Assembly (NCBI GenBank): GCA_019747735.1
Contig: JAIEQL010000014.1
Span: 73,013 to 137,012 of the forward strand
Reading direction: 5' to 3'
Origin: Chthoniobacterales bacterium
GTDB taxonomy: Bacteria > Verrucomicrobiota > Verrucomicrobiia > Chthoniobacterales > UBA6821
DNA length: 64,000 nucleotides
Positions 1 to 64,000 of this stretch are shown here, in pieces. Made by a program: the position numbers and the translations under genes. Every line of letters starts with the position of its first letter. Within the stretch, counting starts at the first letter, position 1. The notes below the pieces were generated by a model. That model ran no database searches and was not told the DNA's origin. It saw only the letters and a list, made by a program, of their open reading frames with translations.

Positions 1-3000
1 CGCTTTTAGTTGCTCCCATGCGCGTGAGCGCGATGATGGAAGCGGACAAAAAAAAGGAGCGTAAAGAGTCGGGTGGTTCTAAAGAAACTCTCAAAAAGAA
101 CACCGACGAAAAGTGGTCTGAGGCCCATGAAAAAACAGCTGAAAGAGTTAACAATCCTGCGGCTAATAACAACACAGAGACTGAGGGTGAGATGTTTATT
201 GAGAAGAAAGAGATCATCGAGGGTGAGGCTCTGCAATCGTTTCCCAATGCTGATGCTAGGCTGAACTTGTCAGAATCTCACGCTGATGAAGAAAGCGACG
301 ATAACTCTCTTTTAAATATAGCGACCTTGGAACAAAGAATCCAAGAGGCTCGGGAGATCATTGCTGATTTGGGTGGAAAAGGAACAGCGATTTCAGAAGA
401 AGAACTCTGCGATCTTTTTAAAAAATGGTCAGAGCGAAACGAGCGTTACCAAAGAGAATTGCAGTCAAGTGATCTTGAGCATAGAAACGATATTGGACTA
501 ATTGCAAAACAGCAAATCGAAGATCGGCTAACAGAGCTTGTACAGGCTTCCGGCAAGGCTGTGGAGGCGCTTCAACAAAGCTTAGAGAACTTTACTCGAA
601 ATAACGCAACGCGTGCTGGTAATCCCAGCTGTTTGAAAGATTCACAGCGCTGGTTTATCGAAAAGAAAACAGCTCCAGTAGCAGAGGCTGTGTTAGACGA
701 ACAACAACAACCATATTTTCTAGAATGTCTTGCACGCGTAGTCACAAGGGCCTCACTCAAAGAAGATCCTCACTATGCTCTCGCAGAGGTCCTCTGGGAC
801 GAACGAGAACAAGCATGGGAAAAACATCATGAATACTACAAACTCAAGCAACAAAAAAAGAACGCCTTAATTATCGCCCAAGAAAAAGCCAAACAAGCCC
901 TTGAAGTAGATGAAAAGAGAGATGAGACACAGCTTGGTCAATTTAAACAGAAACTAGAACAAGTGGCCCAAGCACTCCACTACGTTCCCGAACCACATAC
1001 CCAGCTCCTTGCGACAGGAATGGACACAGCAGCTTCTGCGGTTGATTGGATCAACTTCATCTGGACAAAGCACAGACTCCACCAAGTAAGAGCAGACGAA
1101 AATGAGGCAATTAAAGCTCACCAAAAAGCAAAAGAGGCGGCTAAAGGTGCCACCATCAATATCACTGGGAATCAGCCTGAAGAGACTGAGAAGAGACTGC
1201 TTGAGCAAGAAAAAGAAACCACAAAACAACTAGCCAATGGGCTAAGACCTCAAGCAGGTTGGGGAGAACATGCATGGGAAAGCTGGAGCAATCGACTGCT
1301 AGGAGATCTTTCCTATGATGAGAAAAGAGACTTTATTCGACAGGGCCAAGAGAGCCAAAAAAGCCGAGGCTGGATCGTAGAGCAAAGTGCCACGGCTTGG
1401 AAAGACCGACAGAACGAATCCAAAAAACAACTAGAACTCCTTACTCGCGAAAACAAAAAAGTGATTGCCTCACTTGAGACGGCTCATCATCGCTTAGAAA
1501 AAAACCTCCAAGAAAAAGTTAAAAAAAGCGAAAATCAACGGGATCTTTTTCAAGAAGCACATGCTAAAGCAATAAAATATAAAAAACGCATCGAAACCTT
1601 CTTGGAAGAATATTCTCAAGAGCAAAGCAAAGAATGGAACCAGCGAAAAATTGATCAAGCCCAAGAAACTTTTCGAAGTGATTTTAACAACCTCATTGAC
1701 AACTACAGGTGGATAGGAAAACACGAAGCAAGTTGGAACGAGTCTCTAGAGCTTCAAGGGCAGGCAATACTCGAGGCTAAGAAAACCTCCCAAAAACACG
1801 AATCAACGTTTAAAAAATACCAACGTCTTCTCCATCGCGCAGAGAGGCAGTTAGAAAACGACCAAGAACAACTTCGACAAGTCTGGCCCGAGTACGATAC
1901 CACCTTTCGTCCCTACTTGGCATGGGAACTCCCTTTTCATGAAGAAACCATCTCCGCCTCCATACCAGTAAAAACTACTTTCAAAAAAAGTGGCATCATC
2001 GAACCTCCCGTTATTCCTAAAGAAGAACGGGAAGTAAAAGGACGCCATTTGCTCTATCAGTTTCAACGAGCTATAGAAAAAGAACTCAATTTTTCTTTAA
2101 TTGCTCCTTTAGGGCTTCAAGAAGAGGGCGAACAAATTTCTCCTTCCAAAACAGAAACCATCTCCTCTTCCAAGAGCGATATAAAAAGCGAAACAAGCGA
2201 AGAGAGAACACTCTCCCCTTATGAAGCGCTTCTAGTCTGGAGCAGAGAGCAAGTGAATAAACCCTCTATTGCTGATAGACAACGTTGGAAAGCACGCAAG
2301 CAATTTGAAGAAGCGCATCAAGAAACGAGAAAACTTTTTCGACTTTTAGAAGAGCGTAAAAACTATCTAGTAGAAGAACAAGGAGCATCAAGAACTCTTA
2401 AAGGAGAGTTCAACAAATCAGATAAAGGAAACGCTTCAGCTGAAAATTTGAAACTTACCCCAGAAGCATTGGCCTCCCATGCCAAGCAATACCGTCTTGT
2501 AACGCAAAAAGAAGATAAACCTTTAGCAGAAGTAGCAACCAATGCTTCCTGGAGAACAAAGTTCACAGAAAAAACGCGCTCCTTTTTTAGTCGCTTTACA
2601 ACAAGCACTGGAACCGTTTTTGAAAACCGCTCCTTAACAGTGGCCTCCATTGAACTACAAATCCAACAAGCACTCCCTATTGAAAAAAAAGCTGAAGAGC
2701 GATGGTTAACCTTGATGAACCATGCAGAAGTAGCTCGCTCTGCTCGAGAGAAAAACTCACTGGGCACTCCAAAACAGATAGAAAAAATCTGGGCAGAAGC
2801 AGATCATGCGGCTCTTAAAAAACAGCAAGAAGCAGAAGGTCTTCTTCAAGAAAAAAGAGAGGCCGATGCAATGCAAACGCATTGGGACGAAAGCAACCTG
2901 CGCTGGAGAGCTCTTGCTGAAGAAATCCAAGCAGGCAAAGAAGGAAGAGCACCAGCACTATTGTGGGACCACTACGCACAACAACAGGCAAGTATCCTCA

Positions 3001-5648
3001 CGGCTCAAAAAAAAGGAGGAACAGCCCTCACTGGCGCTCTAGAAAAACTAAAAGCCTTTGATGAAGCTGTCCTAACACGCTGGCATCAACTTCAAAGCCC
3101 CAAAGCAATTGATACTCCAGAAGAAGACTACCTCAATCAACTCAGCCTCACTCTTAATAAAAAAGGAGAAGAGATTTTTAAAACAGCCGTGACGTGTGAA
3201 CTAGGAATTAAAAAATATAAACAACTTACCAAACAAGAAGCACTCCGAGCCGCAAGAGAAAACACTCCAAAAGCAGCCGAGGCTTGGAAAGAACGCATTC
3301 GAGACAACCAAGAAAAAATAGAGACATGGGAAAAGAAATGTGCTGATGACATAACTTCCAAACAAGAAACCTCAGAAACAAGAAACATTCGAGACCTTCT
3401 CCCACAACTACGAGGAATCCTGGAAGCCGATCAAAAAGCTCAATCACTTTTTGAAGAAGAAGAAAGACGCCTCAGCCGCATTGAGAAAATTTGGAAAAGC
3501 ATCCAAGAGGCAAAAGAAAAAGCAACCTTCCAAAAAGCCCAAGAGGCCGCTCTACGCTACCATCAAGGAGATCGAAGGTCCTGGGAAGAAGAACTGACCG
3601 AAGAAGAACGCCAGGCTTACAACAACCACCTCGATAAAAAAAATCAATCGTATGACCAAAAACTAGCTAATGAAGAGAGAGAGCTAGAACAAACCCGTCA
3701 AATCCTCGAAGAGAAACAGCAAAAAACAGAACGATTTCTTTCTCGTCTTGTAGGAGGAATTACAGGGCAACAGCAGGCAACACTAGATGCCATCAGGGAG
3801 GCACAAGAACATTATGATAGAGGCTATCAACAATGGGCTGAACAAAAAGAAGAACTCCAATGGGGAAGTTTTGAAACAGCGGAAGAATATCAAAAAGCAA
3901 TAGCTCAAAAACGTCAGGAAATTACTACACGAGAGAAAAGAAAAAACGAAAAAATATTTTTAAACGTTGTTAGCTCTGTGTTAGCAGAAGGTGCTCCACT
4001 GTTTGCAGAAGAAGGGACATTTGTTCGAGCTGCATATGATAATGCGGTCAAGTATTGGAACAATTCTGCTCAAAGGAGGTTGTCTGGAAAAACGGGGAGC
4101 TGGTTTTGGACAGTAGCAGCCTTTAACAATCTTAATAATAGACTCAAGGGAAAAGAGGGAGTCTCTGCAGCGTATCAACAAAATCTTGTTAAGTACATTT
4201 TGGACCTGGTCATTGCTTATGAAAAAGCTGCCAAGCAAGAGAAAGCTGCTCAATTCCAGATAGCAGATTCTTATCACAAAGCAATTTTTTCGTACTATGG
4301 AGCAATCGAAAACGAAAGAGAGGCCTTTGTCTCATCAGAAGAGGGAGAGAACGAGTTAGCACAGTATGAAAGACAGCTTTCCTCTTATCAAAATAGTCTG
4401 GGAGATGTCTATTTCCAAATGGCCAGACAAGCAGCGAAAAATCCGCAACACGTTGAAAACTACCGTCAAGCCATCCCTTTTTATAAGCAAGCAATAGAGA
4501 ATGAAGAGGCTGCGATAACTTCATTTCAAGCAGGAGAGAAGAAGCTAGCAGAGCATCAAGAAGCTCTTTCTGTGTTACAACAGGCTCTTGGAGAGACTTA
4601 TTGGCTTGCAGCACGTGAAGAAGCAACAGGAAATCTGTATCACGCAGAAAATTATCGCCCAGCCATTTTTTTATATGAGCAAGCAATAGAGAGTTACAAA
4701 GCTGCGATAGTCTTCTTTCATGCGGGGGAGAAAGAACTAGCAAAGTATCAAAAAGATCTTTCTGATTCTCAACGTAAGGTGGGATCTGAATATTTCACTG
4801 CAGCATTTCTAGGAGCAGGAGATAATATGCAGAATGCAAAAAACACTCTTAAAGAGATCCCTCGTCTTGAACAGTTGGTGGAAAATCGAAAGCAACTTGT
4901 CAATTATCAACATAATCTAAGAAATGCCAATTGCTCTGCAATCGAGCAAGAAGCAGCAGGGAAGCCTCAGTTTGCAGTTGGTTATCGCCAAGCGGTTCCT
5001 TTTTTTACACAAGCAATAGAGAGCACAAAAGCTGCCATAGACTCATCCTACGGGAATGAAAGCAAAAGAGAACTAGCAGAGTATCAAGGATTGCTTTCTA
5101 CTTGTTATAACTATGAGGGATGTAGCCATCATTGGAATGTTTATTATCAAGTTAAAGAAAAACCTCCACTAGCTTCTTTAGCCTTAGAGATAGGTTCTTT
5201 TTCTAAGAATGCTGTCACCAATCAAGAGGCTGTTTTAGCTTTTTGGAGTCAGGCTGAATTAGCTGCTCCTTGGGATCGAGGAAAGCTGCGAGCATTGGCA
5301 TCTATACAACAAGAGAAGACACTCTTTATTTTACTCAAGGTAAATACATGGCGCTGGGAAATAGTTCGCCAAGATCAGAGTGAGACAAAAGTTCCTGATT
5401 CTAGAAAAGAAGAAGAGGCAAGATTAAGTGAAGTTGTCGCTCTTTATGATCAGCTTTTTTCTGCTTACCAAAAAGCACCTTGGGAGCTTTCTACCAAAGA
5501 GAGGGAACGAACCACATTATTGAGTAAAGCCTGGAAAACTTATAATGAGGCCATAGAGCGTCTTGGTGAAAACAGAACAGAGGAAGCTCTGCAATTAAAG
5601 CGCGAGGTTGAAGAATACCTCCGAGCTGTTCTACTGAATTATCCTTAA
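1..5648 (+). CDS. giant secreted K/E/Q/W-rich alpha-helical repeat protein, paralog 1 (5' end cut by window edge)
   Basis: The open frame continues upstream of the listed Met: nt 3-17 read LLVAP before MRVSAMM, matching the signal-peptide ends of the ORFs at 37445..40300 and 40539..44312. Shares their N-terminal module. No recognisable catalytic domain. Confidence 0.8.
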   Translation, partial: LLVAPMRVSAMMEADKKKERKESGGSKETLKKNTDEKWSEAHEKTAERVNNPAANNNTETEGEMFIEKKEIIEGEALQSFPNADARLNLSESHADEESDDNSLLNIATLEQRIQEAREIIADLGGKGTAISEEELCDLFKKWSERNERYQRELQSSDLEHRNDIGLIAKQQIEDRLTELVQASGKAVEALQQSLENFTRNNATRAGNPSCLKDSQRWFIEKKTAPVAEAVLDEQQQPYFLECLARVVTRASLKEDPHYALAEVLWDEREQAWEKHHEYYKLKQQKKNALIIAQEKAKQALEVDEKRDETQLGQFKQKLEQVAQALHYVPEPHTQLLATGMDTAASAVDWINFIWTKHRLHQVRADENEAIKAHQKAKEAAKGATINITGNQPEETEKRLLEQEKETTKQLANGLRPQAGWGEHAWESWSNRLLGDLSYDEKRDFIRQGQESQKSRGWIVEQSATAWKDRQNESKKQLELLTRENKKVIASLETAHHRLEKNLQEKVKKSENQRDLFQEAHAKAIKYKKRIETFLEEYSQEQSKEWNQRKIDQAQETFRSDFNNLIDNYRWIGKHEASWNESLELQGQAILEAKKTSQKHESTFKKYQRLLHRAERQLENDQEQLRQVWPEYDTTFRPYLAWELPFHEETISASIPVKTTFKKSGIIEPPVIPKEEREVKGRHLLYQFQRAIEKELNFSLIAPLGLQEEGEQISPSKTETISSSKSDIKSETSEERTLSPYEALLVWSREQVNKPSIADRQRWKARKQFEEAHQETRKLFRLLEERKNYLVEEQGASRTLKGEFNKSDKGNASAENLKLTPEALASHAKQYRLVTQKEDKPLAEVATNASWRTKFTEKTRSFFSRFTTSTGTVFENRSLTVASIELQIQQALPIEKKAEERWLTLMNHAEVARSAREKNSLGTPKQIEKIWAEADHAALKKQQEAEGLLQEKREADAMQTHWDESNLRWRALAEEIQAGKEGRAPALLWDHYAQQQASILTAQKKGGTALTGALEKLKAFDEAVLTRWHQLQSPKAIDTPEEDYLNQLSLTLNKKGEEIFKTAVTCELGIKKYKQLTKQEALRAARENTPKAAEAWKERIRDNQEKIETWEKKCADDITSKQETSETRNIRDLLPQLRGILEADQKAQSLFEEEERRLSRIEKIWKSIQEAKEKATFQKAQEAALRYHQGDRRSWEEELTEEERQAYNNHLDKKNQSYDQKLANEERELEQTRQILEEKQQKTERFLSRLVGGITGQQQATLDAIREAQEHYDRGYQQWAEQKEELQWGSFETAEEYQKAIAQKRQEITTREKRKNEKIFLNVVSSVLAEGAPLFAEEGTFVRAAYDNAVKYWNNSAQRRLSGKTGSWFWTVAAFNNLNNRLKGKEGVSAAYQQNLVKYILDLVIAYEKAAKQEKAAQFQIADSYHKAIFSYYGAIENEREAFVSSEEGENELAQYERQLSSYQNSLGDVYFQMARQAAKNPQHVENYRQAIPFYKQAIENEEAAITSFQAGEKKLAEHQEALSVLQQALGETYWLAAREEATGNLYHAENYRPAIFLYEQAIESYKAAIVFFHAGEKELAKYQKDLSDSQRKVGSEYFTAAFLGAGDNMQNAKNTLKEIPRLEQLVENRKQLVNYQHNLRNANCSAIEQEAAGKPQFAVGYRQAVPFFTQAIESTKAAIDSSYGNESKRELAEYQGLLSTCYNYEGCSHHWNVYYQVKEKPPLASLALEIGSFSKNAVTNQEAVLAFWSQAELAAPWDRGKLRALASIQQEKTLFILLKVNTWRWEIVRQDQSETKVPDSRKEEEARLSEVVALYDQLFSAYQKAPWELSTKERERTTLLSKAWKTYNEAIERLGENRTEEALQLKREVEEYLRAVLLNYP

Positions 5649-5661
5649 AACGTGAATGGGC

Positions 5662-5697
5662 GTGAATGAGATTTTGTAAGGACTTGGTTTTAAAATT
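5662..5697. repeat. partial copy of repeat family B core (gtgaatgagattttgtaaggacttggttttaaaatt)
   Basis: Matches the start of the family B core seen at 48219.. and, reverse-complemented, inside folK. Lies between two convergent stop codons. Confidence 0.5.
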
Positions 5698-5737
5698 CAA
5701 ATCCTATAGAAAACCCTCTAGCCTCCCAGCCTCTAGC

Positions 5738-7183
5738 CTATCTATGCGGATGCTTCTGATGCCACTGCGTCGATTGCTCATAAGCATGGGCAACCCGAAA
5801 GAGCGTTTTTTCTGCAAAGGAAGGACCTAAGAGCTGTAGTCCAATGGGCAGAGATGTCCCATGCTTTTCTGAAAAACCACAGGGAAGGCTCAAGCCACAG
5901 ATACCAGCTAGATTGGCGGCGATGGTAAAAATATCAGCAAGGTACATTTTGAGTGGATCTGCTGTTTTGGAGCCACAGGAAAAGGCAACTTCAGGAGAAG
6001 TTGGAGAAACAATGACATCTACTTTTTTAAAAGCTTCGTCAAAGTCCCGGCGAATCAGGGTGCGTACTTTTTGGGCGCGCAGATAATAGGCATCATAATA
6101 ACCGCTGGTAAGAACATAAGTCCCAAGAATGATGCGCCGTTTGACCTCAGCACCAAAACCTTCAGCGCGTGTTTTTTCGTAGAGAGAAAGCAGGTCGCCT
6201 TCGGTTTTAGTACGATGAGCATAACGGATGCCATCGAAGCGAGCTAGATTGGAAGAGGCTTCTGCAGTCACAATGATGTAATAAACAGAGACAGCATATT
6301 TTGTATGAGGCAATGAAATATCAATGAGCTCTGCGCCAAGTGAAGAGAGTTGCTTCATGGCGGCTTCTACAGAAGTGCGTACTTCTGGTTCGATACCATC
6401 AACAAAATATTCTTTAGGGACGCCAACGCGAAGGCCTTTTAAATCACGACCAATCTCCGCCGTGAAATCTTCGGAAGGTAACTTTAGAGAAGTGGAATCA
6501 TGAGGATCAAAACCGGCAATGGCGTTGAGAATGAGAGCGCTATCTTCGACTGTGTGGGTCAGTGGTCCAATTTGATCTAGAGAAGAGGCAAAGGCAATAA
6601 GACCATAGCGTGAAACTCGACCGTAAGTTGGCTTCATGCCGACACAACCACAAAGAGCAGCAGGTTGACGAATAGAGCCTCCCGTATCAGACCCAAGTGT
6701 TGCCATAGCCATGCCAGCAGCGACCGCAGCAGCAGAACCGCCGCTAGAACCACCTGGAATACGGCTGAGATCCCAAGGATTGTAAGTAGGGTGAAAAGCA
6801 GAGGATTCGGTGGATGATCCCATCGCAAACTCATCCATGTTAAGTCGGCCAAGGGGGTAAGCTCCTGCATTTCTCAGGGCACTGACAACAGTGGCATCGT
6901 AGGGAGAAAGGTATCCTTCCAAAATACGAGAAGAAGAGTGAGCGGGAGCATCTTTAACCACAATGGCATCTTTGATGCCAATGGGAATACCGCCCAGGGG
7001 CTTGCTTAAATCAGCGCTAGCAGCTTCTTGGGAGGCCTTTTCACTATCCCAAGAGAGGTAGGCTTTCACCTGGGGATTGACTTGCGTGATGCGTTGCTCC
7101 AGTTCTTGAAGTAATTCTTGCGGAGAAATTTTCTTAGCAACTAAAAGACGTCGTGACTCGGCGATAGAGAGAAAAGGATTCAT
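5738..7183 (-). CDS. gatA: Asp-tRNA(Asn)/Glu-tRNA(Gln) amidotransferase subunit A
   Basis: 481 aa with the amidase signature GGSSGGSAAAVA and typical GatA N- and C-termini. Lies directly downstream of gatC. Confidence 0.93.
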   Translation of the reverse strand: MNPFLSIAESRRLLVAKKISPQELLQELEQRITQVNPQVKAYLSWDSEKASQEAASADLSKPLGGIPIGIKDAIVVKDAPAHSSSRILEGYLSPYDATVVSALRNAGAYPLGRLNMDEFAMGSSTESSAFHPTYNPWDLSRIPGGSSGGSAAAVAAGMAMATLGSDTGGSIRQPAALCGCVGMKPTYGRVSRYGLIAFASSLDQIGPLTHTVEDSALILNAIAGFDPHDSTSLKLPSEDFTAEIGRDLKGLRVGVPKEYFVDGIEPEVRTSVEAAMKQLSSLGAELIDISLPHTKYAVSVYYIIVTAEASSNLARFDGIRYAHRTKTEGDLLSLYEKTRAEGFGAEVKRRIILGTYVLTSGYYDAYYLRAQKVRTLIRRDFDEAFKKVDVIVSPTSPEVAFSCGSKTADPLKMYLADIFTIAANLAGICGLSLPCGFSEKHGTSLPIGLQLLGPSFAEKTLFRVAHAYEQSTQWHQKHPHR

Positions 7184-7243
7184 TAGGAGATAGAAGCTAA
7201 AAAATGAAAATAGGAAGTCGATCTAAAACAAGAAAAGCATCTT

Positions 7244-7534
7244 CTAATCAAGGACTTTTGGGACAACAAAAAGTCCGTTGGCTTGGTGAGGAGCATTTTT
7301 AAGAATAGCTGTCTTTGGAAGGCTTTCTTGAGGCTCATCCTCACGGACGACGTCAAAGACTGAGATCGCATGAGCCATTGGCTCCACTGCTGAGAGATCA
7401 AGTTCATTGACCAGATTGACATGCTCTAAGACACGATCCAATTGTTGCTCAAAAAGCTCAGTTTCTTCAGGAGTCAGTCTAATGCGAGCTAGGCGAGCTA
7501 AATAAGTAACATCAAGGGAATGAGAGTGTGACAT
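7244..7534 (-). CDS. gatC: Asp/Glu-tRNA amidotransferase subunit C
   Basis: VTYLARLARIRLTPEE...FEQQL..VLEHV is typical of GatC. Start moved to the internal Met (MSHSHSLD); the longer listed ORF adds an unlikely leader. Confidence 0.85.
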   Translation of the reverse strand: MSHSHSLDVTYLARLARIRLTPEETELFEQQLDRVLEHVNLVNELDLSAVEPMAHAISVFDVVREDEPQESLPKTAILKNAPHQANGLFVVPKVLD

Positions 7535-7753
7535 ATCAGAAAAAGAGAACTTGAAATAATACACCGGGCTATTGAGCCTTAGCAAGCTGATCTACTCGTA
7601 TTTTTAAAAAATTTTGCAAAATTAAAAAAACGAGAATTGTAATCTCTTATTTTTTAAATCATGAAATTATTTTCCATTGCTATTACTTTCCCAATGTTAC
7701 AGATAATAGAGCGATTTTTTTATTGTTTTAGATAGTTATTAATTCGGTTCGGG

Positions 7754-8443
7754 CTAGAAAGTTGGCAACCTGACTTTCTTAGAATAAGCTGTCACATAAA
7801 TAGCAACAGTTGCTCCTACCCATGCGCCAGCTGCACAGTCTCCTAAAAAATGATAGTTATCTGCCAGGAGGCCAATAATAATAGCGCTCCCAAGTAGAAC
7901 TCCTAAATAGCGCACTACGCTCTGAGGAAAACTTAACCAAAGTGCCACCATCATGGCCACAGCAACTGTGGTATGGCCTGATGGGAAAGATTGGTAAATA
8001 ACTCCCTTGTGAAACCAATGAAAACCATAAGCATGATCATGAATAAGAGAAGGATTATTATTTGTCCATGTGTTTGGCCAGTAGCGACCAAAAGGTTCTT
8101 TTAACGCATCTTTAATGAAAATAGAAATAGAGACACTGTTAGCCACATTGAGAGAAGGCCATGCATGAGTGGAAGAGTTTAATCCTTTTTTTAGCGACTG
8201 CTGTTTTTCCTTCGAAAAAGAATAAGCAAAGTAACCATAATAAAGTACACTCCAAATGACAATTGCATCTACAATATGAGTAAAATAGTCAAAGATGGGA
8301 AACTGTCGGAAATTTTCATGATCCGACCAAAAAGCAAAAGCAGGGTCAGCCCAAAAATAACAGAATGTAATTAATAGTGCTGTTGGGATTAGCGAAAGGA
8401 GTGTTTTTTGAAATAAGGAAAGCGAAGTGAGGTTGTTATTCAT
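7754..8443 (-). CDS. PAP2-family membrane phosphatase
   Basis: Multi-pass hydrophobic protein carrying the PAP2 motifs KD..KEPFGR..P, PSGH and H..GD. Confidence 0.75.
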   Translation of the reverse strand: MNNNLTSLSLFQKTLLSLIPTALLITFCYFWADPAFAFWSDHENFRQFPIFDYFTHIVDAIVIWSVLYYGYFAYSFSKEKQQSLKKGLNSSTHAWPSLNVANSVSISIFIKDALKEPFGRYWPNTWTNNNPSLIHDHAYGFHWFHKGVIYQSFPSGHTTVAVAMMVALWLSFPQSVVRYLGVLLGSAIIIGLLADNYHFLGDCAAGAWVGATVAIYVTAYSKKVRLPTF

Positions 8444-8467
8444 AATATAGAAATTGATTAATAAATA

Positions 8468-9187
8468 TTAGCTTAATTCATTTTTATAACGTTGAATTGT
8501 TTTTTCAAAACCTAAATAAAGAGCGTCACAAATGAGAGCGTGACCAATACTGACTTCATCAAGCCAAGAGATATGGTCTTTGAAAAACTTTAAGTTCTGT
8601 AAATCTAAGTCATGACCAGCATTGAGTCCTAATCCTAGTTCTTTTGCTTTTTGAGCTGCAGCAAGATAGGGGAAGATAGCTTCTTCTCCTTTACCAAGAG
8701 CATATTGTGTGGCATACTGTTGGGTATAAAGCTCAATGCGATCAGCACCCGTGTCGGCTCCGCCCGCAACCATATCGCTATTAGGGTCCACAAAAACAGA
8801 AACTCTAATATTTGCTTTTTGAAAAATAGGGATGATATCTTGTAGGTATTTTTTATTACTAATGGTGTCCCAACCGTGGTTTGAAGTAAGTTGACCTAAA
8901 GTATCAGGAACAAGGGTTACTTGGTGAGGGGATATCTCTAAGACAAGATCAACAAATTTTTCCTCTCTAGGATTGCCTTCGATATTAAATTCTGTGGTGA
9001 TGATTTTTTTAATTTGGCGTACATCTTCATAACGAATATGCCTCTCATCAGGGCGAGGATGGACGGTAATCCCATCTGCTCCGAAGCGCTGAGCATCAAT
9101 GGCCATTTTAATAACATCAGGATTATTCTCACCGCGAGAATTGCGCAAGGTGGCAATTTTATTAATATTAACGGAGAGTTTGGTCAT
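8468..9187 (-). CDS. pdxJ: pyridoxine 5'-phosphate synthase
   Basis: 239 aa; LSVNINKIATLRN(S)RG, HPRPDERHI and AGHDL are PdxJ hallmarks. Confidence 0.92.
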   Translation of the reverse strand: MTKLSVNINKIATLRNSRGENNPDVIKMAIDAQRFGADGITVHPRPDERHIRYEDVRQIKKIITTEFNIEGNPREEKFVDLVLEISPHQVTLVPDTLGQLTSNHGWDTISNKKYLQDIIPIFQKANIRVSVFVDPNSDMVAGGADTGADRIELYTQQYATQYALGKGEEAIFPYLAAAQKAKELGLGLNAGHDLDLQNLKFFKDHISWLDEVSIGHALICDALYLGFEKTIQRYKNELS

Positions 9188-9693
9188 GTTGATAGGTTGA
9201 AGGGCGATACGACACCAACATAAATATCAAGAACAGTGTTCTTGGGGTCACTGGCACGTTTATCATAGACTTCAAAATCGGCACAATAATTTCTGGTGCC
9301 ACCTAACTCTTCTGCTGTCATAGCCCAGATTTTTTGCCAAGCTTCAATGCAAATAGAGGGCATCGCTCCTGACTCTGTTGTGAATTTAACATAATTTTGA
9401 GCTGGTATAAGCAGCGGGACAAGACCGTTAAGAAGGGCCTCAAAAGAGGAGACCTCTTCACCAACAAAATAAGTGTAATCACCGGTAAAATCAGTCTCAT
9501 AATCGGTATAAACACAATAAGTTGCCCCAGGGTTTTGGCGATAAGGAATGCGATCTTGACACATAGTGCCAAAATAGTTTTGAAGTGTAAGAGGAATCTT
9601 AGCTGTCGTAGGATCCATCTCGGATTTATTATTAGTACGGCACGTGAGCCCAATAAGTTTCAGTTCTGGTAGTGCTAAGGTAGTTTTTTTCAT
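9184..9693 (-). CDS. GyrI-like / AraC effector-binding-domain small-molecule-binding protein
   Basis: 169 aa. The pattern L.G...R......MDP...I........F is typical of stand-alone GyrI-like (Cass2-like) proteins. Overlaps pdxJ by 4 nt. Confidence 0.6.
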   Translation of the reverse strand: MKKTTLALPELKLIGLTCRTNNKSEMDPTTAKIPLTLQNYFGTMCQDRIPYRQNPGATYCVYTDYETDFTGDYTYFVGEEVSSFEALLNGLVPLLIPAQNYVKFTTESGAMPSICIEAWQKIWAMTAEELGGTRNYCADFEVYDKRASDPKNTVLDIYVGVVSPFNLST

Positions 9694-9734
9694 AAGGTGT
9701 TAACTATTGATATGCTGAAAGTTTGATTTTGATT

Positions 9735-10247
9735 TTAAAGATAACGATGATAACAAATTTCGTCTATAGTAATTCCAAGAAGCTCTCGAACACGCTTATT
9801 GCCATTAGATTTCCAATGCCGCGATTCATAAAAACGAATTGCTCGGATATTTGTTGGCAATGTCCATAATATTGCCTCCTCAAATCCATCTTTTTGAAGT
9901 TGATTAAGAGCACGATCTAATATTACAGATCCAAAGCCTTGATTCCAAGAAATGGGGTCAATGTTAAGCGCGATAATTTCACCGACCTTGGAGGAGTTCT
10001 CTGTATTTGAACTACCAAATACTATAAAACCTCTTACCTTGCTATCGAGCTCAATAACAAAAATATTTTTATTTTCTTGAAACTTAGCAAGCTTTTTAGC
10101 CCACATGGCTTGACGCTCTGAAATAGTGAGCTTGTCTAAGTAAGCTTGAGGCATCAACCCAGAATAAGCTTTCTGCCATGATCTCACATGAACAGAGCCA
10201 AGGTCCTTGGCATCTGTAAGCTGAGCTGCTCGGACATTGAAATTCAT
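9735..10247 (-). CDS. GNAT-family N-acetyltransferase
   Basis: 170 aa with the acetyl-CoA binding motif (NQGFGSVILDRALNQLQKDGFEEAILW). Confidence 0.8.
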   Translation of the reverse strand: MNFNVRAAQLTDAKDLGSVHVRSWQKAYSGLMPQAYLDKLTISERQAMWAKKLAKFQENKNIFVIELDSKVRGFIVFGSSNTENSSKVGEIIALNIDPISWNQGFGSVILDRALNQLQKDGFEEAILWTLPTNIRAIRFYESRHWKSNGNKRVRELLGITIDEICYHRYL

Positions 10248-10276
10248 AAAACTAAAGTAACTTTCAAACCTACTGT

Positions 10277-10570
10277 GTCATGAGTAATTTTGAAAGAAGA
10301 GAGTGTTTTGACGTCAACAAACAATTTTCTGTGAACATTGTATAGTTCCATCATTTAAATAACGCCTTTTACTCTTTTTTATCTTTCTAGATTAACCTTT
10401 CTCTCTTTCATTCACTTAAACGTTCTTCTCTTTCAACTTTTCTGAGCCGCCCATATGTCATGAATAATTGAAAGGAAAGATCAGTGACGAATGGGTAAGC
10501 TAGATCTCTAGTAACAGATCATTTATCTTTTCGGTTAAACGTTCTTCTCTTTCAATTATTCATGACATAT
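10277..10570. repeat. two tandem palindromic elements (family C) built from four copies of a ~30-nt motif in alternating orientation
   Basis: Motif gtcatgaRtaatt(t)tgaaagaRgagaR.gttt occurs at 10277-10309 (+), 10418-10447 (-), 10453-10480 (+) and 10537-10570 (-). A perfect 22-nt inverted repeat joins 10453-10474 and 10549-10570. Confidence 0.8.
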
Positions 10571-10679
10571 ATTATCTTAAGTTATTAATAGGTGCCCTTA
10601 TTTCTACTTGTGTGAAAAAAATTACTCTACGGAAAAGAAGAAAGCTTGATGCGCTCCACTAGAGTTCTATTATTTTCAG

Positions 10680-11006
10680 ATGAGCGAGAAAATTTGTCCG
10701 GAATGCGAAATGAACGATGTGTTAGAGCATGTCGAAAAATGGGAGTGTATGACTTGCGGCCATGAATGGCCACGCGAAGCTGAGCCCGAAAAAGCCCAGA
10801 TTATAAAAGATGCGAATGGGAACGCTCTCATGGACGGCGACCGCGTAGTGCTCATTAAAGACCTCCCGCTCAAAGGGGCTCAAGTTCTCAAAGGAGGGAC
10901 GAAGACCGGCCCAATTCGATTAGTTGATGGCGACCACGAAATTTCCTGTAAAATCGAAGGAGTGGGCGCAGTGGGCCTCAAAGCCTGCTTTGTGCGAAAG
11001 ACTTAA
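10680..11006 (+). CDS. yjdM: PhnA/YjdM-family zinc-ribbon protein
   Basis: 108 aa with an N-terminal CPxC...CxxC zinc ribbon and the C-terminal DANGN.L.DGD.V..IKDL.VKG motif. Confidence 0.85.
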   Translation: MSEKICPECEMNDVLEHVEKWECMTCGHEWPREAEPEKAQIIKDANGNALMDGDRVVLIKDLPLKGAQVLKGGTKTGPIRLVDGDHEISCKIEGVGAVGLKACFVRKT

Positions 11007-11038
11007 CATCCAGGCCAATATAGATGAGTTTTATTAAC

Positions 11039-11939
11039 TTAACTCTTAATAATAATAGCATGGTCTGAATATCCTGCTTTTTTCAGGCGTAGATAGGCCT
11101 CCATAACACAAGACGGTATTTCCTGTTCAATTTGAAACCCCTTTTCAGGATAAAAAATAATTCTGTCGATATCACCAACCAGCTCATTAACGAGATGCTC
11201 AATAAGTTGGCCCTTTGCTAGATTATTAAATTTTATTAGAGGAGCACTTACTACTAGTTTAGCGACCATTTCTGGCCAACGTACGGCAAAAGTTGCATAG
11301 GCTCTCCTGCTGGTATTAGGTTTAGTTACTAAGATAATTTGCTCTGGTAACATAAGCCTTTTTTTGAATCAAAAGCCGTGAAAAAATAATGTTTTCTCCA
11401 ATATTTGTAGCTTTTTTTTCTAATAAGATATCACTAGAGCTTACACCTAATTGGATTGCTAGCTTAGCAAAATGTTGAGCTTCTAAAGGTGTTATCGCTC
11501 CCTTAGTCCAATTACCAAACTTACCTGTAAACAAAATCTTTTGACCATAACCTTTCAAATACAGCTCTGAACAATAAGCTGCAACACGATCATCATAGCT
11601 ACCAAGCCCTATTATTAAGGAGTTTTTATTTTTTTTAATTCTATCTTTTCTGCAATGGTAATTCCAAAGTATTTCAGCATCTATTAAATCTTGTGATCTA
11701 GTTTTTTGAATTGCTGGAGCATACATGACAGTACCAATTTCAATGGTGCCATGCACTGGATCAATATTATCAAAACGAGCCATTCCTTGGATGGTATTTG
11801 TGTTGAGATCGACGATGCTAAAAATGATATTTCCAATACTGCCCTTTTGAAGCCACTCAATAAAGGAGGCTAGGTCAGCAAAAGGACCATATAAAAAATA
11901 AGTCCAAAGAGACTCCCCTCCTCCTTTAATTCTTATCAC
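11039..11939 (-). pseudogene. frameshifted YdcF/DUF218-like gene fused to the N-terminal remnant of a RimJ/RimL-type GNAT
   Basis: ORF 11322..11939 starts with a GNAT fragment (GPF...EW...F.I.D...G..R..NID..HG.IEIG.V.Y.P..Q.T) and switches to DUF218 (LIIGLGSYDDR...TG...TNIGENI). The DUF218 C-terminal half continues in another frame (11039..11353). The frames meet at a T7 run at 11359-11365. Confidence 0.7.
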
Positions 11940-12065
11940 AGGGGTAGGAATGAAATATCTGACGGCCGGTCTACTATTCTTTTTCTACCTCAGGATGAGG
12001 AGTAAATCCATGAATGATGTGATTCTATCCACAACTGTTCCTTTCTTCTTTTTCTTGCCTTGATG

Positions 12066-12635
12066 TCATTTTTGATTTTCTAGAATCGCTCTCTCTTCCT
12101 GACTTAGCGCTCTCCACCTTCCTGGAGCCAGATCTCCTAATTGAAATTGGCCGATGCTCACTCGAAGCAATCGTAAGGTAGGATGGCCAATGGCTGCGGT
12201 CATGTGTCGCACTTGACGATTTTTTCCTTCGGTGAGTTCAAGGGTTATCCAATAATCAGGAATATTTTTGCGCACACGGATCGGTGGAATGCGTGGTGGC
12301 ACTTGAGGCTGAGGATCAAGTAGCCAGGCACGAGCTGGGCGTGTTTGATAATCTTGAATTGAGACCCCTTCCCTTAATTTTTCTAAAGAATTTTCCGAGG
12401 GAATTCTTTCCACTTGCGCCCAATAACAACGACGATGCGCATATTTTGGATTCATTAGCTTCTCTTGAACTCCTCGTTCATCAGTTAACAAAAGCAACCC
12501 CTCCGAATCAGCATCCAGGCGTCCAATGGGATAAACATGCGGAGGAAATTGAAAATCCGCTAAGGTCTTATGCTTGGAACCATCTTTGGTGAATTGGGAA
12601 AGACAGCCATAGGGCTTATGAAAAGCAAGAAGCAT
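12066..12635 (-). CDS. rluE: RsuA/RluE-family pseudouridine synthase
   Basis: 189 aa with the catalytic GRLDADSEGLLLLT motif and a KNRQVR motif. Confidence 0.85.
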   Translation of the reverse strand: MLLAFHKPYGCLSQFTKDGSKHKTLADFQFPPHVYPIGRLDADSEGLLLLTDERGVQEKLMNPKYAHRRCYWAQVERIPSENSLEKLREGVSIQDYQTRPARAWLLDPQPQVPPRIPPIRVRKNIPDYWITLELTEGKNRQVRHMTAAIGHPTLRLLRVSIGQFQLGDLAPGRWRALSQEERAILENQK

Positions 12636-12758
12636 AAAAAACTTTATTTATAGTGTAAGCGAGTAGGAATACAACCTGGCAAATTCAAAAAAATATCGCC
12701 GATTTTTAGGCGTTGATTTTTTAAATTTATTCCATCACTCTTTTTCTATTTTTATTTT

Positions 12759-13640
12759 ATGAATATTAGACTGTTTCTACTTACGGTAATTACCTTAACG
12801 ACTTCTGCTTTTCATTTACAAGCAGCTCCACAAACTACCGACTTCGAAAAAAAGCTCGCTGCCCTGGAAGCCTCTGTTCATGGGAGGATTGGAGTGTGTG
12901 CTCTTGATACCTCAGACAATAAATCGCTTTGTTATCGCGCCAATGAGCGTTTTCCACTCTGCAGTACGTTTAAAGTAATGGATGTGGCTGCCATTCTTAA
13001 AAAGAGCATGACTGATCCTCAGTTGTTGAAAAAAAGAATCATCTATACCAAGTCGGATCTTGTGAGCGAGTGGAATCCCATTACAGAACAGCATGTGACC
13101 GAGGGAATGACTATCGAGGAGCTCTGCGCTGCGGCGATGTCTTATAGTGATAATTCGGCGGCTAATTTTTTGGCTAACCAGTTGGGTGGGCCCAATGCTA
13201 TCACTGCCTTTGCACGATCTATTGGTGATTCCGCGTTTCGTTTAGATCATTTGGAGCCCGACTTAAACTCAGCAATCCCGGGCGATCCACAGGACACGAC
13301 CACTCCCGAAGCGATGACAAAAAGCTTAAGAAAAATCATGCTTGGCGATATTTTATCTCCCAATTTGTGCGACCAATTACAAACGTGGTTCAAAGGAAAT
13401 ACGACCGGCAATACCTGCATTCGCGCTGGAGTGCCCATTGGATGGGTCGTTGGAGACAAGACCGGTTCTGGTGATTATGGAACAAGAAATGATATCGCCG
13501 TTCTCTGGCCGATCAAAGGCTCCCCTATTGTGCTTTCTATCTATTTTACTCAATTTAAAAAAGAGGCACCCAAGCGTGATGAGGTGATTGCTGCTGCAAC
13601 TAAGATTGTCATGGAAGAATTGGAAAAAACGAAAAAATAA
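12759..13640 (+). CDS. bla: class A (serine) beta-lactamase with signal peptide
   Basis: Carries STFK (S-x-x-K), SDN, E-P-x-LN (omega loop) and KTG in the correct order and spacing. N-terminal signal peptide ...AFHLQA. Confidence 0.88.
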   Translation: MNIRLFLLTVITLTTSAFHLQAAPQTTDFEKKLAALEASVHGRIGVCALDTSDNKSLCYRANERFPLCSTFKVMDVAAILKKSMTDPQLLKKRIIYTKSDLVSEWNPITEQHVTEGMTIEELCAAAMSYSDNSAANFLANQLGGPNAITAFARSIGDSAFRLDHLEPDLNSAIPGDPQDTTTPEAMTKSLRKIMLGDILSPNLCDQLQTWFKGNTTGNTCIRAGVPIGWVVGDKTGSGDYGTRNDIAVLWPIKGSPIVLSIYFTQFKKEAPKRDEVIAAATKIVMEELEKTKK

Positions 13641-13642
13641 CA

Positions 13643-14422
13643 ATGAACATCTTAGCAAGTAATGATGATGGCGTTTATGCCTTAGGATTAAAGATCCTCG
13701 TTGAGGAGCTGCGCTCTTGTGGAGAAGTCACCGTTGTTGCTCCTAGTAAAGACTGCAGCGGAGCGAGTAATTCATTGACACTCAATGATCCATTAAGGAT
13801 GCATACTCTGGAAAATGGTTTTATAAGTGTTTCTGGAACTCCTACTGATTGCGTTCACCTTGCTATTACCGGTTTGCTGAACAAGGAGTTTTCTATGGTG
13901 GTCAGTGGGATTAATGCTGGTTCTAATTTAGGCGATGATATTTTGTATTCTGGGACTGTTGCTGCAGCCATGGAGGGAAGATTTCTAGGGCTACCTTCTA
14001 TTGCAATTTCTTTAGCAGGAAAACATGGCTCTCTTTTTGCTGAAAAAAAAGCACATCATTATAAACCTGCTGCTGTTTTTGCTAAAAATTTAATAAAACA
14101 ACTACAGCTCCACCCCTTACCTCCTCAAACTATTTTAAATATCAATGTTCCTGATTTGCCATTAGAGCAAATTAAAGGAATTGAAATTACTCGCTTAGGG
14201 GCCCGTCACCAGGCCGAAGCAGTGATTAAAGAAAGAGACCCTCGAGGACGCCCTATTTACTGGGTTGGAGAAGCGGGACCAGAAGAGGATGCCGGGATAG
14301 GAACCGATTTTTTTGCTATTAATAGTGGCAAAATATCCATTACGCCTATAAAATTAGACTTAACGGATTACAAGGCGTTTTCTGAGTTATCAAAATGCGT
14401 TTCTGGCCTGAACATTAGTTAA
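13643..14422 (+). CDS. surE: 5'/3'-nucleotidase SurE
   Basis: ILASNDDGVYA.G, GTPTDCV and SGINAGSNLG motifs. Confidence 0.92.
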   Translation: MNILASNDDGVYALGLKILVEELRSCGEVTVVAPSKDCSGASNSLTLNDPLRMHTLENGFISVSGTPTDCVHLAITGLLNKEFSMVVSGINAGSNLGDDILYSGTVAAAMEGRFLGLPSIAISLAGKHGSLFAEKKAHHYKPAAVFAKNLIKQLQLHPLPPQTILNINVPDLPLEQIKGIEITRLGARHQAEAVIKERDPRGRPIYWVGEAGPEEDAGIGTDFFAINSGKISITPIKLDLTDYKAFSELSKCVSGLNIS

Positions 14423-14436
14423 TTTTAAACTTTAGA

Positions 14437-15279
14437 ATGACTACTCTTACTTTTACTAAGATGAATGGGGCTGGTAATGACTTTATCATGCTTGATAATC
14501 GTCAAGGAGCCTTGAAACTCGACCCATCTCAAATAAAATCCCTCTGTGATCGCCATCGCAGAATCGGAGCAGATGGTGTTTTAGTTTTAGAAACGGAGTT
14601 TCATAACAAAGCTACTCCCTTTCGGATGCGTTATTACAATGCTGATGGTTATGAAGCTGAAATGTGTGGCAATGGTGCACGTTGTTTTACCCGTTATATT
14701 GCTGATCTACTGGATAAAAAAACGGGTAAAATTGCCTTTGAGACTCAGGCTGGCCTCATTGAAGGAGAGCTCTTAGATGATCAAGTAAAGTTATTAATGA
14801 GTTCCCCTCACCATATTGACTTAAAGCAAAGTATTTCTTTGCTTAATCAACCACATATTGTTCATAGCATTAATACAGGAGTTCCTCATGCGGTTATTTT
14901 TGTAAGTGATCTCACAAACGCTCCTGTAGTTGCCGCGGGTCGAGAATTGCGCTATCACCCTCGTTTTGCTCCAGCTGGAACAAATGTCAATTTTGTGCAG
15001 CCTATTTCAGACAATAGTATTGCACTTCGAACTTATGAGCGCGGTGTTGAAGAGGAAACCTTAGCTTGTGGCACTGGGGTTGTGGCATCAGCTCTTATTT
15101 ATCATCTATTACATAACACTTCTTCTCTAATTTCTGTATTAGTTAAAGGCGGAGACACTTTGCAGGTTGCCTTTGTATCGCAACCTTCAACAAATAGTCA
15201 TAGTATCCAAAATTTATCTCATGTTACTTTAACAGGTCCTGCTGATTTTGTTTTTACTGGGACTATTTTGATATCTTAA
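14437..15279 (+). CDS. dapF: diaminopimelate epimerase
   Basis: F.KMNGAGNDF, MCGNGARC and ACGTG catalytic Cys motifs. Confidence 0.92.
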   Translation: MTTLTFTKMNGAGNDFIMLDNRQGALKLDPSQIKSLCDRHRRIGADGVLVLETEFHNKATPFRMRYYNADGYEAEMCGNGARCFTRYIADLLDKKTGKIAFETQAGLIEGELLDDQVKLLMSSPHHIDLKQSISLLNQPHIVHSINTGVPHAVIFVSDLTNAPVVAAGRELRYHPRFAPAGTNVNFVQPISDNSIALRTYERGVEEETLACGTGVVASALIYHLLHNTSSLISVLVKGGDTLQVAFVSQPSTNSHSIQNLSHVTLTGPADFVFTGTILIS

Positions 15280-15304
15280 AAAAAGGTAACTAATATTATT
15301 TGCT

Positions 15305-16192
15305 ATGAAAAAATATCCTTCTTTTGCAGGTGTTCACACGGCTCTTGTGACTCCCTTTCGAAATGGTCGCTTTGATGAATCTTCTTTTATAAAACTGATT
15401 GAACAACAAGTTGCCGCTGGTATTCATGGAATTGTCCCTGTAGGCACAACCGGTGAATCCCCTACTCTTACTCATTCCGAACAGCTTCGTGTCATTGAAG
15501 TTGCTATTAAAACTGCCGCTAAAAAAATACTTGTTATTGCTGGTACAGGTTCCAATTCTACAGCTAAAACAATTGAGACAACCCAAGAAGCTGAAAAACT
15601 AGGAGCTGATGCTGCTCTCGTTGTTGTCCCTTATTACAATAAGCCCTCTCCTGAAGGGCGTTACCAACACTTTAAAGCAGTAGCAGAGGCAGTGGCTATT
15701 CCTATTATTCCTTATGATCCTCCTGGACGATGTGGTATTGAGCTTTCCAGTTCTGTCATTGCAAGACTTGCCACAGATTGCCCCAACGTCGTAGGGCTTA
15801 AGGACTGTTGCGCTAGCGTTGAACATATTAGAGAATTGAAAGCACTGCTGCCTCACGATTTTCAAATTCTCTCAGGAGATGATATCTGGACTCTTCCTTT
15901 TCTAAAAATAGGGAGTGTTGGAGTTATTAGCGTTGCCTCTAATCTTATCCCTGGAGAAATAGTAAAACTTGTCTCTTTATTTCAATCAGGAAAACTTAAG
16001 GAAGCTGAAGAGCTTCATAATAGGCTGTCTCCACTTTTTAGAGATCTCTTTATTGAATGTAATCCTGTTCCTGTTAAAACGGCAATGAGTATTAGAGGAA
16101 TGGTCGCGGAAGAATTCCGCTTGCCTCTTGTAAGTTTAACTCGAGAGCATCGGGCAACCTTGCTAAACACACTTCAATCTTTAAGTTTATAA
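15305..16192 (+). CDS. dapA: 4-hydroxy-tetrahydrodipicolinate synthase
   Basis: 295 aa with GTTGES, YYNKP and the overall DapA layout. Lies between dapF and dapB. Confidence 0.92.
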   Translation: MKKYPSFAGVHTALVTPFRNGRFDESSFIKLIEQQVAAGIHGIVPVGTTGESPTLTHSEQLRVIEVAIKTAAKKILVIAGTGSNSTAKTIETTQEAEKLGADAALVVVPYYNKPSPEGRYQHFKAVAEAVAIPIIPYDPPGRCGIELSSSVIARLATDCPNVVGLKDCCASVEHIRELKALLPHDFQILSGDDIWTLPFLKIGSVGVISVASNLIPGEIVKLVSLFQSGKLKEAEELHNRLSPLFRDLFIECNPVPVKTAMSIRGMVAEEFRLPLVSLTREHRATLLNTLQSLSL

Positions 16193-16208
16193 AAAACAAT
16201 CGCTTCTA

Positions 16209-16955
16209 ATGGAAAAAATTAAGACTATTATTTATGGTTCAAAAGGAAAAATGGGGCGCTCCTTGCTCGAGTCTCTAAAGAAAGAAAATACCTTGGAATT
16301 ACTGGCCGCGATTGGATCTAGCGATTCTATTGATCTTCCCCTTCCCAAAGCTGACGTGGTTATTGATTTTACCAATACAGAAGCAACATTACTGCTTCTT
16401 GAAAAATGCCTACAGCTAAAGAAACCACTTGTGATTGGGACCACAGGTTTTACACCAGAAGAAGAGTCTCTTATTAAAACTACCTCACAAAAGATACCGA
16501 TTGTTTTTTCTCCTAACTATAGTGTTGGAATCAATACGCTTTTTTGGCTAACTAAAAAAGCAACAGAATTACTCGGTCCAGAATATGATACTGAAATCAT
16601 TGAGCTGCACCATCGCTTTAAAAAGGATGCACCCAGTGGCACGGCATGGCATTTGGCAAAAATAATAGCAGAAGCACGTCATCTCAACGCTGAAGAAGAA
16701 GTTGCCCATGGACGCGCGGGGATGACTGATGGAAGGTCACCTAATGAAATAGGGATACACGCGTTGCGAATCGGTGATGTGATTGGAGAGCATACTGTTC
16801 TTTTTGGTACCCTTGGAGAACGCTTAGAGCTAACTTATCGCGCCTCAACACGAGCTGCTTATGCAGTGGGGGCGCTCAAAGCTGGATTTTGGCTAACTAG
16901 CCAACCAGTAGGATTGTACACTATGCAAGATGTTCTTGGATTAACAATGGACTAA
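16209..16955 (+). CDS. dapB: 4-hydroxy-tetrahydrodipicolinate reductase
   Basis: G..GKMG, VIGTTG and E.HH..K.DAPSGTA motifs. Confidence 0.92.
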   Translation: MEKIKTIIYGSKGKMGRSLLESLKKENTLELLAAIGSSDSIDLPLPKADVVIDFTNTEATLLLLEKCLQLKKPLVIGTTGFTPEEESLIKTTSQKIPIVFSPNYSVGINTLFWLTKKATELLGPEYDTEIIELHHRFKKDAPSGTAWHLAKIIAEARHLNAEEEVAHGRAGMTDGRSPNEIGIHALRIGDVIGEHTVLFGTLGERLELTYRASTRAAYAVGALKAGFWLTSQPVGLYTMQDVLGLTMD

Positions 16956-16987
16956 TATTTACTCTTTTTCATTGCTAATAAGAATTA

Positions 16988-17641
16988 ATGCCTTGCAAAA
17001 TAAAAACTTCCGTTGGAATAGCTCTTGGTTCTAACCTTGGAAAACGAGAAGAAATTCTTAATAAAGCTATTCAAGAGCTTCGAAAAATACATACTAGCCC
17101 GACTTTCGCTATCCGAGATGGCGATCTTCTGCAATATACTCAGCCTCAAAACGATCTTTTAAACCGCTTATGTGTGACACACACACCGCACGATTTTAAA
17201 AATCATTTTGAAACCAAGTCTTCACAAAATATCATCCACCCGAATAGCGAAAGTCGGGCTAAATCAGATTGCTCTTTTTTGGTTTCTTCCTTTTACAAAA
17301 CGGACCCAATCAACTGCCCACCTAACTCACCTTATTTTATAAATGCCGTTGTCCAATTAGAGACAACCCACCCCCCACTCCTTCTTTTAAAACTACTTCA
17401 AGAATTAGAAATAGATTCGGGGCGCCCTGCCCTTCGTGAAAAGAATACTCCAAGGACTCTAGATCTTGATTTACTTTATTACGGATCTACTATTCTTGCC
17501 ACTCCTGAATTAGAACTGCCCCACCCAAGAATCCATGAACGCCTTTTTGTTCTCGAGCCACTTGCTGAAATCTGTCCTGATCTCAAGCTTCCAACGTGGG
17601 ATAAAACAGTAAATGAATATTTACTTTTTATTAAAAAATAA
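16988..17641 (+). CDS. folK: HPPK (2-amino-4-hydroxy-6-hydroxymethyldihydropteridine diphosphokinase) carrying a 55-codon in-frame repeat insertion
   Basis: IALGSNLG...SSFYKTDP...PRTLDLDLL...LPHPR..ER.FVL.PL are HPPK motifs. The protein is about 55 aa longer than the ~160 aa norm, and the extra segment coincides with repeat element B1. Confidence 0.85.
   Translation: MPCKIKTSVGIALGSNLGKREEILNKAIQELRKIHTSPTFAIRDGDLLQYTQPQNDLLNRLCVTHTPHDFKNHFETKSSQNIIHPNSESRAKSDCSFLVSSFYKTDPINCPPNSPYFINAVVQLETTHPPLLLLKLLQELEIDSGRPALREKNTPRTLDLDLLYYGSTILATPELELPHPRIHERLFVLEPLAEICPDLKLPTWDKTVNEYLLFIKK
17095..17261 (-). mobile_element. family B palindromic element (MITE-like) inserted in frame in folK
   Basis: Terminal inverted repeats tagcccgactttcgctatccg (17095-17115) and cgaatagcgaaagtcgggcta (17241-17261), 20/21 complementary. 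TA flanks both ends. Body 17097-17259 is 163 nt; with one TA that is 165 nt, or 55 codons. The core is homologous to 48219-48340 in reverse orientation. Confidence 0.8.
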
Positions 17642-17660
17642 ATAAGTTAACTGTTTAATT

Positions 17661-18431
17661 ATGAAAGAAAAAAATATAAATATCTTTTTTAAAAAAGTAA
17701 AATCTTCCAAGGAAAAAATAGCCTGCCTTACCGCCTATGACTATCCCTCAGCTCGTATTTTAGAAGAAACTGGCATCGATCTTATTTTAGTGGGTGACTC
17801 TTTAGGGATGGTTGTTTTAGGCCATCCTAATACAACAGAGGTAACCTTAGGCGATATAGAGTACCATCTTAAAGCTGTACGGCGGGCAGTTTCTAATAGC
17901 ATTCTTGTTGCTGACTTACCAATGGGAACCACAGATAGCGTGGAAAAAGCAGTAGAATCCTCCCTGCGTCTCCAAGCTGCTGGTGCTGAGATGGTAAAAC
18001 TTGAAGGCGCATTAACATCTCAAATTGCTGCCATTGTCGCCGCCGGAGTGCCTGTTATTGCTCATTTGGGAATGCTTTGTCAACAAATACTTACAGAAAA
18101 AAAATATCGCATCAAAGGAAAAACCTCAGAAGAAGCTACACGTATTTTAAAAGAGGCACATTCCGTTGAAAAAGCAGGCGCAAGCGCTCTTGTCTTGGAG
18201 TTAGTAACTCCTTCTTTAGCACAGCAAATTACTAATGAACTAACAATCCCAACCATTGGAATTGGTAGCGGCTCTCATTGTGATGGGCAAATTTTAGTAT
18301 TAAGTGACCTTTTAGGCCTTCAGCCTTGGTTTCGCCCTTCTTTTGTAAAACCCAAAGCTGATTTAGCAACTCCTTTTAAACAAGCTGTTAAAGAATATAT
18401 TAGTGAAATAAAAACCAGTCATGGAGAGTAA
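17661..18431 (+). CDS. panB: 3-methyl-2-oxobutanoate hydroxymethyltransferase
   Basis: LTAYDYP.A......GID.ILVGDSLGMV..G, KLEG and IGIG.G..CDGQ.LV motifs. Confidence 0.92.
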   Translation: MKEKNINIFFKKVKSSKEKIACLTAYDYPSARILEETGIDLILVGDSLGMVVLGHPNTTEVTLGDIEYHLKAVRRAVSNSILVADLPMGTTDSVEKAVESSLRLQAAGAEMVKLEGALTSQIAAIVAAGVPVIAHLGMLCQQILTEKKYRIKGKTSEEATRILKEAHSVEKAGASALVLELVTPSLAQQITNELTIPTIGIGSGSHCDGQILVLSDLLGLQPWFRPSFVKPKADLATPFKQAVKEYISEIKTSHGE

Positions 18432-19317
18432 GCTCAAAATAAAAGCAGCTTCTGGACAACGAGTCATCCTTGCTGGTGCCATTCTTAATTTACTATTAGG
18501 AATTATCAAGAGTACCGCGGGGTTACTAGGACACTCCAATGTTCTTCTAGCTGATGGTATTGATTCCATGGTTGATGTCTTTAGTTCTTTAATGACATGG
18601 GGAGCACTGAAATATGCAGTAAAGCCACCCGATGAAGATCATCCTTATGGCCATGGAAAAGTAGAGTCATTAGCTGCTGCTGCTGGTAGTTTGCTTCTTC
18701 TTAGTGTTGGTATTATCATTGCTGCCTTCAGTATCCAGCAACTCATAGCCGTTGCTCATGGTCATCTTCCCCATCGCCCAAGAGCTTATACATTAGTTAT
18801 TTTAATAGGAGTTATTGTTATCAAAGAAATACTCTTTCAACTAATAGCACGCCGTGCACGCTTCATTAAAAGCACAGCAATGTTAGCAGATGCTTGGCAC
18901 CATCGTTCTGATGCAATTATTTCCTTCACAGCATTTTTAGGGATCACCCTCTCTTTATTTGCCGGTAGCGGATATGAGGCTGCCGATGACTGGGCGGCTC
19001 TGATTGCTTGTGGCATCATTTTTTATAATGCATTAGCAATACTCAAAACATCACTCTCTGAAATCATGGATGAGAGAGTTTCTGATACTTTAGAAAATAC
19101 TATTATTAAACTTGCTTGTGAAGTCAATGGTGTTCGAAGTGCTGAAAAGTGCCGCGTGCGCAAAAGCGGATTGGCTCTTATTGCTGACCTTCATATTCGT
19201 GTTGATAAAAATCTGACAGTAAAAGAAGGACACGCCATCTCTCACCATGTTAAAAATTATCTTTTAGATGCTAACTTAGCATTGGAAGATATCACCCTCC
19301 ATTTAGAGCCAGACTAA
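18421..19317 (+). CDS. cation diffusion facilitator (CDF) family metal efflux transporter
   Basis: Six predicted TM segments, DS..D and H..SD motifs, and a C-terminal cytoplasmic domain ending HLEP. Confidence 0.85.
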   Translation: MESKLKIKAASGQRVILAGAILNLLLGIIKSTAGLLGHSNVLLADGIDSMVDVFSSLMTWGALKYAVKPPDEDHPYGHGKVESLAAAAGSLLLLSVGIIIAAFSIQQLIAVAHGHLPHRPRAYTLVILIGVIVIKEILFQLIARRARFIKSTAMLADAWHHRSDAIISFTAFLGITLSLFAGSGYEAADDWAALIACGIIFYNALAILKTSLSEIMDERVSDTLENTIIKLACEVNGVRSAEKCRVRKSGLALIADLHIRVDKNLTVKEGHAISHHVKNYLLDANLALEDITLHLEPD

Positions 19318-20981
19318 AGAGGCGTTAGTTTTATTTTTTCGAACCCTTCGATTTCCTGATGAGAGACAATGAAAATACCACTCTTACTTAGACTCTTAGT
19401 TACAAGCTTAAAAATTGCTATCGAAGACTCTTTATGAAGTTGAGCTATTGGCTCATCCATAAACAACCACTTTGGTTGATGTAGTAGAATACGAACAAAA
19501 TTAATACGTTGTTGTTCTCCTAAGGAAAGTCTGTTTTGATAATCATGAACCTCATCTAACAAAGGAATAAGATGATCCAGTTGAGTCTGCTTCATTAAAA
19601 AAATTATTTGCTCTGGATCCATAAGTCCTAGCGAAGGATAAGAAATACATTCGCGGAGTGTTCCAATAGGCATGTAAGGCCTTTGTGGTATAATCATGGT
19701 ATCTTTATTAATCGAGATTTCTCCTCCATCAACATAAGGGTAAATACCAGAGATGACTCGCAAAAAACTGGTCTTTCCCGTTCCTGAAGGGGCCATAAGT
19801 ACCTTACGATCTCCTATTTTTAAAACAACTTCAGGAGAAGTCCATATCTTCTTCTGTTGAGGTGTTCTAATAGTTAATGAGGGAATATGCAATTTTTCTT
19901 CCTCTTTTGGTAAATAAGTTACCTGATAGTTATCTTTTTCCATTAAGGTATTAAAAGCAATCAACCGCTGAAGAGAAGCAATCCCTCCTGCTATTGTTTG
20001 AAACTGGAGTACTATGGAGGATAAGGAATTCTTAACCTGAAAGAATATTTGCTGTATCTGCATTAATACTCCCATAGTAATTAATGACTTAAAGTAAAGA
20101 GGTCCTACTAAAAAAAGAGGAACAAACATGCTTGCATTCATATAAAAGTTATCAAAGAAATTAATATAAATCTGCCGCTTTAAGACTTCATAATAGTTCC
20201 TTGTCAGAGCTCCAAATGTCTCTTGAAGACCAAGCAGCTCCGCTTCTTCTCCACTTAAAGTAGCTATCTCTTCTCGTCGTTCAAAGATCCGCATTAAGCG
20301 ATAACGAAAATCAGCCTCTTTTTTTTCTTGAAGCCGATTGAGATCAATAATAGGACCACCTATTTTAAAAATAACAACTGTCCCTATTAAAGAATAAGCA
20401 ATAGCAGCCCAGACAAGAAGTCCTGGAAAAGTTAAGTTATGACTCCCTAGTTTAAAAACAAAAGCTCTCGATAAATTCCATAAAATAATGGCAAACGTGA
20501 TAAAATTAACTCCATCTCTAAAAAAAGCTAAAAAGAGATCTATTGCTGTGTAACAAACCACGGAGATATCTTGAGCAATACGCTGATCAGGATTATCCAC
20601 CTCCTTTTTTTGAAGAGATATTTTATAAAAGTTTTTGTGAGAGAGCCACTTCTTTTGGAGCTGTTCAGTACCCCAGCGACGCCAACGAAAACTAAGCCAA
20701 GCTGTAAGATAAGTTCTGGAACAAAAGTCAAATAATAGAATAGAAACTAACGGAACAAAAACACAAACTTCATGAATGAAGGTTGCTAGGTCCTTTTTTT
20801 CGATAGCATTATAAAAATAGCGTGACCAATCAGTAAAAATTACAGCGATGTAAACAGAAATCAAACTCATCACAAGAAGAGCAATAAGTCCTCCCCATGC
20901 AATTTTCTTTTCTTGAGACTGCCACCAAGGAAAGATATATCTTTTTAAAATATTATAAATGGCACCAAGTTTATTAATCAT
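19314..20981 (-). CDS. fused ABC permease/ATPase of the SbmA/BacA-YddA type
   Basis: 555 aa with an N-terminal TM domain, Walker A (APSGTGKTS), signature LSLGEQQR and Walker B (LFMDE). Its stop overlaps the CDF stop in the sequence CTAA. Confidence 0.8.
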
Positions 20982-20998
20982 CTTTTTTAAAAACTAAA

Positions 20999-21331
20999 AT
21001 GACAAAAGACCTCTTTGTTAAAAAGCAGTGTGTCCCCTGCCACGCAGGGATTCCTCCTCTCAACCAGGAAGAAATTAATACATTATTACGAGAGCTCGGA
21101 AAAGCCTGGCAGCTTAATAAAGAGGGCCATCTAATCAAAGAATATTCTTTTAATGATTTTATGGAAGCAATGTTTTTTGCTAACAAAATTGCTGCTCTTG
21201 CTGAGCAAGAGGCCCATCACCCTAATTTAATCATTGCATGGGGTAGCTGTAGAGTAGAAATCTGGACTCACAAGATTGATGGATTAAGTGAAAATGATTT
21301 TATTCTAGCTTCTAAAATAGAGCTGCTTTAA
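20999..21331 (+). CDS. phhB: 4a-hydroxytetrahydrobiopterin (pterin-4a-carbinolamine) dehydratase
   Basis: 110 aa with EAHHPNL...W..V.I...TH motifs. Confidence 0.85.
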
Positions 21332-22008
21332 TGAAGAGAGAAGAAAAAATTTACACCGGACTTTGTATTTTATTTTCGGTTTTGATTGTCCTTGGCAATT
21401 TGATCTATCAAAAATTTGCAACTCTTACTCTTTTCCCATGGCATACTTTTGAAATTTCTGTAGGTGCAATTCTTTATCCTCTCACCTATTTGATTACCGA
21501 CCTCATTGCCGAATTTTATGGGAAAGAAAAAGTAACTTTTTGTGTTCGTACTTCCATCGGGATGAATATCATTGTGGTGGTAATTTTATCCTTCATGGAT
21601 CAACTTCCAGCGACACCATGGTCTAAAATCGACAATGCTACTTTTCATCATGTATTTGGCCTATATGGGATCGCTTTCCTAGGGTCAGTTATTGCTTGTT
21701 ACCTTTCTCAACTAGTCGATATTTTTTTGTATCTTTCTATTCGCAAGATGACGCAAGGAAAATATCTTTGGTTGCGAAATAATGTCAGCACCTCTATTTC
21801 CCTATTGATAGACACGAGCATCGTCGTGGGGCTCATGACACTTTTTGGAGTCTTACCAAAAGAACACTTTTATTCAATCGTTGGAAACAGTTACTCTTGG
21901 AAATTATTTTTGACCATTTGCTGTACGCCTATTTTTTACGTAGCTGTTTTTTTGATAAGAAGAGCCTTTTTAAGGAATTCGCAGTTGTTCCCGTCTTCGC
22001 AGGAATGA
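21331..22008 (+). CDS. yhhQ: queuosine-precursor transporter (YhhQ/VUT family)
   Basis: Polytopic membrane protein with YPLTYLITDLIAEFYG and later VUT-family motifs. Confidence 0.8.
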   Translation: MKREEKIYTGLCILFSVLIVLGNLIYQKFATLTLFPWHTFEISVGAILYPLTYLITDLIAEFYGKEKVTFCVRTSIGMNIIVVVILSFMDQLPATPWSKIDNATFHHVFGLYGIAFLGSVIACYLSQLVDIFLYLSIRKMTQGKYLWLRNNVSTSISLLIDTSIVVGLMTLFGVLPKEHFYSIVGNSYSWKLFLTICCTPIFYVAVFLIRRAFLRNSQLFPSSQE

Positions 22009-22076
22009 TGCCTTCGTAAGGCTTGAATCCTTCAACTTCAACTTTTAGCTTCAACTTATTTTGTGAAGCAATTCTC

Positions 22077-22772
22077 ATGACTCCTTTTTCATCAGTAAAA
22101 ATCAACACTGTAAGCTCTTCTTACTTTTTGGATGCCCATCATTGTCTTGTCATTGAAAGCATCTTTACTGCTCTCGCTTTTATTGGACTCGCTGGTTATG
22201 TTTCTTTTCCGGTTCAGATTTTACTTTCCTGGGATACCTTTGCCATTACAGGGATTATTCTGAGCTGGGTGACGCTGTTAACACAAAACCCCTATGAGCT
22301 CAAACGACGTCTTCGATTGAAAGAAAGAACACGTCATTTTCTTTTCTTCATTGTGATTTTTGCAGCCGTAGCCAGTTTTGTAGCCACATGGCTGCTTCTT
22401 AGCTCCGTACGATCTTCAGGGCATCAACTTAATGGAATCATCGCTTTGGCGATTCTTACGCCAGCACTTTCATGGTTCTTAGTCCACACTCGATTTGCTC
22501 TGCAATATGCCCATTTTTATTACGCTGGTTTTTTAGAAAAACTGGAACCCAATGTGTCAAAAGGCCTCTTGTTTCCTGGAAAAGGAGAGTATCCCGACTA
22601 CCTTGACTTTGCTTATTTTTCCTTTGTCATTGGGATGACTTGCCAGGTTTCTGATGTACAAATTACCAGAAAAGGTCTACGCCTTCTGGCGCTACTGCAT
22701 GGATTAATTTCCTTTGCGTTTAACACCACGATCTTGGCATTGGTGATTAATATTGTAGCGGGAATTTTTTAG
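22077..22772 (+). CDS. DUF1345-family membrane protein
   Basis: HTRFALQYAHFYY...PDYLDFAYFSF.IGMT.QVSDV motifs. Start moved to the first ATG (MTPFSS); the listed ORF begins at TTG inside a cttcaa repeat. Confidence 0.7.
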   Translation: MTPFSSVKINTVSSSYFLDAHHCLVIESIFTALAFIGLAGYVSFPVQILLSWDTFAITGIILSWVTLLTQNPYELKRRLRLKERTRHFLFFIVIFAAVASFVATWLLLSSVRSSGHQLNGIIALAILTPALSWFLVHTRFALQYAHFYYAGFLEKLEPNVSKGLLFPGKGEYPDYLDFAYFSFVIGMTCQVSDVQITRKGLRLLALLHGLISFAFNTTILALVINIVAGIF

Positions 22773-22973
22773 AGAGAGAGCACACTCGTGTCCAAGATAA
22801 ATGGCAAAACCTTGAAAAAAAACTTGAATACAGGTGACTACCAACGTCATTTCAAAAAAGAATTCACCACAAAGAACACAAAGAGAACATTGGCAGCTGG
22901 GAAACTGCGAGGTAGGCTGCCTAAATTTGTTTAGGCAGCCCTTCAGGTTGAGACTTGACCGGATTCAAGCGAG

Positions 22974-23252
22974 TCAATTTTTTATAAAAAATTTTGAGGC
23001 TGTACCATATAGGTACTTTAAATTTTTTCCAACCCATTGTCTGAGTTGACGTAATTGAAGTTGAGGAGAAGGGTTGTTAAAACGCCATTCATATTCCTTT
23101 AAAAAGAGGTGAAAATGGTGTTTTGGAATGCCGTTAAATTTACGCATGTGACGTTTAGTTTGATTCCAAAAATTCTCTATTCCATTGATATGATTTTTGC
23201 TATCGGCGAAGCGTACAGAGTGGTTGATTCTATAGTGCCTAAAATCACCATT
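22974..23252 (-). pseudogene. IS1595-family (ISXO2-like) transposase, C-terminal remnant only
   Basis: My minus-strand translation reads ...HINGIENFWNQTKRHMRKFNGIPKHHFHLFLKEYEWRFNN...* (about 92 codons with no start). This is the conserved IS1595 C-terminus. Confidence 0.7.
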
Positions 23253-23256
23253 TATT

Positions 23257-23547
23257 TTTGAAGGTTCCTGTAATCGCTCTCTCTTTGAGACTTATGTTGA
23301 GAAAGTTCTTGTTCCTGTGCTTCAACCTGGCCAGACAGTAATCATGGATAATGCCACTTTTCATAAAGGGCATCGTGTTGCAGAGATTATAAAAAAAGCA
23401 GCATGTGAGTTGATTTTTCTACCCCCTTACTCACCTGATTTTAATCCCATTGAGCATTATTGGTTTCGGATTAAGCATCGTATACGCCAGCACTTGCCTC
23501 TCTGTAATAGAAATATTTATAAAGCCGCCCGTTATGCTTTTCAGTAA
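23257..23547 (+). pseudogene. IS630-family transposase, C-terminal (DDE) remnant only
   Basis: FEGSCNRSLFETYVEKVLVPVLQPGQTVIMDNATFHK...LPPYSPDFNPIEHYW is the IS630/Tc1 DD(35)E region. The N-terminal two thirds are missing, and an in-frame stop lies at 23233. Confidence 0.8.
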
Positions 23548-23629
23548 TCCTAAGTTAAGGTGAATAGCTATAGCCGAACTGGCACCAAATTATCCGAATA
23601 ACGGAACTGACCCCATTGCTCTTCACTTA

Positions 23630-24532
23630 TTACTCTTCACCTATTCCCCACTCTTTCAAAAGACGATTGAGATCATCCGAACCATAATACTCAATAACGA
23701 CTTCTCCCTTTTTTTCTCCATGATGCAACGTCACGCGTGTTGAGAAGCGGTGCTGCAACTTGTTTTGGAGGTGGATTAAAGCTGGAGGTAAGTCAGCTGC
23801 GGCCATTTTTCTTTTGCTTTTGCGATGTTGAGAATTTTGCGTTTTGACAAGATGAGATTCCAACATTTCCTCGGTAGCCCTTACTGAAGCGCTCCTTTGT
23901 ACGACTTGATGAGCCAACAATCGTTGTTCTTCCTGGTTTTTTAATCCCAAGAGCACCTTAGCATGGCCTACGCTCAACAGCCCCTGAACCAGCATTTCTT
24001 TTACTTCGGGGTCAAGTGTTAGCAAACGAAGAGCATTAGCAACAACTGTACGGTTTTTACCTACTCGTTTTCCAATCTCTTCCTGAGTCATTTGAAACTC
24101 ACTAACAAGTCGCTCATAGGCTACCGCTTCCTCAATAGGATTGAGTCCTTCTCGTTGGAGATTTTCAATCAAAGCTAGCTCGAGGACCTCTTGATCAGTG
24201 GCCTGGCGGACAATGACCGGGGCTTCTTGCAGGCCAACCTCTAAGGCTGCACGCAGGCGACGTTCTCCAGCAATGAGCTCATAACGACCAGCCACCATAC
24301 GGACAATCAACGGCTGAATAATGCCTCGGTCGGCAATAGAGGCAATTAGCTCTTGCAGTTGTTCCTTATGAAACTCTTTACGTGGCTGCAAAGGACTTGC
24401 CACTAATTGGGAGAGCAAGACCTGTTGAATCTGCTCTCCACGCTCTGCTTGAGGCACTGGAGAAGTAATAGCGGACGCTCCTTTAGCATTAATGAGAGAG
24501 CCAAGCCCTTTTCCTAAAGAAGATTTTGACAT
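23630..24532 (-). CDS. parB: chromosome partitioning protein ParB
   Basis: GLGKGL.SLI, ELIAGERR.RA and an HTH segment; 300 aa. No parA is adjacent. Confidence 0.9.
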   Translation of the reverse strand: MSKSSLGKGLGSLINAKGASAITSPVPQAERGEQIQQVLLSQLVASPLQPRKEFHKEQLQELIASIADRGIIQPLIVRMVAGRYELIAGERRLRAALEVGLQEAPVIVRQATDQEVLELALIENLQREGLNPIEEAVAYERLVSEFQMTQEEIGKRVGKNRTVVANALRLLTLDPEVKEMLVQGLLSVGHAKVLLGLKNQEEQRLLAHQVVQRSASVRATEEMLESHLVKTQNSQHRKSKRKMAAADLPPALIHLQNKLQHRFSTRVTLHHGEKKGEVVIEYYGSDDLNRLLKEWGIGEE

Positions 24533-24623
24533 GATGGAGAGTTTAGGAAGTTAAAAGCTTTAGAAAAAAAGGAAGACCTCGAATTAAGAAAGGTGCAAAC
24601 ATTGTGTCGCTATAAGGAGTAAA

Positions 24624-24763
24624 GAGTCTAATTCAAATGCGCTGCTGAGGATGCAGGACAAGGAACGAGGAGCACAGACCCGCAGTGTATATGGAAATAC
24701 TCGAGGAGGCGAGCACCGAAGTGACGCAGTCCTGCGCCTTAGCAGTAGCATTTGGATAGACTC
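24624..24763 (+). repeat. family A palindromic element, copy A1 (own arm type)
   Basis: Arms gagtctaattcaaatgcgctgctg / cagcagtagcatttggatagactc flank a core that is about 59/69 identical to A2 by hand alignment. Its right end overlaps the ahcY stop codon. Confidence 0.8.
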
Positions 24764-26178
24764 TAGTACCGATAATGCTCCGGCTTATAAGGTCCTTCGA
24801 CCGACACACCCAGATAAGTAGCTTGTTCAGCAGTTAAACGGGTAAGTTTCACTCCAATTTTTTCTAAATGAAGACGAGCAACTTCTTCGTCCAATTTTTT
24901 TGGCAAAACATGAACGATCGGCTGATAGCTTTCACGATTTTTCCAAAGCTCTATCTGAGCCAACACCTGGTTGCTAAAGCTGTTGCTCATCACAAAGCTC
25001 GGATGTCCTGTAGCACAACCAAGATTGACAAGACGACCTTCCGCAAGAAGAAAAATTTCATGTCCCTGTGGAAAGGTGAATTTATCAACCTGTGGCTTAA
25101 TAGTTGTTCTCTCAATTCCAGGAAAAGCGAGTAATTGATCGACTTCAATCTCGTTATCAAAATGCCCAATGTTGCAGACAATAGCTTGGTCTTTCATTTT
25201 TTTCATATGCTCCAGCGTGATGACGCCGACATTTCCGGTTGTGGTCACATAGATATCACCACGGGCCAAAGTCTCTTCGATTGTTGTTACCTCATACCCT
25301 TCCATGGCTGCTTGGAGAGCGTTAATCGGATCAATCTCGGTTATGATCACACGAGCTCCCTGCCCACGTAATGATTGAGCACATCCTTTTCCGACATCGC
25401 CATAGCCACAGATGACAGCAACCTTTCCAGAAATCATCACATCCATTGCACGGTTGAGCGCATCCACAAGGGAGTGACGGCATCCGTAGAGATTATCAAA
25501 TTTACTTTTGGTAACAGAGTCATTGACGTTGAACGCTGGAACCAAAAGTTTTCCTTGTTCCTGGAGTTTGTAGAGGCGGTGAACGCCAGTGGTTGTTTCC
25601 TCAGAAACACCCTTCCAATCTTTGGCAATTTCATGCCAACGCCGTGGGTTTTCTGCATAAATTTTTTTCAAAAGATCTTTGATTACCTGTTCTTCATGGT
25701 TGCTGGAAGGGCTATCCACCCATTTGTCCCCCTCCTCCAGCTCATATCCTTTATGAAGCAAAAGGGTAACATCACCGCCATCATCAACTACGAGCTCTGG
25801 TCCTTGACCACTTGCATGAGAAACAGCCTGATAAGTGCACCACCAATATTCTTCAAGGCTTTCGCCTTTCCAAGCAAAGACAGGAACTCCTGTCACCGCA
25901 ATGGCTGCTGCTGCATGATCTTGCGTAGAAAAAATATTACAGCTTGCCCAACGAACGCTGGCACCAAGTTCTGTCAGCGTTTCAATCAAGACTGCTGTTT
26001 GGACGGTCATGTGAAGAGAGCCCGTAATGCGCACGCCAGCAAGCGGTTTTTCTTGAGCATACTTTTTTCGAATACTCATGAGGCCCGGCATTTCTTGCTC
26101 GGCAATGAGAATTTCTTTACGTCCCCATTCGGCAAGGGAAAGGTCGGCTACTTTATAATCAATATTCTTGTTCATCAT
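24763..26178 (-). CDS. ahcY: adenosylhomocysteinase
   Basis: 471 aa; [18 protein letters not shown]-binding GYGDVGKG and C-terminal PYKPEHYRY. Confidence 0.95.
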
Positions 26179-26198
26179 TTTTATATTATCTTAATAAC

Positions 26199-27437
26199 TT
26201 AACAAATTTTACTACCTTTAATGCTCTTGATCAATTTGGAAGCGGCTTTCCGCAAGGCCGCGACCTTGTCTGTTCGTTCCCAAGTGATGCTCTCAAGATC
26301 ATGGATTTTTCCAAAGTGACCATAGTTGGTTGTTTTAGAATAAATCGGACGCTTTAGTTTTAACGCTGTAATAATATCAGCTGGCTTAAAACTAAAAGTT
26401 ACTTCAATAGCTTTTTTGATAACCTCTTCGGGAATAGTGGCTGTTTGAAAAGTATCGATGTGGATACTGACAGGATCAGCGCACCCAATAGCATAGGCAA
26501 ATTGGAGTTCGCATTTTTTGGCAAATCCTGCAGCCACGATGTTTTTGGCTACATAGCGCCCCATGTAGGCTGCAGAGCGATCGACTTTAGTCGGATCTTT
26601 CCCTGAAAAAGCGCCACCACCATGGCGTCCCATACCACCATAGGTATCGACAATAATTTTGCGGCCCGTAAGACCAGTGTCAGCCTGAGGTCCACCAATG
26701 ACAAAACGCCCCGTAGGATTAATGAGAAATTTTGTTTTAGCAGTGAGCATCTTGGCAGGAATCACCTTGCGAATGACTTTTTCGATAATGAAGCGCTCAA
26801 TGAAATCATGCTGCACATCAGCCGTGTGCTGTGTAGAAACAACCACATTGACGACATGAACAGGAATCCCATCTTCATATTGCACGGAGACTTGAGTTTT
26901 TGCATCAGGACGAAGCCACTTGGCTTTCCCTTCCTTGCGCAAGCGCGTTAGCTCACGCCCCAGACGATGCGCATACATGATCGGTGCTGGCATGAGCTCT
27001 GGAGTTTCATCACAAGCGTAACCGAACATGAGGCCTTGATCTCCTGCTCCTTGCTCGTGAATAATCTTGTGATCACTCTTTTTGACATCGACTCCTTGAG
27101 CAATGTCACTGCTTTGCGAGGTCAGAATGTTATCGATGAAAATTTTTTCAGCATGAAAAATATCATCGTCATGCACGTAGCCGATTTCGCTCACCACATC
27201 GCGGACAATTTTATTGATGTTGAGGTAATGTTCGATGTTTTTCCCCTTATGCTTGGGAATAGTAATTTCTCCCCCCACAATGACAACATTGCTCTTGGCA
27301 TAGGTCTCACAAGCCACACGACTGTTAGGATCAATGGTCAAACAAGCATCTAGAATAGCATCCGAAATGGTGTCACAAACTTTATCGGGATGGCCTTCTC
27401 CAACGGACTCAGAAGAAAAAATAAAATTTTTTGGCAT
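26199..27437 (-). CDS. metK: S-adenosylmethionine synthase
   Basis: FSSESV.EGHPDK.CD, GAGDQG and GGGAFSGKD motifs. Confidence 0.95.
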
Positions 27438-27519
27438 AACGAGGACTGTTTTGAAATGATTTTAAAGATGGTTAGACCTATCAATATATTCGTATATGTA
27501 AATATGTATACGGTCAATG

Positions 27520-27969
27520 TTAGTTTTTTCTTTTGCTCTTCTTTTCCCCTTCTTCATCTAAGTCCAGAAAATCAAATAAAGTCTGGATATCAGTGCGATC
27601 TTCATAGCCGCCTTCTTTTAGGCGCCGCTGCAGAATTTCAGAAGCACTATCGCGCCAGCCAGCCTTCCTCATATACTGGTTCCAAATCATGATCTCCTCT
27701 TGGGTATGAGTCTTGCCATGGTTGAGGCACCAGTTCCAAGCCTCTTCATCAGTGGCTCCTGCAAGCACTACTTTTTTTAAATCTTCGTAGTCGACTCGTA
27801 AAAAACGGAGGCAATTCCCGTCAAATTTTTCGCTATGACCAAGATTGGCAATGTAGGCCTCAGGGAGTTTTCCAGCCGCATTTAATCTGATTTTATCAAG
27901 CATGCGGCCAAAATAGACAAGGCCATGAACTGTTTCATACGGGCTGCGTGGAAAGGAGTCTGTTTTCAT
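27520..27969 (-). CDS. DUF5069-family protein
   Basis: PRSP......G.VYFGRMLDKIR motif as I remember it for DUF5069. 149 aa with an acidic/basic tail. Confidence 0.6.
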   Translation of the reverse strand: MKTDSFPRSPYETVHGLVYFGRMLDKIRLNAAGKLPEAYIANLGHSEKFDGNCLRFLRVDYEDLKKVVLAGATDEEAWNWCLNHGKTHTQEEIMIWNQYMRKAGWRDSASEILQRRLKEGGYEDRTDIQTLFDFLDLDEEGEKKSKRKN

Positions 27970-27978
27970 AAAGTTTTG

Positions 27979-28007
27979 CTAACTGTTAACGTGGCGTTGA
28001 CAGTTAG
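27979..28007. promoter_or_regulatory. 13-nt inverted repeat CTAACTGTTAACG-tgg-CGTTGACAGTTAG, candidate operator in a divergent promoter region
   Basis: 12/13 complementary arms with a 3-nt spacer. Lies 10 nt upstream of the DUF5069 start and about 245 nt upstream of the SahR-like gene. Confidence 0.35.
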
Positions 28008-28251
28008 GAGATAGAAGATGGAAGATAGGAGATGGAAGTCAAGGCCTGCTATTGCAGGCAAGAAATAATGTTATATACCTTTCTCGAATGAATTTTAGGA
28101 ATTTCCAGTGATTTTTTTTAGCGCTATTCCCGTCTACGTGAAAAGGACGTAGCATTATCAGAGCTTGCTGTTACCTCGTAAAAAGTAATTTTTAAATTTG
28201 CCGAAGGCGGCAAGCTCTACTCTATTTTCCATCCTTTATCTTCAACTACCA

Positions 28252-29181
28252 ATGTCCTCCATTCTTCCTCTCATGCGTCTTCTTTCAGAACCGACGCGCC
28301 TTCGTTTAGTGTTACTCTTAATGGAGGAAGAACTCACCGTGGCAGAGCTTCAAGAAATCTTGAGCATGGGACAATCCCGAGTTTCAGCAAGTCTCGCTCA
28401 ACTCCGTCGTCAAAATTTACTAGCCCATCGACGTGTTGGTAAAAATATTTACTATTCCCTTTTGCCTTCGGTGTTAGATCCCCTCACCGCCATGCTCAAA
28501 GCCGCTCAAAATGAGCTTCCTGAATCTCACAGAGATCAACGGGCACTCAAGTTAGTGTTAAATAAACGTCGCGATCGTGCTGCTGACTATTTTGAAAAAC
28601 TTGCTGGAAAATTTGGACATGCCTATGTTCCTGGGCGCTCTTGGCAAGCCTTGGCTCATGGTTTGTTGCGACTTCTTCCACCGCTAGTGATTGCTGATCT
28701 TGGTGCAGGAGAAGGAACGTTGTCACAACTCTTGGCTCGTTCTGCCAAAGAAGTCATCGCTATTGACAACCTCCCTAAGGTCGTTGCCTATGGAACTCAG
28801 CTTGCTCAGCAAAATGGATTTCACAATCTTCAATATAGGCTTGGAGAGATTGAAGATCCACCCATCAAAAATAATTATGTTGATATTGCCCTTCTAAGCC
28901 AGGCTCTCCACCACGCTGGCAGCCCTCAGCGCGCTATTGATGCCACTTTTCGTATTCTAAAACCAGGAGGAAAAATCCTGATCCTTGATTTAGCAAGTCA
29001 TACTTACGAACAAGCCAAAAAATTGTATGGCCATATCTGGCTCGGTTTTTCTAACGTGGAACTTCACGAATTGCTAAGAAAATCAGGTTTTAAAAACATA
29101 GAAGTTTATCTTGTCGGAAAAGAAGAAGGAGCTCCTCACTTTCAAACGATCTTGGCTACAGGAATGAAGTCAGAAAGGTAG
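28252..29181 (+). CDS. sahR: ArsR-family HTH fused to a SAM-methyltransferase-like domain (SahR-like regulator)
   Basis: N-terminal ArsR wHTH (LSEPTRLRLVLLL...ELTVAEL...SRVSASLAQLR) and C-terminal class I MTase fold (DLGAGEG...ILKPGGKILILD). Start placed at the first ATG. The neighbourhood contains metK-ahcY. Confidence 0.7.
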   Translation: MSSILPLMRLLSEPTRLRLVLLLMEEELTVAELQEILSMGQSRVSASLAQLRRQNLLAHRRVGKNIYYSLLPSVLDPLTAMLKAAQNELPESHRDQRALKLVLNKRRDRAADYFEKLAGKFGHAYVPGRSWQALAHGLLRLLPPLVIADLGAGEGTLSQLLARSAKEVIAIDNLPKVVAYGTQLAQQNGFHNLQYRLGEIEDPPIKNNYVDIALLSQALHHAGSPQRAIDATFRILKPGGKILILDLASHTYEQAKKLYGHIWLGFSNVELHELLRKSGFKNIEVYLVGKEEGAPHFQTILATGMKSER

Positions 29182-29191
29182 TTTCTTCTAG

Positions 29192-29917
29192 ATGATCAAA
29201 CGAAATCATTACTTTTGTTTTCTCAGTGCGCTTTGGCTCTTAGGATGCGCTTCGGTCAGCATTAAGAAGATTAAACATGGCGAGGCTACTCCCAGAAAGT
29301 TGCCCGAGCGCATTTATGTAGAAAAATTTAAAGCACCTAGAGCAAACTTCCATGTTAATCGCAAAGGAAAACAGCTCGAGCAACTGATCGAGGAAGAACG
29401 CACTCAGCTAGCCCAAGACCTTACGTTACGACTCACTAAATATATTGCTCCCGCTGTGCTTCTCAAAGCAGGAGAACAACCACCTCAAGGAAATTTCTGG
29501 CTTGTGAAGGGATCGTTTGAACTCGTGGAAGAAGGAAGTCGTTTGTTAAGGGCAGGAGTTGGGCTTGGGCTTGGTAAGACAAGAATGGATACGTGCGTAA
29601 CCCTAATCGACCTTTCAGAGTTCTCTTCTAAAGAGATGGAAATAATTCATACCACAGGAGGATCAGGACTTCTACCTGGTGCTGCAGCCGCATTTACTCC
29701 CATCGGTCCTTTTGTGCTTTCTACAGTGCTTGTCAACGCAGGAGGGGCTGCAGGAGGGGCTTTAGGAAGTGGTATTTCCATTGATAGTCGTCGAACTTCC
29801 CGAGAAATAGTTGCTGCTATTTCAGATTATGCCTTTCGACAAGGGCTTATCAGTAGCAACCATCACCTGCATCCTAAGTATCTCGGGGAAACGCCTCCGC
29901 TGTTTTCGGATCACTGA
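29192..29917 (+). CDS. putative lipoprotein with a glycine-zipper-like C-terminal region
   Basis: Signal peptide plus lipobox (LWLLGC). G/A-rich hydrophobic stretch GGSGLLPGAAAAF...NAGGAAGGALGSG. Confidence 0.6.
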   Translation: MIKRNHYFCFLSALWLLGCASVSIKKIKHGEATPRKLPERIYVEKFKAPRANFHVNRKGKQLEQLIEEERTQLAQDLTLRLTKYIAPAVLLKAGEQPPQGNFWLVKGSFELVEEGSRLLRAGVGLGLGKTRMDTCVTLIDLSEFSSKEMEIIHTTGGSGLLPGAAAAFTPIGPFVLSTVLVNAGGAAGGALGSGISIDSRRTSREIVAAISDYAFRQGLISSNHHLHPKYLGETPPLFSDH

Positions 29918-29942
29918 CTACAGGTTGTAGATTAAGCTTGCT

Positions 29943-30045
29943 CTTTTTCCTTAAGACTGTGTTCTCATCCTTCAGGTTCTCTTTGGATAGCCTAGAGGGT
30001 GTCTTGAAAATGAATAAAATGGCTGTAGTTTTATTTAAAATGCTC
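29943..30045. repeat. mosaic of short repeat modules W-Z-X-Y with no core
   Basis: W ctttttccttaagac recurs reverse-complemented at 61381. Z ctcatccttcagRttMtctttggatagcc recurs at 61336. X gagggtgtcttgaaaatgaataaaat is the A2/A4 left arm. Y ggctgtagttttatttaaaatgctc recurs at 44783-44808. Confidence 0.75.
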
Positions 30046-31363
30046 TAATGAATTCCAATGCCTCTTCTTTCGTCGTGATGAGGTTTTCTAACTGTGCATC
30101 CTTCACCCTTGTTAAAATTTTTCCAAACTTTGGCCCTGGTTGCATTCCTAAATCAATCAAATCTTGCCCGGTAACAAGCGGTGTTGGAATGAGTGGGGTC
30201 GCAGCAAACTCTTCTTTTTTCTGCTGAAGCAATTCGTAGTTATCCAGCATTCCATGGCTCGAGGCACAATCGACACGATGGAGTTCGAGCTCCTCTTCAA
30301 AGGTAGGTCGGGCCATCATGCGACGCAATGTTGAGAGGCGCATCTGAGTCACATCTTTAAAACTCATATGCAAGCGCACAGAAGGTACCACCCTGTCGAT
30401 GAGATCATTTGAAAAGCGAAGCCGCTGCAAGAGTCGTTGTGCCATGGTCGCTCCAAGTTGGTCATGCCCATAAAAGCTCATCTTTCCTGCCTCATTGACC
30501 TTACGCGTAGCAGGCTTGCCTATGTCATGAAAAAGAACAGAAAGAACCAGCGACAGCGAAACTTTTTTTGGAAGCATACTCAACATGAGGCGTGTATGAA
30601 CAAAGACATCTCCCTCAGGATGAAATTGGGGTGGTTGCTCACATCCCTTGAGATTTTCTATCTCTGGAAGAATTTTTTTTAACAATCCACTTTGATCGAG
30701 AAGATCAAAGCCGCGGAGACGTTGAGGACTTAAGAAAATTTTTTGTAGTTCATCTCGAATACGTTCAGCACTGACACAAAGAATCTCTGGAGCCATCTGG
30801 CAAAGAGCTTTCCAGGTCATTGGCTCTATTTTAAAATCGAGTGTTGTTGCAAAGCGAATGGCACGAAGGAGTCTCAATTTGTCTTCTTGAAAGCGCTTCA
30901 AAGGATTGCCAATAGCACAAATAATTTTTTGATCTAGATCCTCACGCCCATGCACATAATCAAAAACAGTTTTTGTAATCGGATCATAAAACAAGCCATT
31001 GATCGTGAAATCACGCCTCTTGGCATCTTCCTCTGCATTGGTAAAAGTAACTTCGGCAGGGTGGCGTCCATCCTGGTAGGTTCCATCATGGCGAAAGGTT
31101 GCCACTTGAATTTCCACCTCTTTTTTTTCCTCACTTTTTTCTAAAACAATCACGACTCCAAACTGTGCTCCCACTGGGATAGTGCGTGGAAAAAGTTTTT
31201 CAATTTCCTCAGGAAGCGCATTGGTCGCGATGTCGTAGTCATGTGGCTCCAATCCAAGAAGATGATCACGGACACACCCTCCTGCAAAGAAGGCTTCATG
31301 ACCAACTTCACGCAATTTTTTAAGAACATTGTAGGCAGCAGAAAAAACAGAAGAGCTATTCAC
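30035..31363 (-). CDS. cca: CCA-adding tRNA nucleotidyltransferase with HD domain
   Basis: GG.VRD..LG....D.D, RD.T.N and HD domain (FHDIGKP) motifs. Apparent GTG start. The last codons (..RAF*) lie inside repeat module Y. Confidence 0.88.
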   Translation of the reverse strand: MNSSSVFSAAYNVLKKLREVGHEAFFAGGCVRDHLLGLEPHDYDIATNALPEEIEKLFPRTIPVGAQFGVVIVLEKSEEKKEVEIQVATFRHDGTYQDGRHPAEVTFTNAEEDAKRRDFTINGLFYDPITKTVFDYVHGREDLDQKIICAIGNPLKRFQEDKLRLLRAIRFATTLDFKIEPMTWKALCQMAPEILCVSAERIRDELQKIFLSPQRLRGFDLLDQSGLLKKILPEIENLKGCEQPPQFHPEGDVFVHTRLMLSMLPKKVSLSLVLSVLFHDIGKPATRKVNEAGKMSFYGHDQLGATMAQRLLQRLRFSNDLIDRVVPSVRLHMSFKDVTQMRLSTLRRMMARPTFEEELELHRVDCASSHGMLDNYELLQQKKEEFAATPLIPTPLVTGQDLIDLGMQPGPKFGKILTRVKDAQLENLITTKEEALEFIRAF

Positions 31364-31385
31364 AGGGATAGAAGCGATGAGTAAA

Positions 31386-31479
31386 GGTGGCAGGATTTCA
31401 GGAAGCAGGTTACAGGCTATAAGTAAGGCCTAAAGGCAAGATTCATGAAAAAATTTCCTGCAATCTGTAACCTGCCACC
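31386..31479. repeat. long imperfect hairpin built from oligonucleotide words (ggtggcagg / caggttacag and their complements)
   Basis: ggtggcagg (31386-94) pairs with cctgccacc (31471-79). caggttacag (31406-15) pairs with ctgtaacctg (31465-74). Lies between the comM stop and the cca start. Confidence 0.7.
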
Positions 31480-31494
31480 TGAAACCCTGCAAAC

Positions 31495-33030
31495 TTATTT
31501 CCAAATTCTCCGATCTAGAGTCCGATAACTCAAGGCCTCCAAAAGATGTTCCTCTTCGATAGGAGCACTTTTGGCAAGGTCAGCGATGGTTCGAGCGACT
31601 TTTAAAATACGATCGTAGGCACGAGCACTAAAATGAAGTTCGTTGATGGCTTTTTTTAAAAGCTCATTGCCATTGGGACTCAGCTGACAATGTTGGCGAA
31701 GTTCAGTCGGTGTCATCCGAGCATTGCAAGTCGTTCTCTTTTTTTTAGAAAAGCGCTCTTGCTGTAGAACACGTGCGGCTATGACGCGTTCACGAATAAG
31801 TGCTGAAGATTCCCCTAGCTGCTTCTGGGAAAGCTCTTTGTAGGCTATTGCAGGTGCCTCGACATGAAGATCGATACGATCCAGCAAGGGTCCCGAAATA
31901 CGTTGACGATAACGCTCCAGTTGCAGAGGAGTGCAACGACATTCGCGTTTAGCATCCCCATAATAGCCGCAAGGACAGGGATTCATCGCAGCTACCAACA
32001 TAAAAGAGGCTGGAAAGGTCATGGTTCCTGCCGCCCGAGAGATAGTAACTTTGGCATCTTCTAATGGCTGGCGTAATACTTCCAGTGTTGATCGTCGAAA
32101 CTCCGGAAGCTCATCGAGAAAAAGAACTCCATGATGCGCAACGCTGATTTCTCCAGGCGTAATGTTGGTAGAACCACCGAGCAGTCCGACATCTGAAATC
32201 GTGTGATGAGGATCACGAAAAGGGCGTTGAGTCACTATTGGCTCTCCAGGGCTAAGGACGCCACAAACACTATGAACCTTCGTTGTTTCTAAAGCCTCCT
32301 CCAAAGAGAGGGGGGGCATGATAGTGGGAATACGACGCGCCATCATCGACTTTCCAGAACCAGGCGGTCCGATAAGCAAAATATTGTGGCCACCAGCAAC
32401 AGCGACTTCAATCGCTCGCTTGACCTGCTGTTGTCCTTTGATCTCCGAAAAATCAAGGTCAAACACTAACTGTTGCTTGAGGAGTAAGGCAGGATCTTCT
32501 TTTTCTGCAGAAAGTTCTTTTTGCATCGAAAGAAATTCATAGGCCTCACGCAAAGTGGCAATGCCATATACCTCGATCCCCTCCACTACTGCGGCCTCTC
32601 GTGTGTTGGCGACTGGAAGGAGGACGGCTTTTTTTCCTCGAGCTCGGGCTTCAAGGGTAAGTGGAAGAGCCCCTTTGATCGGACGCACCTCCCCAGTCAA
32701 AGCCAATTCTCCTGCAATATAGCAACGATCTAGGCGTGGCAGCTGCGCCGATTTAGCCAAAGCAATCATCCCAATGGCAATGGGTAGATCAAAATTAGGC
32801 CCTTGTTTTTTGATATCAGCGGGAGCCAAGTTCACCGTCGTGCGCGTACGCGGCCACTCATAACCGCTATTACTCACTGCCGCAATCACTCTGTCCTTAC
32901 TCTCCCGAACGATTGCATCAGGAAGCCCAACCACGATGATAGCAGGATCGCCTGACCCTGTATGGATTTCAATTTCTACCTCAGTGGCATCGATCCCAAT
33001 AACAGCAGCAGAAAAAACTTTAATGAGCAT
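31495..33030 (-). CDS. comM: Mg-chelatase-like AAA+ protein YifB/ComM
   Basis: 511 aa with an N-terminal Lon-protease-like domain, Walker [17 protein letters not shown], and a Cys cluster PCPCGY. Confidence 0.9.
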
Positions 33031-33145
33031 GTGACAAAAGAACTTCCACCCGTATTTGATAACTCACCTAACGTCAAGGAGAAAAAGAAAATATGAACAT
33101 TACGAATGCGAACGCTGTCAAAAGTTAACAAATGTTAACAATATC

Positions 33146-33433
33146 ATGGTCAATACCATTTCCAACACCGTATCAACTTATCACGTGAAAGCGTTGACTC
33201 TTATTCAATATTCTTTGAGCGCAAGAGAAGCTTATCGCGGCTTTTCAGACCGAGATGTAGAACGAGAATTCCTAGCTCTGTTTGAAGAAAGGCCAAAATC
33301 AAACCTTTCCAGTAACAGTTCTTTTGCAAACAGAATCGAGCAGGTCCATACAAGAGCATTAAGACCAAAAAATTGGAAAAATAGATTTAGTCACAGCTTG
33401 CTCCTTCATCTTAATTATTTTTTTAAAGTCTAA
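33146..33433 (+). CDS. hypothetical small protein (weak call)
   Basis: 95-codon ATG ORF in the 484-nt comM/sigma spacer. I recognise no similarity, and it may be non-coding. Confidence 0.2.
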   Translation: MVNTISNTVSTYHVKALTLIQYSLSAREAYRGFSDRDVEREFLALFEERPKSNLSSNSSFANRIEQVHTRALRPKNWKNRFSHSLLLHLNYFFKV

Positions 33434-33514
33434 TAACAAAATGGTAGATACGAAATCAGGTTGAAAAAAATTGAACGTCAAACACTTTTTCCTTGTCCAA
33501 CTAACTAAAATATT

Positions 33515-34375
33515 ATGAACACCTCAACTGAAAACCATGACTCTAGCTTACAACGCTACATGCAAGATATAGCTCAATATCCCCTGCTCTCTCTAGAAAG
33601 AGAAAACGAGTTGGCAGCACTCATTAAAACTGGAGATAAAAAAGCCATTGCCGAAATGGTACGTTGTAATTTGCGTCTTGTAGTTAAAATTGCACGTGAA
33701 TATGCCAATTTTGGGGTGCCACTGCTTGACCTTATTTCTGAGGGAAACATTGGGCTTATGAAAGCAGTCAAACGTTTTGATCCTTCCAAAGGCAGCAAGC
33801 TGAGCACCTATTCTTCTTGGTGGATTAAGCAGGCCATCAAACGGGCCTTGGCCAATCAAGGTAAAACAGTGCGGCTTCCTATTCACCTTTTGGAAAAAGT
33901 TGCCAAAGTCCGCCGTGTTAATGACAGCTTGAATGAGTTTCTAGGACGTGAAGCAACCCATGAAGAAATTTCAGAAGAGATTGGAATTTCTGTTGAAAAG
34001 ATCGCTCAATTAAAATTAGCCTCTGGTTCCACTACCTCTCTTGATGCTCCTGTAAGCGAAGAAAGCTCCACCAAATTTTCAGACATGTTGAGTGACTCCA
34101 AAGCTCTCAATCCTTTTGATGAACTAGATCAAAAAGATCTCCAAGATTCCCTGCAGGAAATGATTGGAGGACTCACTCTGCGAGAACGTGAAGTCATCAA
34201 TAATCGTTTTGGATTAAACGGGGAAGAGCCCATTACTCTTGAAGAAGTAGGAAGCAAAATGGGCGTCACACGAGAACGTATTCGCCAATTACAAAACGTA
34301 GCTCTTAGCAAAATGCGCCAAGCTTTTCAAAAAAAGGAACAGATTAGATTTTATCCTGAGGTAGTGTTGGCTTAG
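33515..34375 (+). CDS. RNA polymerase sigma-70 family factor (short RpoD/RpoS-like)
   Basis: Region 2 (DLISEGNIGLMKAVKRFD...STYSSWWIKQAI), region 3 (VRLPIHLLEK) and region 4.2 (TLEEVG..MGVTRERIRQLQ). The TAG stop is formed at the junction with repeat A2. Confidence 0.9.
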   Translation: MNTSTENHDSSLQRYMQDIAQYPLLSLERENELAALIKTGDKKAIAEMVRCNLRLVVKIAREYANFGVPLLDLISEGNIGLMKAVKRFDPSKGSKLSTYSSWWIKQAIKRALANQGKTVRLPIHLLEKVAKVRRVNDSLNEFLGREATHEEISEEIGISVEKIAQLKLASGSTTSLDAPVSEESSTKFSDMLSDSKALNPFDELDQKDLQDSLQEMIGGLTLREREVINNRFGLNGEEPITLEEVGSKMGVTRERIRQLQNVALSKMRQAFQKKEQIRFYPEVVLA

Positions 34376-34515
34376 AGAGTGTCTTGAAAATGAATAAAAT
34401 TGATGCAGTACCAGGAGCGAAGCGCACAGACCCGCAGTGTATATGGACATACTCGAGGACGCGAGCACTGGAGCGACGCCGTAATGCGCAATTTTAGTCT
34501 TTTCAAGACACCCTC
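34375..34515 (+). repeat. family A palindromic element, copy A2
   Basis: 141 nt with ~38-nt imperfect arms gagagtgtcttgaaaatgaataaaattg... / ...caattttagtcttttcaagacaccctc. TTA lies on both sides (34372-74 and 34516-18). Nearly identical to A4. Confidence 0.88.
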
Positions 34516-36057
34516 TTAACCAGCCTTCGAATATTTGCGAACGGGACCTTTGCTAAAGTTTTTTTTAGCAAAACTTCCGCTCCTCTCCCCGCCTCGCCGA
34601 GCATCACCACGAAGACCTTGACTACCGCGGCCTTCTCTATCTCGACTGCGCCCTCCTCCTTCTCTTCCACCTTTGTAATTTTTGCTACGTGCGAAATGGG
34701 CATCTTCTGAATCACGATCTCGTGAGTTTGTTGATTTTTCTTTAGCTGGAAGTGAGGGAACATCTGAACAAGAGCCTAGCAAGAGCGAGAAAAGAGCTGA
34801 GGAAATATCAGTTGAGTTATGACCTGCTTCTAAAAGGCGATCCATGATAACATCATGCTTTTTAAAAGAAGCAGTTTCGAGCGTCTTAACAAGTTTCGCA
34901 TAAAGTAACTCAGCCCGCTTTCCTTCAACCTCTCCAACTGTAGGAATAACGCCTCGATGAATTTTTGTTTTGGTATAACGCTCAATAAATTGAAGTTTAT
35001 AAATGTCACGACCACTGACAAAAGTTACTGCCATTCCCTTTTTTCCAGCGCGGCCTGTACGACCAATACGATGCACATAATCTTCGGGATCGTAGGGCAA
35101 GTCGTAATTGACAACGAGCTCTAGATTATCGACATCAATACCACGCCCTGCGACATCAGTCGCCACGAGAAATTCGAATTCCGAATTTTTGAATTTGTTC
35201 ATCACTCGCGTGCGCTGCGCCTGTGGAATCCCTCCATGCAAACGATCTGTTGAAAAACCCTGGGCAAGCAATGCATCAGCCAACTCATCGACCATCCGTT
35301 GTGTGTTGCAAAAAATAATACCGAGCTTGTAACCATGAAAATCAATCAAGCGAATGAACGCTTCCGTTTTCATACGCGGTGGAACTTCATAAAACCATTG
35401 CTCTACCGTTGGCACCGTGAGTTCTTTTTGCTCAATTTTCACCATCTGAGGATGGCGTGAAAAACGATTAATCAAGTCGCGAATCGGCTTAGAGAGGGTC
35501 GCTGAAAAGAAAATGGTCTGGCGTTCTTGAGGCGTACTCTCAAGAATTTTTTGAATATCATCACGAAAACCCATATCGAGCATCCGATCAGCTTCATCAA
35601 GAATGACCATTTTCAATTGGTTCAATTTTAGAGTGCCACGCTCTAAGTGATCAATAAGACGTCCTGGCGTTCCAATGACAATTTGAACTCCTTTTTTGAG
35701 TTCGAATAATTGTCGGTCATAGGAAGCACCTCCATAAATAGGAACGCAATGAATAGAGCGTTTAAAAGCAGTCAACTTATAAACTTCGTCTGCTACTTGA
35801 GTTGCCAGCTCGCGTGTGGGACAGAGAATAAGAATTTGCACAGCTGTAATGGCAGGATCAATTTTTTCAATCGCTGGGATGGCATAAGCCGCTGTCTTGC
35901 CAGAACCTGTTTGAGACTGCCCTACCACATCAACACCTGACATCAAAATGGGGATTGCTGCGGTCTGAATCGGGGAAGCTTCCTCAAAACCGAGCTGAGC
36001 TACTGCCTTAATAATTTCTTGGGAGACTCCAAGAGCCTCAAAGGTACGTTTTTCCAT
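34516..36057 (-). CDS. DEAD-box ATP-dependent RNA helicase with an RG-rich C-terminal tail
   Basis: Q motif, GSGKT, DEAD, SAT and HRIGRTGRAG motifs. The tail reads GGREGGGRSRDREGRGSQGLRGDARRGG. Confidence 0.92.
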   Translation of the reverse strand: MEKRTFEALGVSQEIIKAVAQLGFEEASPIQTAAIPILMSGVDVVGQSQTGSGKTAAYAIPAIEKIDPAITAVQILILCPTRELATQVADEVYKLTAFKRSIHCVPIYGGASYDRQLFELKKGVQIVIGTPGRLIDHLERGTLKLNQLKMVILDEADRMLDMGFRDDIQKILESTPQERQTIFFSATLSKPIRDLINRFSRHPQMVKIEQKELTVPTVEQWFYEVPPRMKTEAFIRLIDFHGYKLGIIFCNTQRMVDELADALLAQGFSTDRLHGGIPQAQRTRVMNKFKNSEFEFLVATDVAGRGIDVDNLELVVNYDLPYDPEDYVHRIGRTGRAGKKGMAVTFVSGRDIYKLQFIERYTKTKIHRGVIPTVGEVEGKRAELLYAKLVKTLETASFKKHDVIMDRLLEAGHNSTDISSALFSLLLGSCSDVPSLPAKEKSTNSRDRDSEDAHFARSKNYKGGREGGGRSRDREGRGSQGLRGDARRGGERSGSFAKKNFSKGPVRKYSKAG

Positions 36058-36219
36058 AGTTCCAAAGCTTATCGTATTTCTGGCATAACGTCACGGTTTA
36101 TAAAAATATCAGATAAAATCCAAGCTCAAACTGAAAGATCATTTTAGTCGATCAGATCAATTACTCTTTTTACTGAGTTGGATATTGGTACTTTTTAACA
36201 ACTCTCTACTCTTTACGTC

Positions 36220-37410
36220 ATGCCTTTGATTAATCTTACAAAACAACACTACGACGTCATCATTATTGGCGGTGGTGCAGCAGGCCTTTTTTGCGCATTT
36301 CAAGCCGCTTTGCGAGGGCATCGTGTCGCTTTATTAGAACACAACGAACGTGTTGGCAAAAAAATAGAAATCTCAGGTGGAGGTCGCTGTAATTTTACAA
36401 ACATCCATGCCTCAGCAGAAAATTATCTTTCTGAAAATCCCAATTTTTGTAAATCAGCCTTGGCTCGCTATTCCCCATGGGACTTCATTGCCCTGGTTGA
36501 AAAACATCGTATTGCTTATCACGAAAAAAAATTAGGACAGCAATTTTGCGATGGTAATTCACGCGCTCTTATCGAAATGCTCTTGCGTGAATGTCAGGAA
36601 GCAGGTGTGACGCTCTTGACTTCTTGCTCTGTACAGGAGGTAAAAAAGAGCGATTATTTTGAGATCATCACACAACGAGGAACCTTCTTTTCAAAAGCTC
36701 TTGTGATCGCAACAGGTGGTCTTTCCTTTTCAAAATTAGGAGCTACTGATTTTGGATATCGCATTGCCAAGCAATTTGGCATTGCTGTGACACCGCTGCG
36801 TCCAGGATTAGTTCCTTTGACCTATATTCAAAATGATCGCTCTTTTTGCAGCAACCTAGCCGGAGTGGCTCTCCCTGTACGTGTGCAACACGAAGGTGTA
36901 AGCTTTGAAGAAGCCCTTCTCTTCACCCATCGTGGTGTGAGTGGCCCTGCAATCCTTCAAATATCTTCCTTCTGGCGTGCAGGTCAGGAGCTTTCTTTTA
37001 ACCTCCTACCATCGCAAGAGGCCACTTTGGCAGTTTTAAAAGAACGAAAAAGCAACATGCTTCTAGCAAATATACTGAGCCACCATCTTCCTCGTCGCTT
37101 TGCAGAAGCCTGGTGTGAACGGCAGTATTTCACAAAGCCTGCAGCACATTATTCAGAGCAAGAGTTTCAAAAAATGCTCAACTTACTCCATTGTTGGCCA
37201 CTCCCTTTTTCTGGCACAGAAGGGTACCCCAAAGCCGAAGTCACACTGGGTGGGGTTTCTACTAGTGAGCTCTCTTCAAAAACCATGGAAGCACGTCAAG
37301 TTCCAGGGCTTTATTTTATAGGAGAAGTCGTCGATGTCACCGGATGGTTGGGTGGTTACAATTTTCAATGGGCTTGGGCTAGTGCTCATGCCGCTGCGGA
37401 GGCTTTGTGA
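36220..37410 (+). CDS. yhiN: NAD(P)/FAD-dependent oxidoreductase, HI0933/YhiN (BaiN-like) family
   Basis: YDVIIIGGGAAGLF, SGGGRCNFTN, and a C-terminal GG(Y)NFQWAW motif. Confidence 0.85.
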   Translation: MPLINLTKQHYDVIIIGGGAAGLFCAFQAALRGHRVALLEHNERVGKKIEISGGGRCNFTNIHASAENYLSENPNFCKSALARYSPWDFIALVEKHRIAYHEKKLGQQFCDGNSRALIEMLLRECQEAGVTLLTSCSVQEVKKSDYFEIITQRGTFFSKALVIATGGLSFSKLGATDFGYRIAKQFGIAVTPLRPGLVPLTYIQNDRSFCSNLAGVALPVRVQHEGVSFEEALLFTHRGVSGPAILQISSFWRAGQELSFNLLPSQEATLAVLKERKSNMLLANILSHHLPRRFAEAWCERQYFTKPAAHYSEQEFQKMLNLLHCWPLPFSGTEGYPKAEVTLGGVSTSELSSKTMEARQVPGLYFIGEVVDVTGWLGGYNFQWAWASAHAAAEAL

Positions 37411-37444
37411 GAATGTGCATTAGTTCTCACTTTTTTTCTTTTTC

Positions 37445-40300
37445 TTAAAAAACATCGAGGTGGATATTACCTTCTACCCAAGGATTGATAGCCTTGCGCC
37501 ATTCAAAATTAGATTGACAACCAGTCCATGCAAAGGGAGGTTTTTCTACAATTTTGCCTGATTTTTTATCTTGAACCTGGCGAGAGCCTTTAAATTTATC
37601 TGAAGGAAAGCGATAGCGTCGAAGCCCATCAGCACTTTCTAAGCCATACCAACCATTTGTCTCACCCCAACTATTCGGGCCACGAGGAGATACATTTGAT
37701 TCATAATAATTGGGGCCCACCCATAATTTACCAAGTTCATTAGAAGCCTTGGTTGAAACAGCTGTCTTTTTTGGATATCCATCCATAATTTCAAAGAGAT
37801 TAGGCGTACCTCCTTTGTTTTTAATACGCTCTATAATTGGCTCAGCCCACCTTTTTATAATTTCTTCGGGAGAAAAATGATTAGAAGAAATAAAAACATC
37901 ACTTTCTATTTTTTTTACTACAGAAAAATATTTTTGCATGAGTTCCACTATTTCTCTTTCTTCTAAAGTAATTTCATCATCACTCGGGCGCAGTTTTCTC
38001 TTTATTTCATCAAAAGCATCTATCAATTTTTGAAGAAATTTTGTTGTTGTTAATTTAGGTCTGCTCACTGCAAAGAGTGACATCCTATCGGTTTTAAAAA
38101 TTTCCTCTGTGACTTCATGTTGTTTTTCTATATTAGCTAAAATCACCTCAGCTGAGGGCTGGCCTACTAATTCCCTTAAGGCATTCTCGCATTTTTCAGC
38201 CAATTCCAAGGCCTTAACTAAAGGCTCATTGAATATCTTGTGACGGAGGCAATTTTCAATAAATTCTCTTGCAGCTTCAGGAACAATATCTTCATAGGCA
38301 TTCAGAACAAAAGGATCTTGAGCATTGTTCATTATTTGCTGGAGCTGCTCTAGCGCATCTTTGCAAGCGATAGAATTAGCTAGAGGCAATTCTTCCCTGT
38401 ATGGAGTAAATAATGGTTTGTTGACTCCATCAGGAAAAAATTTATCTCTGAATTGCATTAATTTCTTAGCTAGCTTTTTTTTCTCTTTTTCAAACGCACC
38501 TAGCCCATCGTATTCTTTGATGAGATCACCAATCTTAGCTTTGGCTTTTGTGCTCCTAGTTGCACCGGCAACATCTTCAAAAGACCTTTTTCTGGAAGCA
38601 AGATATTCTTGATAAACAAAAAATTTCTGAGCCTGTTTTATGCTGCATTCTATTTCACTACGCTTTAGTATTATCTCTTGTTCTGTTGACTCTAAATCGT
38701 GCTGCATCAACCCAACTTCTTCGCTATTACCATCGTTCTGATCTGCTATTAATTTTTTCAGTTGCTCTTCTAACAAAGCTGATCTCTCTTCTAGCCTCTC
38801 TAATTGCTTCGATCCTTCCTCTATGGAGCCTAATTCTTTCTTTAATGTTTCTAAGTTGCCCACATGAGTAGCTGCCTGTTTTATTTCCGATTTATACTCT
38901 TTAGACTCACAATAGTTAAGAAGATCTTGTTTATCCATTTTACCAATTTCTTGAAGTGGCATGATCCTTGGCGACAGCAGCTGTTTAAAAGCACTCAACC
39001 GCTCTTGAGCTTTTCGAGCCATTTCAGGAAAGACTTTATCTCTACACTGAGCCAATTTTTTCTGTTCTTCTTGGCCAACGAGAGTCAGCTCCTTGTATAT
39101 TTTTGTAATCGCAGCAAGTTTTTCCTTTTGCTCTTGTTGATTTTCAGACTTAAGTTTTGAACGCAATGTGCTAAGAGCTTTGCCTCTAGATAAAAGATAT
39201 TTTTGATAGTGAAAAAACAACTTGCCTTCTTTCATGACATCGCTGGTTGCACCCTTGATTTTCTCGCTGATTACTTGTAGCCCTTGATTACCAATGACCT
39301 TCCAGAGCTCATCTAAATTTTTTTTAAATGCTGCTACAAGTTCACGCAGGACAGGCAATTTGATTTTCGTGTACACAAGTTCAAGGAGATCATAACCAGA
39401 GAGATCATTTAGCCGTTCTATTTCTTCAACTGAAAGAGATTTTCCGTTAGCGCAATCTATTGCTCTCATCATGAGATTAAGCTCTTTGGCACTTAATGCG
39501 TTATGCCAAGGTTCCATTAAATTATTTTTTATTTTCTCCTTCCATTCAACAGAAGCAACACATGACAAAAAGCTCTCTCTAATTGCCCTGTTTTCTGCTC
39601 GAGTGTTAGGTGAAAAAACAATTTCCTCTTTAGGTTCAATTCCTTTTTCTGTGATAACTAGTCGTGTTGCTTCTGGGTTTTCATGAAAAGCTTTTTGAAA
39701 ATTAGCTAATAAACTTTTTCGGAGCGCCTCTACTGCATCGCAGGAAGCCTGCACAAGCTCTGTTAGGCGATCTTCAATTTGCTGACCCGCGATTGTTCCA
39801 ATGTTGTTTGCTCGTCCAAGAACATCCGCCTTCTCTTTGTAGCGCTCGTATCGATTGCTCCATTTTTGATAAAGCTCACGGAGTTCTTTTTCTGAAATTG
39901 CAGTCCCCTTTCCTCCTAAATCAGCAATGACCTTTCGAGCCTCTTGGGTTCTTTGTTCCAGGATATCTAGATTCGAAAGATTTTCCTCTTCCAAGAGGTC
40001 CCGGGATCGTGGAACCGCCTCCTTTTTTGGACTTGTAAGAATCTTTCCTTGGCCATCACTTGATTCATTACTTTCGCTCTTGAGGAGCACGTTCTTGACA
40101 GAAGCAGAAGGAACATAACTTGTCCCAACGTTATTGATAAGCCCCCGCTCTTCTTCCTCTTTGCTATATTTTCCAGCCTTTTCAGCCTCTTTACTCTTTG
40201 AGTCTTCGTCGTTTTTTGTTTCTGCTTTCATCATCGCGCTCACGCGCACAGGCGCAAGCACAAGGAGGATTAGGAGTAGCAAGAAGGAAAGTTTTTTCAT
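37445..40300 (-). CDS. giant-family paralog 2: secreted helical protein with a non-helical W/G/P/N-rich C-terminal domain
   Basis: 951 aa. Signal peptide MKKLSFLLLLILLVLAPVRVSAM, the shared N-terminal module, a long K/E/Q-rich helical body, and a last ~120 aa of different composition. Confidence 0.85.
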   Translation of the reverse strand: MKKLSFLLLLILLVLAPVRVSAMMKAETKNDEDSKSKEAEKAGKYSKEEEERGLINNVGTSYVPSASVKNVLLKSESNESSDGQGKILTSPKKEAVPRSRDLLEEENLSNLDILEQRTQEARKVIADLGGKGTAISEKELRELYQKWSNRYERYKEKADVLGRANNIGTIAGQQIEDRLTELVQASCDAVEALRKSLLANFQKAFHENPEATRLVITEKGIEPKEEIVFSPNTRAENRAIRESFLSCVASVEWKEKIKNNLMEPWHNALSAKELNLMMRAIDCANGKSLSVEEIERLNDLSGYDLLELVYTKIKLPVLRELVAAFKKNLDELWKVIGNQGLQVISEKIKGATSDVMKEGKLFFHYQKYLLSRGKALSTLRSKLKSENQQEQKEKLAAITKIYKELTLVGQEEQKKLAQCRDKVFPEMARKAQERLSAFKQLLSPRIMPLQEIGKMDKQDLLNYCESKEYKSEIKQAATHVGNLETLKKELGSIEEGSKQLERLEERSALLEEQLKKLIADQNDGNSEEVGLMQHDLESTEQEIILKRSEIECSIKQAQKFFVYQEYLASRKRSFEDVAGATRSTKAKAKIGDLIKEYDGLGAFEKEKKKLAKKLMQFRDKFFPDGVNKPLFTPYREELPLANSIACKDALEQLQQIMNNAQDPFVLNAYEDIVPEAAREFIENCLRHKIFNEPLVKALELAEKCENALRELVGQPSAEVILANIEKQHEVTEEIFKTDRMSLFAVSRPKLTTTKFLQKLIDAFDEIKRKLRPSDDEITLEEREIVELMQKYFSVVKKIESDVFISSNHFSPEEIIKRWAEPIIERIKNKGGTPNLFEIMDGYPKKTAVSTKASNELGKLWVGPNYYESNVSPRGPNSWGETNGWYGLESADGLRRYRFPSDKFKGSRQVQDKKSGKIVEKPPFAWTGCQSNFEWRKAINPWVEGNIHLDVF

Positions 40301-40388
40301 GAAGGAGGAAATTGTTTTTTATGAAAACTAGAGAAAAACCAAAGAGTCATAAAGAAAGTTTTAAGGAAATAAAGCCCCCCTGTTTTTT

Positions 40389-40560
40389 TATAATATAGTC
40401 AAATTACTTAGAAATTACATGAAAGAACGCAGAGATTTTTAGAAAAGGCAAGGCCGAAGAGCGAGCGCTATATCTTATAACGGGAGTAATGAGAACGCAG
40501 TCTTTTCCTGAAAAGATCACGTCAATTTTGTGTAATTTCTAAGTAATTTGACTATTATGA
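40389..40560. repeat. 172-nt palindromic element (family D; arms ataata(ta)gtcaaattacttagaaattaca)
   Basis: Arms of about 30 nt at 40389-40419 and 40531-40560 are complementary apart from a 2-nt indel. The right arm encodes the last ~8 codons and the stop of the 1257-aa ORF. Confidence 0.8.
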
Positions 40561-43500
40561 GTTAATTTTTTTTCTGCCTTAGAAGAAAGCTCTCGTGCTT
40601 TTTTTTCAGCGGCTTCTGCTTTAAGATTGTGTTGTTTCTTATCCGCTTTGGAATATTGCTTTGCAGCTTGCTCCTTTTCCGTTGCAGCTACGATCGATTG
40701 CTCAAGAGCATCAGTCGCCAAACGTGTTGCTTCTAGCAGATTTGCTTTTTGCTGCTCATTTCCCGAAGCAGAAGAGTTCATTGCTTGCACATAATATTGG
40801 CGAGCTTGTTCCAATTGACTTTTTACCTGTTTTGGAAATTCGGAGCCGCTTTGTTTTTTTTCTAGAATTTTTAAAAGGTATTCATCAAGCCTATCGTCGA
40901 GCTCTTCTAAAACAAAAGTGTGATTACTGAAAGGTTCGCCAGCAGTAACATTTTGAACTCTCTCTGTTTTTTTAATGAGCTTGGCAAGGAGTTGTTGAAG
41001 TTCTTTTTTTTGTTCTTCAAACTTCGGTCCTAATTCTTTTTTCTCCTTAGCAGCATTAAGCTCCTCTAGATTATTCTTGAGCATTGCCTCTACTGCTTGT
41101 GCCACTCTATTCCAAAGATGGTAATTTTTTTCATTATCTTCTAAAGTTGCTCTCAAGGCATTCATAAGATAGTCAAATACTGCTTTCTCTCCTGTGCGTA
41201 AACTTTGTAAAGCAGCCTCACCTTTTTGATTCCATTTTTGTTGTTTTTTGCCACCTGTCTTAAAATCAGGCTGAGCTTGAAGGTCTCTTTCTATCTGATT
41301 GACCCGATCACTGATCTTTTTCCAAGCATTAAATGATAAAGCTTGAGCTAATTGAGGATGAATTGCTAGTTTCTTCAACTGAGCAATTCTCTGGCATTGA
41401 TTAGGGTCATTAGTTTTAAAAAACAAAAGTGTCAGCGCTGCTTCTTGTTCTTTAATTTCAGCAAGCTCTTTTTTTCCTGCCTCCATCATGGTGGCTGCTT
41501 CCACAAATAAATCGCTAGCAGAATGGAGTGCTTGAGCCTCTTGAAGGGAGGTGTTATTTAATATCCCTTCGTTTCTTTTTTTAGCTGCATCATTAAGATG
41601 TTGAGCAGCTCGTAAATAAAATTTAGAAGCAGTTGGTGTTTCTTTAGCTTCTGCCTTAATAAAGAGGCGAGCAGCATTTTGAAACTCCTCCCCTACTGTG
41701 AGCAGTTGTTTGCGAGTTTCTGGCTTGTCAATGGCATCTTTAATACTCTTTTCAGCAGCTGAGAGAGCCTCTATTGTTTTTTTCCAGTTATTATCGTAAT
41801 AATAAGAACCATAAGAACGGTTAGCACCACTAGCATTTTTTCTCAATAAAGCTCTCTCGAGACAAAGCCCCTGTAGGTGCATTAATAATAACATCTTTTC
41901 ATCATCAAGAGCTTTTTGTTTGAGAGCCTTTTCTCCATATTCAATAGCTTGATCATAATCTTTAAAAAAATCACCTGTAGCATAAGAAAAATTATTCAGA
42001 ATAGCCTCTTTTGCGAGAGCCTGAGCTGTTTGGAAATAAAGATCGTTATAGGAACGTATGGCTTCTTCATCCAAAGGAGTCGAGGATGGCTGAATTTTGG
42101 AAATATAACTTCCTATCTTCTCTAAATAAGGTTTGCTCTCAGTAAAAAAGGGCTCATAAGAGTTCAATTTTTCTTTTTCTTTTTTCAGTTGCTCATCCAT
42201 TTGCCTCAACTCATTCTGATTACTTTCTTCCCAACTTCCCCTTGCTCGACGTTCTGCTAGCTCAAAATAATGTTTGATCGCTTCTTGATAGCTTTTCATT
42301 TTTTCCATCAGCAATGCTGTCACTTCTGGGAAGGTGCCTTTCTCTAACGTAGAAATGAGAGCATTATGATTGATCGCTTTTTGCCAATAATCTGATGCAG
42401 TGTTAATGTGCTTATCAAAAGGCTCATCGTAGCCATAGTAGTAGCGCTCACTAGAAGATAAAGAAGCCTTCTTCATCCTCTCAGTTTTGCTTTTCAAGGC
42501 ATCAATTTTTCCTCGAATAGTACTCTCATCATCATTCTCTATAGCAGCTGCATTCACTAAATGGACAGTAGCATCTTGAAAATAGAAGATCCCTTTTGTC
42601 CATAATTCAGCCAGGTCTGAATGAATTGCCCCGTCAGCTTTCTTTTTAAGGGAAGCGGCATAAGAGGATTGCTCTTTGATTTGAGTCGTTATGTTTTTGG
42701 CTGCTTCTACCAAGGAGTTAGCAATAGAAGAAGCATGAATCTCTCTCTTTCCATTATTTCGTTGAAAATAATCAGCTGCTATTTTCCAGAGAGTTGCTAC
42801 TTGCTGATGTGGTGACTTGGCGGCTTTAGTAAGGCACCAAGCAGCCATAAACTGATCATTCCATTGGTCTAGATTTTCTTTTTTTTCAATATGGTCTGCT
42901 ATTTCAGTCCATAAAGCAGCCAGCCTATCGTCTCTATTTTTCTTAGCTTCTTGAGCTCGAATTCGATAATCTTTAATGAAATCCTCTTGGTTTTTTTCGG
43001 CTTCATGAAATTTACGAACTAAAATAATATTGGGATCCAAGTGCGTTTCAGCCCGATTCTCAACTTGAGATTTCCTGTTTTTCATTACTGTCCAATAGCT
43101 TTTCTCTGTTTTATATCCCATTATTCTTGCTTCTTCTTCCTTTGCAAAAACATAGGCCTGCCACGCAGCGAAAGTACCTAATTTTTTTGTGGTAATATTT
43201 CTCCAAAGATTTGAGAGGTGATGGTGTTGAGCTTGCTCAGCCTCGTTAGCTTTGTCGATGAAGCCTAGATAAAAGCGTGTGTCTTTATAAAATTCCTCGC
43301 CGCTATGATAATAATAATATTCCTTCTGCTTAAGTATATTTTCAATAGCCTCCAACCCTCTAGCAGTAGGAAACAACTCACTGGCAGTTTTAACACATAA
43401 AATCAGATCATTTGCTACGTCATTATTTACTTGAAGTGCTTTTTTACTAAACCCCATTTCTAAGAGATATTCTCTAATCCAGTCTAAAGAATAGTAGTGT

Positions 43501-44312
43501 GCAACAAAGATCTTGAAGGCCTTTTCTGTTAACCATTGCTTTGCTTTTTCATTTTTTTTCGGTTGTGGAGCTTTCAATGAAATCTGCTCTAGAGACTTCA
43601 CAGCAGGAGGTGCAGAAATTTCTTTTCCTGGGCTGAGAAGCTCCTCTGTGTTGATTAAAGTAGAACGCACCGTCTCATCATGAGAAAAACGACTTAAGCT
43701 TTTGGTAATCTCTTCAAGAACCTGGGAAGAGATTGTTACTAGCTCTGCAAGTCTTTCTTCAAGGAGCTGATGCTCGATACCAGTTTTTTCTAAGTTAGAA
43801 AACTCCGCCTGAGCTTGTTGATAGTGCTCACAATGATTAGCCCATGTTTCATAAAGCTCGAGAAGCACTGGTTCTTCAAGTGGAAGCCCTTTTCCTGTTA
43901 ACTGGGCAATCACCTCCTGAGCCTCTTTAGTTTTTTGTTCTAGGACATCTAAATTAAAAAAATTCTCGTTAAAGGGATCAGCTCCATAGTGTTTTACTTT
44001 GGATGCCTCTCCTGCTATTTTACTATCAGTCCCTTGATCCAGGAATTCCGAAGCTGCCTCTCCTATTGATTCCTCGTTAGAGCTACTGCTCTCACCTTCA
44101 CTCTTCCAAAAAGCCTTTGTTGTACCACCGCGGCTTGGTCCAACACTTTGGATAAGGTCCTTCTTTTGTTGCTCCTCGCTGGATTTTAGAATCTCTTTCT
44201 TTTGTGATTTTTCCTGTTTCTGATATTCTCCTCCTCTTTTTATCATCGCGCTCACGCGCAGGGGTGCCAGCACAAGGGCGCTCAAAAGCAAAAGAAGAGG
44301 AAATTTTCTCAC
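40539..44312 (-). CDS. giant-family paralog 3: secreted K/E/Q/W-rich helical protein
   Basis: 1257 aa with an apparent GTG start. Signal peptide (M)RKFPLLLLLSALVLAPLRVSAM and the shared N-terminal module. Recurrent (L/I)W..a...Y/F helix-repeat motifs. Confidence 0.85.
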   Translation of the reverse strand: MRKFPLLLLLSALVLAPLRVSAMIKRGGEYQKQEKSQKKEILKSSEEQQKKDLIQSVGPSRGGTTKAFWKSEGESSSSNEESIGEAASEFLDQGTDSKIAGEASKVKHYGADPFNENFFNLDVLEQKTKEAQEVIAQLTGKGLPLEEPVLLELYETWANHCEHYQQAQAEFSNLEKTGIEHQLLEERLAELVTISSQVLEEITKSLSRFSHDETVRSTLINTEELLSPGKEISAPPAVKSLEQISLKAPQPKKNEKAKQWLTEKAFKIFVAHYYSLDWIREYLLEMGFSKKALQVNNDVANDLILCVKTASELFPTARGLEAIENILKQKEYYYYHSGEEFYKDTRFYLGFIDKANEAEQAQHHHLSNLWRNITTKKLGTFAAWQAYVFAKEEEARIMGYKTEKSYWTVMKNRKSQVENRAETHLDPNIILVRKFHEAEKNQEDFIKDYRIRAQEAKKNRDDRLAALWTEIADHIEKKENLDQWNDQFMAAWCLTKAAKSPHQQVATLWKIAADYFQRNNGKREIHASSIANSLVEAAKNITTQIKEQSSYAASLKKKADGAIHSDLAELWTKGIFYFQDATVHLVNAAAIENDDESTIRGKIDALKSKTERMKKASLSSSERYYYGYDEPFDKHINTASDYWQKAINHNALISTLEKGTFPEVTALLMEKMKSYQEAIKHYFELAERRARGSWEESNQNELRQMDEQLKKEKEKLNSYEPFFTESKPYLEKIGSYISKIQPSSTPLDEEAIRSYNDLYFQTAQALAKEAILNNFSYATGDFFKDYDQAIEYGEKALKQKALDDEKMLLLMHLQGLCLERALLRKNASGANRSYGSYYYDNNWKKTIEALSAAEKSIKDAIDKPETRKQLLTVGEEFQNAARLFIKAEAKETPTASKFYLRAAQHLNDAAKKRNEGILNNTSLQEAQALHSASDLFVEAATMMEAGKKELAEIKEQEAALTLLFFKTNDPNQCQRIAQLKKLAIHPQLAQALSFNAWKKISDRVNQIERDLQAQPDFKTGGKKQQKWNQKGEAALQSLRTGEKAVFDYLMNALRATLEDNEKNYHLWNRVAQAVEAMLKNNLEELNAAKEKKELGPKFEEQKKELQQLLAKLIKKTERVQNVTAGEPFSNHTFVLEELDDRLDEYLLKILEKKQSGSEFPKQVKSQLEQARQYYVQAMNSSASGNEQQKANLLEATRLATDALEQSIVAATEKEQAAKQYSKADKKQHNLKAEAAEKKARELSSKAEKKLTHNSQIT

Positions 44313-44637
44313 TGTTGGTTTTTTAGAGTTGGTTGGATTTTTCTAGAAAATTAGAGCGATAACAAATAGCAAAAATTTACTTCAACTTCAACTTCAACTC
44401 ATCTCTATTTTTCTAGTGAGCATCATGACTTACAACGCTTTTAATAAGATCACTTCTTACAAATCAATCACTAAAATTAACGCATATAGTTAAAAAAGAC
44501 TTTGACAAACACACTGATTAATATCTATTATTTCCTATCTGAGAGTTGAAAAACTCATCCAGTGTAAGACAACATACTTCCCCCCTACCTAGGAAAAACC
44601 AATTCTTGTTCCCCCCAAGAACATCACTATTGGGCTA

Positions 44638-44777
44638 GAGCATATTAAAAAATTCTGTAGCCGCTTCATTGCGTCGTCGCTTCGGTGCTCGCTCCATCGA
44701 GTATTGGCTATACACTCCCTCGCTGTGCGCCTCAGCTCCTGGCACTGCATCGACTACAAAAAATTTTAATGATGCTC
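44638..44777 (-). repeat. family A palindromic element, copy A3 (inverted core, Y-type arms)
   Basis: Arms gagcatattaaaaaattctgtag / ctacaaaaaattttaatgatgctc. The core is the reverse complement of the A2/A4 core with scattered substitutions. TA flanks both ends. Confidence 0.8.
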
Positions 44778-44811
44778 TAAGATGGCTGTAGTTTTATTTA
44801 AAATGCTCTAA

Positions 44812-44952
44812 GAGGGTGTCTTGAAAATGAATAAAATTGATGCAGTATCAGGAGCGAAGCGCACAGACCCGCAGTGTATATGGACATACTCGAGGACGCG
44901 AGCACTGGAGCGACGCCGTAATGCGCAATTTTAGTCTTTTCAAGACACCCTC
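44812..44952 (+). repeat. family A palindromic element, copy A4
   Basis: Differs from A2 at 2 positions by hand comparison. TAA flanks both sides (44809-11 and 44953-55). Preceded by a solo Y arm at 44783-44808. Confidence 0.88.
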
Positions 44953-45010
44953 TAAATGGCTGAATATTTATCCCCACCTTCGCAGGGACAAGCTTGACAG
45001 TTACTCCCTC

Positions 45011-46729
45011 CTACATTCTTTCCGGAACACCAATCCCCAAGAGTTCTAATCCTTCTTTGAGCACACGTGCAGTGAGTTCTGCCAGTGCAAGCCGAGATTG
45101 TTTAATCGCATCTTCTGCCTTGAGGATGGGACACTGTTCATAAAAGCGATGAAAGCTATTGGCTAACTCATAAAGAGCTAAACAGAGTACATTAGGGCGC
45201 AAATCGAAGAGAACCGCCGGTATAACTTCTCCAAACTGCAACAGTTGTAAAGCCAGAGCACGCTCTGCTTCTTCTTGGAGGCAAATGGAACCCAACTCTA
45301 TTGTCTCACTTTCCTCTTTTGCTTTTCTAAAAATGGAACGAATACGGACATACGCATTCTGCAGATAAGGGGCTGTATTTCCTTGGAACGATAACATTTT
45401 GTCCCATGAAAAAATATAATCAGTCATTCGATGCTGCATGAGATCCGCGTATTTCAACGCCCCTAGGCCAATGGTTCTGGCAATTTCTTTTTTTTCTTCC
45501 AGTGAAAAATCAGGGTTTTTTTCTGCGACAATTTGAAAAGCACGATCAATGGCTTCCTTGAGCAAGCTTCCAAGCTCGATATTATCACCGCTGCGGGTTT
45601 TCATCATCTTTCGATCTTCACCCAGAATGCTTCCAAAAGCGACGTGGCGAAAATCAGAATTCAATCCAAGACGCCGTGCCACTGCCATCAGTTGCTCAAA
45701 ATGAAGCTGTTGTGGGACTCCGCAGACGTACCAGACAGCATCCGGATGCCAGCGTTGCTCACGATATTCGAGGGTTGCAATATCCGTTGTTGCATAAAGA
45801 AAACCACCATCGGATTTACGAATAAGAAAGGGCTTATCAAGTAGCGTTGGATGATTATGGAAAAAAATAACGATGGCTCCTTCGCTTTCTTGAGCAATTT
45901 TTTCTTTGATTAATCGCTCTACAAGTGGAGCCAAAGCCTCATTGTAGAAGCTTTCCCCGAGATGCTCATCAAAAGAAATAGAGAGGAGCTGATATTGTTG
46001 TTCAAATTCCTTCCACGAAAGTTGCACAACTTTTTTCCAAATAGATAAATTTTCAACATCCCCCTGTTGTAATTTCACCAACTCTTCACGGACAGCTGCT
46101 TTAAGTACAGGGTCACTTTCTTCCAAAGCATTCACTTCACGATAAAGGCGAACTAATTCATTAACTGGAGCTGAAACAAGTGCTGCCTCATTGAGAAAGT
46201 GCTTCCAACCGTAAATAACTTTTCCAAATTGTGTCCCCCAATCGCCAATGTGATTGTCGGTAATAACCCGATGCCCTAAAAACCTGGCGATACGAGCCAA
46301 GGAGTCTCCTAAAATAGTACTGCGAATATGTCCCACGTGCATTGGCTTTGCCACATTGGGAGAACTAAAATCAATAACGATTGTTCGCGGCTTGTTGGCT
46401 ACGGGAACTCCAATTCGTGCGTCCTGCAGCAAGGTAGTGACTTGCTTTGCGAGAAAATCATTACTGAAACGAAAATTAATAAACCCAGCTCCTGCTATTT
46501 CTAGGGAGCAATCTTCCAGCTGAAAGGAAGCTACAATCTGCTGAGCCAGCTCACGTGGATTTTTTTTCAATTGCTTGGCTGCTACCATGGCTGCATTGGT
46601 CTGATAATCACCAAATCGTGCATCAGCTGCCATTGTAACAACAGCGAGCTCAGAGTTGATGCCAACCGTTGCAAGAGCCTCTACGAGCCGCTCGGTTAAA
46701 AGTGTGTGGAGCGTTTTGTACTCGTTCAT
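45011..46729 (-). CDS. argS: arginine--tRNA ligase
   Basis: 572 aa with class I HIGH-type PMHVGHIRS and a C-terminal anticodon-binding DALR domain ending ...GIGVPERM. Confidence 0.93.
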   Translation of the reverse strand: MNEYKTLHTLLTERLVEALATVGINSELAVVTMAADARFGDYQTNAAMVAAKQLKKNPRELAQQIVASFQLEDCSLEIAGAGFINFRFSNDFLAKQVTTLLQDARIGVPVANKPRTIVIDFSSPNVAKPMHVGHIRSTILGDSLARIARFLGHRVITDNHIGDWGTQFGKVIYGWKHFLNEAALVSAPVNELVRLYREVNALEESDPVLKAAVREELVKLQQGDVENLSIWKKVVQLSWKEFEQQYQLLSISFDEHLGESFYNEALAPLVERLIKEKIAQESEGAIVIFFHNHPTLLDKPFLIRKSDGGFLYATTDIATLEYREQRWHPDAVWYVCGVPQQLHFEQLMAVARRLGLNSDFRHVAFGSILGEDRKMMKTRSGDNIELGSLLKEAIDRAFQIVAEKNPDFSLEEKKEIARTIGLGALKYADLMQHRMTDYIFSWDKMLSFQGNTAPYLQNAYVRIRSIFRKAKEESETIELGSICLQEEAERALALQLLQFGEVIPAVLFDLRPNVLCLALYELANSFHRFYEQCPILKAEDAIKQSRLALAELTARVLKEGLELLGIGVPERM

Positions 46730-48097
46730 TTAAAAAATCTCTCCGAGTAAATAAGACTGCAACTCTTGGATGGGCATACGCCGTTGCTTCATAGAATCGC
46801 GCTCTCTTAAGGTGACTGTATTGGCTAGTTCTGGTCCTGATTCTCCTAGAGTTTCAAAATCGATAGTGACGCAGAAAGGAGTCCCTACCTCATCTTGACG
46901 CCGATAACGACGACCGATCGCTCCTGCCTCATCATAAAAAACAGTCATGTAGGGTCGCAGGGCTCGCTCGATGGCATGAGCCTTCTCAACAAGCGCCGGT
47001 TTATTTTTTAAGAGCGGAAAAATGCCGACTTTGATTGGCGCCATGCGAGGATGAAAACGCATCACAATGCGTGTCTCTTTTTCACCTTTGTCACTGACAA
47101 TTTCTTCTTCCTCAAAAGCCTCACACAATAATGCTAAGACCGTTCGATCAGCTCCAGCACTTGGTTCGATAACATGAGGAATAAATTTTTCTTTACTCTC
47201 TTCCGCAAAATAATCGAGCGGCTTGCCACTCTTTTGCATATGTTGTGTAAGATCGTAATCAGTGCGATAAGCCACTCCCTCGAGTTCTTGAATCCCAAAT
47301 GGAAATTCATATTCCAGGTCGTAGGTTTTTAAAGAATAAAAGGCACGTTCCCCATCAGGAATATCTTTTACATGAATTTTGGCACGAGGAATTCCAATGT
47401 CCTCATAAAAACGGAGACGCTCTTCGAGCCAAAAATCAAGCAATTGCAGGCCTTGCGAGGGATGGCAAAAATACTCCATTTCCATTTGCTCAAACTCACG
47501 AGAACGAAAAATAAAATTGCGAGGATTAATCTCATTGCGAAAGGCTTTTCCAATTTGGGCAATACCAAAAGGGAGCTTCTGTCGTGAGGTTTCTAAAACA
47601 TTGCGAAATTGAACAAAAATTGATTGAGCTGTTTCAGGACGCAGATAAGTTTTGTTGGTCTCATCAGCCATCGGCCCTACATGCGTAGTAAACATAAGGT
47701 TAAAATCACGTGGCTCGGTTTTTTCACCATCGCAATGAGAAACCATCTTGCTCGGTTTTTGAGGACAGGGAGTGAGATCGATCTGATCAGCACGGAATCT
47801 ACCTTTGCAGGTTTTGCAATCGATCATCGGATCAGAAAAAGTAGTTTCGTGGCCACTGGCCTGCCAAACAGCTCGATTCATGAGGATGGCACCATCCATA
47901 CCAACAACATCTTCGCGCTCACGCACCACACGTCGCCACCAAAAGTCTTTGAGATTGCGCTTGAGCTCCACTCCCATTGGGCCGTAATCCCAGACACCAT
48001 TGAGGCCTCCATAAATTTCTGAAGAAGGAAAAATAAACCCTCGCCGTTTGCAAAGGCTGACAATTTTTTCCATACGAGTTTCAAGATGAGTGGCCAT
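46730..48097 (-). CDS. glyQS: glycine--tRNA ligase (class II, dimeric GlyQS type)
   Basis: 455 aa; RRGFIFPSSEIYGG, LRPETAQ, GIAQIGKAFRNE and GADR motifs. Its stop codon directly abuts the argS start codon. Confidence 0.93.
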   Translation of the reverse strand: MATHLETRMEKIVSLCKRRGFIFPSSEIYGGLNGVWDYGPMGVELKRNLKDFWWRRVVREREDVVGMDGAILMNRAVWQASGHETTFSDPMIDCKTCKGRFRADQIDLTPCPQKPSKMVSHCDGEKTEPRDFNLMFTTHVGPMADETNKTYLRPETAQSIFVQFRNVLETSRQKLPFGIAQIGKAFRNEINPRNFIFRSREFEQMEMEYFCHPSQGLQLLDFWLEERLRFYEDIGIPRAKIHVKDIPDGERAFYSLKTYDLEYEFPFGIQELEGVAYRTDYDLTQHMQKSGKPLDYFAEESKEKFIPHVIEPSAGADRTVLALLCEAFEEEEIVSDKGEKETRIVMRFHPRMAPIKVGIFPLLKNKPALVEKAHAIERALRPYMTVFYDEAGAIGRRYRRQDEVGTPFCVTIDFETLGESGPELANTVTLRERDSMKQRRMPIQELQSYLLGEIF

Positions 48098-48197
48098 GCT
48101 AAAAAGTTAGTGATGGTAAACAAAAATGGTGAGAAATCAAGAGGTTAAGGGCTATGATCCCTTTTTTTTTACCTATTAAAGAAATCCAGAAAGAAAT

Positions 48198-48360
48198 TAG
48201 CCCAAGTTCCCCAGTTAAGGTGGATGATATTTTGTAACGACTTGGTCTGAAGGTGGTTTTTAAAAGCATGAGGTGTATGTTTCATACATAAGTGATTTGA
48301 ACAAATTAATGTCCAAGGCATTACGAAAGATCACCATTCGCAACTGCGGAACTGGGGTTA
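48198..48360 (+). repeat. family B palindromic element, intergenic copy B2
   Basis: Arms tagcccaagttccccagtt / aactgcggaactggggtta are 16/19 complementary and include a TA at each end. The core gtggatgatattttgt..gacttggt..ttttaaaa..ggtgt..acataag is homologous to the folK insert. Confidence 0.8.
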
Positions 48361-48625
48361 GTGTTCAATGGAGTTTTTCAGGAGAGGAAGTTGCGGAACA
48401 TTTTCCGATAGTAGATAGGTCAAACTTTCAATAAAAAAATCTCAATAAATTTTTTGTTTTTCAAGTAATATTAAGATAAAATGTCTCACTTTGTATTGGT
48501 TATCAAAGCTATATATTTTGTGATTTTAATTATCCTAAAAACTAGCAACTGCTTTATTGATTATTTAAAAAAGTCATTTAATATATCTCTTCTCATTCTA
48601 AAATTTCATTTTATCTACTACTACT

Positions 48626-49687
48626 ATGTCTTGTTGTAATTCTTCTAGCACTCCTCCCTCTTTTCATGACCTTTCTAAACGGATCAATCCAGAGGAAAAG
48701 CGCTTGGTTAATTGTAAGCAAGTTGACGTCAATCAACTGATGCCTCTCAAATATCAGTGGGCTTGGGAGTACTATATAAAAGGGTGCGCTAACCATTGGA
48801 TGCCCAATGAGGTGCCTATGCAAACAGACATCGAGCTCTGGAAATCAAACCGCTTAACCACCGAAGAGCGCCATGTGATCATGCGCAACCTTGGGTTTTT
48901 TAGCACTGCAGAAAGCCTCGTTGGCAACAACATTGTCTTGGCTATTTTCAAACATATCACCAACCCTGAAGCGAGACAGTATATGCTTCGGCAAGCTTTT
49001 GAAGAGGCAATTCACACGCACACTTTTCAATATATCGTAGAAAGTCTTGCGCTCGATCAACGCGAAGTCTTTAACATGTACCACGAGGTCAATTCTATTA
49101 ATAATAAAGATGCCTTTGAAATGACACTTACTGCCGCAATTATGGCAGAGGGATTCTCAACAGAAACTCTTCAAGGTCTTCAAACCTTTCTAAAAAATCT
49201 CGTTGGATTTTATGTCATCATGGAAGGAATCTTCTTCTACAGCGGCTTCGTAATGCTCTTGAGCTTTAAGCGCCAAAACAAAATGGTCGGCATTGGTCAA
49301 CAGTTTGAATACATTATGCGCGATGAGTCGGTGCATTTAAATTTTGGGATTGACCTCATTAATGGCATTCGCGCCGAAAATCCCACAGCATGGACTCCAG
49401 AACTTGAGAAAGAAGTCCGTGAGATGATTTTAAAAGCCGTGGAGCTCGAAATTGCCTACGCACAAGATTGCATGCCACGTGGTATTCTAGGCCTCAATGC
49501 AGGCCTATTCCGAGAATATGTTCAGTACATCGCTGATCGCCGATTGGACCGCCTCAACATGCCTGCTGAATTTGGAAGTAAAAATCCTTTTCCTTGGATG
49601 AGCGAAATGGCTGACCTTTCAAAAGAGCAAAATTTCTTTGAACGTAAAGTTACTGAATACCAAAAAGCAGCTTCTTTGGAATGGTAA
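48626..49687 (+). CDS. nrdB: ribonucleotide reductase small subunit, class Ic-like (R2c)
   Basis: Close to the Chlamydia trachomatis R2c sequence as I recall it. EEAIHTHTF places Phe at the radical-Tyr position, and FFSTAES places Glu at the first metal ligand. Confidence 0.9.
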
Positions 49688-49710
49688 CTTCATCATCGCT
49701 AAAACGATGA

Positions 49711-49803
49711 CAGTTTGAGTTAGCCGTTTGAGTTTGAGTGTATTTAAACTCAAACCTCCAAAAGGCAAGATGCTCATTAAACTCAAACTTTAAACTCAAA
49801 CTT
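49711..49803. repeat. inverted array of gtttgag / ctcaaac words downstream of nrdB
   Basis: gtttgag occurs three times on the left side and ctcaaac three times on the right side. This gives hairpin potential and a terminator-like position. Confidence 0.6.
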
Positions 49804-49813
49804 CTTCTCCCCC

Positions 49814-50005
49814 ATGAACAAGAAATCCCCCTATCAAGAATTCCTAGCTGAGCGTGATGAGATCTTACGCCTCAAATGGCTAGAAAGTGAAAAACGTGGC
49901 TATGATATTGGCCCAGAACAAGCACTAATGCAATGGATCACTCAACACCGAACTCTCTGGAAAAAAAATCGTAAGGAACGTCAGTACAGACTAGATAATG
50001 AGTAA
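49814..50005 (+). CDS. small conserved hypothetical protein (KW.ESEK.GYDIG motif)
   Basis: 63 aa. The motif L.LKWLESEKRGYDIGPEQA...WI resembles a widespread small-protein family whose name I cannot recall. Confidence 0.5.
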   Translation: MNKKSPYQEFLAERDEILRLKWLESEKRGYDIGPEQALMQWITQHRTLWKKNRKERQYRLDNE

Positions 50006-50042
50006 AGGGTAAAGGATAACGAGTTCATTTTGTTTTTTCACT

Positions 50043-51359
50043 ATGTCTACTATGCCTTCTCTTCACATCCGCGGTGGTCGGGTTATTGATCCAGCAAATA
50101 GAATTGATGAAACCCGGGATCTTTTTGTTCAGGATGGGATTATTGTCAATGATCCCCCTTCCAATCCTGATGTTATCAATGCCCGAGGATTGATTGTTTC
50201 GCCAGGGTTAATCGACATCCATGTTCATTTGCGTGAACCAGGACAATCGCACAAAGAAACAATTGCTACTGGCACGCGTGCTGCGGCAGCAGGAGGCTTT
50301 ACAAGTGTCGTTTGCATGCCCAATACAACACCTCCCATCGATACCCCAGAAACAGTTGCTTGGGTTCAAAAAAAAGCAGCCGAAACAGCCTGCGTTCATG
50401 TTTTCTCAACGGCAGCCCTCACTCGCGGATTAGCTGGCCTTGAGGTAGCACCACTTGAAGCTTTAGCTGCACAAGGAGCTGTGGCCTTTACCGATGATGG
50501 GCATTGTGTACAAAACTTAAAGGTCATGCGCGAAGCCGTTCAGCGTGCTCATGCTTTAGGCATCCCCATCATGGACCATTGTCAAGAAGCAACGCTCACG
50601 CAAGGGAGCATCCTTCACGAAGGGTCCTGGAGTCAGCGTTTGGGGCTGCACGGATGGCCTCGTCTCGCTGAAGAAGTCATCGTGGCGCGGAATATTTTAC
50701 TCGCCCAAGAAAGCAATCATCCTATCCATTGCCAGCACATCAGCTCTCGAGAAAGTGTCCATTTGCTACGCGAGGCTCGTGCTCGTGGTATTCCCATTTC
50801 TGGGGAGGCTTCACCGCATCACATCACCTTTACTGATCAAGAGCTTCAACACGGCGATACTAACTTTAAGGTCAACCCTCCCCTGCGCACCCAAGAAGAT
50901 TGTGAGGCGATCATTGCTGGGATCGCTGATGGAACCATCACTATTTTAGCCAGTGATCATGCTCCTCACTCCCCAAAAGAAAAAGGACTCCCAATCGATC
51001 AGGCTTCTTTCGGAATGCTAGGACTTGAAACCGAGCTCGCCGTTTTTTTGACCTTGCTCTTTCATCAAAGAAAAACGGTAACCCTTTCGCAGCTGATAGC
51101 CATGCTCACCGTGAATCCCGCCCAATTGCTACACCTCGACCGAGGAAGGTTGAGCGTTGGTAAAACAGCCGATATCACGCTGATTGATCCCAATTTTTCT
51201 TGGACTTATGACAAAGAAACTTCCTACTCCTTGTCACGAAATACCCCTTTTCACGGCCATCGTTTTCAAGGCAGAGCGGTCAGAACCATTGTCGCAGGAA
51301 AGACTGTTTGGGAATGCCCGCTCACAAGAACGGACAGGAAGATTGTAGATGGTAGATAG
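50043..51359 (+). CDS. pyrC: dihydroorotase (long, allantoinase-like type)
   Basis: 438 aa with DIHVHLREPG, later metal-binding His residues and SDHAPH. Confidence 0.9.
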   Translation: MSTMPSLHIRGGRVIDPANRIDETRDLFVQDGIIVNDPPSNPDVINARGLIVSPGLIDIHVHLREPGQSHKETIATGTRAAAAGGFTSVVCMPNTTPPIDTPETVAWVQKKAAETACVHVFSTAALTRGLAGLEVAPLEALAAQGAVAFTDDGHCVQNLKVMREAVQRAHALGIPIMDHCQEATLTQGSILHEGSWSQRLGLHGWPRLAEEVIVARNILLAQESNHPIHCQHISSRESVHLLREARARGIPISGEASPHHITFTDQELQHGDTNFKVNPPLRTQEDCEAIIAGIADGTITILASDHAPHSPKEKGLPIDQASFGMLGLETELAVFLTLLFHQRKTVTLSQLIAMLTVNPAQLLHLDRGRLSVGKTADITLIDPNFSWTYDKETSYSLSRNTPFHGHRFQGRAVRTIVAGKTVWECPLTRTDRKIVDGR

Positions 51360-51381
51360 AAGATAGGAATTTCTTCTATCT
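51354..51381 (+). terminator. hairpin agatagaaga-taggaatt-tcttctatct overlapping the pyrC stop
   Basis: Perfect 10-bp stem. There is no clean T-tract, so assignment as an intrinsic terminator is tentative. Confidence 0.4.
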
Positions 51382-51428
51382 TCAACTTCCTATCTTCAGG
51401 CCTCGCTCTCTTACCTCCTTCCCCACGG

Positions 51429-51746
51429 TTATGCAGCAATATGACGTTGAGATGTTCTCAACTCACGTGCACGAATAATTTTTTTTGAACCTGTATTCTT
51501 TTTCTTCAACTTTCGAAAATCACATTCGATTTGAAGGCCGTGCCAAAATTGAGGTGATTGCTCAAAAAAAATTCCAAAGCGGAGTGACATTTCTAGCGTG
51601 ATGGAACGCTTGCCCAGCACAATTTCATTGATAGCGCGTGGGGAAACACCAATGGCACGAGCCATGGCATTTTGGGAAATGCCCATGGGAATGAGATATT
51701 CTTCGAGAAGGATTTCTCCTGGAGTAATTGGGGTCATGAGATGCAT
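51429..51746 (-). CDS. higA: HigA-family antitoxin (XRE-type HTH)
   Basis: [47 protein letters not shown] is the classic HigA/VapI signature. Lies immediately downstream of higB. Start could be Met at 51746 or 51737. Confidence 0.85.
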
Positions 51747-51776
51747 GGCTATAACGTATAACGTCATTGGGTATTG

Positions 51777-52055
51777 TTAATGGTGATCGACAATAGCAAC
51801 GTTGGCTTTTCCATCATCAGTCCACTGAAAAACGATTAGCCATTGATCATTAATTCTTATGGAATACCATCCTTGCGCCTTTCCTTTTAAAGCTTCAAGG
51901 CGATTGCCCGGTGGAATTGATAAATCTTTTAAAACAACAGCGCGGTTGAGTTGAAATAATTTTCTTAACGCAACACGTGCTATAGCAGAAAAACGCCGAT
52001 TTCCTTCTGTAAAAAAGAGCTCTTTTGTATCAGCGTCATCAAAGGAGATAATCAT
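51777..52055 (-). CDS. higB: HigB-type toxin (RelE/ParE superfamily, plasmid maintenance system killer)
   Basis: 92 aa; I.SF.D..T..LF......RF......A.RKL..L......DL..PPGNRLE.LKG...G..SIRIN.QWRI.F.W matches the HigB_toxin family pattern. Confidence 0.85.
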   Translation of the reverse strand: MIISFDDADTKELFFTEGNRRFSAIARVALRKLFQLNRAVVLKDLSIPPGNRLEALKGKAQGWYSIRINDQWLIVFQWTDDGKANVAIVDHH

Positions 52056-52158
52056 TGCAATGATGGACTACACTACTGGAAGAAGCTTCACAAGCAATTC
52101 CCTCCCCTCTTGAAGGGCTTGCAAGTGTGTGTCTCATTAACTTATAAACAGACAGTAT

Positions 52159-53292
52159 ATGTTCAAGGCCCTTAAACAACTTGCTGTTTTTTCATCTAAT
52201 AGAGCTAATCAAACGAAGCCTCAAGACATCGAACTTACCGGAAAAAGCCAATTCAATAATCACGATGTTGCTTCTGTAGCTCCAACGGAGCAAGGCACCG
52301 AGATTAAAGAAGCCGTAAAAAAACAACAGGAAACGTGGACTGACCTTTCTCAAGAGACGAGCAATAAGATTGGAGAGGCTCTTCAGTTAGCAGAAAATGA
52401 GAATTGGGACGGAGTGAGACAGAAAAATAATGAATTAACCGCATGGCTGCAGGAGGTTGGTGGGAAGCTCCAACTTCAGCAAGTAACAGCACCTGATGGA
52501 TATGAGTGTAATAAGGTAAAAGAGTTTCTGCTTACTCAGTCTCAGTCTCTAGAAAAAGACTTTGAAGAAATTGATAAGACTCAACATCAGGAAGTAAAAG
52601 AGGGTTTACTAAAGAAAATCAGCATTAATCTTGAAGTAGCTCAGCAAGTGAACGATCAAGGCAGTCGAGGCAATCTTCCTGCGTTTTGTTTTGGAGCCGC
52701 AAAGCAGGCTGCCCAGAAAGCAGTAGAGGCCGTTCGAGAAGCTGTTCAAACTAAAAATAAGTATCTACAACGTGCATGGAATATCAGAGCTTCTTGCCAA
52801 TGGGAAAAAGCTGAAGCTTTGAAAACGGGTTGGGGCTGGTCAGACAAGGTCACGCCCCTCAATTCTTGGGATCAGGCTGCTGAGTTTGCTATAAAAACTT
52901 TTCAAAATGCAGATCAAGAGCCAGACAAGGAAACGAAAAATGCCTTGCAATCGTCCGGTCTTTATAACCTTAAACGCATTGAGGAAGAAAAGGAAAACCC
53001 AACACAATTTAGAGAGAGCAAGCATAAGGAACATTTACTTAACGCACGTGACGCTGCAAACCAGGCAGTCACTCAGTTCGGCAATGCACTCAATGAAAAG
53101 AGCGAAGGCAACAAGAGGGCTTTGAGAGAGAGTGGGTATTATTACCTCAAACTTGCTTCCCTTTGGGATCAAGATCCTAAAAAAGCAGAGAGTTTTACTC
53201 GCGCACACTATGAGCAAGAGCTCTATCTCAAGAAGAAAAATGAAGTGAGAGCGATAACAGGGGATCCTACGTACGGCAGAGTAAAATTGTAG
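52159..53292 (+). CDS. K/E/Q-rich helical hypothetical protein without signal peptide
   Basis: 377 aa. Composition and W/Y-anchored helix motifs (RAWNIRASCQWEKAEALK, ALQSSGLYNLKR / ALRESGYYYLKL) recall the giant family, but it lacks their head module. Confidence 0.6.
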   Translation: MFKALKQLAVFSSNRANQTKPQDIELTGKSQFNNHDVASVAPTEQGTEIKEAVKKQQETWTDLSQETSNKIGEALQLAENENWDGVRQKNNELTAWLQEVGGKLQLQQVTAPDGYECNKVKEFLLTQSQSLEKDFEEIDKTQHQEVKEGLLKKISINLEVAQQVNDQGSRGNLPAFCFGAAKQAAQKAVEAVREAVQTKNKYLQRAWNIRASCQWEKAEALKTGWGWSDKVTPLNSWDQAAEFAIKTFQNADQEPDKETKNALQSSGLYNLKRIEEEKENPTQFRESKHKEHLLNARDAANQAVTQFGNALNEKSEGNKRALRESGYYYLKLASLWDQDPKKAESFTRAHYEQELYLKKKNEVRAITGDPTYGRVKL

Positions 53293-53356
53293 CTTTCTCA
53301 CTCATTACCCATTACCCGTTATTCTGAACGGATATCTCATTACTCTTCACTTGATC

Positions 53357-54403
53357 CTAATATGTCATCGGAGGAATTGATCGCCCCAAAGAACTTAGCA
53401 TCCGTGCCCCATAGCGGGCGGCTCCCAAAAGACCGGTATCATCATTGAGAATGATACTGATTGGCATCGATTCCAAGAGAGGCCTCATGCGTCCCTTATT
53501 TAAAAACGATTCTAAAAAGAGAGGTCTTCTCAAATGCTCTAAAATACGAGGTGGGATACCTCCTCCCAAAAAGACTCCTCCAGTTGCCATGGTTTTTAGA
53601 GCCAGATTGCCAGCTTCAGAACCTAAGATGCGAATAAAAATATCCATTGTATCACGACACAACGCACAAGAGTTATCCTTCGAATGTTCATCAATAATGG
53701 CTCCGATGTCGCCCGTGAGCATTTTTTCTGCAATCACAGGTTTTTCTTTTCCACGACCTGTATCCCGTAAGAATCGATAAATATTAGCAATGCCCAAGCC
53801 TGCAATGACTCGTTCGCAACTGACGCGTCCAAATTCTTTGTGCAGAAAATCGAGGAGTGCTGCTTGCACATCATCCGTAGGAGCAAAATCGGCATGACCT
53901 CCTTCGCTGGCCCAAGGGAGATGTCGCTGCCCATCCCAAAAGAGACCAGCCTCTCCAAGACCTGTTCCTGGGGCGATAATGCATTGATTCCCTGCTCGAG
54001 AACCAGCTCCTGCTTGCAACAAGAGACAATCACTATGGCGAAGTTCTCCAATTCCAAATGCCATTGCTTCCAAATCGTTGAGAATAGCAACACGAGGAAT
54101 TCCCAACAACGAGGGAAGAGCACTTATTTCAATTGGCCAATTCAAATTGGTTGCATGGACAACACCACCAATATTAGGCCCAGGAACACCAAAGCAAGCT
54201 GTCATAATGGTTCCTGGAACATCTCCTTTGCTCAGGAAAGATTTCACAGCTTCATCAAGAGAAGAAAAACTATGGCTAGAAAAACGATCCGAACGCAGCC
54301 GTTTCAGTGTCCCACTTTTACCAGCATTCAACCGAAAGAGAGCGGCGCGAAAGTGGGTTCCTCCTAGATCTCCCGCAAGAATAAGTTTGTGATTTTGAGG
54401 CAT
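53357..54403 (-). CDS. glk: glucokinase
   Basis: LAGDLGGTHFR (ATP-binding), GPG..GG and A.LNDLEA motifs. Start moved to MPQNHK to remove the overlap with serA. Confidence 0.85.
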   Translation of the reverse strand: MPQNHKLILAGDLGGTHFRAALFRLNAGKSGTLKRLRSDRFSSHSFSSLDEAVKSFLSKGDVPGTIMTACFGVPGPNIGGVVHATNLNWPIEISALPSLLGIPRVAILNDLEAMAFGIGELRHSDCLLLQAGAGSRAGNQCIIAPGTGLGEAGLFWDGQRHLPWASEGGHADFAPTDDVQAALLDFLHKEFGRVSCERVIAGLGIANIYRFLRDTGRGKEKPVIAEKMLTGDIGAIIDEHSKDNSCALCRDTMDIFIRILGSEAGNLALKTMATGGVFLGGGIPPRILEHLRRPLFLESFLNKGRMRPLLESMPISIILNDDTGLLGAARYGARMLSSLGRSIPPMTY

Positions 54404-54425
54404 AAGATAGGGAGTTAAATAGAAT

Positions 54426-56039
54426 TTAAAAACGAATAATTTGTGCTGATAAAATATCGGGGTCAGAAAGGAGACGCTCAATAAGAGCTGACTCTGGAAT
54501 AGAATCAAGGTTCATTAATAAAAAGGCTCTACCGCCTGCTTCTTTGCGACTTAGCGACATATTGGCAATATTGATGTGACTTTCTCCAAAGAGCGATCCA
54601 ATGTGCCCTACGATCCCAGGACGATCTTTATTTTCCAGCAAAAGAATAATTCCAGAAGGATGGGCTTCCACAAAATGGCCGTGAACCATCACTATTCTAG
54701 GAGTAGCTCCATAAAAAGTGCCACCGACACTTGCCGTTTTTCCTTCTCCTTCGATTGTCACTTCCATGAGATCAGTGAAATTTCCAGCTTCTCGTTGGCG
54801 CGTTTCTAAGATCTCCCACCCGAGTCGTTCTAAATAAGAAGGGGCATTGACCGTATTGACCACAGGACCCTGAATGTGTCGTAGCAAACCTGCTAGAAAG
54901 GATCTCGAAATGACCTTCATATCTTGATCCCCAATCCGTCCACTATAGCGGATAAAAATTTTCTCAGCTCGTTTGGGGGCTATCTGTGCTAGAAAAGTCC
55001 CCAACCGATCAGCTAAATTGATCCAAGGAGCAAGTGTTGCCAGCGTAGCAGCATCTAGGTTAGGCATATTAACGGCATTGCGAATTTCTCCTTTTAAAAG
55101 AGCCGAACGAATTGATTCTGCAATTTCAATACCAACCATCTCTTGTGCTTCGGCTGTAGAAGCTCCTAAGTGTGGGGTTAAAATCAAATTTTCTAAATGA
55201 CGCAGAGGCCAATCAGAGGCCGGAGGTTCTATCTCAAAAACATCGAGAGCTGCTAGGGCTTTGGGATTTTCTTTTAAAAAGTCGGCCAAAGATTTTTCAT
55301 CAATAAGTCCACCACGTGCCGCATTGATGAGACGGACTTCTTTTTTTAAAAAAGGAAATTCCTTCTTTCCAATCAAATACTTGGTTTCTTTGGTCAGTGG
55401 CATGTGAACCGTTATAAAATCAGCCTGGGGTAAGAGATGGTCGAGTTTTTCAACAACCTCAACCTGCAAAGCATGAGCCTTGCTTGCAGAAATATAAGGA
55501 TCATAAACGAGCACCCTCATTCCAAAAGCCAAAGCACGTCGTGCCACCTCTGTTCCAATACGTCCCATTCCCAAAATCCCGATAGTCTTACCGTGGAGTT
55601 CTACTCCTTCAAATTGCTTGCGGTCCCATTTTCCTAATTTCATGCTGCTATGAGCTTGAGGAATCATACGAGCTGCAGCGAGGATCAAACTAAAAGCATG
55701 TTCAGCGGTCGAGATCGTGTTGCCATCAGGAGCATTCATCACAACAACCCCGTGCTCAGTGGCTGCCTCGACATTGACATTATCAACACCAACACCAGCC
55801 CGCCCAATAACCTTTAGTGCCTTGGCCGCTTTTAAAATCGGGGCAGTTACTTTTGTCTGACTCCGTACAACCAATCCTGAAAATTCTGGGATCACCTTGA
55901 TGAGCTCTTCTTCGGAGAGTTTCAACTGCACAACAACATCCAGTTCGCCTCCTTCAGAGAGCGCTTCGACTCCTTTTGAAGAAATGGGATCAGCAACTAA
56001 TACCTTAGGACGAGATTTCGTAGAGCTAATGCTATTCAT
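54426..56039 (-). CDS. serA: D-3-phosphoglycerate dehydrogenase (long form with ASB and ACT domains)
   Basis: 537 aa with NAD-binding GILGMGRIG, a catalytic R/E/H arrangement and a C-terminal ACT domain ([16 protein letters not shown]). Confidence 0.92.
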
Positions 56040-56099
56040 GAGCTATTTTTGGAAAACGAGAAACCTAGCTGAAGAATTCCTTAAAGTCCACTGAGTTTG

Positions 56100-57146
56100 T
56101 TAATAAGTGTTACACTCTGAATAAAGTTGTTCTGCAACTTTTTGAAATACTTCACTACTAGGAGTTATTTTTTTTTGAGCAACAAGCGGCAGCCCTTCAT
56201 CACCAGAGGACCTGAGAGCGATGTCCAGAGGGATTTCGCCAAGTAGAGGAATGCCTAAATGAAGCGCTTCTTGAATGCCTCCCTCACTACCAAAAATCGC
56301 ATGACGCACGCCATCACTGGGAGAAAGAAAATAACTCATGTTTTCTACAATCCCAAGAAGAGGCACATTTGTTTTTTGAAACATGGCTGCTGCTTTGCGT
56401 ACATCAAGTAGAGCCACTTCTTGTGGCGTCGTCACCAAAACCGCTCCCGTAAGTGGAACTGTTTGGACAAGGGTAAGCTGAATATCACCAGTACCGGGAG
56501 GAAGATCCAAGAGGAGATAATCCAAATTTCCCCAAGCTACCTGCCGCAAAAATTGCTGAATATAACGACTCACCATCGGCCCACGAAGAACTGCGGGAGC
56601 GCCTTCTTCTAAAAGCAGCCCCATGGACATGAGGCGAATGCCATGTTTCTCAATGGGGATAATTTGATCCTGCTCATTGGCTTTTGGACGCTCTTTCGTA
56701 CCGCATAAGAAGGCCACGCTAGGTCCATACAGGTCACAATCACAGAGCCCAACGCTGGCTCCAAGTTGTTGCAAAGCTATTGCCAAATTGACAGCCACTG
56801 TTGATTTGCCAACACCTCCTTTTCCACTGGCAATAGCAATAATGTGGCGCACTCCTGGAATGCCTTGAGGGCCTGTTGCTGGAGCTGCCACAGGTGCTTG
56901 TATATCGATAAGCACCGTGACCTCACTAACGCCTGTGACTTTTTTGAGCGCTGCTTCAATTTCTTTTTTTAAAATGTTGGGAATAGCTGGTTCATTGGTC
57001 GAGAGCACCAGTTGCACCTTCACATCATTGCCATCTACAGCAACTTCTTTAACTAATCCAAAAGAGAGTATGTCTCGCCGAAACCCCGGATAACAGACGC
57101 TTGCCAAGGCATTTCGTAAATCTTGTTCTGAAAAAAGAGAAGGCAT
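56100..57146 (-). CDS. apbC: Mrp/ApbC-family Fe-S cluster carrier ATPase
   Basis: N-terminal DUF59-like domain, deviant Walker A SGKGGVGKST and a CDCD..GPS motif. Confidence 0.9.
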   Translation of the reverse strand: MPSLFSEQDLRNALASVCYPGFRRDILSFGLVKEVAVDGNDVKVQLVLSTNEPAIPNILKKEIEAALKKVTGVSEVTVLIDIQAPVAAPATGPQGIPGVRHIIAIASGKGGVGKSTVAVNLAIALQQLGASVGLCDCDLYGPSVAFLCGTKERPKANEQDQIIPIEKHGIRLMSMGLLLEEGAPAVLRGPMVSRYIQQFLRQVAWGNLDYLLLDLPPGTGDIQLTLVQTVPLTGAVLVTTPQEVALLDVRKAAAMFQKTNVPLLGIVENMSYFLSPSDGVRHAIFGSEGGIQEALHLGIPLLGEIPLDIALRSSGDEGLPLVAQKKITPSSEVFQKVAEQLYSECNTY

Positions 57147-57215
57147 AATAGAGGTAATGAGTGATGAGTAATAAGTGATGAGTGAAAAAATTGTTCGTTT
57201 GCCGACATGCCCTAA

Positions 57216-57971
57216 CTAAAGCCCTGTAGGATGATCCAGAAAACTCCAAGGCAAATTAAATTCTTTTTCAAGAAGTGCTCCCAAAGCCTTCACTCCAAAA
57301 GTCTCCGTGGCATAATGTCCCCCATAGATCAAATTGATCCCACGCTCTTCGGCCTCTTGATAAGTCCAATGAGTCCCTTCGCCTGTTACAAAAGTATCTA
57401 CTTCCTCTGGCGGCACAGAGGCTACCAAATTGCCAGCCCCACCAGAAACTACTACCACGTTCTTGATTTGATCAGGGCCTCCAGGAGCTAGATGAACAGG
57501 GCCTTCTAAGATTTGGGAAAGCTTTTCTAAAAAAAGCGTTCGTGCTATCGGATCACAGTGACCAACGTATCCAATGCGTTGATCTTGCACTTTCAATGCA
57601 GGCTTAAGATCTAGCAAGCCGAGCGCTCGTGCCAAAAGAGCGTTGTTTCCCACTTCGGGATGAAGATCGAGGGGAAGATGCGCACTATAAATGGCGAGGT
57701 TATGATTGATCGCACATTTGATCTTTTGATAATAGGACCCGGTTAAAGGCCGCAAGCCGCCCCAAAAGAGCCCATGATGTACAAGAAGAAGTGAGGCTTG
57801 TTGCTCCACTGCTTTTTCAATGACTGCAGCACAGGCATCAACAGCAACAGCAATACGGGTGACTTGACCATCATTAGCAAGCTGCAAGCCATTGTGAGCC
57901 TCAGGGTAATCTTTGATGGAAGCAACATTTAAAAAACTATCGAGGTAGTTAACAAGAGGGGTTAGTTGCAT
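57216..57971 (-). CDS. Nif3-family dinuclear metal centre protein
   Basis: 251 aa with DACAAVIEKA......LLLVHHGLFW and a C-terminal GHYATE motif. Confidence 0.85.
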   Translation of the reverse strand: MQLTPLVNYLDSFLNVASIKDYPEAHNGLQLANDGQVTRIAVAVDACAAVIEKAVEQQASLLLVHHGLFWGGLRPLTGSYYQKIKCAINHNLAIYSAHLPLDLHPEVGNNALLARALGLLDLKPALKVQDQRIGYVGHCDPIARTLFLEKLSQILEGPVHLAPGGPDQIKNVVVVSGGAGNLVASVPPEEVDTFVTGEGTHWTYQEAEERGINLIYGGHYATETFGVKALGALLEKEFNLPWSFLDHPTGL

Positions 57972-58255
57972 AGATACCTTTCTCTAAAACTTAAGAAGTT
58001 ATACTGCTGACTTCAAAAATCCCTTAATGGCCCAATCAAATTGAACGACCTTTTTTGCTTGGGGTTTCATACGACGCAGTAGGTTACTAGACACACTCAA
58101 GGAGTGTCAAATAGGAAGCTCCTGGCAAAAGGGCTGAAGACCAATACCAAGAGATAGCATCAACCAACGCCCTAAAGCAGTGAGCAGATTTTGTTCAGGT
58201 GGTCCAAGTCTTTGGAACAAAACTTTTATAGTGGATTACTATCCTCCAATAGCAT

Positions 58256-59908
58256 TCATTTTTTGAGCAACGTCCGAGCATGAGCCTTCGCAGAATCAGA
58301 ACTGCCTCCAAGCATTCGAGCAATCTCCTCTTCACGAATAGCTCCTTTGACTTCTATCAGTCTAGTACTAGTGCGCCCTTCATGGACTTCTTTTTGCACT
58401 ACAACTTGTGAAGCAGCTGCAGCAGCCACTTGAGGCAAATGGGTAATACAAAGGACTTGATGATCGCGCGCAAGCTCTCGCATTTTAGCTCCCACCTTAG
58501 AGGCAATTTCTCCTCCGACGTTGGCATCGATTTCATCAAACACCAACAGTGGAACACGATCTTGCCAAGCCATTGCTGATTTGAGGGCCAACATAACGCG
58601 CGAGATTTCTCCACTGGAGGCAATCATCCGCAACGGTTGCAGCGGCTCTCCAGGATTGGGAGCAAAAAGGAAATCAGCTTGTTCTCCTCCATCACAACTT
58701 GCCTCCTCCAATTTTTCTAAAAAAATCTCGAAACCCGCTTGACGAAACCCAAGATCTTTTAAGGCGGCAACGATAGCAACTGTTAATTTCTTGGCCCCCT
58801 TTTTGCGGTGCTCTGTAAGAAGGTTCTTTGCTTGGAACATCTTTCTTTGAGCTTCTTCTATGTTGCTATCTAAGGTAGAGAGTCTCTCTTGGCTGCTAGC
58901 CAGCAGCTCCAAACGCCTTGTTGCCTCCTCCCCATAAGCAATGACCTCAGCCAATGTTGCTCCATATTTTCGTTTGAGTTTTGCCAAAAGATCGAGGCGT
59001 TCTTCGATCTGTTGCTGCTCATTTTGATCAAGCTCGATGCTTTCATTATAATCATGAAACCGCCGCGCAAGCTGCTGTACTTTTTCGGAAATCAAGGTGA
59101 GCTCTTGGAATTCCTCTTCAGCACGGGTGTCCAATCGCGCCAACTCACGCACGGTTTTTGTGGTTTCAGCAAGCATAGAAGCAACACTTATTTCCTCTTC
59201 GTTGAGTCGCCCTACAGCAAGAACAGAAAGCTCGCGCAATCGCTGTCCATGAGTAGCCAGACGATGACGCGCGAGAAGCGCCTCTTCTTCTTCCGAATCA
59301 AGCTCGGCGCTATGGATTTCTTCAATCTCGCTGGTTAATTGCTCCAACAAGGCAGCATTTCCTATTGCTGCAGTCATCTCTTCTTTTTCTTTTAAAAGTG
59401 AAGAGATTTCCTTGCGACAAGCTAGGTAAAAAGAACGTTCTTTCAGTGCTCCACTAAAACTATCTAGCAAAAATGTCTGCTCACTGCGAGAAAAGAGAGA
59501 CTGGTGATCATGTGGTCCATGCAAGTCAACCAAGCGTTTTCCAAGATCTTTGAGCAACGCAAGATTACAAGCCGATCCATTGACAAACTGCCGCCCACTT
59601 GACTCTATAGTGATACTGCGTTTCAAGATCAACTCCCCTTCCCCACAAGGATCAATCCCTCGCTCTTCTAAAAAATCATCAAGCTCTTTTGTGTTCTGAA
59701 AATAAAAGACAGCCTCAATCGTTGCCGCTGTTGCCCCATGCCGCACAAGTCCTCGATCAGCACGCTCTCCAATGAGAAATTTCAGAGCTCCCAAAATAAT
59801 CGACTTACCTGCTCCCGTCTCTCCTGTCACAGCTACAAAACCGGAAGGCAACTCCCAGAAAAGTTCTTCAACCAGTGCCAAATTGCGAATAGTAAGAGAG
59901 CGGAGCAT
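58256..59908 (-). CDS. recN: DNA repair protein RecN
   Basis: MLRSLTIRNLALV...TGETGAGKSI (Walker A), a coiled-coil middle, SGGE signature and LVFDEIDA. Start moved to the Met of MLRSL. Confidence 0.92.
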   Translation of the reverse strand: MLRSLTIRNLALVEELFWELPSGFVAVTGETGAGKSIILGALKFLIGERADRGLVRHGATAATIEAVFYFQNTKELDDFLEERGIDPCGEGELILKRSITIESSGRQFVNGSACNLALLKDLGKRLVDLHGPHDHQSLFSRSEQTFLLDSFSGALKERSFYLACRKEISSLLKEKEEMTAAIGNAALLEQLTSEIEEIHSAELDSEEEEALLARHRLATHGQRLRELSVLAVGRLNEEEISVASMLAETTKTVRELARLDTRAEEEFQELTLISEKVQQLARRFHDYNESIELDQNEQQQIEERLDLLAKLKRKYGATLAEVIAYGEEATRRLELLASSQERLSTLDSNIEEAQRKMFQAKNLLTEHRKKGAKKLTVAIVAALKDLGFRQAGFEIFLEKLEEASCDGGEQADFLFAPNPGEPLQPLRMIASSGEISRVMLALKSAMAWQDRVPLLVFDEIDANVGGEIASKVGAKMRELARDHQVLCITHLPQVAAAAASQVVVQKEVHEGRTSTRLIEVKGAIREEEIARMLGGSSDSAKAHARTLLKK

Positions 59909-59914
59909 AACAAA

Positions 59915-60002
59915 ACAGGTCACAGGTTACAGGTTTAGAGGAAAAAGTAACGGTAACAAAAATTGCCTGTAATCTGCAACCTGTAACCTGTAATCTCTAA
60001 CC
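59915..60002. repeat. inverted array of caggtNa heptamer words in the recN / MBL-hydrolase divergent spacer
   Basis: caggttacagg (59923-33) is perfectly complementary to cctgtaacctg (59980-90). tagag pairs with ctcta at the outer ends. Confidence 0.7.
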
Positions 60003-60007
60003 TACAC

Positions 60008-60790
60008 ATGTCACTTCATCTCACCTTTCTAGGCACCGGCACCTCTCAAGGCGTTCCCATGATTGGCTGTTGCTGCCCTGTTTGCACTTCTCAAGATCCA
60101 CGAGATAAAAGAACGAGAACTTCTCTTCTAGTCAGCACTGCTGAAGTCACGATTCTCATCGATACGACTCCCGACCTGCGTTTTCAGAGCCTTCGCGAAG
60201 GCCTCCAGAGTATCGATGCCGTTCTTTTTACTCATTCTCACACAGATCATATCATGGGATTTGATGATTTGCGCCGTTTCTCAGAACTCAAAGACGCTCC
60301 GCTCCCTATTTATGCAGCTCCAGAAACAATGAGAAAAATTCAAGATGCTTTCTATTTTGTTTTTGAAAATCCCAAGCCAGCAAAAAACTATTTACGTGTA
60401 ACGCCTCAACTTATCAATGGCTCTTTTGCCATTGGTGATTTAGACATTATTCCAGTTCCATTAGCTCATGGCCGCATGACTACTCTTGGATTTATTTTTA
60501 AGAAAAAGGGACGCATTCTTCTTGCCTACTATACGGATTGCCAAGAAGTTTCTCCAGAAGCCCTCTCAGCAGCCTCCGGAGCAGAGGTTCTTATCCTAGA
60601 TGCATTGCGTGAGAGGCCCCATCCTACTCACATGAACTTTGCTACGGCCATCGCCGCTGCTCGCGAGATCCAAGCAAAGCGCACCTTTTTTCTCCATTTT
60701 TGCCATGATGTTTCTCATGCAAAAAAAGAAGAGGAACTCCCCGAGAAGATGGCATTGGCTTATGATGGACTGAAGGTTGATGTTGCTTAG
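60008..60790 (+). CDS. MBL-fold metallo-hydrolase, PhnP-like
   Basis: FLGTGTSQGVP..GC.C..C Cys cluster plus HSHTDH. Confidence 0.8.
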   Translation: MSLHLTFLGTGTSQGVPMIGCCCPVCTSQDPRDKRTRTSLLVSTAEVTILIDTTPDLRFQSLREGLQSIDAVLFTHSHTDHIMGFDDLRRFSELKDAPLPIYAAPETMRKIQDAFYFVFENPKPAKNYLRVTPQLINGSFAIGDLDIIPVPLAHGRMTTLGFIFKKKGRILLAYYTDCQEVSPEALSAASGAEVLILDALRERPHPTHMNFATAIAAAREIQAKRTFFLHFCHDVSHAKKEEELPEKMALAYDGLKVDVA

Positions 60791-60841
60791 AAGGGACTTT
60801 TCTCATTGCACAAGCAAAGGCACCTGCTTACTAATAGTCCC

Positions 60842-61266
60842 GCGTTGGCAGGCGATCGCTGAAAAGGAAGGGCTTTTCATAGGAGCTCTCTTTTTTAGAG
60901 GAAAGTCCGGACACCGTACGGCAGCATACCATCTAGAACAGATGGGAGGTCATGATGAAAATCAGGATCGACGGAAAGTATCACAGAAAACAAACCGCCA
61001 TGCGGGCAACTGCATGGTAAGGGTGAAAAGGCGGGGTAAGAGCCCACCGCTTTAAGCGCAAGCAAAGAGGCACGAGAAACCCTATGTGGTGCAAGATGGA
61101 ACAGGAGAAGAGGCAGCCGGCTTCGGCATTTCGCTTCGGCGAAAGAAACTCCGGGTAACATCGCACTTGTCTCCAGACAAGCGGTGATTCACGTCACTGA
61201 GAGAAATGATCGTCCAAGTCAAGTTTTTCTTGGCTTGACAGAATCCGGCTTATCGCCAACGCACTT
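60842..61266 (+). ncRNA. rnpB: RNase P RNA, bacterial type A
   Basis: GAGGAAAGTCCGG (P4 5' strand), ACAGAAAACAAACCGCC, GGTAAGGGTGAAA..GGGGTAAGAGCCCACCG, and ACAGAATCCGGCTTATCG (P4 3' strand). P1 pairs gcgttggc (60842-49) with gccaacgc (61255-62). Confidence 0.92.
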
Positions 61267-61270
61267 TAAC

Positions 61271-61307
61271 GAGGGTGGTTTTGAAAAAAATCACCCTCGT
61301 CTTTTTT
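61271..61307 (+). terminator. rho-independent terminator of rnpB
   Basis: gagggtg-N14-caccctc followed by gtctttttt. Confidence 0.8.
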
Positions 61308-61335
61308 AGCCTGGGTTCCGCGGTTAGAGTGGATG

Positions 61336-61394
61336 CTCATCCTTCAGATTATCTTTGGATAGCCTAAACTCTTCGGCCTTGTCTTAAGAAAAAG
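61336..61394. repeat. repeat modules Z and W (reverse-complemented), second locus
   Basis: ctcatccttcagattatctttggatagcc (61336-64) and gtcttaagaaaaag (61381-94) match 29964-92 and, reverse-complemented, 29943-57. Confidence 0.65.
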
Positions 61395-61495
61395 ATCGCC
61401 ATTTATAACTGCAACACTCGGATTAGAAAGAACAATCATGAAAGATACAAAAACCAAGCGAGTTCATCATTTTTGAACTCTCTTTTTGCAACTAG

Positions 61496-64000
61496 ATGGA
61501 TAATCTCTCAAACATGGAGCCAAATTATCTTATCGATGGATTTCAGAAAATTGATCGTGATCTTCAGTTTCTTATTAGTTGTTTTCGTGAAGTTCTTAAT
61601 GAACTAGGAGAAAAGGAGACAGCGGCATTACTCCCTTGGTTTTATCATCATGAAGAGCAGCCTCCCCTCACTCTTGAAAAAAATTTCAAAGGTTTAGAGC
61701 AAGCTTACTCAATTGCTTTTCAGCTACTCAACATTGTCGAAGCCAATGCTGCGGAGAGAACACGTACTCTGCGCGAAATAGGATCGGGCTTAAAAGCAGA
61801 GCGTGGTCTCTGGGGCAATCAACTTTTTCGTCTTCAACAAGCCGGATACTCTCCTGAAGAGATTGCTGCTTTTTTACCCAACGTGCGCGTTGAGCCAGTC
61901 TTTACAGCTCATCCCACAGAAGCAAAAAGAGGAGCCGTATTAGAGCAACATCGCATTTTGCATCAGCTCTTGGCTGCAGCTGATCAAGAAGGGCTCACTC
62001 CTTCTGAACAAAAAAACATTCGTCGAAAAATAAAAGTTTCACTCGAGAAATTATGGCGAAGTGGAGAGATTTTTTTAGATCAACCTAATGTCTCTGACGA
62101 ACGGCGTGGCATTCTTTTTTATCTACGCGATATTTTGCCTACAGCTATTCTGCGCCTCGATGATCGCTTGCGATGCGCTTGGGAGGAACTTGGTTTTTCC
62201 ACTTCTTTAATCACCAATCCCTCTCAACAGCCTCAACTCCGTTTTGGTATCTGGGCGGGAGGTGATCGTGATGGGCATCCTTTTGTGACGACAGAAGTCA
62301 CTCAGGCAACTTTTTCTGAACTGAGGCTTAATGCACTCTTGATTATTCATCGACAGCTTCAGGAGCTCTCAAGAGCATTGCCGCTTTCTAGCCATTTTCA
62401 ACAACCTTCTAAGGAGCTTTTGGAAGCCATTCGAAGGTTTCAAGAGGAATTAGGACCTCTCGCTCAAGCCATCTTTAATCGCTATTCAAAAGAACCATGG
62501 CGACAATTTGTATTACTCATTCAAGCAAAACTGCCACTTTCACTGCAACCCAACGGCACGGCTCTTCTGGATGAATCAAAAGCTCATTTTAAAGATCCCC
62601 AAGAAGTTGCTCAAGCATTACACATTCTCATAAGAAGCCTAGAATCTATCCAAGGAGATAGGCTAGTTCGAGATGCCCTTTGGCCTGTGTTGAGAATACT
62701 CTCTGTCTTTGGTTTTCACATAGCTGAACTAGATATCCGTCAAAACAGCAAGGTGCATGACGTTGCCCTCATGCAGATACTGCAAGCAGCGAACATTCCT
62801 GAAGCCGCAACCTTTTTAGAATGGGACGAAGAACGACGTCTCGCTTTTTTAAGAAAAGAGCTTTCGATCAATAAAAAACTTCTAGAATCGCATCATCCTT
62901 TAGACAAAAAACTCCTGATCAATTCAGAAGCTCAAGAAATTTTAGGTTGCTATGCATTATTACGCGAAGAATTAACGCAACATGGCTCCCAAGGAATAGG
63001 ATCTTTAATTGTCAGCATGACACGCAGGGTCTCTGATCTTTTGGTCGTCATGTTACTGGCACGCGAAGGCAACTTGGCAGCATGGGATGGTAAGACTTGG
63101 TTTTCTCTTTTACCAATTGTCCCCTTATTTGAAACCTATCACGACTTACACCAAAGCTCAGAGCTTCTCTCAGCCTATCTTCAAGAGCCATCAGCACTAG
63201 CCACTCTGGACTATCAACATAAAATAGACTATCACTCCACTTCTTTGAAAAAAAAGAAACGGACACAACAAATCATGATAGGCTACAGCGATAGCAATAA
63301 AGATTGTGGTATTCTTGCTAGCCAGTGGATTTTATATGAAGCCCAACATGCTATGAGCAAAGCGGCAGCTTCTTTGGGAATAGCTCTTCGTTTTTTTCAT
63401 GGCCGTGGTGGCACCATCAGTCGAGGAGCAGGGCCAACTCATCTTTTTCTCGATGCACTCCCTCCTCAATCGTTGCAAGGAGATCTGAGAATGACAGAAC
63501 AGGGAGAGACGATCGCTCAGAAATATGGAACCCCTACCAATGCAGTCTACCATTTAGAATTACTTCTAGCAGGGGTGACTGGTGTTTCTCTCTTAAAAAA
63601 TAAAAAAACATCCCTAAAGCAATTAGAACCTGTTTTCAAAACTGCTTCTTTCCTCGCACACGCAAGTCGCCAAGCCTACCAAGAACTCATTCATACAAAA
63701 GGATTCATCACCTTTTATGAACAAGCTACGCCGATTGACGCACTAGAGGCCACTCGCATTGGCTCTCGTCCAAAGCGCCGAAGTGGAGAGCGCACGTTGA
63801 GCGACTTGCGAGCCATTCCCTGGGTCTTCAGCTGGAATCAATCTCGCTACTTTCTGCCCGGATGGTTTGGTGTCGGAACCGCTCTCCAAGCCCTAGAAAA
63901 AGAGCATCCCGATTTATTTCAAGAGCTCGTTGTAAATTACAGAACCTCCCCTTTTCTTAATTATGTCTTATCCAATATAGAGACTAACCTGGCTAGCGCT
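61496..64000 (+). CDS. ppc: phosphoenolpyruvate carboxylase (3' end beyond window)
   Basis: Not in the supplied ORF track because no stop is reached. My translation from ATG 61496 is open for 835 codons and contains VFTAHPTE, MIGYSDSNKDCG and FHGRGGTISRGAGP. Confidence 0.9.
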   Translation, partial: MDNLSNMEPNYLIDGFQKIDRDLQFLISCFREVLNELGEKETAALLPWFYHHEEQPPLTLEKNFKGLEQAYSIAFQLLNIVEANAAERTRTLREIGSGLKAERGLWGNQLFRLQQAGYSPEEIAAFLPNVRVEPVFTAHPTEAKRGAVLEQHRILHQLLAAADQEGLTPSEQKNIRRKIKVSLEKLWRSGEIFLDQPNVSDERRGILFYLRDILPTAILRLDDRLRCAWEELGFSTSLITNPSQQPQLRFGIWAGGDRDGHPFVTTEVTQATFSELRLNALLIIHRQLQELSRALPLSSHFQQPSKELLEAIRRFQEELGPLAQAIFNRYSKEPWRQFVLLIQAKLPLSLQPNGTALLDESKAHFKDPQEVAQALHILIRSLESIQGDRLVRDALWPVLRILSVFGFHIAELDIRQNSKVHDVALMQILQAANIPEAATFLEWDEERRLAFLRKELSINKKLLESHHPLDKKLLINSEAQEILGCYALLREELTQHGSQGIGSLIVSMTRRVSDLLVVMLLAREGNLAAWDGKTWFSLLPIVPLFETYHDLHQSSELLSAYLQEPSALATLDYQHKIDYHSTSLKKKKRTQQIMIGYSDSNKDCGILASQWILYEAQHAMSKAAASLGIALRFFHGRGGTISRGAGPTHLFLDALPPQSLQGDLRMTEQGETIAQKYGTPTNAVYHLELLLAGVTGVSLLKNKKTSLKQLEPVFKTASFLAHASRQAYQELIHTKGFITFYEQATPIDALEATRIGSRPKRRSGERTLSDLRAIPWVFSWNQSRYFLPGWFGVGTALQALEKEHPDLFQELVVNYRTSPFLNYVLSNIETNLASA

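Follow-up and report, generated by a model that had tools for sequence, protein, structure and literature searches.

Rickettsia palindromic elements (RPEs), about 150 bp in length, insert in frame (PMC10969869), and the verrucomicrobium Opitutus terrae carries intragenic REPs that supply TAG stop codons (PMC3733652). Family A, a set of repeats that an earlier note had picked out in the window (the whole 64,000-nucleotide stretch analysed here), invites comparison with both. Like the RPE-1 type, its members are palindromic, measure about 150 bp, number in the tens and form a stable hairpin, and no associated transposase is known for either (PMC10969869; PMC3733652). Many copies of both lie in frame in unrelated housekeeping genes, where RPEs add a conserved peptide of about 45-50 amino acids; family A, too, is a palindrome that functional ORFs read through in frame, as a peptide common to the copies. 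I take the resemblance to be one of function only and claim no relationship in sequence. The hosts differ, free-living freshwater Verrucomicrobia for family A and obligate intracellular Alphaproteobacteria for RPEs, and so does the manner of insertion: family A copies mostly abut stop codons, in one orientation. Their termini are hypervariable around a conserved core, and one class of arms is accompanied by 3-bp (mostly TNA) duplications.

The REPs and REPINs that carry GTAG are palindromic, lie downstream of ORFs, often give a TAG stop with their ends, and have intragenic copies (notably in O. terrae) and strand-specific features (PMC3733652), all of which has its likeness in family A. REPs, however, are 20-40 nt long and bear GTAG on the stem's 5' tip. 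In family A, whose elements are about 145 nt long, GTAG sits inside the element, is partly paired and, relative to the upstream gene, is on the antisense strand. Since only one arm has GTAG, the element is not a symmetric REP dimer. REPs go with RAYTs, but none was found beside family A in the loci and window ORFs searched, a weak test.

Elements of the IS1031 group (ISfinder) have GAG ends and duplicate 3 bp of their target. Copies of the A2/A4 type look much like MITEs of that kind, small and non-coding, with GAG...CTC termini, perfect inverted repeats of 16-20 bp and 3-bp duplications that are mostly TNA; the eukaryotic analogues are of the PIF/Harbinger-Tourist kind. The likeness ends with the lack of a cognate IS or transposase among the sequences searched and with the canonical class of copies, which has neither conserved ends nor duplications. 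Integron attC sites are imperfect palindromes of 60-140 nt that follow ORFs in a fixed orientation; structure is conserved over sequence, and extrahelical or wobble bases mark the active strand. Family A offers an analogy of principle only, as an imperfect palindrome right after an ORF, fixed in orientation and more conserved in structure than in sequence. But attC sites conserve the outer R boxes and vary the centre, the reverse of family A, whose copies are scattered behind housekeeping genes and within ORFs rather than set in cassette arrays, with no integrase seen.

The earlier note's four copies with a shared core, A1, A2, A3 (inverted) and A4, were all recovered, with boundaries at most 1 nt off. 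They score 100-131 bits with covariance model R1, and the rest of the window is without a match. The exact 23-mer CACAGACCCGCAGTGTATATGGA occurs three times in the window and not once in shuffles. Over the 88 nt of core compared, starting GATGCAG, identity between arm types is 74-85% (A1/A2 75/88, A1/A3 65/88, A2/A3 69/88), with A2/A4 at 87/88, whereas arms of different types agree at 18-21/33 and 13-15/25 positions, about chance level. A2 and A4 are identical at 139/141 positions, arms included. The arms, near random between types, are yet self-complementary within each copy, as the earlier note had it: every window copy folds as a single long imperfect hairpin, with minimum free energies (MFE) from -50.7 to -68.1 kcal/mol and z-scores of -5.6 to -8.6 against dinucleotide shuffles.

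A1, the canonical copy, occupies 24624..24763 (+ strand; R1 match 24621-24767, 131 bits), and its hairpin reaches 24623-24765 once the flanking A and TA are counted. Its right end overlaps the stop codon of ahcY, as had been noticed before: the last C of A1 and the flanking TA make up the TAG at 24763..24765 on the minus strand. The ORF so terminated (24763..26178) encodes adenosylhomocysteinase (TIGR00936, 1.8e-190), its protein ending ...HYRY. In A2 (34375..34515, + strand, 112 bits) the core lies between GAGRGTGTCTTGAAAA-type terminal inverted repeats, and the junction sequence shows a target-site duplication, TTA, at 34372..34374 on the left and 34516-34518 on the right. The left junction carries the stop TAG of an RpoS/RpoD-type sigma-factor gene (34373-34375) and the right junction the stop TAA of a DEAD-box helicase gene (34516-34518, minus strand). 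A3, inverted (44638..44777, minus strand; R1 match 44634-44780, 101 bits), has GAGCA-type arms and TA on both flanks, and A4 (44812..44952, + strand, 111 bits) has GAGGGTG-type arms and a TAA duplication (44809-44811 and 44953-44955, from the junction sequence). Between A3 and A4, at 44781..44808 (+), a coreless arm fragment, GATGGCTGTAGTTTTATTTAAAATGCTC, sits between two TAA triplets; it is 97% identical to 30015-30048 (repeat D12). This brings in a coreless element at 29995..30045 (+; repeats D4 and D12), where a GAGGGTG-type left arm is joined to a GAGCA-type right arm and within which a gene for a CCA-adding enzyme has its stop codon (30035-30037, minus strand).

Further copies were sought in six Verrucomicrobia MAGs with a degenerate core pattern and the covariance model. 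The pattern scan gave at least 67 loci; the listed loci and the window hold at least 78 full copies, and with 11 more elsewhere the total among the matches listed is about 90. Thirteen of the copies came from the covariance model without help from the core pattern, and in these, too, the core is conserved. One arm-pattern match (L203), inside an ORF for a 2367-aa coiled-coil protein, was due to chance. In metagenome run X1 the core reaches a depth of 2418 as against 19-28 in the flanks, which suggests about 100 copies per genome; metagenome contigs aligned to A1 end inside it and give only copy-number and assembly-break information, no empty alleles. The exact core 23-mer has no match in the species-representative genomes, a set that omits the window's own genome, and viral contigs hold no copy. 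Family A is a large, undescribed family of hairpin-forming mobile repeats of about 145 bp in freshwater Verrucomicrobia.

The architecture is best followed in A1, from the outside in. The consensus structure was built from the MFE pairs of each sequence, since the core came out mis-folded with RNAalifold as well as with a Nussinov-type consensus. The outer arm P1a (24623..24633, pairing with 24755-24765; alignment columns 10-20/146-156) is the most variable helix of the family, at 0.43-0.53 bits over the terminal 11 bp, with compensatory changes in all 11 pairs. Beneath it lie two conserved modules, AAATGCGCTG at 24635..24644 (the 5' half of P1b and P1c; columns 22-31, 1.27-1.34 bits) and CAGTAGCATTT at 24743..24753. 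The latter includes the GTAG motif (24745-24748), of which T24746 takes part in a conserved G.T wobble and A24747 is bulged. Then comes P2 (24645..24650 with 24737-24742; columns 32-37/127-132), an internal helix that is variable (0.7 bits) and covaries, with double changes in 5/6 pairs. Within P2 are P3 and the conserved core (24652..24736, 1.45-1.71 bits), with conserved G.T wobbles, and at the apex of A1 the hairpin GTGTAT...ATAC (24685-24700). The small central hairpin described earlier does persist, as GTGTATA-N4-6-ATAC with a variable loop, in every copy. Conservation, 1.5-1.7 bits in the core, declines to 0.4-0.5 bits at the termini, which bears out the earlier remark that the usual MITE pattern, ends more conserved than interior, is here reversed. 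Element length is nearly constant (136-150 nt), and the termini, poorly conserved as they are, are always complementary.

That complementarity is maintained by change on both sides of the stem. Double compensatory changes are seen in 34/55 modelled pairs; pairing extends to 88.5% of cells, where shuffles give 74% and slid partners 32-43%; and a covariation score of 0.388 compares with 0.136 for shuffles and 0.06-0.10 for slid partners. Purine-purine covariation (G.A <-> A.G) is present as well. One might read this as the earlier note did in one of its proposals, a structured RNA with a covarying stem: either part of the upstream gene's 3' UTR, as stabiliser, terminator or regulator, or the product of a small RNA gene, its stems kept by selection on the RNA fold. 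The covariation is indeed strong, the z-scores reach -8.6, and REP, ERIC and Correia repeats act on mRNA (PMC3733652). Yet covariation is no proof of an RNA gene, being expected also of any maintained DNA palindrome. Searched at gathering and at looser thresholds, Rfam has no match for A1 at E <= 10, nor for the element in related loci at E <= 1; Rfam 15 finds in the window only RNase P (60840-61268), and matches to WsnRNA46 and miRNA precursors in related loci proved to be other long hairpins, below threshold. Downstream of the elements the T content is 36-39%, a consistent U-tract is absent, and the idea of an intrinsic terminator was dropped. The rest of the case for and against an RNA comes from where the copies lie.

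ORFs that stop on entering an element do so at its right end in 35 cases and at its left end in 4 (p = 3e-7, among the matches listed), so that 35 copies begin at the stop codon of a gene in fixed orientation, as would suit an RNA tied to its upstream gene. Read-through ORFs pass 10 times through the right end and 5 times through the left, and overall about 44 ORFs enter at the right and about 9-10 at the left. Between co-directional genes the orientation ratio is 27:9. But in most copies the better-folding strand, on which the conserved G.U pairs lie, runs antisense to the neighbouring gene. Nor is an RNA function easily squared with the copies, about 15 among the matches listed, that lie in frame inside ORFs, including those of ffh, ileS, hom, holA and an NAD(P)H-hydrate repair enzyme, some of them essential. 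The reverse complement is read through in frame 2 in 9-10 copies, giving ...NSTSDANCGVAPVLASSSINYTLSRCAPEAPG..., and the other strand in 5; the three frames are open in 20, 8 and 29 of 59 copies on the reverse complement and in 10, 1 and 10 of 59 on the + strand. In Ffh or IleS the predicted insert is 48 aa long. A search of 5.8 billion proteins with the insert peptide matched two short hypothetical proteins only, which is uninformative on the number of annotated carriers. Finally, a site that is filled in one genome can be empty at the orthologous place in another. A TPP enzyme has the insert at L103 (611 aa) and lacks it in its L100 orthologue (546 aa), a 222/173-aa protein shows the opposite pattern, and the site filled at L104 is empty at L093; the junctions are too diverged to give the exact chemistry of insertion. 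Such differences between related genomes are the behaviour of mobile DNA. In-frame copies in essential genes, presence/absence differences, an antisense better-folding strand and the want of an Rfam match together make a free-standing RNA gene unlikely, and I would give an RNA with a cellular function of any kind little chance. The stop-codon and in-frame insertions, like the two classes of arms described below, had escaped the earlier note.

I propose, with moderate confidence, that family A consists of palindromic mobile DNA repeats, about 145 bp long and non-autonomous, which are allied in kind to Rickettsia palindromic elements, MITEs and REPs and have colonised freshwater Verrucomicrobia of the Chthoniobacterales type; the copies are most likely not RNA genes. 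A transposase acting in trans, with its gene elsewhere, would move the elements; the likeliest candidate is a DDE enzyme of the IS5/PHIS type whose targets contain TA. Selection would then filter the insertions, and compact genomes would keep copies that fall exactly at a stop codon, where the flanking TA and the first purine of the element would make TAG or TAA. Other survivors would be in-frame copies in tolerant loops of proteins, usually read as the reverse complement; up to 29/59 copies are open in that direction. The orientation bias may arise because four conserved G.T wobbles make folding about 7.6 kcal/mol more favourable on the + strand: copies with the stronger hairpin on the sense strand, be it in mRNA or in the lagging-strand template, would be lost. 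The arms would covary because the two halves must stay complementary, possibly through symmetric protein binding, templated correction of the quasi-palindrome or a folded intermediate, and the conserved, asymmetric inner module would together with the core be the likely recognition surface.

What kind of enzyme this might be depends on which copies one looks at, for there are two classes of arms, the canonical (A1) and the GAG...CTC (A2, A3, A4). The earlier note held that all arms run from GAG to CTC. This is true of every copy in the window and fails across the roughly 90 copies, which also start AGAC, AGAAC, AAAAC, AAACC or CTAGTGC. Canonical arms have the GTAG motif, conserved in 63/78 copies about 20 nt inside the 3' arm of the 145-nt hairpin, with CGC in the partner arm; they are gene-associated and strongly biased in orientation, and show no significant target duplication. 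GAG...CTC arms have significant 3-bp duplications, mostly TNA. In the non-GTAG class a 3-bp direct repeat (TTA, TAA, TGA, TCA or GTA) flanks 10/24 copies, against 2.5 ± 1.4 in shuffles (0/500 reach 10), whereas in the canonical class it flanks 9/63, against 5.7 ± 2.2, and no combination of boundaries is significant. A uniform duplication for the whole family is ruled out, and the earlier suggestion of GAG termini with a 3-bp TNA duplication stands for the GAG-ended class alone. The duplications known from IS5-related transposases are TWA, AT, C|TNA|G or ANT, or there is none (PMC4482050), so that relatives of the proposed enzyme leave 3 bp, 2 bp or nothing. Terminal inverted repeats, too, are conserved within the GAGGGTG class (A2, A4, L132 and L137, together with over 10 copies in VHCR01/JAIEQF01) and not family-wide.

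Arms and core were suspected from the start of being separable modules, and they behave as such. At L224 the GAGGGTGTCTTGAAAATGG (GAGGGTG) ends and a TTA duplication surround an unrelated interior, the copy at L117 is a chimera with a TAGAC-type left half and a GAG-type right half, and the two arm pairs at 29995-30045 and 44781-44808 of the window have no core. Besides, an 83-nt repeat is nested within copies at two different positions, and L129 and L120 have different subfamilies at an orthologous site. From all this it could be argued that the core unit repeatedly lands in, or recombines with, existing hairpins or the inverted repeats of other MITEs, so that the arms would be foreign rather than diverged homologues. 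As a general account of the family this is improbable. The same arms recur within subfamilies at many unrelated loci and so must move together with the core; towards the tips conservation is lost only gradually; arms of intermediate kind link the types (...TTGGAAATTCGCTG behind different tips of 6-8 nt); and P2, an internal helix, varies as much as the tips do. On the evidence of these sequences, the gradual decay and the intermediate arms would fit divergence better than swapping. The earlier note had allowed that arms conserved within subfamilies would make these ordinary MITEs, and that holds in part: within subfamilies the arms are conserved.

The proposal of a mobile repeat moved by an IS5-type DDE enzyme has its own difficulties. 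The terminal 11 bp of the 63 canonical copies are nearly unconserved, which is unusual for a DDE substrate; the conserved GTAG, the bulged A, the G.T wobbles and the G.A <-> A.G covariation are left unexplained; and a DDE mechanism is orientation-neutral, so the 35:4 bias depends wholly on the selective filter presumed above. An alternative, possible if rather doubtful, is that canonical copies move as folded single-stranded DNA through a structure-specific enzyme, whether a Y1/HUH enzyme of the RAYT or IS200/IS605 kind or some other. What it would recognise is the conserved, asymmetric inner hairpin of the + strand, with its GTAG, bulged A and G.T wobbles; the cut would fall a fixed distance away, and insertion would be beside TA(R), with no duplication and in an orientation set by the replication fork. 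The missing duplication in 63 canonical copies, the ends that drift while remaining complementary at near-constant length and the orientation ratios at stops and between co-directional genes are what one would expect, and in several subfamilies TA after the right end is more consistent than TA before the left. The asymmetry belongs to one strand: G28.T137 is found in 45/59 copies (with column 138 unpaired in the hand structure), T39.G125 in 53/59 and G76.T87 in 59/59, and the + strand is the more stable in 68/75 copies irrespective of gene orientation (for A1, -68.1 kcal/mol, z -8.6, versus -53.2 on the minus strand). Moreover, GTAG-tagged REPs tied to RAYTs abound in O. terrae (PMC3733652).

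Against this, REPs have their GTAG 5'-terminal, while here it is internal, 3' of the inner hairpin; IS200/IS605 elements have two separate end hairpins, not one of whole length; and 3-bp duplications do occur at sister copies that share the core. The wobbles themselves speak on both sides. Variable ones track the gene strand (78 versus 29 in antisense copies, 7 versus 11 in sense copies), and an asymmetry that flips with gene orientation points to selection after insertion, not to a requirement of the intermediate. An element-wide G.T excess was considered as proof of + strand folding and rejected, since outside the four conserved positions the excess follows the gene strand. Changes that are private and recent are symmetric (11 versus 12). 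A bolder version, which I think unlikely, makes canonical elements a new kind of hairpin transposon, whose enzyme would read the asymmetric core and inner stem of the folded strand, cut about 70 nt outwards at the end of the stem, and insert without duplication by TA(R) in fixed orientation, the core being capturable also between IS5-type inverted repeats. Because such an enzyme would cut wherever the stem ends, the ends would be free to drift so long as they pair, and in compact genomes the TA(R) target may preferentially be a stop codon.

As for a mobilising enzyme, the earlier note saw no transposase of the IS5/IS1031 type in the window, and no transposase of any kind was found among the roughly 40 window ORFs tested. 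In about 545 kb of element-bearing loci there was no phmmer match to an approximate IS5-type query, a weak test confined to the loci, and no multi-copy DDE ORF. Nor did 1042 ORFs from the loci and the window yield a match to an approximate IS200 TnpA query or an HUH...Y motif, again a weak test with the same confinement; a further weakness lies in the approximate queries. Behind the half-copies L174 and L141, where a hidden IS was sought, there is no transposase ORF. The only multi-copy ORF families in the loci are ABC ATPases, Rpn-family nucleases and four-helix-bundle proteins.

If family A is a mobile repeat as proposed, then in-frame colonisation by palindromes, long held to be a peculiarity of Rickettsia, is widespread in free-living, uncultured freshwater Verrucomicrobia and extends to essential genes such as ffh, ileS and holA. 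With its conserved core, its fast-evolving, covarying ends, two insertion behaviours of a single core and a 35:4 orientation rule at stop codons, the family is a natural data set on what a mobilising enzyme reads in a palindromic repeat and on how selection filters insertions in compact genomes. It is also a practical matter. The copies are open to mis-annotation as RNA genes, because covariation alone cannot tell a maintained DNA palindrome from an RNA. The repeats break metagenome assemblies, as the contig ends inside A1 attest, and their inserts inflate or split protein predictions in MAGs; several protein-family matches are split in two by an insert.

Four copies of a palindromic repeat of about 145 bp, family A, lie in the window: A1 (24624-24763), A2 (34375-34515) and A4 (44812-44952) on the + strand, and A3 (44638-44777) on the minus strand. 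R1, a covariance model of the family built after the copies had first been seen, scores them at 100-131 bits and finds no fifth in the 64 kb. The window has three occurrences of a 23-nt core word, and shuffles have none. Across arm types the cores (~88 nt) are 74-85% identical, and the arms match no better than chance (18-21 of 33 and 13-15 of 25 positions); A2 and A4, arms counted, agree at 139 of 141 positions. Each copy folds into a single long hairpin (better strand -51 to -68 kcal/mol, z-scores -5.6 to -8.6). The ahcY stop codon, TAG (24763-24765, minus strand), is made of A1's final base and the flanking TA; A2 is flanked by convergent genes, each with its stop on one of the two junctions, and A3 and A4 are both intergenic. 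An earlier note, made by eye, had described a shared core within unlike arms, hairpins and an overlap with the ahcY stop, and the identities, the folds and the position of that stop show the description to be correct for this window. The stretch, from a drinking-water metagenome MAG, is ordinary chromosome (GC ~42%), with housekeeping genes including parB, ahcY, metK, dap genes, argS and RNase P RNA; its AhcY has its nearest relatives in Chthoniobacterales and other Verrucomicrobia.

The exact core word has no match in species-representative genomes. A degenerate core pattern finds at least 67 loci in six Verrucomicrobia MAGs, with 29 in JAPLTJ01 and 27 in JAIEQF01 among the matches listed. 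R1 recognizes 78 full copies in the listed loci and the window, 13 of them not picked by the core pattern, and 11 further copies in other loci. The sample consists of MAG contigs taken around elements, with ORFs called by simple rules, and some copies are orthologous between MAGs, so that the counts exceed the number of independent events. In the source metagenome, whose contigs break within A1, the core word has a depth of ~2400 against 19-28 in the flanks, a difference implying roughly 100 copies for each genome equivalent. Viral contigs contained no copy, Rfam has no match to the family, and full-text searches turned up no such repeat in Verrucomicrobia, a survey of REPs aside.

The structure was derived from per-sequence folds of 59 aligned full copies, from which R1 was then built. 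In A1, the outer arm (helix P1a) pairs 24623-24633 with 24755-24765. Within it lies a conserved sub-terminal module, AAATKCGCTG (24635-24644) paired with CAGTAGMATTT (24743-24753), whose GTAG (24745-24748) has its T in a G.T wobble and its A bulged. Then come a variable helix, P2 (24645-24650 with 24737-24742), and helix P3 with the core (24652-24736), which contains internal loops, more G.T wobbles, an apical GTGTAT-loop-ATAC hairpin and two purine-purine positions that switch from G.A to A.G. Conservation is lowest at the termini, at 0.43-0.53 bits per column, with 0.7 in P2 and 1.1-1.4 in the sub-terminal module and P3, and highest in the core, at 1.45-1.71, the last value being partly ascertainment because the search pattern covered 22 core positions; the core is also kept in the 13 copies found by the model alone.

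Is this an RNA? The check proposed in the earlier note, covariation, gives a strong signal: double changes occur in 34 of 55 pairs, and 88.5% of cells are paired, where shuffles give 74% and slid partners 32-43%. It is not diagnostic of RNA. A palindrome can be held complementary by templated quasi-palindrome correction, and this, or symmetric binding, yields the same signal, so covariation cannot separate DNA from RNA. Family A is most likely mobile palindromic DNA and not an RNA gene.

Evidence of movement comes from related genomes, in which the repeat is present in one and missing from another. A TPP enzyme has 611 aa in L103, where it carries the insert, and 546 aa in its L100 orthologue, which lacks it; conversely, the insert is present in a 222-aa protein of L100 and missing from the 173-aa orthologue in L103. 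A site filled in L104 is empty in L093. At such junctions divergence is too great for the insertion chemistry to be read. One locus, L117, is a chimera of two subfamilies, and the window has two coreless arm pairs (29995-30045 and 44781-44808). Two MAGs have orthologous flanks around copies of different subfamilies, GAGTCT-type at L129 (4883-5031) and CTAGTGC-type at L120 (2592-2740): either that gene end is a recurrent hot spot or one copy has replaced another. Three near-identical GAGGGTG-type copies in VHCR01 (L200, L205, L187) share a right flank, TTATAGTGTATTAAA, and so may not be three independent events: they may have been copied inside a bigger composite unit, or have landed in some other repeat.

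Two classes of arms are built on the one core. Copies with GAGGGTG arms (A2, A4) or GAGCG/GAGCA arms (A3) have no GTAG, and most lie in DNA free of ORFs. In this class 10 of 24 copies have 3-bp direct repeats (TTA, TAA, TGA, TCA and, once, GTA), against 2.5 +/- 1.4 expected, a number reached by none of 500 shuffles. The perfect repeats come mainly from GAGGGTG-armed copies; the six GAGCG/GAGCA-armed ones, A3 included, have TA on both flanks instead. At L224, in another Verrucomicrobiia genome, the same GAGGGTGTCTTGAAAATGG ends and a TTA duplication surround an unrelated interior, and the arms of this class thus look like a transposase-type inverted-repeat module, with the core as a probable passenger or partner module. 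The canonical class, with the GTAG module, comprises 63 of the 78 copies, A1 among them. Here candidate duplications number 9, against 5.7 +/- 2.2 expected, and no combination of boundaries is significant. The GAG termini with a 3-bp TNA duplication that the earlier note had mentioned are therefore a property of the GAG-ended class and do not extend to the canonical one.

From those ends and duplications, mostly TNA, it is natural to suppose that the GAG-ended class would be moved in trans by an IS5/PHIS-type DDE transposase, whose relatives make duplications of 3 bp, 2 bp or none (PMC4482050). I would extend the same mobilization, with less confidence, to the canonical class. Its main rival there is that a HUH/RAYT-like enzyme acts on a single strand and recognizes its structure, which would account directly for the missing duplications, for ends that are unconserved yet paired, and for conserved one-strand features such as GTAG. 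A weak search of the window and ~545 kb of related loci yielded neither a HUH/RAYT enzyme nor a DDE-type one; no transposase was found among the ~40 window ORFs tested, in line with the earlier note, which had seen none of the IS1031 kind there. Genes of the Rpn family (PD-(D/E)XK 'recombination-promoting nuclease/putative transposase') are multi-copy and occur at 4 of the 67 element-bearing loci listed (L107, 6430-7338, TIGR01784, 7.5e-30; L114, L142 and L146, which BLAST clusters with it). They lie 2-6 kb from family-A copies, which do not flank them.

It is the canonical copies that are associated with genes and biased in orientation; 42 ORFs enter their right end. With the orientation of A1 taken as +, 35 of all 78 copies are entered at the right end by an ORF of 80 codons or more that terminates a few bases in, at a TAG or TAA formed from flanking TA and the element's first purine; at the left end this happens in only 4 (p = 3e-7). 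Copies between co-directional genes are split 27 to 9. Nine or ten copies have an ORF running through them on the reverse complement, and five have one on the + strand. The ORFs concerned are real genes (among them ffh, ileS, homoserine dehydrogenase, holA, TPP decarboxylase, NAD(P)H-hydrate repair enzyme), and a 48-aa insert reading ...NSTSDANCGVAPVLASSSINYTLSRCAPEAPG... splits several protein-family matches in two. Frames 0, 1 and 2 are open in 20, 8 and 29 of 59 copies on the reverse complement, and in 10, 1 and 10 on the + strand.

Then there is the difference between strands. Folded with RNA parameters, 68 of 75 copies are more stable as the + strand (mean -63.8 against -56.2 kcal/mol, p = 1.5e-11). 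The advantage holds in every context class and is due to four conserved G.T positions. This conserved asymmetry belongs to the element itself. At the remaining positions, the + strand of copies antisense to genes has 78 G.T against 29 A.C; the few sense copies show the reverse, 7 against 11. The variable asymmetry therefore follows the strand of the host gene, the gene-sense strand bearing the more disruptive mismatches. Among recent changes private to single copies, the two kinds are balanced, 11 to 12. A HUH/RAYT-kind mechanism would account directly for the orientation rule. With DDE-type mobilization, selection would have left the stop-codon and in-frame positions, and would keep the stronger hairpin away from the sense strand.

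In behavior the closest known family is Rickettsia RPE-1, ~150 bp, palindromic, in frame within many housekeeping genes and without a known transposase (PMC10969869). GTAG REPs, some intragenic and some providing stops, are known from the verrucomicrobium Opitutus terrae (PMC3733652). Family A falls outside the REP definition because it has 145 nt, against 20-40 nt, its GTAG is internal, and RAYT, expected with REPs, was not seen in that same weak search. Only one of its arm classes fits the definition of a MITE.

A second MITE, this one classical, lies at 40395-40555; it is ~161 bp long, and its 25-bp terminal inverted repeats (ATAGTCAAATTACTTAGAAATTACA) are perfect. It recurs at many JAIEQF01 loci, 95-99% identical among themselves and 84% to the window copy, and its right inverted repeat contains the stop codon (40539-40541, minus strand) of a 1257-aa ORF. 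This is one of three very large ORFs, at 18-5648 (1876 aa, with ~190-nt internal repeats at 4429-5046), 37445-40300 (951 aa, no Pfam match at E <= 1e-8) and 40539-44312 (1257 aa, no NCBIfam match at E <= 0.001); the last two have 74 nt in common at their 5' ends (40226-40299, 44238-44311), with 72% identity. A GC-rich repeat of 82-84 nt, ATACGTGCGGCGTGGCAGCCGCCGGATCGACTGCCGAAGGCAGCCCCGAAGGGGCGAGCCTCGCGGGAGCGAGCGAGTTGCA, absent from the window and without an Rfam match, is unrelated to family A yet nested within its copies near alignment columns 56 (L094, L118, L122, L146, L133) and 33 (L119, L126, L081); it also stands alone in A-rich DNA (L083, L084, L128 with two copies, L130, L132). Its sequences fall into two types; the fold has about -40 kcal/mol, and by eye there are four short hairpins with GNRA-like loops. 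Finally, a 41-nt repeat, AGACTGTGTTCTCATCCTTCAGGTTCTCTTTGGATAGCCTA, occurs at 29954-29994, immediately left of the coreless arm element at 29995, and, 85% identical, at 61326-61366, ~60 nt downstream of the RNase P RNA gene (60840-61268).

Follow-up and report, generated by a model that had tools for sequence, protein, structure and literature searches.

Two genes converge within the window, by which we mean the whole 64,000-nt stretch of DNA analysed here (G+C about 42%). A sigma-70-family gene on the plus strand faces a DEAD-box RNA helicase gene on the minus strand, and the spacer between them is a 141-nt element alone, with no extra base. The features of the junction are as follows.

33515..34375, plus strand: sigma-70-family gene, 286 aa, with regions 1.2, 2, 3 and 4
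34372..34374, no strand assigned: TTA, left copy of the 3-bp target duplication
34375..34515 (141 nt), no strand assigned: family-A MITE, one long imperfect hairpin (from sequence, folds and repeat families)
34375..34390, plus strand: left terminal inverted repeat GAGAGTGTCTTGAAAA
34425..34456, plus strand: apical core CACAG-N6-AGTGTATA-N5-ATACTCGA, common to all subfamilies
34500..34515, minus strand: right terminal inverted repeat TTTTCAAGACACCCTC, reverse complement GAGGGTGTCTTGAAAA
34516..34518, no strand assigned: TTA, right copy of the target duplication, which is the helicase TAA stop on the minus strand
34516..36057, minus strand: DEAD-box RNA helicase gene, 513 aa

The sequence-only reading of this DNA had described a 141-nt palindrome that fills the sigma/helicase gap without a spare base, and the coordinates 34375-34515 are borne out, as are the TTA triplets on both sides (34372-34374 and 34516-34518). 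Its account of the stop codons can also be read directly in the sequence: the right TTA supplies the helicase stop, and the sigma TAG stop at 34373-34375 consists of the TA of the left TTA completed by the first base of the element, a G. The terminal inverted repeats (TIRs) of this copy are 16 nt long and complementary at 15 of 16 positions; the family-A form is GAGGGTGTCTTGAAA (16-17 nt), from which the present copy departs at the 4th base, with A instead of G. Its core is oriented on the plus strand. Either strand folds into a single long hairpin (-57.9 and -64.3 kcal/mol; z -5.5 and -6.6, with none of 200 shuffles equally stable), the fold being better in the helicase sense. No ORF of the element matches a transposase, and the GTAG motif is absent from this copy. 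A search of the whole window against Rfam 15 at the gathering score gave no match, and at E-values up to 10 the sigma/helicase locus returned a chance miRNA as its sole match.

It had further been proposed that, with the element and one TTA removed, the sigma frame would read on into the helicase gene, and that the insertion had reshaped the sigma C-terminus. Excision in silico gives a different result. Removal of the element and one TTA leaves ...TTG GCT TAA CCA GCC..., in which sigma still has 286 aa ending in ...EVVLA and the 513-aa helicase is unaltered; removal of the element without any TTA adds one Tyr to sigma. All 13 sigma relatives compared (61-87% identity) have the same invariant C-terminal alanine, mostly as ...LA or ...FA. 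The DNA of four of them was read, and there the stop codon stands at the same position as in the window (GCT TAG in L001 and L002, GCC TGA in L082, GCT TAA in L083). The sequence-only reading had itself set this outcome as the one that would disprove it. Judged from this comparison, the sigma C-terminus ...EVVLA is native. On the helicase side, the C-terminal motif KGPVRKYSKA also occurs in the homologue in L045, followed by three residues there versus one in the window.

Among relatives with sigma factors 87, 79, 74 and 73% identical, no true empty site was found, because the sigma/helicase pair is retained in only the first of them (L001, 87%), where the spacer measures 335 nt and the helicase tail differs from that of the window. 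In assembled reads, all six Logan contigs with the exact sigma sequence enter the element and break there, and the Logan contigs of four drinking-water metagenome runs contain no element-skipping joint at the junction. Sister populations are represented by drinking-water samples with 12-39% of the locus words. The ancestral TTAA overlap of stops that we propose below is therefore a reconstruction.

The element is one of several related repeats in the window, where the core pattern was found four times against an expectation of zero. None of the following has been assigned a strand.

24623..24764: member of another subfamily, ends AGAGTCTA...
29996..30048: short chimeric remnant, left end from family A and right end of B type
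44636..44779: B-type superfamily member, ends TAGAGCAT...ATGCTCTA, core inverted
44812..44952: second family-A copy, 97% identical, flanks TAA/TAA (from sequence and repeat families)

The TAA on both sides of the copy at 44812-44952 had been noted before and is confirmed; this copy adjoins a partial B-type end at 44782-44811. A further supposed family-A copy, said to be flanked by TA, is the element at 24623-24764, which belongs to another subfamily with other termini and lacks matching flanks. Its right terminus is overlapped by the stop of an adenosylhomocysteinase gene (24763..26178, minus strand), and the last codons and stop of a 442-aa ORF (30035..31363, minus strand) lie inside the 29996-30048 remnant.

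Family A could be followed well beyond the window, which holds two full copies and one remnant, with 20 further distinct loci elsewhere. A two-TIR metagenome scan yielded 22 loci, and together with the window and L035 these gave 22 non-redundant copies, so that the flank table is drawn from related genomes and metagenomes; in one metagenome the word depth of the element reaches about 600 times that of its flanks. Identical 3-bp TNA flanks are present in 14 of the 22 copies (TTA in eight, TAA in four, TGA in two), compared with 6.5 expected when right flanks are permuted (p about 1e-5). The remaining eight copies have only TA in common, with NTA on the left and TAN on the right. A 3-bp T(A/T)A duplication, as first suggested, thus holds for 14 copies in the broader form TNA, which includes TGA, and fails for the eight that share TA only. 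The idea that every copy duplicated just the 2 bp TA was also considered and is ruled out by the TGA/TGA and TTA/TTA flanks. The family shows no orientation preference relative to genes, and its 141 nt plus a 3-bp duplication make 144 nt, a multiple of three.

Whether family A targets stop codons can be judged from the same table. A reading in which the insertion gave sigma a new stop and an altered C-terminus, within a family that seeks out stop codons, would account for the element's first base being the G of the sigma TAG, for both flanks coinciding with stops, and for TAA and TGA being among the duplicated triplets; it conflicts with the restored GCT TAA and identical sigma after excision, with relatives that end at the same residue and codon, and with the finding that the sigma/helicase copy is the only one of 22 to abut host gene stops, the others being separated by 7-150 nt from the closest end of a gene or placed beside other repeats. 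We consider that reading exceedingly improbable. Stop-codon targeting therefore falls for family A, and survives in the sister subfamilies described below.

The affiliation of family A is indicated by insertion sequences (ISs) of the IS5 family, from freshwater metagenomes, that have the same ends.

L107 1009-1950: IS, about 942 bp
L109 733-1686: IS, about 954 bp
L095 191-1243: 1,053-bp composite of IS and MITE, flanks TAA/TAA

The TIR of these roughly 950-bp ISs, GAGGGTGTCTTGAAAtt, is the same as the family-A GAGGGTGTCTTGAAA. The canonical ISs of about 942-954 bp in L107 and L109 have the ends GAGGGTGTCTTGAAATT; L106 and L110 contain ISs that have diverged further. In the L095 unit a family-A copy forms the right end and the same TIR stands at the left end; the stop of its orfB is a TAG made of TTA and the G of the family-A element, just as at sigma. 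The matching ISs carry two ORFs joined at an A-run, and the fused product matches the NCBIfam model NF033580 (IS5 family transposase) with 217 bits over positions 2-258 of 258, as well as Pfam DUF4096 and DDE_Tnp_1. Sequence common to family A and the ISs is limited to the first ~16 nt. Flanks of the full-length ISs are mixed, with TAA/TAA (once), TAA/TAG, TTA/TAC, ATA/TAG and TAT/TAT. The 64-kb window contains no transposase gene, and among the collected element loci a transposase is present in L095/L104 only. Solo TIRs of other subfamilies formed no IS-sized pairs, so that the in-frame subfamilies have no partner IS among them.

Within the IS5 family, members of the IS1031 group have GAG termini, and those of the IS427 group make repeats of 2-4 bp. 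The partner IS appears to be of the two-ORF, frameshifted IS5-family kind, putatively IS427/IS1031-like. The IS1031 group is reported to prefer 5'-TNA-3' and to generate a 3-bp repeat (PMC12016507), and relatives in the PIF/Harbinger-IS5 superfamily make duplications of 0, 2 or 3 bp (PMC12730594). Family A is a MITE, that is, a non-autonomous transposon, because its ends match those of IS5-family ISs. Like IS5-derived MITEs of the IS1031/IS427 kind, whose eukaryotic counterpart is the Tourist MITEs of PIF/Harbinger, it is small, has TIRs of 16-17 nt identical to those of an autonomous IS, lacks transposase coding, exists in many copies with a TNA or TA duplication (PMC12016507; PMC12730594), and clusters and nests with other repeats. 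Unlike them, its interior is not a deletion derivative of the IS; it is a conserved hairpin module common to subfamilies with other termini. The partner IS would mobilise family A in trans and is presumably present in the organism of the window.

Taken as a whole, the account that we think very probably correct is that a MITE with IS5-type ends inserted at overlapping TTAA stops and left both proteins unaltered. Originally the genes for sigma and helicase would have converged with their stops overlapping in TTAA, at an empty site reading ...GGCTTAACC..., where GCT TAA would have ended sigma on the plus strand and TTA would have been the helicase TAA on the minus strand. A present-day precedent in the window is the overlap of convergent stops in CTAA at 19314-19317. 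A partner IS with GAGGGTGTCTTGAAA ends would duplicate TNA (3 bp) or TA (2 bp). The MITE would have entered at TTA, and the 3-bp duplication would have placed a TTA on each side; the right TTA would have stayed the helicase stop, and the left TTA with the G of the element would have formed a TAG at the old sigma TAA codon. The insertion was probably tolerated because both proteins are unaltered, and it would have been harmless at the sole position between the abutting genes because the duplication regenerates both stops.

After such an insertion both converging mRNAs would end in the hairpin of 141 nt, and 3' exonucleases or read-through could be halted there. By analogy with other MITE hairpins, it might plausibly serve as a barrier for both mRNAs or stabilise their 3' ends (PMC3733652, PMC10969869). 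A stronger version, in which this copy has been co-opted to block transcription in both directions or to stabilise 3' ends, is compatible with the insertion account and strikes us as unlikely. It would fit an element that is the sole sequence between two convergent genes, that forms a very stable hairpin in both transcripts and that is present in every sampled contig of the population, and MITE hairpins do affect mRNA stability (PMC3733652, PMC10969869). However, a terminator scan of both strands at 34375-34515 found no intrinsic-terminator-like site and no U-tract after the stem, the sequence following the hairpin being CTTAACCAGCC on the plus strand and CTAAGCCAAC on the minus strand; another convergent pair in the window has overlapping stops, in CTAA at 19314-19317, without a hairpin. 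Compensatory changes that conserve the hairpin across the superfamily also speak for co-option, although covariation is expected as well should transposition depend on pairing. Both TIRs contain promoter-like matches (9 of 12), at a level no higher than background. The copy at 34375-34515 can be explained without assuming a function; we read it as an ordinary chance insertion at TNA and probably neutral.

Family A belongs to a larger superfamily defined by the core CACAG-N6-AGTGTATA-N4/5-ATACTCGA, which was found in at least 73 loci; those listed are nearly all in seven metagenome-assembled genomes of Chthoniobacterales or other Verrucomicrobia from lakes and other waters. Element length is 139-152 nt; the inner ~110 nt are shared, and the terminal inverted-repeat modules vary (TAGACTTCTTTCC, CTAGTGCGTTGG, GGAGTTCTTGCAG, AAACTGCCTCAG, GAACCTGTATTC, TAGAGCAT and others). 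Compensatory changes preserve the hairpin in a set of 30 representatives, with 94.6% of cells paired and double changes in 36 of 51 pairs; the covariation score of 0.471 compares with 0.143 in shuffles, none of 500 reaching it, and with no more than 0.092 when partners are slid. The superfamily hairpin contains invariant G.U pairs, and its left arm an invariant AAGGAG. In 39 of 45 copies the fold is more stable in the core orientation, the window copy being among the six exceptions. Open reading frames in the elements are enriched over shuffles. In the AGAC/GGAG subfamilies the length is exactly 144 nt and the direct flanks are 3-bp A-N-T; family A has 141 nt plus 3. Every insertion thus lengthens the sequence by a multiple of three. 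The CTAG subfamily may make a 4-bp CTAG duplication.

Positions relative to genes were counted for 45 complete copies of the superfamily, none of them redundant. In 11 of these the element sits in frame within a long ORF, to which it contributes about 49 aa, and essential genes are among the carriers. For example, when the Ffh protein in L045 is aligned with B. subtilis Ffh (7o5b), the alignment is interrupted precisely at the element, with ~50 extra residues. In 19 copies the stop of an ORF of at least 100 codons lies in the right-end terminus or up to 25 nt inside it, and in 16 of these it is within ~8 nt of the terminus; docking of stops at the left end is seen in two copies only, one of them at sigma (right versus left, p 2e-4). 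For FabH, YchF, FabF, Prs, RadC and class I aldolase, the ends of family model and protein match within one or two positions, and the adenosylhomocysteinase of the window covers its whole family model and extends 8 residues beyond. These comparisons indicate that the stop-docked C-termini, which belong to housekeeping genes, are native. An exhaustive profile search with the element peptide showed it in frame in at least 76 protein clusters, every named one from Verrucomicrobia (Chthoniobacterales or other); many are long proteins with an internal match, and in one MiaB-family cluster and one ABC ATPase cluster the family models are matched in two stretches.

Relative to genes, the sister subfamilies are oriented 26 versus 6 (p 5e-4). 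Availability of stop triplets was rejected as the cause, both termini carrying the same triplets. Symmetric cut-and-paste does not predict such a bias, and this raises the alternative that the mover is not a DDE transposase: the element would be a single-stranded DNA hairpin element of the REP/RAYT or IS200/IS605-like kind, or a structured RNA gene, with TNA flanks that are part of the palindrome. The conserved CAGTAGA, containing GTAG, near one end of most subfamilies could be taken the same way, and for TTA and TAA a direct repeat is not always distinguishable from an inverted one. The TGA/TGA flanks in L035 and L094, however, are direct and not palindromic, the TIRs are identical to those of a DDE-type IS, the L095 unit joins IS and MITE between TAA/TAA flanks, and family A itself lacks both the orientation bias and any Rfam match. 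REP/RAYT systems, moreover, use a 20-40-bp palindrome with a terminal GTAG and a Y1 transposase, and the element, at 141 nt and with TIRs and duplications, is far above REP size. On balance we judge a non-DDE mover improbable, and retain the IS5-type MITE as the preferred reading.

The superfamily also resembles the RPE of Rickettsia. A conceptual peptide read in the core orientation, e.g. RPLSKSAYADEEQGATAHRGGVYKEILDDSSTGATQLFAAEVESGKRS, matches the NCBIfam model TIGR01045 (RPE1 domain) over positions 1-48 of 48, the sole family matched among 18,950. The best match, from a sister-subfamily peptide, has an E-value of 3.3e-7 and 30.2 bits, at the threshold (cutoff 30). Seven of ten further subfamily peptides match the same model near-colinearly at E 6e-4 to 0.16, below cutoff; the window copy, with three stops masked, scores 19.5 bits (E 7e-4) and others 12-20 bits. 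None of the 76 protein clusters from the exhaustive search is from Rickettsia, plasmid DNA and protein searches for an RPE link gave nothing, and a word-indexed protein search with the peptide profile gave 11 small ORFs only. At the level of sequence, the match to the RPE1 model may reflect distant homology, or else coding palindromes that have converged.

In behaviour the superfamily is RPE-like (PMC10969869, PMC3733652): RPE, especially RPE-1, are likewise palindromic repeats of ~140-150 bp, and the sister subfamilies resemble them in sitting in frame in housekeeping genes, where they add ~49 aa, e.g. to Ffh. Unlike RPE, the present superfamily is hosted by free-living freshwater, groundwater and drinking-water Verrucomicrobia rather than Rickettsia, and it has a matching transposase-bearing IS and clear target duplications; family A, the window copy included, lies between genes, and three stops close the RPE1-like frame of that copy. 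We offer only tentatively the wider view that the element is a branch of an undescribed RPE-like superfamily in free-living Chthoniobacterales, with a hairpin core possibly homologous to RPE-1 and a length that, duplication included, is a multiple of three, docking precisely at native stops in one preferred orientation or lying in frame in essential genes, and maybe mobilised by identifiable IS5-type transposases; this is possible and somewhat doubtful.

Other bacterial repeats share single traits with the element. QMITE1 and QMITE2 of Coxiella burnetii, like the superfamily, extend gene 3' ends or overlap them by a few bases, and combine a conserved core with variable ends (PMC5896051). In contrast to family A, QMITE2 makes 7-11-nt duplications and contains a GTAG REP that is a target of IS1111, and the QMITEs have neither an IS5-type partner nor a TNA duplication. 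Correia/NEMIS, ERIC, RUP, BOX and SPRITE are, like the element, intergenic, co-transcribed and able to form stable hairpins, which can alter mRNA fate (PMC3733652, PMC10969869); their effects were shown experimentally, and in Rfam they have no sequence relation to the element.

For the copy at 34375-34515, the meaning of the finding is that a 3-bp TNA duplication lets a transposon in between abutting genes with neither protein altered. The superfamily is more useful than this single copy, with one subfamily that has a matching IS5-type transposase. It offers a tractable system outside obligate intracellular bacteria for RPE-like movement, for tolerance of such elements in proteins and for conservation of the hairpin. 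Its repeats interrupt short-read assemblies where genes end, and gene callers can be misled by them about C-termini. If the superfamily reading is true, how RPE-type 'protein-coding palindromes' move and are tolerated would become directly testable.

In the complete copies of the hairpin superfamily, orientation relative to host genes is strongly biased. When each element is read on the strand that carries the CACAG core, 19 of 45 complete copies (loci L003-L075, plus window copies 24623-24764 and 34375-34515) have the stop of a gene 100 or more codons long in or just inside the right terminus, versus 2 for the left terminus. Native C-termini are found at stop-docked copies for FabH, YchF, FabF, Prs, RadC, aldolase and AhcY. 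Three sites concern stop codons.

Window 24763-24765, minus strand: the adenosylhomocysteinase gene (24763..26178) ends in a TAG that overlaps the last two bases of element 24623-24764
Window 19314-19317: CTAA, overlapping convergent stops of ORFs 18421..19317 (plus) and 19314..20981 (minus)
L095 191-1243 (same locus as L104): IS5-family IS with a complete family-A MITE as its right end

The window adenosylhomocysteinase matches TIGR00936 entirely (1-416 of 416) and then continues for 8 residues past the end of the model. CTAA provides a TAA stop in one direction and a TAG stop in the opposite one, a present-day case of the arrangement inferred for the sigma/helicase pair before insertion. The L095 unit is flanked as a whole by TAA/TAA, and its orfB ends in a TAG made from TTA plus the element's G, a construction shared by the sigma-factor stop.

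Elements also lie in frame within long ORFs, where each adds about 49 aa; the subfamilies involved are TAGACTTC, GGAC/GGAG and GAACCTGT.

L045 about 4452-4604, plus strand: in-frame element inside the ffh ORF 3947-5467
L005, L006, L007, L012, L015, L022, L031, L034, L036, L041, L043 and L066: further loci with in-frame elements

Alignment of the L045 Ffh with 7o5b gives two blocks, with about 50 extra residues at the position of the element. Three other host genes are putatively UvrA-, IspG- and UppS-like, judged by sequence motifs only. Across subfamilies, element length plus duplication is divisible by three (141+3, 144+3), so the downstream reading frame is kept after any insertion. Peptides translated conceptually in the core orientation from L022, L012, L059, L020, L016, L003, L040 and window 34375-34515 hit NCBIfam TIGR01045, the Rickettsia RPE1 domain, at near-colinear positions; the top score is 30.2 bits (cutoff 30), and the window copy reaches 19.5 bits.

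In an alignment across subfamilies (A2), certain G.U pairs show little or no variation (present in 26-30 of 30 sequences), and the left arm keeps an almost unchanged AAGGAG; the columns with kept G.U pairs or AAGGAG are 23-131, 34-121, 71-82 and 42-47. The core orientation gives the more stable RNA fold in 39 of 45 copies.

Two window sites combine family-A and B-type sequences.

Window 29996-30048: chimeric remnant, family-A left end joined to B-type right end
Window 44636-44952: repeat cluster in which a B-type element with inverted core spans 44636-44779, a family-A element spans 44812-44952, and part of a B end lies between them at 44782-44811

TAAGATGGCTGTAGTTTTATTTAAAATGCTCTAA from the cluster is found again at 30015-30048. 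The remnant supplies the final three or so codons and the TAA of a 442-aa ORF (30035..31363, minus strand), PolyA_pol/CCA-adding-like by a Pfam match in L076, and the C-terminus of this protein may really be element-derived. B-type termini (..ATGCTCTA / TAGAGCAT..) repeatedly adjoin family-A MITEs and the related IS, which are alternatively set within TATAGTGTAT repeats. This recurrent company (L084, L085, L088, L092, L093, L096, L097, L099, L107 and L108) would fit either nested insertion or a composite site that is favoured as target.

Elsewhere in the window, inverted repeats at 10453-10570, 17095-17261 (related to 48197-48301), 31384-31496 and 40395-40555 have arms of 28-37 nt, 78-93% complementary, and spacers of 49-101 nt; they may represent additional hairpin repeat families. 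Diverged direct repeats at 4429-5046 (copy starts 192 and 330 nt apart, identity 72-73%) lie in a long ORF (18..5648, plus strand) that probably encodes a repeat-domain protein. A bacterial class A RNase P RNA is located at 60840-61268 (Rfam RF00010, 200 bits).

Logan contigs that cover window 33900-35000, assembled from the drinking-water metagenome runs X1-X8, end at the element. Summed word depth reaches about 8,300 inside the element versus 13-14 in its flanks, which indicates that related repeats are very abundant in the communities sampled by these runs.

What the first reader, a model, noticed from the sequence alone, without database searches (positions are those of the whole stretch)
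37445..44312. Family of giant secreted helical proteins with a shared head and unrelated bodies
Two tandem minus-strand ORFs (951 and 1257 aa) and the >1876-aa ORF at 1..5648 share three parts. They start with the same signal peptide (..LLL..LVLAP[VL]RVSAM[MI]). A K/E/S-rich spacer follows. Then comes a ~95-aa module (NL..LEQ.TQEA..VIA.L.GKG....E.L.EL...W......Y....[QL]IE[DE]RL[TA]ELV......EAL.KSL). Paralogs 1 and 2 are about 80% identical at DNA level across this module by eye. After the module the bodies differ completely in length and sequence, yet all stay K/E/Q/A/W-rich and predicted helical. Together they cover 12,278 nt, about 19% of the window, in an otherwise compact housekeeping genome. 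I recognise no described domain, no dedicated secretion genes, and no immunity or chaperone gene next to them. A conserved head with variable bodies is the layout of polymorphic surface or effector families.
Basis: partly seen in the sequence, partly recalled or inferred. Interest (0 to 1): 0.8.

Follow-up and report, generated by a model that had tools for sequence, protein, structure and literature searches.

The report
Shared-head secreted toxin/effector protein family
Three very large genes in this uncultured Verrucomicrobia (Chthoniobacterales) genome belong to a narrow family of at least 14 exported proteins per genome that share a signal peptide and a small three-helix "head" but carry different cargo; one copy in the window ends in a recognisable bacterial RNase-type toxin domain, so this is a new version of a known way of building a toxin/effector arsenal.

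Summary
W951 (37445..40300 -), W1257 (40539..44312 -) and W1893 (..5648 +, 12 codons cut off by the window edge) share three parts. These are a Sec-type signal peptide, a disordered charged spacer, and a ~95-aa head that models confidently as a three-helix bundle with no known relative. The head occurs in only 22 protein clusters out of 1.8 billion. At least 14 of those proteins come from this one Chthoniobacterales MAG. None was found in pattern-seeded scans of GTDB representative genomes or JGI metagenomes.

The bodies are a patchwork. W951 and W1257 have unique bodies. W1893 shares its body with paralog P0014 and its 64-aa repeats with P0017.

It matches a profile built only from proteobacterial Rhs/CdiA C-termini (four of five followed by an Imm8 gene) at E = 5e-15, and it keeps the DGx+xhR motif. 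Seven paralogs outside the window carry a Tox-ARC (NAD-cyclase/glycohydrolase) module and two carry subtilisin.

No immunity, secretion or mobile-element gene lies nearby, and GC3 looks native. The best reading is a Sec-exported toxin/effector arsenal with a lineage-specific constant leader, analogous to Neisseria MAFB-N and Amoebophilus APD1/2. This is a new variant of a known kind. The target and the role of the head are inferred, not shown.

The parts
37445..40300 (-). W951: 951-aa family member (signal peptide, spacer, head, helical body, C-terminal toxin domain). The database gene call for it (P0001, 849 aa) starts at codon 103 and so lacks the signal peptide.
40235..40300 (-). W951 signal peptide, residues 1-22 (MKKLSFLLLLILLVLAPVRVSA|MM). 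SPase-I type with V at -3 and A at -1; no lipobox.
   Evidence: sequence features only; SignalP not run
39986..40234 (-). W951 K/E/S-rich spacer, residues 23-105. Modelled as disordered (pLDDT about 30). Residues 1-104 are 100% identical to paralog P0002.
39701..39985 (-). W951 head module, residues 106-200. Three-helix bundle.
38561..38857 (-). W951 residues 482-580: two long helices (482-520 and 526-580). This is the only confidently modelled part of the body (pLDDT 70-92), read here as an antiparallel coiled-coil hairpin.
37448..37759 (-). W951 C-terminal Ntox7-type toxin domain, residues 848-951. It has LGKLWVGP, DGLRRYRFPSDK and QSNFE, and ends GNIHLDVF-stop.
40539..44312 (-). W1257: 1257-aa family member with a GTG start. 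Its body (residues ~216-1257) has no detectable relative.
44247..44312 (-). W1257 signal peptide, residues 1-22 (MRKFPLLLLLSALVLAPLRVSA|MI).
43686..43967 (-). W1257 head module, residues 116-209.
1..5648 (+). W1893: 3' 1881 codons of a 1893-aa family member (P0007). The first 12 codons lie left of the window.
3..32 (+). W1893 signal peptide, C-terminal part (residues 13-22, LLVAPMRVSA|MM).
309..593 (+). W1893 head module, residues 115-209.
4254..5162 (+). W1893 residues 1430-1732: four ~64-aa helical repeats (Y[RH]xA[IV]xxYxQAIE...). They are shared with P0017 from another sample.
40301..40538 (.). 238-bp spacer between the tandem genes. It holds no plausible ORF, so no immunity gene sits between them. 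The upstream regions of W951 and W1257 are not similar to each other.

Best explanation
The three genes belong to a lineage-restricted multigene family of Sec-exported, mostly alpha-helical, modular toxin/effector proteins.

Each protein starts with a constant leader. The leader is an SPase-I signal peptide, then a disordered charged spacer of about 80 aa, then a three-helix-bundle head of about 95 aa. A polymorphic cargo follows. The cargo is built from helical repeats and coiled coils, and in several members it also carries enzymatic toxin modules. In the window, W951 carries a C-terminal Ntox7-type domain, which is a predicted BECR-fold RNase. Paralogs elsewhere in the genome carry Tox-ARC NAD(P)-cyclase/glycohydrolase or subtilisin modules.

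Proposed mechanism:
1. The signal peptide takes the protein across the inner membrane through Sec.
2. The shared head acts as a common handle. It could serve outer-membrane passage, surface anchoring, or homotypic clustering and assembly.
3. The long helical body acts as a stalk or binding scaffold.
4. The cargo domain acts on a non-self cell.

Many full-length paralogs coexist, scattered among housekeeping genes and without adjacent immunity genes or silent cassettes. This suggests they are deployed in parallel as an arsenal, as proposed for the Amoebophilus APD1/APD2 effectors. It does not look like serial swapping, as in classical CDI/Rhs loci. The likely targets are non-kin cells, either a eukaryotic host or prey, or unrelated bacteria.

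Shown here: family membership, leader architecture, restricted distribution, mosaicism, toxin-domain homology, absence of nearby partner genes, and native codon composition.

Inferred: actual export, the role of the head, catalytic activity, and the target. W1257 and W1893 have no recognisable catalytic module. Their role as non-enzymatic effector, adhesin or scaffold is inferred only from family membership.
For: Leader shared by all three window genes and by all 22 clusters, with the head always at about residues 85-245.

Head model: pLDDT 86, three helices. The spacer models as disordered. The N-terminal segment is the only hydrophobic one.

Family size and distribution:
- At least 14 paralogs carry K2W99 locus tags or sit on the same 144-kb contig.
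- Pattern-seeded scans of GTDB representative genomes and JGI metagenomes found no relatives.
- A degenerate version exists in the sister MAG.

W951 toxin domain:
- tblastn hits fall at the extreme C-termini of Rhs, VENN-CdiA and hemagglutinin-repeat proteins. Four of the five used (all that have annotation) are followed directly by an Imm8 gene.
- A profile built only from those five proteobacterial domains scores W951 residues 848-950 at 51 bits, E = 4.7e-15.
- All 10 invariant columns are kept, and the protein ends a few residues after the N-x-H motif, like the toxins.
- The motif and the Imm8 link match Ntox7 as defined in PMC3482391.

Other modules: the Tox-ARC profile hits PDB 9ro8 'ADP-ribosylcyclase toxin' at 3.7e-5, 9ouf at 1.4e-6 and Aplysia cyclase at 6.5e-4, and Pfam Rib_hydrolayse at 5e-5. 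S8 peptidase scores 1.5e-34.

Mosaicism: for W951, the nearest paralog is P0002 for signal peptide plus spacer (100%), P0004 for helices 1-2 (78%) and W1893 for helix 3 (73%).

Selection and origin: head dN/dS is 0.4-0.6. GC3 is 31-34%, against 35±6% in neighbouring genes.

Independent assembly: W1257 was assembled independently in a Logan contig.

Precedent for the principle: PMC3482391 section 37.
Against: - No immunity gene lies next to W951, and no Imm8-like ORF exists anywhere in the window (best E = 0.41). Classical Ntox7 toxins normally have one.
- No secretion system gene is in the window, so passage across the outer membrane is unexplained.
- W1257 and W1893 have no detectable catalytic domain in Pfam, NCBIfam, PADLOC, PDB or plasmid tblastn.
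- The W951 toxin domain could not be modelled (pLDDT below 35), so the BECR fold is unverified.
- Ntox7 itself is a computational family with no published biochemistry that I could find.
- There are no expression data.
- The rest of the MAG could not be inspected, because its contigs are not in the searchable collections.
- The lifestyle of the organism is unknown.
Confidence: 0.55

Rival explanations
1. Classical interbacterial polymorphic toxin system. The proteins would be contact-dependent or diffusible antibacterial toxins used against close relatives. Cognate immunity genes such as Imm8 or Imm74 would be encoded elsewhere in the genome, for example in a poly-immunity locus.
For: In all characterised contexts, Ntox7 and Tox-ARC are interbacterial toxin domains paired with Imm8 or Imm74. 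The layout of constant N-terminus and variable C-terminus, and the recombination among copies, are the hallmarks of such systems.
Against: No immunity ORF lies downstream of W951: only 34 bp separate it from a convergent housekeeping gene. None lies between the tandem genes or anywhere in the 64 kb. There are no orphan toxin cassettes. The ARC module sits just after the head rather than at the C-terminus. Many full-length paralogs coexist rather than one locus with cassettes.
Confidence: 0.2
2. Structural envelope proteins. The family would form a periplasmic or surface coat, or a cytoskeleton-like scaffold of long helical proteins held together through the common head. The toxin-like modules would be exapted or inactive.
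For: W1257 and W1893 consist only of helical, K/E/Q/A-rich sequence and repeats with no catalytic domain. The head is a simple three-helix bundle that resembles spectrin repeats only generically. The genes sit among housekeeping genes and have native codon usage.
Against: Structural paralogs would not be expected to have completely unrelated bodies. Three different enzyme or toxin modules recur in the family, with their catalytic or invariant residues intact. The family is absent even from close relatives, which argues against a core envelope role.
Confidence: 0.15
3. The ORFs are not functional genes. They would be assembly chimeras caused by the repeated 5' region, or decaying remnants.
For: This is a MAG. 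Short-read contigs from the same samples break at or near these genes. The database gene call for W951 is truncated. Head dN/dS is only moderately below 1.
Against: Uninterrupted ORFs of 951-1893 codons in a 40% GC genome cannot arise by chance. W1257 was assembled identically in an independent Logan contig. The invariant residues of the head and of the toxin domain are kept. dN/dS is below 1.
Confidence: 0.03

Closest known systems
Amoebophilus asiaticus APD1/APD2 effectors (Zhang et al. 2012, PMC3482391, section 37)
   Same: A lineage-specific constant N-terminal domain sits after a signal peptide. The C-termini are extremely polymorphic and include polymorphic-toxin-type domains. Many paralogs are deployed in parallel, and immunity genes are not a feature. 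Ntox7 is listed with 'T2SS (APD1)' trafficking.
   Different: APD proteins have a lipobox, and the window copies do not. The head here has no sequence relationship to any Pfam or NCBIfam model. An 80-aa disordered spacer precedes the head. The bodies are giant helical arrays of 950-2470 aa. No ubiquitin-system or other eukaryote-type domains were found. The host association of this organism is unknown.
Neisseria MafB toxins (MAFB-N / DUF1020) and Microscilla-N toxins
   Same: Sec signal peptide, genus-restricted constant N-terminal domain, polymorphic C-terminal toxin. Ntox7 is among the MafB-linked toxin domains.
   Different: MafB genes sit in islands with mafA upstream, mafI immunity downstream and orphan cassettes. 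None of these is present here. There was no Pfam DUF1020 hit.
Rhs / CdiA toxins with an Ntox7 C-terminal domain and Imm8 immunity
   Same: The last ~100 residues of W951 are homologous to their C-terminal toxin domains, with the same motifs and the same position at the very end of the protein.
   Different: The delivery scaffold is entirely different: there are no RHS/YD or FHA repeats, no VENN or PT-HINT pre-toxin motif, no T5SS or T6SS context and no Imm8 gene.
Streptomyces umbrella toxins (UmbC; PMC11062931)
   Same: Large exported polymorphic toxins. Degenerate helical repeats and long coiled-coil stalks carry a variable C-terminal toxin domain. W951 has a confidently modelled long helical hairpin and a C-terminal toxin.
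   Different: UmbC uses a TAT signal, ALF repeats, UmbA/UmbB partner genes and usually a downstream immunity gene. None of these was detected here.
Phytoplasma SVM (sequence-variable mosaic) effector family (from my own knowledge, not tested here)
   Same: A conserved signal-peptide region is shared by otherwise unrelated secreted effectors, with mosaic evolution.
   Different: SVM proteins are small, and only the signal peptide is conserved. There is no folded head domain and there are no toxin modules.

Membership tests
Ntox7 (predicted BECR-fold RNase toxin; Zhang et al. 2012) | DGx+xhR motif | tested here: met
   W951 has D-G-L-R-R-Y-R at residues ~892-898. The two R and the following K are invariant across W951, P0013 and five proteobacterial toxins.
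Ntox7 | Conserved N motif, and location at the extreme C-terminus of a large secreted protein | tested here: met
   Q-x-N-F and N-x-H are invariant. W951 ends 4 residues after H, as the Rhs/CdiA toxins do.
Ntox7 | Significant profile similarity to toxin domains that pair with Imm8 | tested here: met
   An HMM built from five proteobacterial C-terminal domains (four followed by an Imm8 gene; the fifth record, Rhizobium, has no annotation), without the query, scores W951 848-950 at 51 bits, E = 4.7e-15, and P0013 at E = 1e-5. Imm8 was confirmed by Pfam at 2.9e-38 and 4.9e-19.
Ntox7 | Cognate immunity gene (predominantly Imm8) immediately downstream | tested here: not met
   Only 34 bp separate the W951 stop from a convergent HI0933-like gene. 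An Imm8 profile finds nothing in the six-frame window (best E = 0.41).
Ntox7 | BECR (Barnase-EndoU-ColicinE5/D-RelE) fold and RNase activity | tested here: inconclusive
   The AlphaFold model of this region has pLDDT below 35. There is no PDB relative. Activity is not testable in silico.
Polymorphic toxin system (sensu Zhang/Aravind) | N-terminal trafficking element shared by proteins with alternative C-terminal toxin domains | tested here: met
   The signal peptide and head are shared. Ntox7, Tox-ARC, S8 and unknown bodies alternate among members.
Polymorphic toxin system (sensu Zhang/Aravind) | Immunity gene downstream, and silent toxin/immunity cassettes | tested here: not met
   None in the window. 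The loci of the other paralogs could not be fetched.
Lineage-specific constant N-terminal domain toxins/effectors (MAFB-N, Microscilla-N, APD1/2 class) | Globular domain after a signal peptide, conserved among paralogs and absent outside a narrow lineage | tested here: met
   The head models at pLDDT 86. It occurs in 22 clusters out of 1.84 billion representatives, all from K2W99, K2W97 or a few Logan runs. Pattern-seeded scans of GTDB representatives and JGI metagenomes found none.
MAFB-N (DUF1020) / APD1 / APD2 as sequence families | Sequence homology to those domains; lipobox (APD) or mafA partner (MafB) | tested here: not met
   There is no Pfam hit on the leaders. There is no Cys or lipobox in the three window copies. 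There is no partner gene. APD1/2 models were not available, so direct comparison with them was not possible.
Tox-ARC (ADP-ribosyl cyclase toxin) | Profile match with conserved [ST][DE], S, E residues | tested here: not met
   The module is absent from the three window proteins (no VFW[TS]G site and no similarity to the ARC-bearing paralogs beyond the head; no Pfam Rib_hydrolayse hit). It is present in seven paralogs: P0006, P0010, P0012, P0014, P0015, P0018 and P0021.
Umbrella toxin UmbC | TAT signal, eight ALF repeats, umbA/umbB neighbours | tested here: not met
   The leaders are Sec-type with no twin arginine. The neighbours are housekeeping genes. ALF repeats were not specifically searched for because no model was available.

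The most novel reading that the evidence does not exclude
The spacer plus three-helix head could be the recognition tag of a so far undescribed export or surface-assembly route in Chthoniobacterales. This route would handle 1000-2500-residue helical proteins. The family would then be the host- or prey-directed effector arsenal of an uncultured verrucomicrobium that lives with, or preys on, eukaryotic cells. That would explain why RNase and NADase toxin modules are kept without immunity genes.
Probability: 0.2. Interest if true: 0.75.

Novelty: new variant of a known kind. Interest (0 to 1): 0.55.

Why it matters
Secreted toxin or effector families with a constant, lineage-specific N-terminal handle are known from only a few organisms (Neisseria, Microscilla, Amoebophilus). 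How such handles work has not been solved. This finding adds a clear case from Verrucomicrobiota. The head is small, confidently foldable and new. The cargos are unusually large and helical. The 14 or more paralogs together encode about 22,000 residues (67 kb) in one genome.

The family offers a tractable test of what such heads do. It extends Ntox7 and Tox-ARC to a new phylum and a new delivery scaffold. It also flags this uncultured lineage as probably engaged in antagonistic or host-directed interactions.

There is a practical point too. The public gene call for W951 omits the signal peptide, so automated annotation would not recognise it as secreted.

Tried and rejected
- Pfam, NCBIfam and PADLOC scans of the three proteins gave nothing significant. 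The PDC-M46A hit (E = 3e-6) lies on K/E-rich helical sequence and I treated it as compositional.
- Pfam and NCBIfam have no model that detects the Ntox7-type domain, even in the proteobacterial toxins.
- PDB sequence searches of all three bodies and of the toxin profile found no relatives.
- Foldseek of the head gave only generic three-helix bundles (best E = 0.34). Foldseek of the whole W951 model was meaningless because the model is poor (pLDDT 52).
- tblastn of the W1257 and W1893 bodies, and of segments of P0003 and P0017, against plasmids found nothing useful.
- Self-BLAST found no internal repeats at E < 0.01. Profile methods were needed to find the W1893 repeats.
- The 66-aa repeat of P0008/P0009/P0021 is not present in the window proteins, and hhalign could not link it to the W1893 repeat.
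- Promoter and terminator scans were at chance level.
- The contigs of the other K2W99 paralogs could not be fetched, so their neighbourhoods remain unknown.
- Literature searches for the MAG, the SRA runs or a described host association returned nothing.
- I rejected horizontal acquisition or a mobile-element context. GC3 is native and no integrase or transposase lies nearby.
- I rejected a lipoprotein reading for the window copies because they have no Cys. P0008, P0009 and P0021 do have an 'LSAC' lipobox-like string.

Full report
**1. Observation**

The region holds two tandem minus-strand ORFs, W951 (37445..40300) and W1257 (40539..44312, GTG start). A plus-strand ORF ends at 5648. Its frame is already open at base 3 and reads LLVAPMRVSAMM. 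The full protein in the database is 1893 aa, P0007, and begins MPKLLFFLLLSA.

Alignment of the N-termini shows the shared signal peptide, a K/E/S-rich spacer and a ~95-aa conserved module. A profile of the module finds exactly these three copies in the six-frame translation of the window (E = 1e-37 to 7e-46; next best 0.44). The N-terminal segment is the only hydrophobic stretch in each protein.

Past the module, BLASTP finds no similarity among the three bodies. The three genes sum to 12,278 nt, 19% of the window.

Over the head the values are 62% (W951/W1257), 74% (W951/W1893) and 56% (W1257/W1893). Local 60-nt windows reach 83% only for W951/W1893.

**2. Organism and context**

ArgRS and the family members point to an uncultured Chthoniobacterales (Verrucomicrobiota) MAG with NCBI locus tags K2W99_ and a 144,289-bp contig. 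The nearest representative genomes have 73-76% identical ArgRS.

The neighbouring genes are housekeeping: gatA, PAP2, pdxJ, a sigma factor, a DEAD-box helicase, an HI0933-like flavoprotein, argS, a class-II aaRS, nrdB, dihydroorotase, the dap operon, folK, panB, metK, ahcY, serA, glk and recN-like. There is no secretion, immunity, chaperone or mobile-element gene.

Relatives lack giant genes downstream of argS. GC3 of the three genes (31-34%) lies within the housekeeping range (35±6%). Their lower overall GC comes from amino-acid composition, not foreign origin.

**3. The family**

Exhaustive HMMER of the head profile against 1.84 billion cluster representatives gave only 22 proteins. The head always sits at about residues 85-245.

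At least 14 come from the same MAG:
- the three window proteins;
- P0008 and P0009, on the same 144,289-bp contig;
- P0002, P0003, P0006, P0010, P0012, P0013, P0014, P0015 and P0021.

Together these total about 22,350 residues. Others come from Logan assemblies of two SRA series. One degenerate version comes from the sister MAG K2W97/JAIEQF. It is a 146-aa ORF with a signal peptide and partial head, followed by a separate helical ORF. Pattern-seeded scans (which need a match to short head peptide patterns) found no relative in GTDB representative genomes or JGI metagenomes.

**4. Anatomy**

AlphaFold2 on the head alignment gives a three-helix bundle (pLDDT 86, pTM 0.78). Foldseek against the PDB returns only generic three-helix bundles, with nothing below E = 0.3. 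The fold is simple and the sequence family is new.

In the full W951 model the spacer (residues 24-103) is disordered. The body is mostly helical but of low confidence, apart from a long helical hairpin at 482-580. The last ~100 residues are non-helical and unmodelled.

The bodies across the family are a patchwork:
- W1893 aligns with P0014 over 1143 aa, and its four 64-aa repeats recur in P0017.
- P0008, P0009, P0021, P0014 and P0015 share a 66-aa repeat.
- P0015 and P0021 share about 1100 aa.
- The bodies of W951 and W1257 are unique.

**5. Toxin modules**

The W951 C-terminus looked to me like a polymorphic-toxin end. tblastn against plasmids then hit the extreme C-termini of several proteins:
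- a Variovorax Rhs protein;
- Pantoea VENN-motif and hemagglutinin-repeat (CdiA-type) proteins;
- a Phytobacter Rhs fragment;
- an unannotated Rhizobium ORF.

Each annotated hit is followed directly by an Imm8 immunity gene.

An HMM built from the five proteobacterial domains alone scores W951 residues 848-950 at 51 bits, E = 4.7e-15. It scores an internal segment of P0013 at E = 1e-5. Ten columns are invariant across all seven sequences (G, S, R, R, K, Q, N, F, N, H). W951, like the toxins, stops a few residues after the N-x-H motif.

Zhang et al. 2012 define Ntox7 as a predicted BECR-fold RNase with the motif 'DGx+xhR, N' and Imm8 as its predominant immunity protein (PMC3482391). W951 reads DGLRRYR. 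No Pfam, NCBIfam or PDB entry covers this domain.

Seven paralogs outside the window carry a module just after the head. Its profile matches PDB 'ADP-ribosylcyclase toxin' 9ro8 (3.7e-5), 9ouf (1.4e-6), Aplysia ADP-ribosyl cyclase (6.5e-4) and CD38. It also matches Pfam Rib_hydrolayse just below threshold. This is Tox-ARC. P0008 and P0009 carry subtilisin domains.

No Imm8-like ORF exists anywhere in the window. No ORF lies between the tandem genes. Only 34 bp separate the W951 stop from the convergent neighbour.

**6. Evolution**

Different leader segments of W951 have different nearest paralogs:
- signal peptide plus spacer: P0002, 100% over 104 residues;
- helices 1-2: P0004, 78%;
- helix 3: W1893, 73%.

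This indicates recombination or gene conversion among copies.

An 18-nt block (GCGCGTGAGCGCGATGAT) is identical in all three window copies. It varies synonymously in other strains, which is consistent with concerted evolution within the genome. Head dN/dS is 0.4-0.6. Formal GENECONV/RDP tests were not possible because the DNA of the other paralogs was not available.

**7. Interpretation**

The best-supported reading is a Sec-exported toxin/effector arsenal with a lineage-specific constant leader. The closest described principle is the class of lineage-specific N-terminal domains downstream of a signal peptide. This class includes MAFB-N in Neisseria, Microscilla-N, and APD1/APD2 in Amoebophilus asiaticus. 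Zhang et al. proposed that these domains mediate surface anchoring or clustering, and for Amoebophilus that the effectors are deployed in parallel.

The present family is not a sequence member of those families. It differs in several ways:
- it has a long disordered spacer;
- it lacks a lipobox;
- its bodies are very large and helical;
- the ARC module sits next to the head;
- it lacks partner and immunity genes.

Umbrella toxins (UmbC) are a looser analogue: helical repeats, a coiled-coil stalk and a C-terminal toxin.

Export, the role of the head, enzymatic activity and the target are all inferred. W1257 and W1893 have no recognisable catalytic module and may be non-enzymatic effectors, adhesins or scaffolds.

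The rivals are classical kin-directed toxins with immunity encoded elsewhere, structural envelope proteins, and non-functional ORFs. They are weighed in the Rival explanations section.

**8. Verdict**

This is a new variant of a known kind. Interest is moderate to good for specialists in bacterial toxins and effectors and in PVC biology.

Noticed in passing
window 44808-44956; 34371-34519; 24650-24737; 29993-30048; inverted partial copy 44667-44751: A dispersed REP/MITE-like intergenic element of about 150 nt. 44808-44956 is 97% identical to 34371-34519 and 84% identical to 24650-24737. All copies lie just past gene 3' ends, often between convergent genes. Upstream of W1257, two copies in opposite orientation form a hairpin of about 400 nt (RNA fold z = -7.8). 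There is no Rfam match. Short-read contigs L001, L082 and L085 end inside it.
   Followed up: partly
window 39995-40300 (-): The public gene call for W951 (P0001, 849 aa) starts at codon 103 (MEEENLSNL...). It therefore omits the signal peptide and spacer that 20 homologues share. Automated annotation would miss that the protein is exported.
   Followed up: yes
window 20-37 (+), 40230-40247 (-), 44242-44259 (-): An 18-nt GC-rich block, GCGCGTGAGCGCGATGAT, encodes RVSAMM. It is identical in all three paralogs, including synonymous sites, while homologues from other samples differ synonymously. This could be a short gene-conversion tract or a nucleotide-level constraint.
   Followed up: partly
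window 44379-44399: A perfect hexamer tandem repeat (ACTTCA x3.5 on the + strand; GTTGAA/TGAAGT on the gene strand) lies about 70-85 nt upstream of the W1257 start codon. It could be a simple-sequence contingency site; this was not tested.
   Followed up: no
window 60840-61268 (+): Bacterial RNase P RNA class A (200 bits, full length). No tRNA genes were found in the 64 kb.
   Followed up: yes
L082 1645-3783 and 3819-4961: In a Logan contig from SRR15085122, a 712-aa family member (P0004) is followed 35 bp later by a separate 380-aa S8 peptidase ORF. This may be a split or frameshifted version of the head-plus-subtilisin fusion seen in P0008 and P0009.
   Followed up: no
L091 7977-8417 and 8700-9881 (sister MAG JAIEQF010000036.1): Downstream of grpE-dnaJ in the sister Chthoniobacterales MAG there is a 146-aa ORF with a signal peptide, an acidic spacer and only helices 1-2 of the head. 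A separate 393-aa helical-repeat ORF follows. This is either a decayed or an ancestral small form of the family.
   Followed up: partly
proteins P0008, P0009, P0021 (outside the window): These paralogs have 'LLLSAC' in the signal peptide, a lipobox-like string absent from the window copies. Some family members might be lipid-anchored, as proposed for Amoebophilus APD proteins.
   Followed up: no
window 12759-13640 (+): A class A beta-lactamase-family gene sits directly upstream of surE-dapF-dapA-dapB-folK-panB in one co-directional block.
   Followed up: no
window 52159-53292 (+): A 377-aa ORF with no Pfam match, among housekeeping genes.
   Followed up: no
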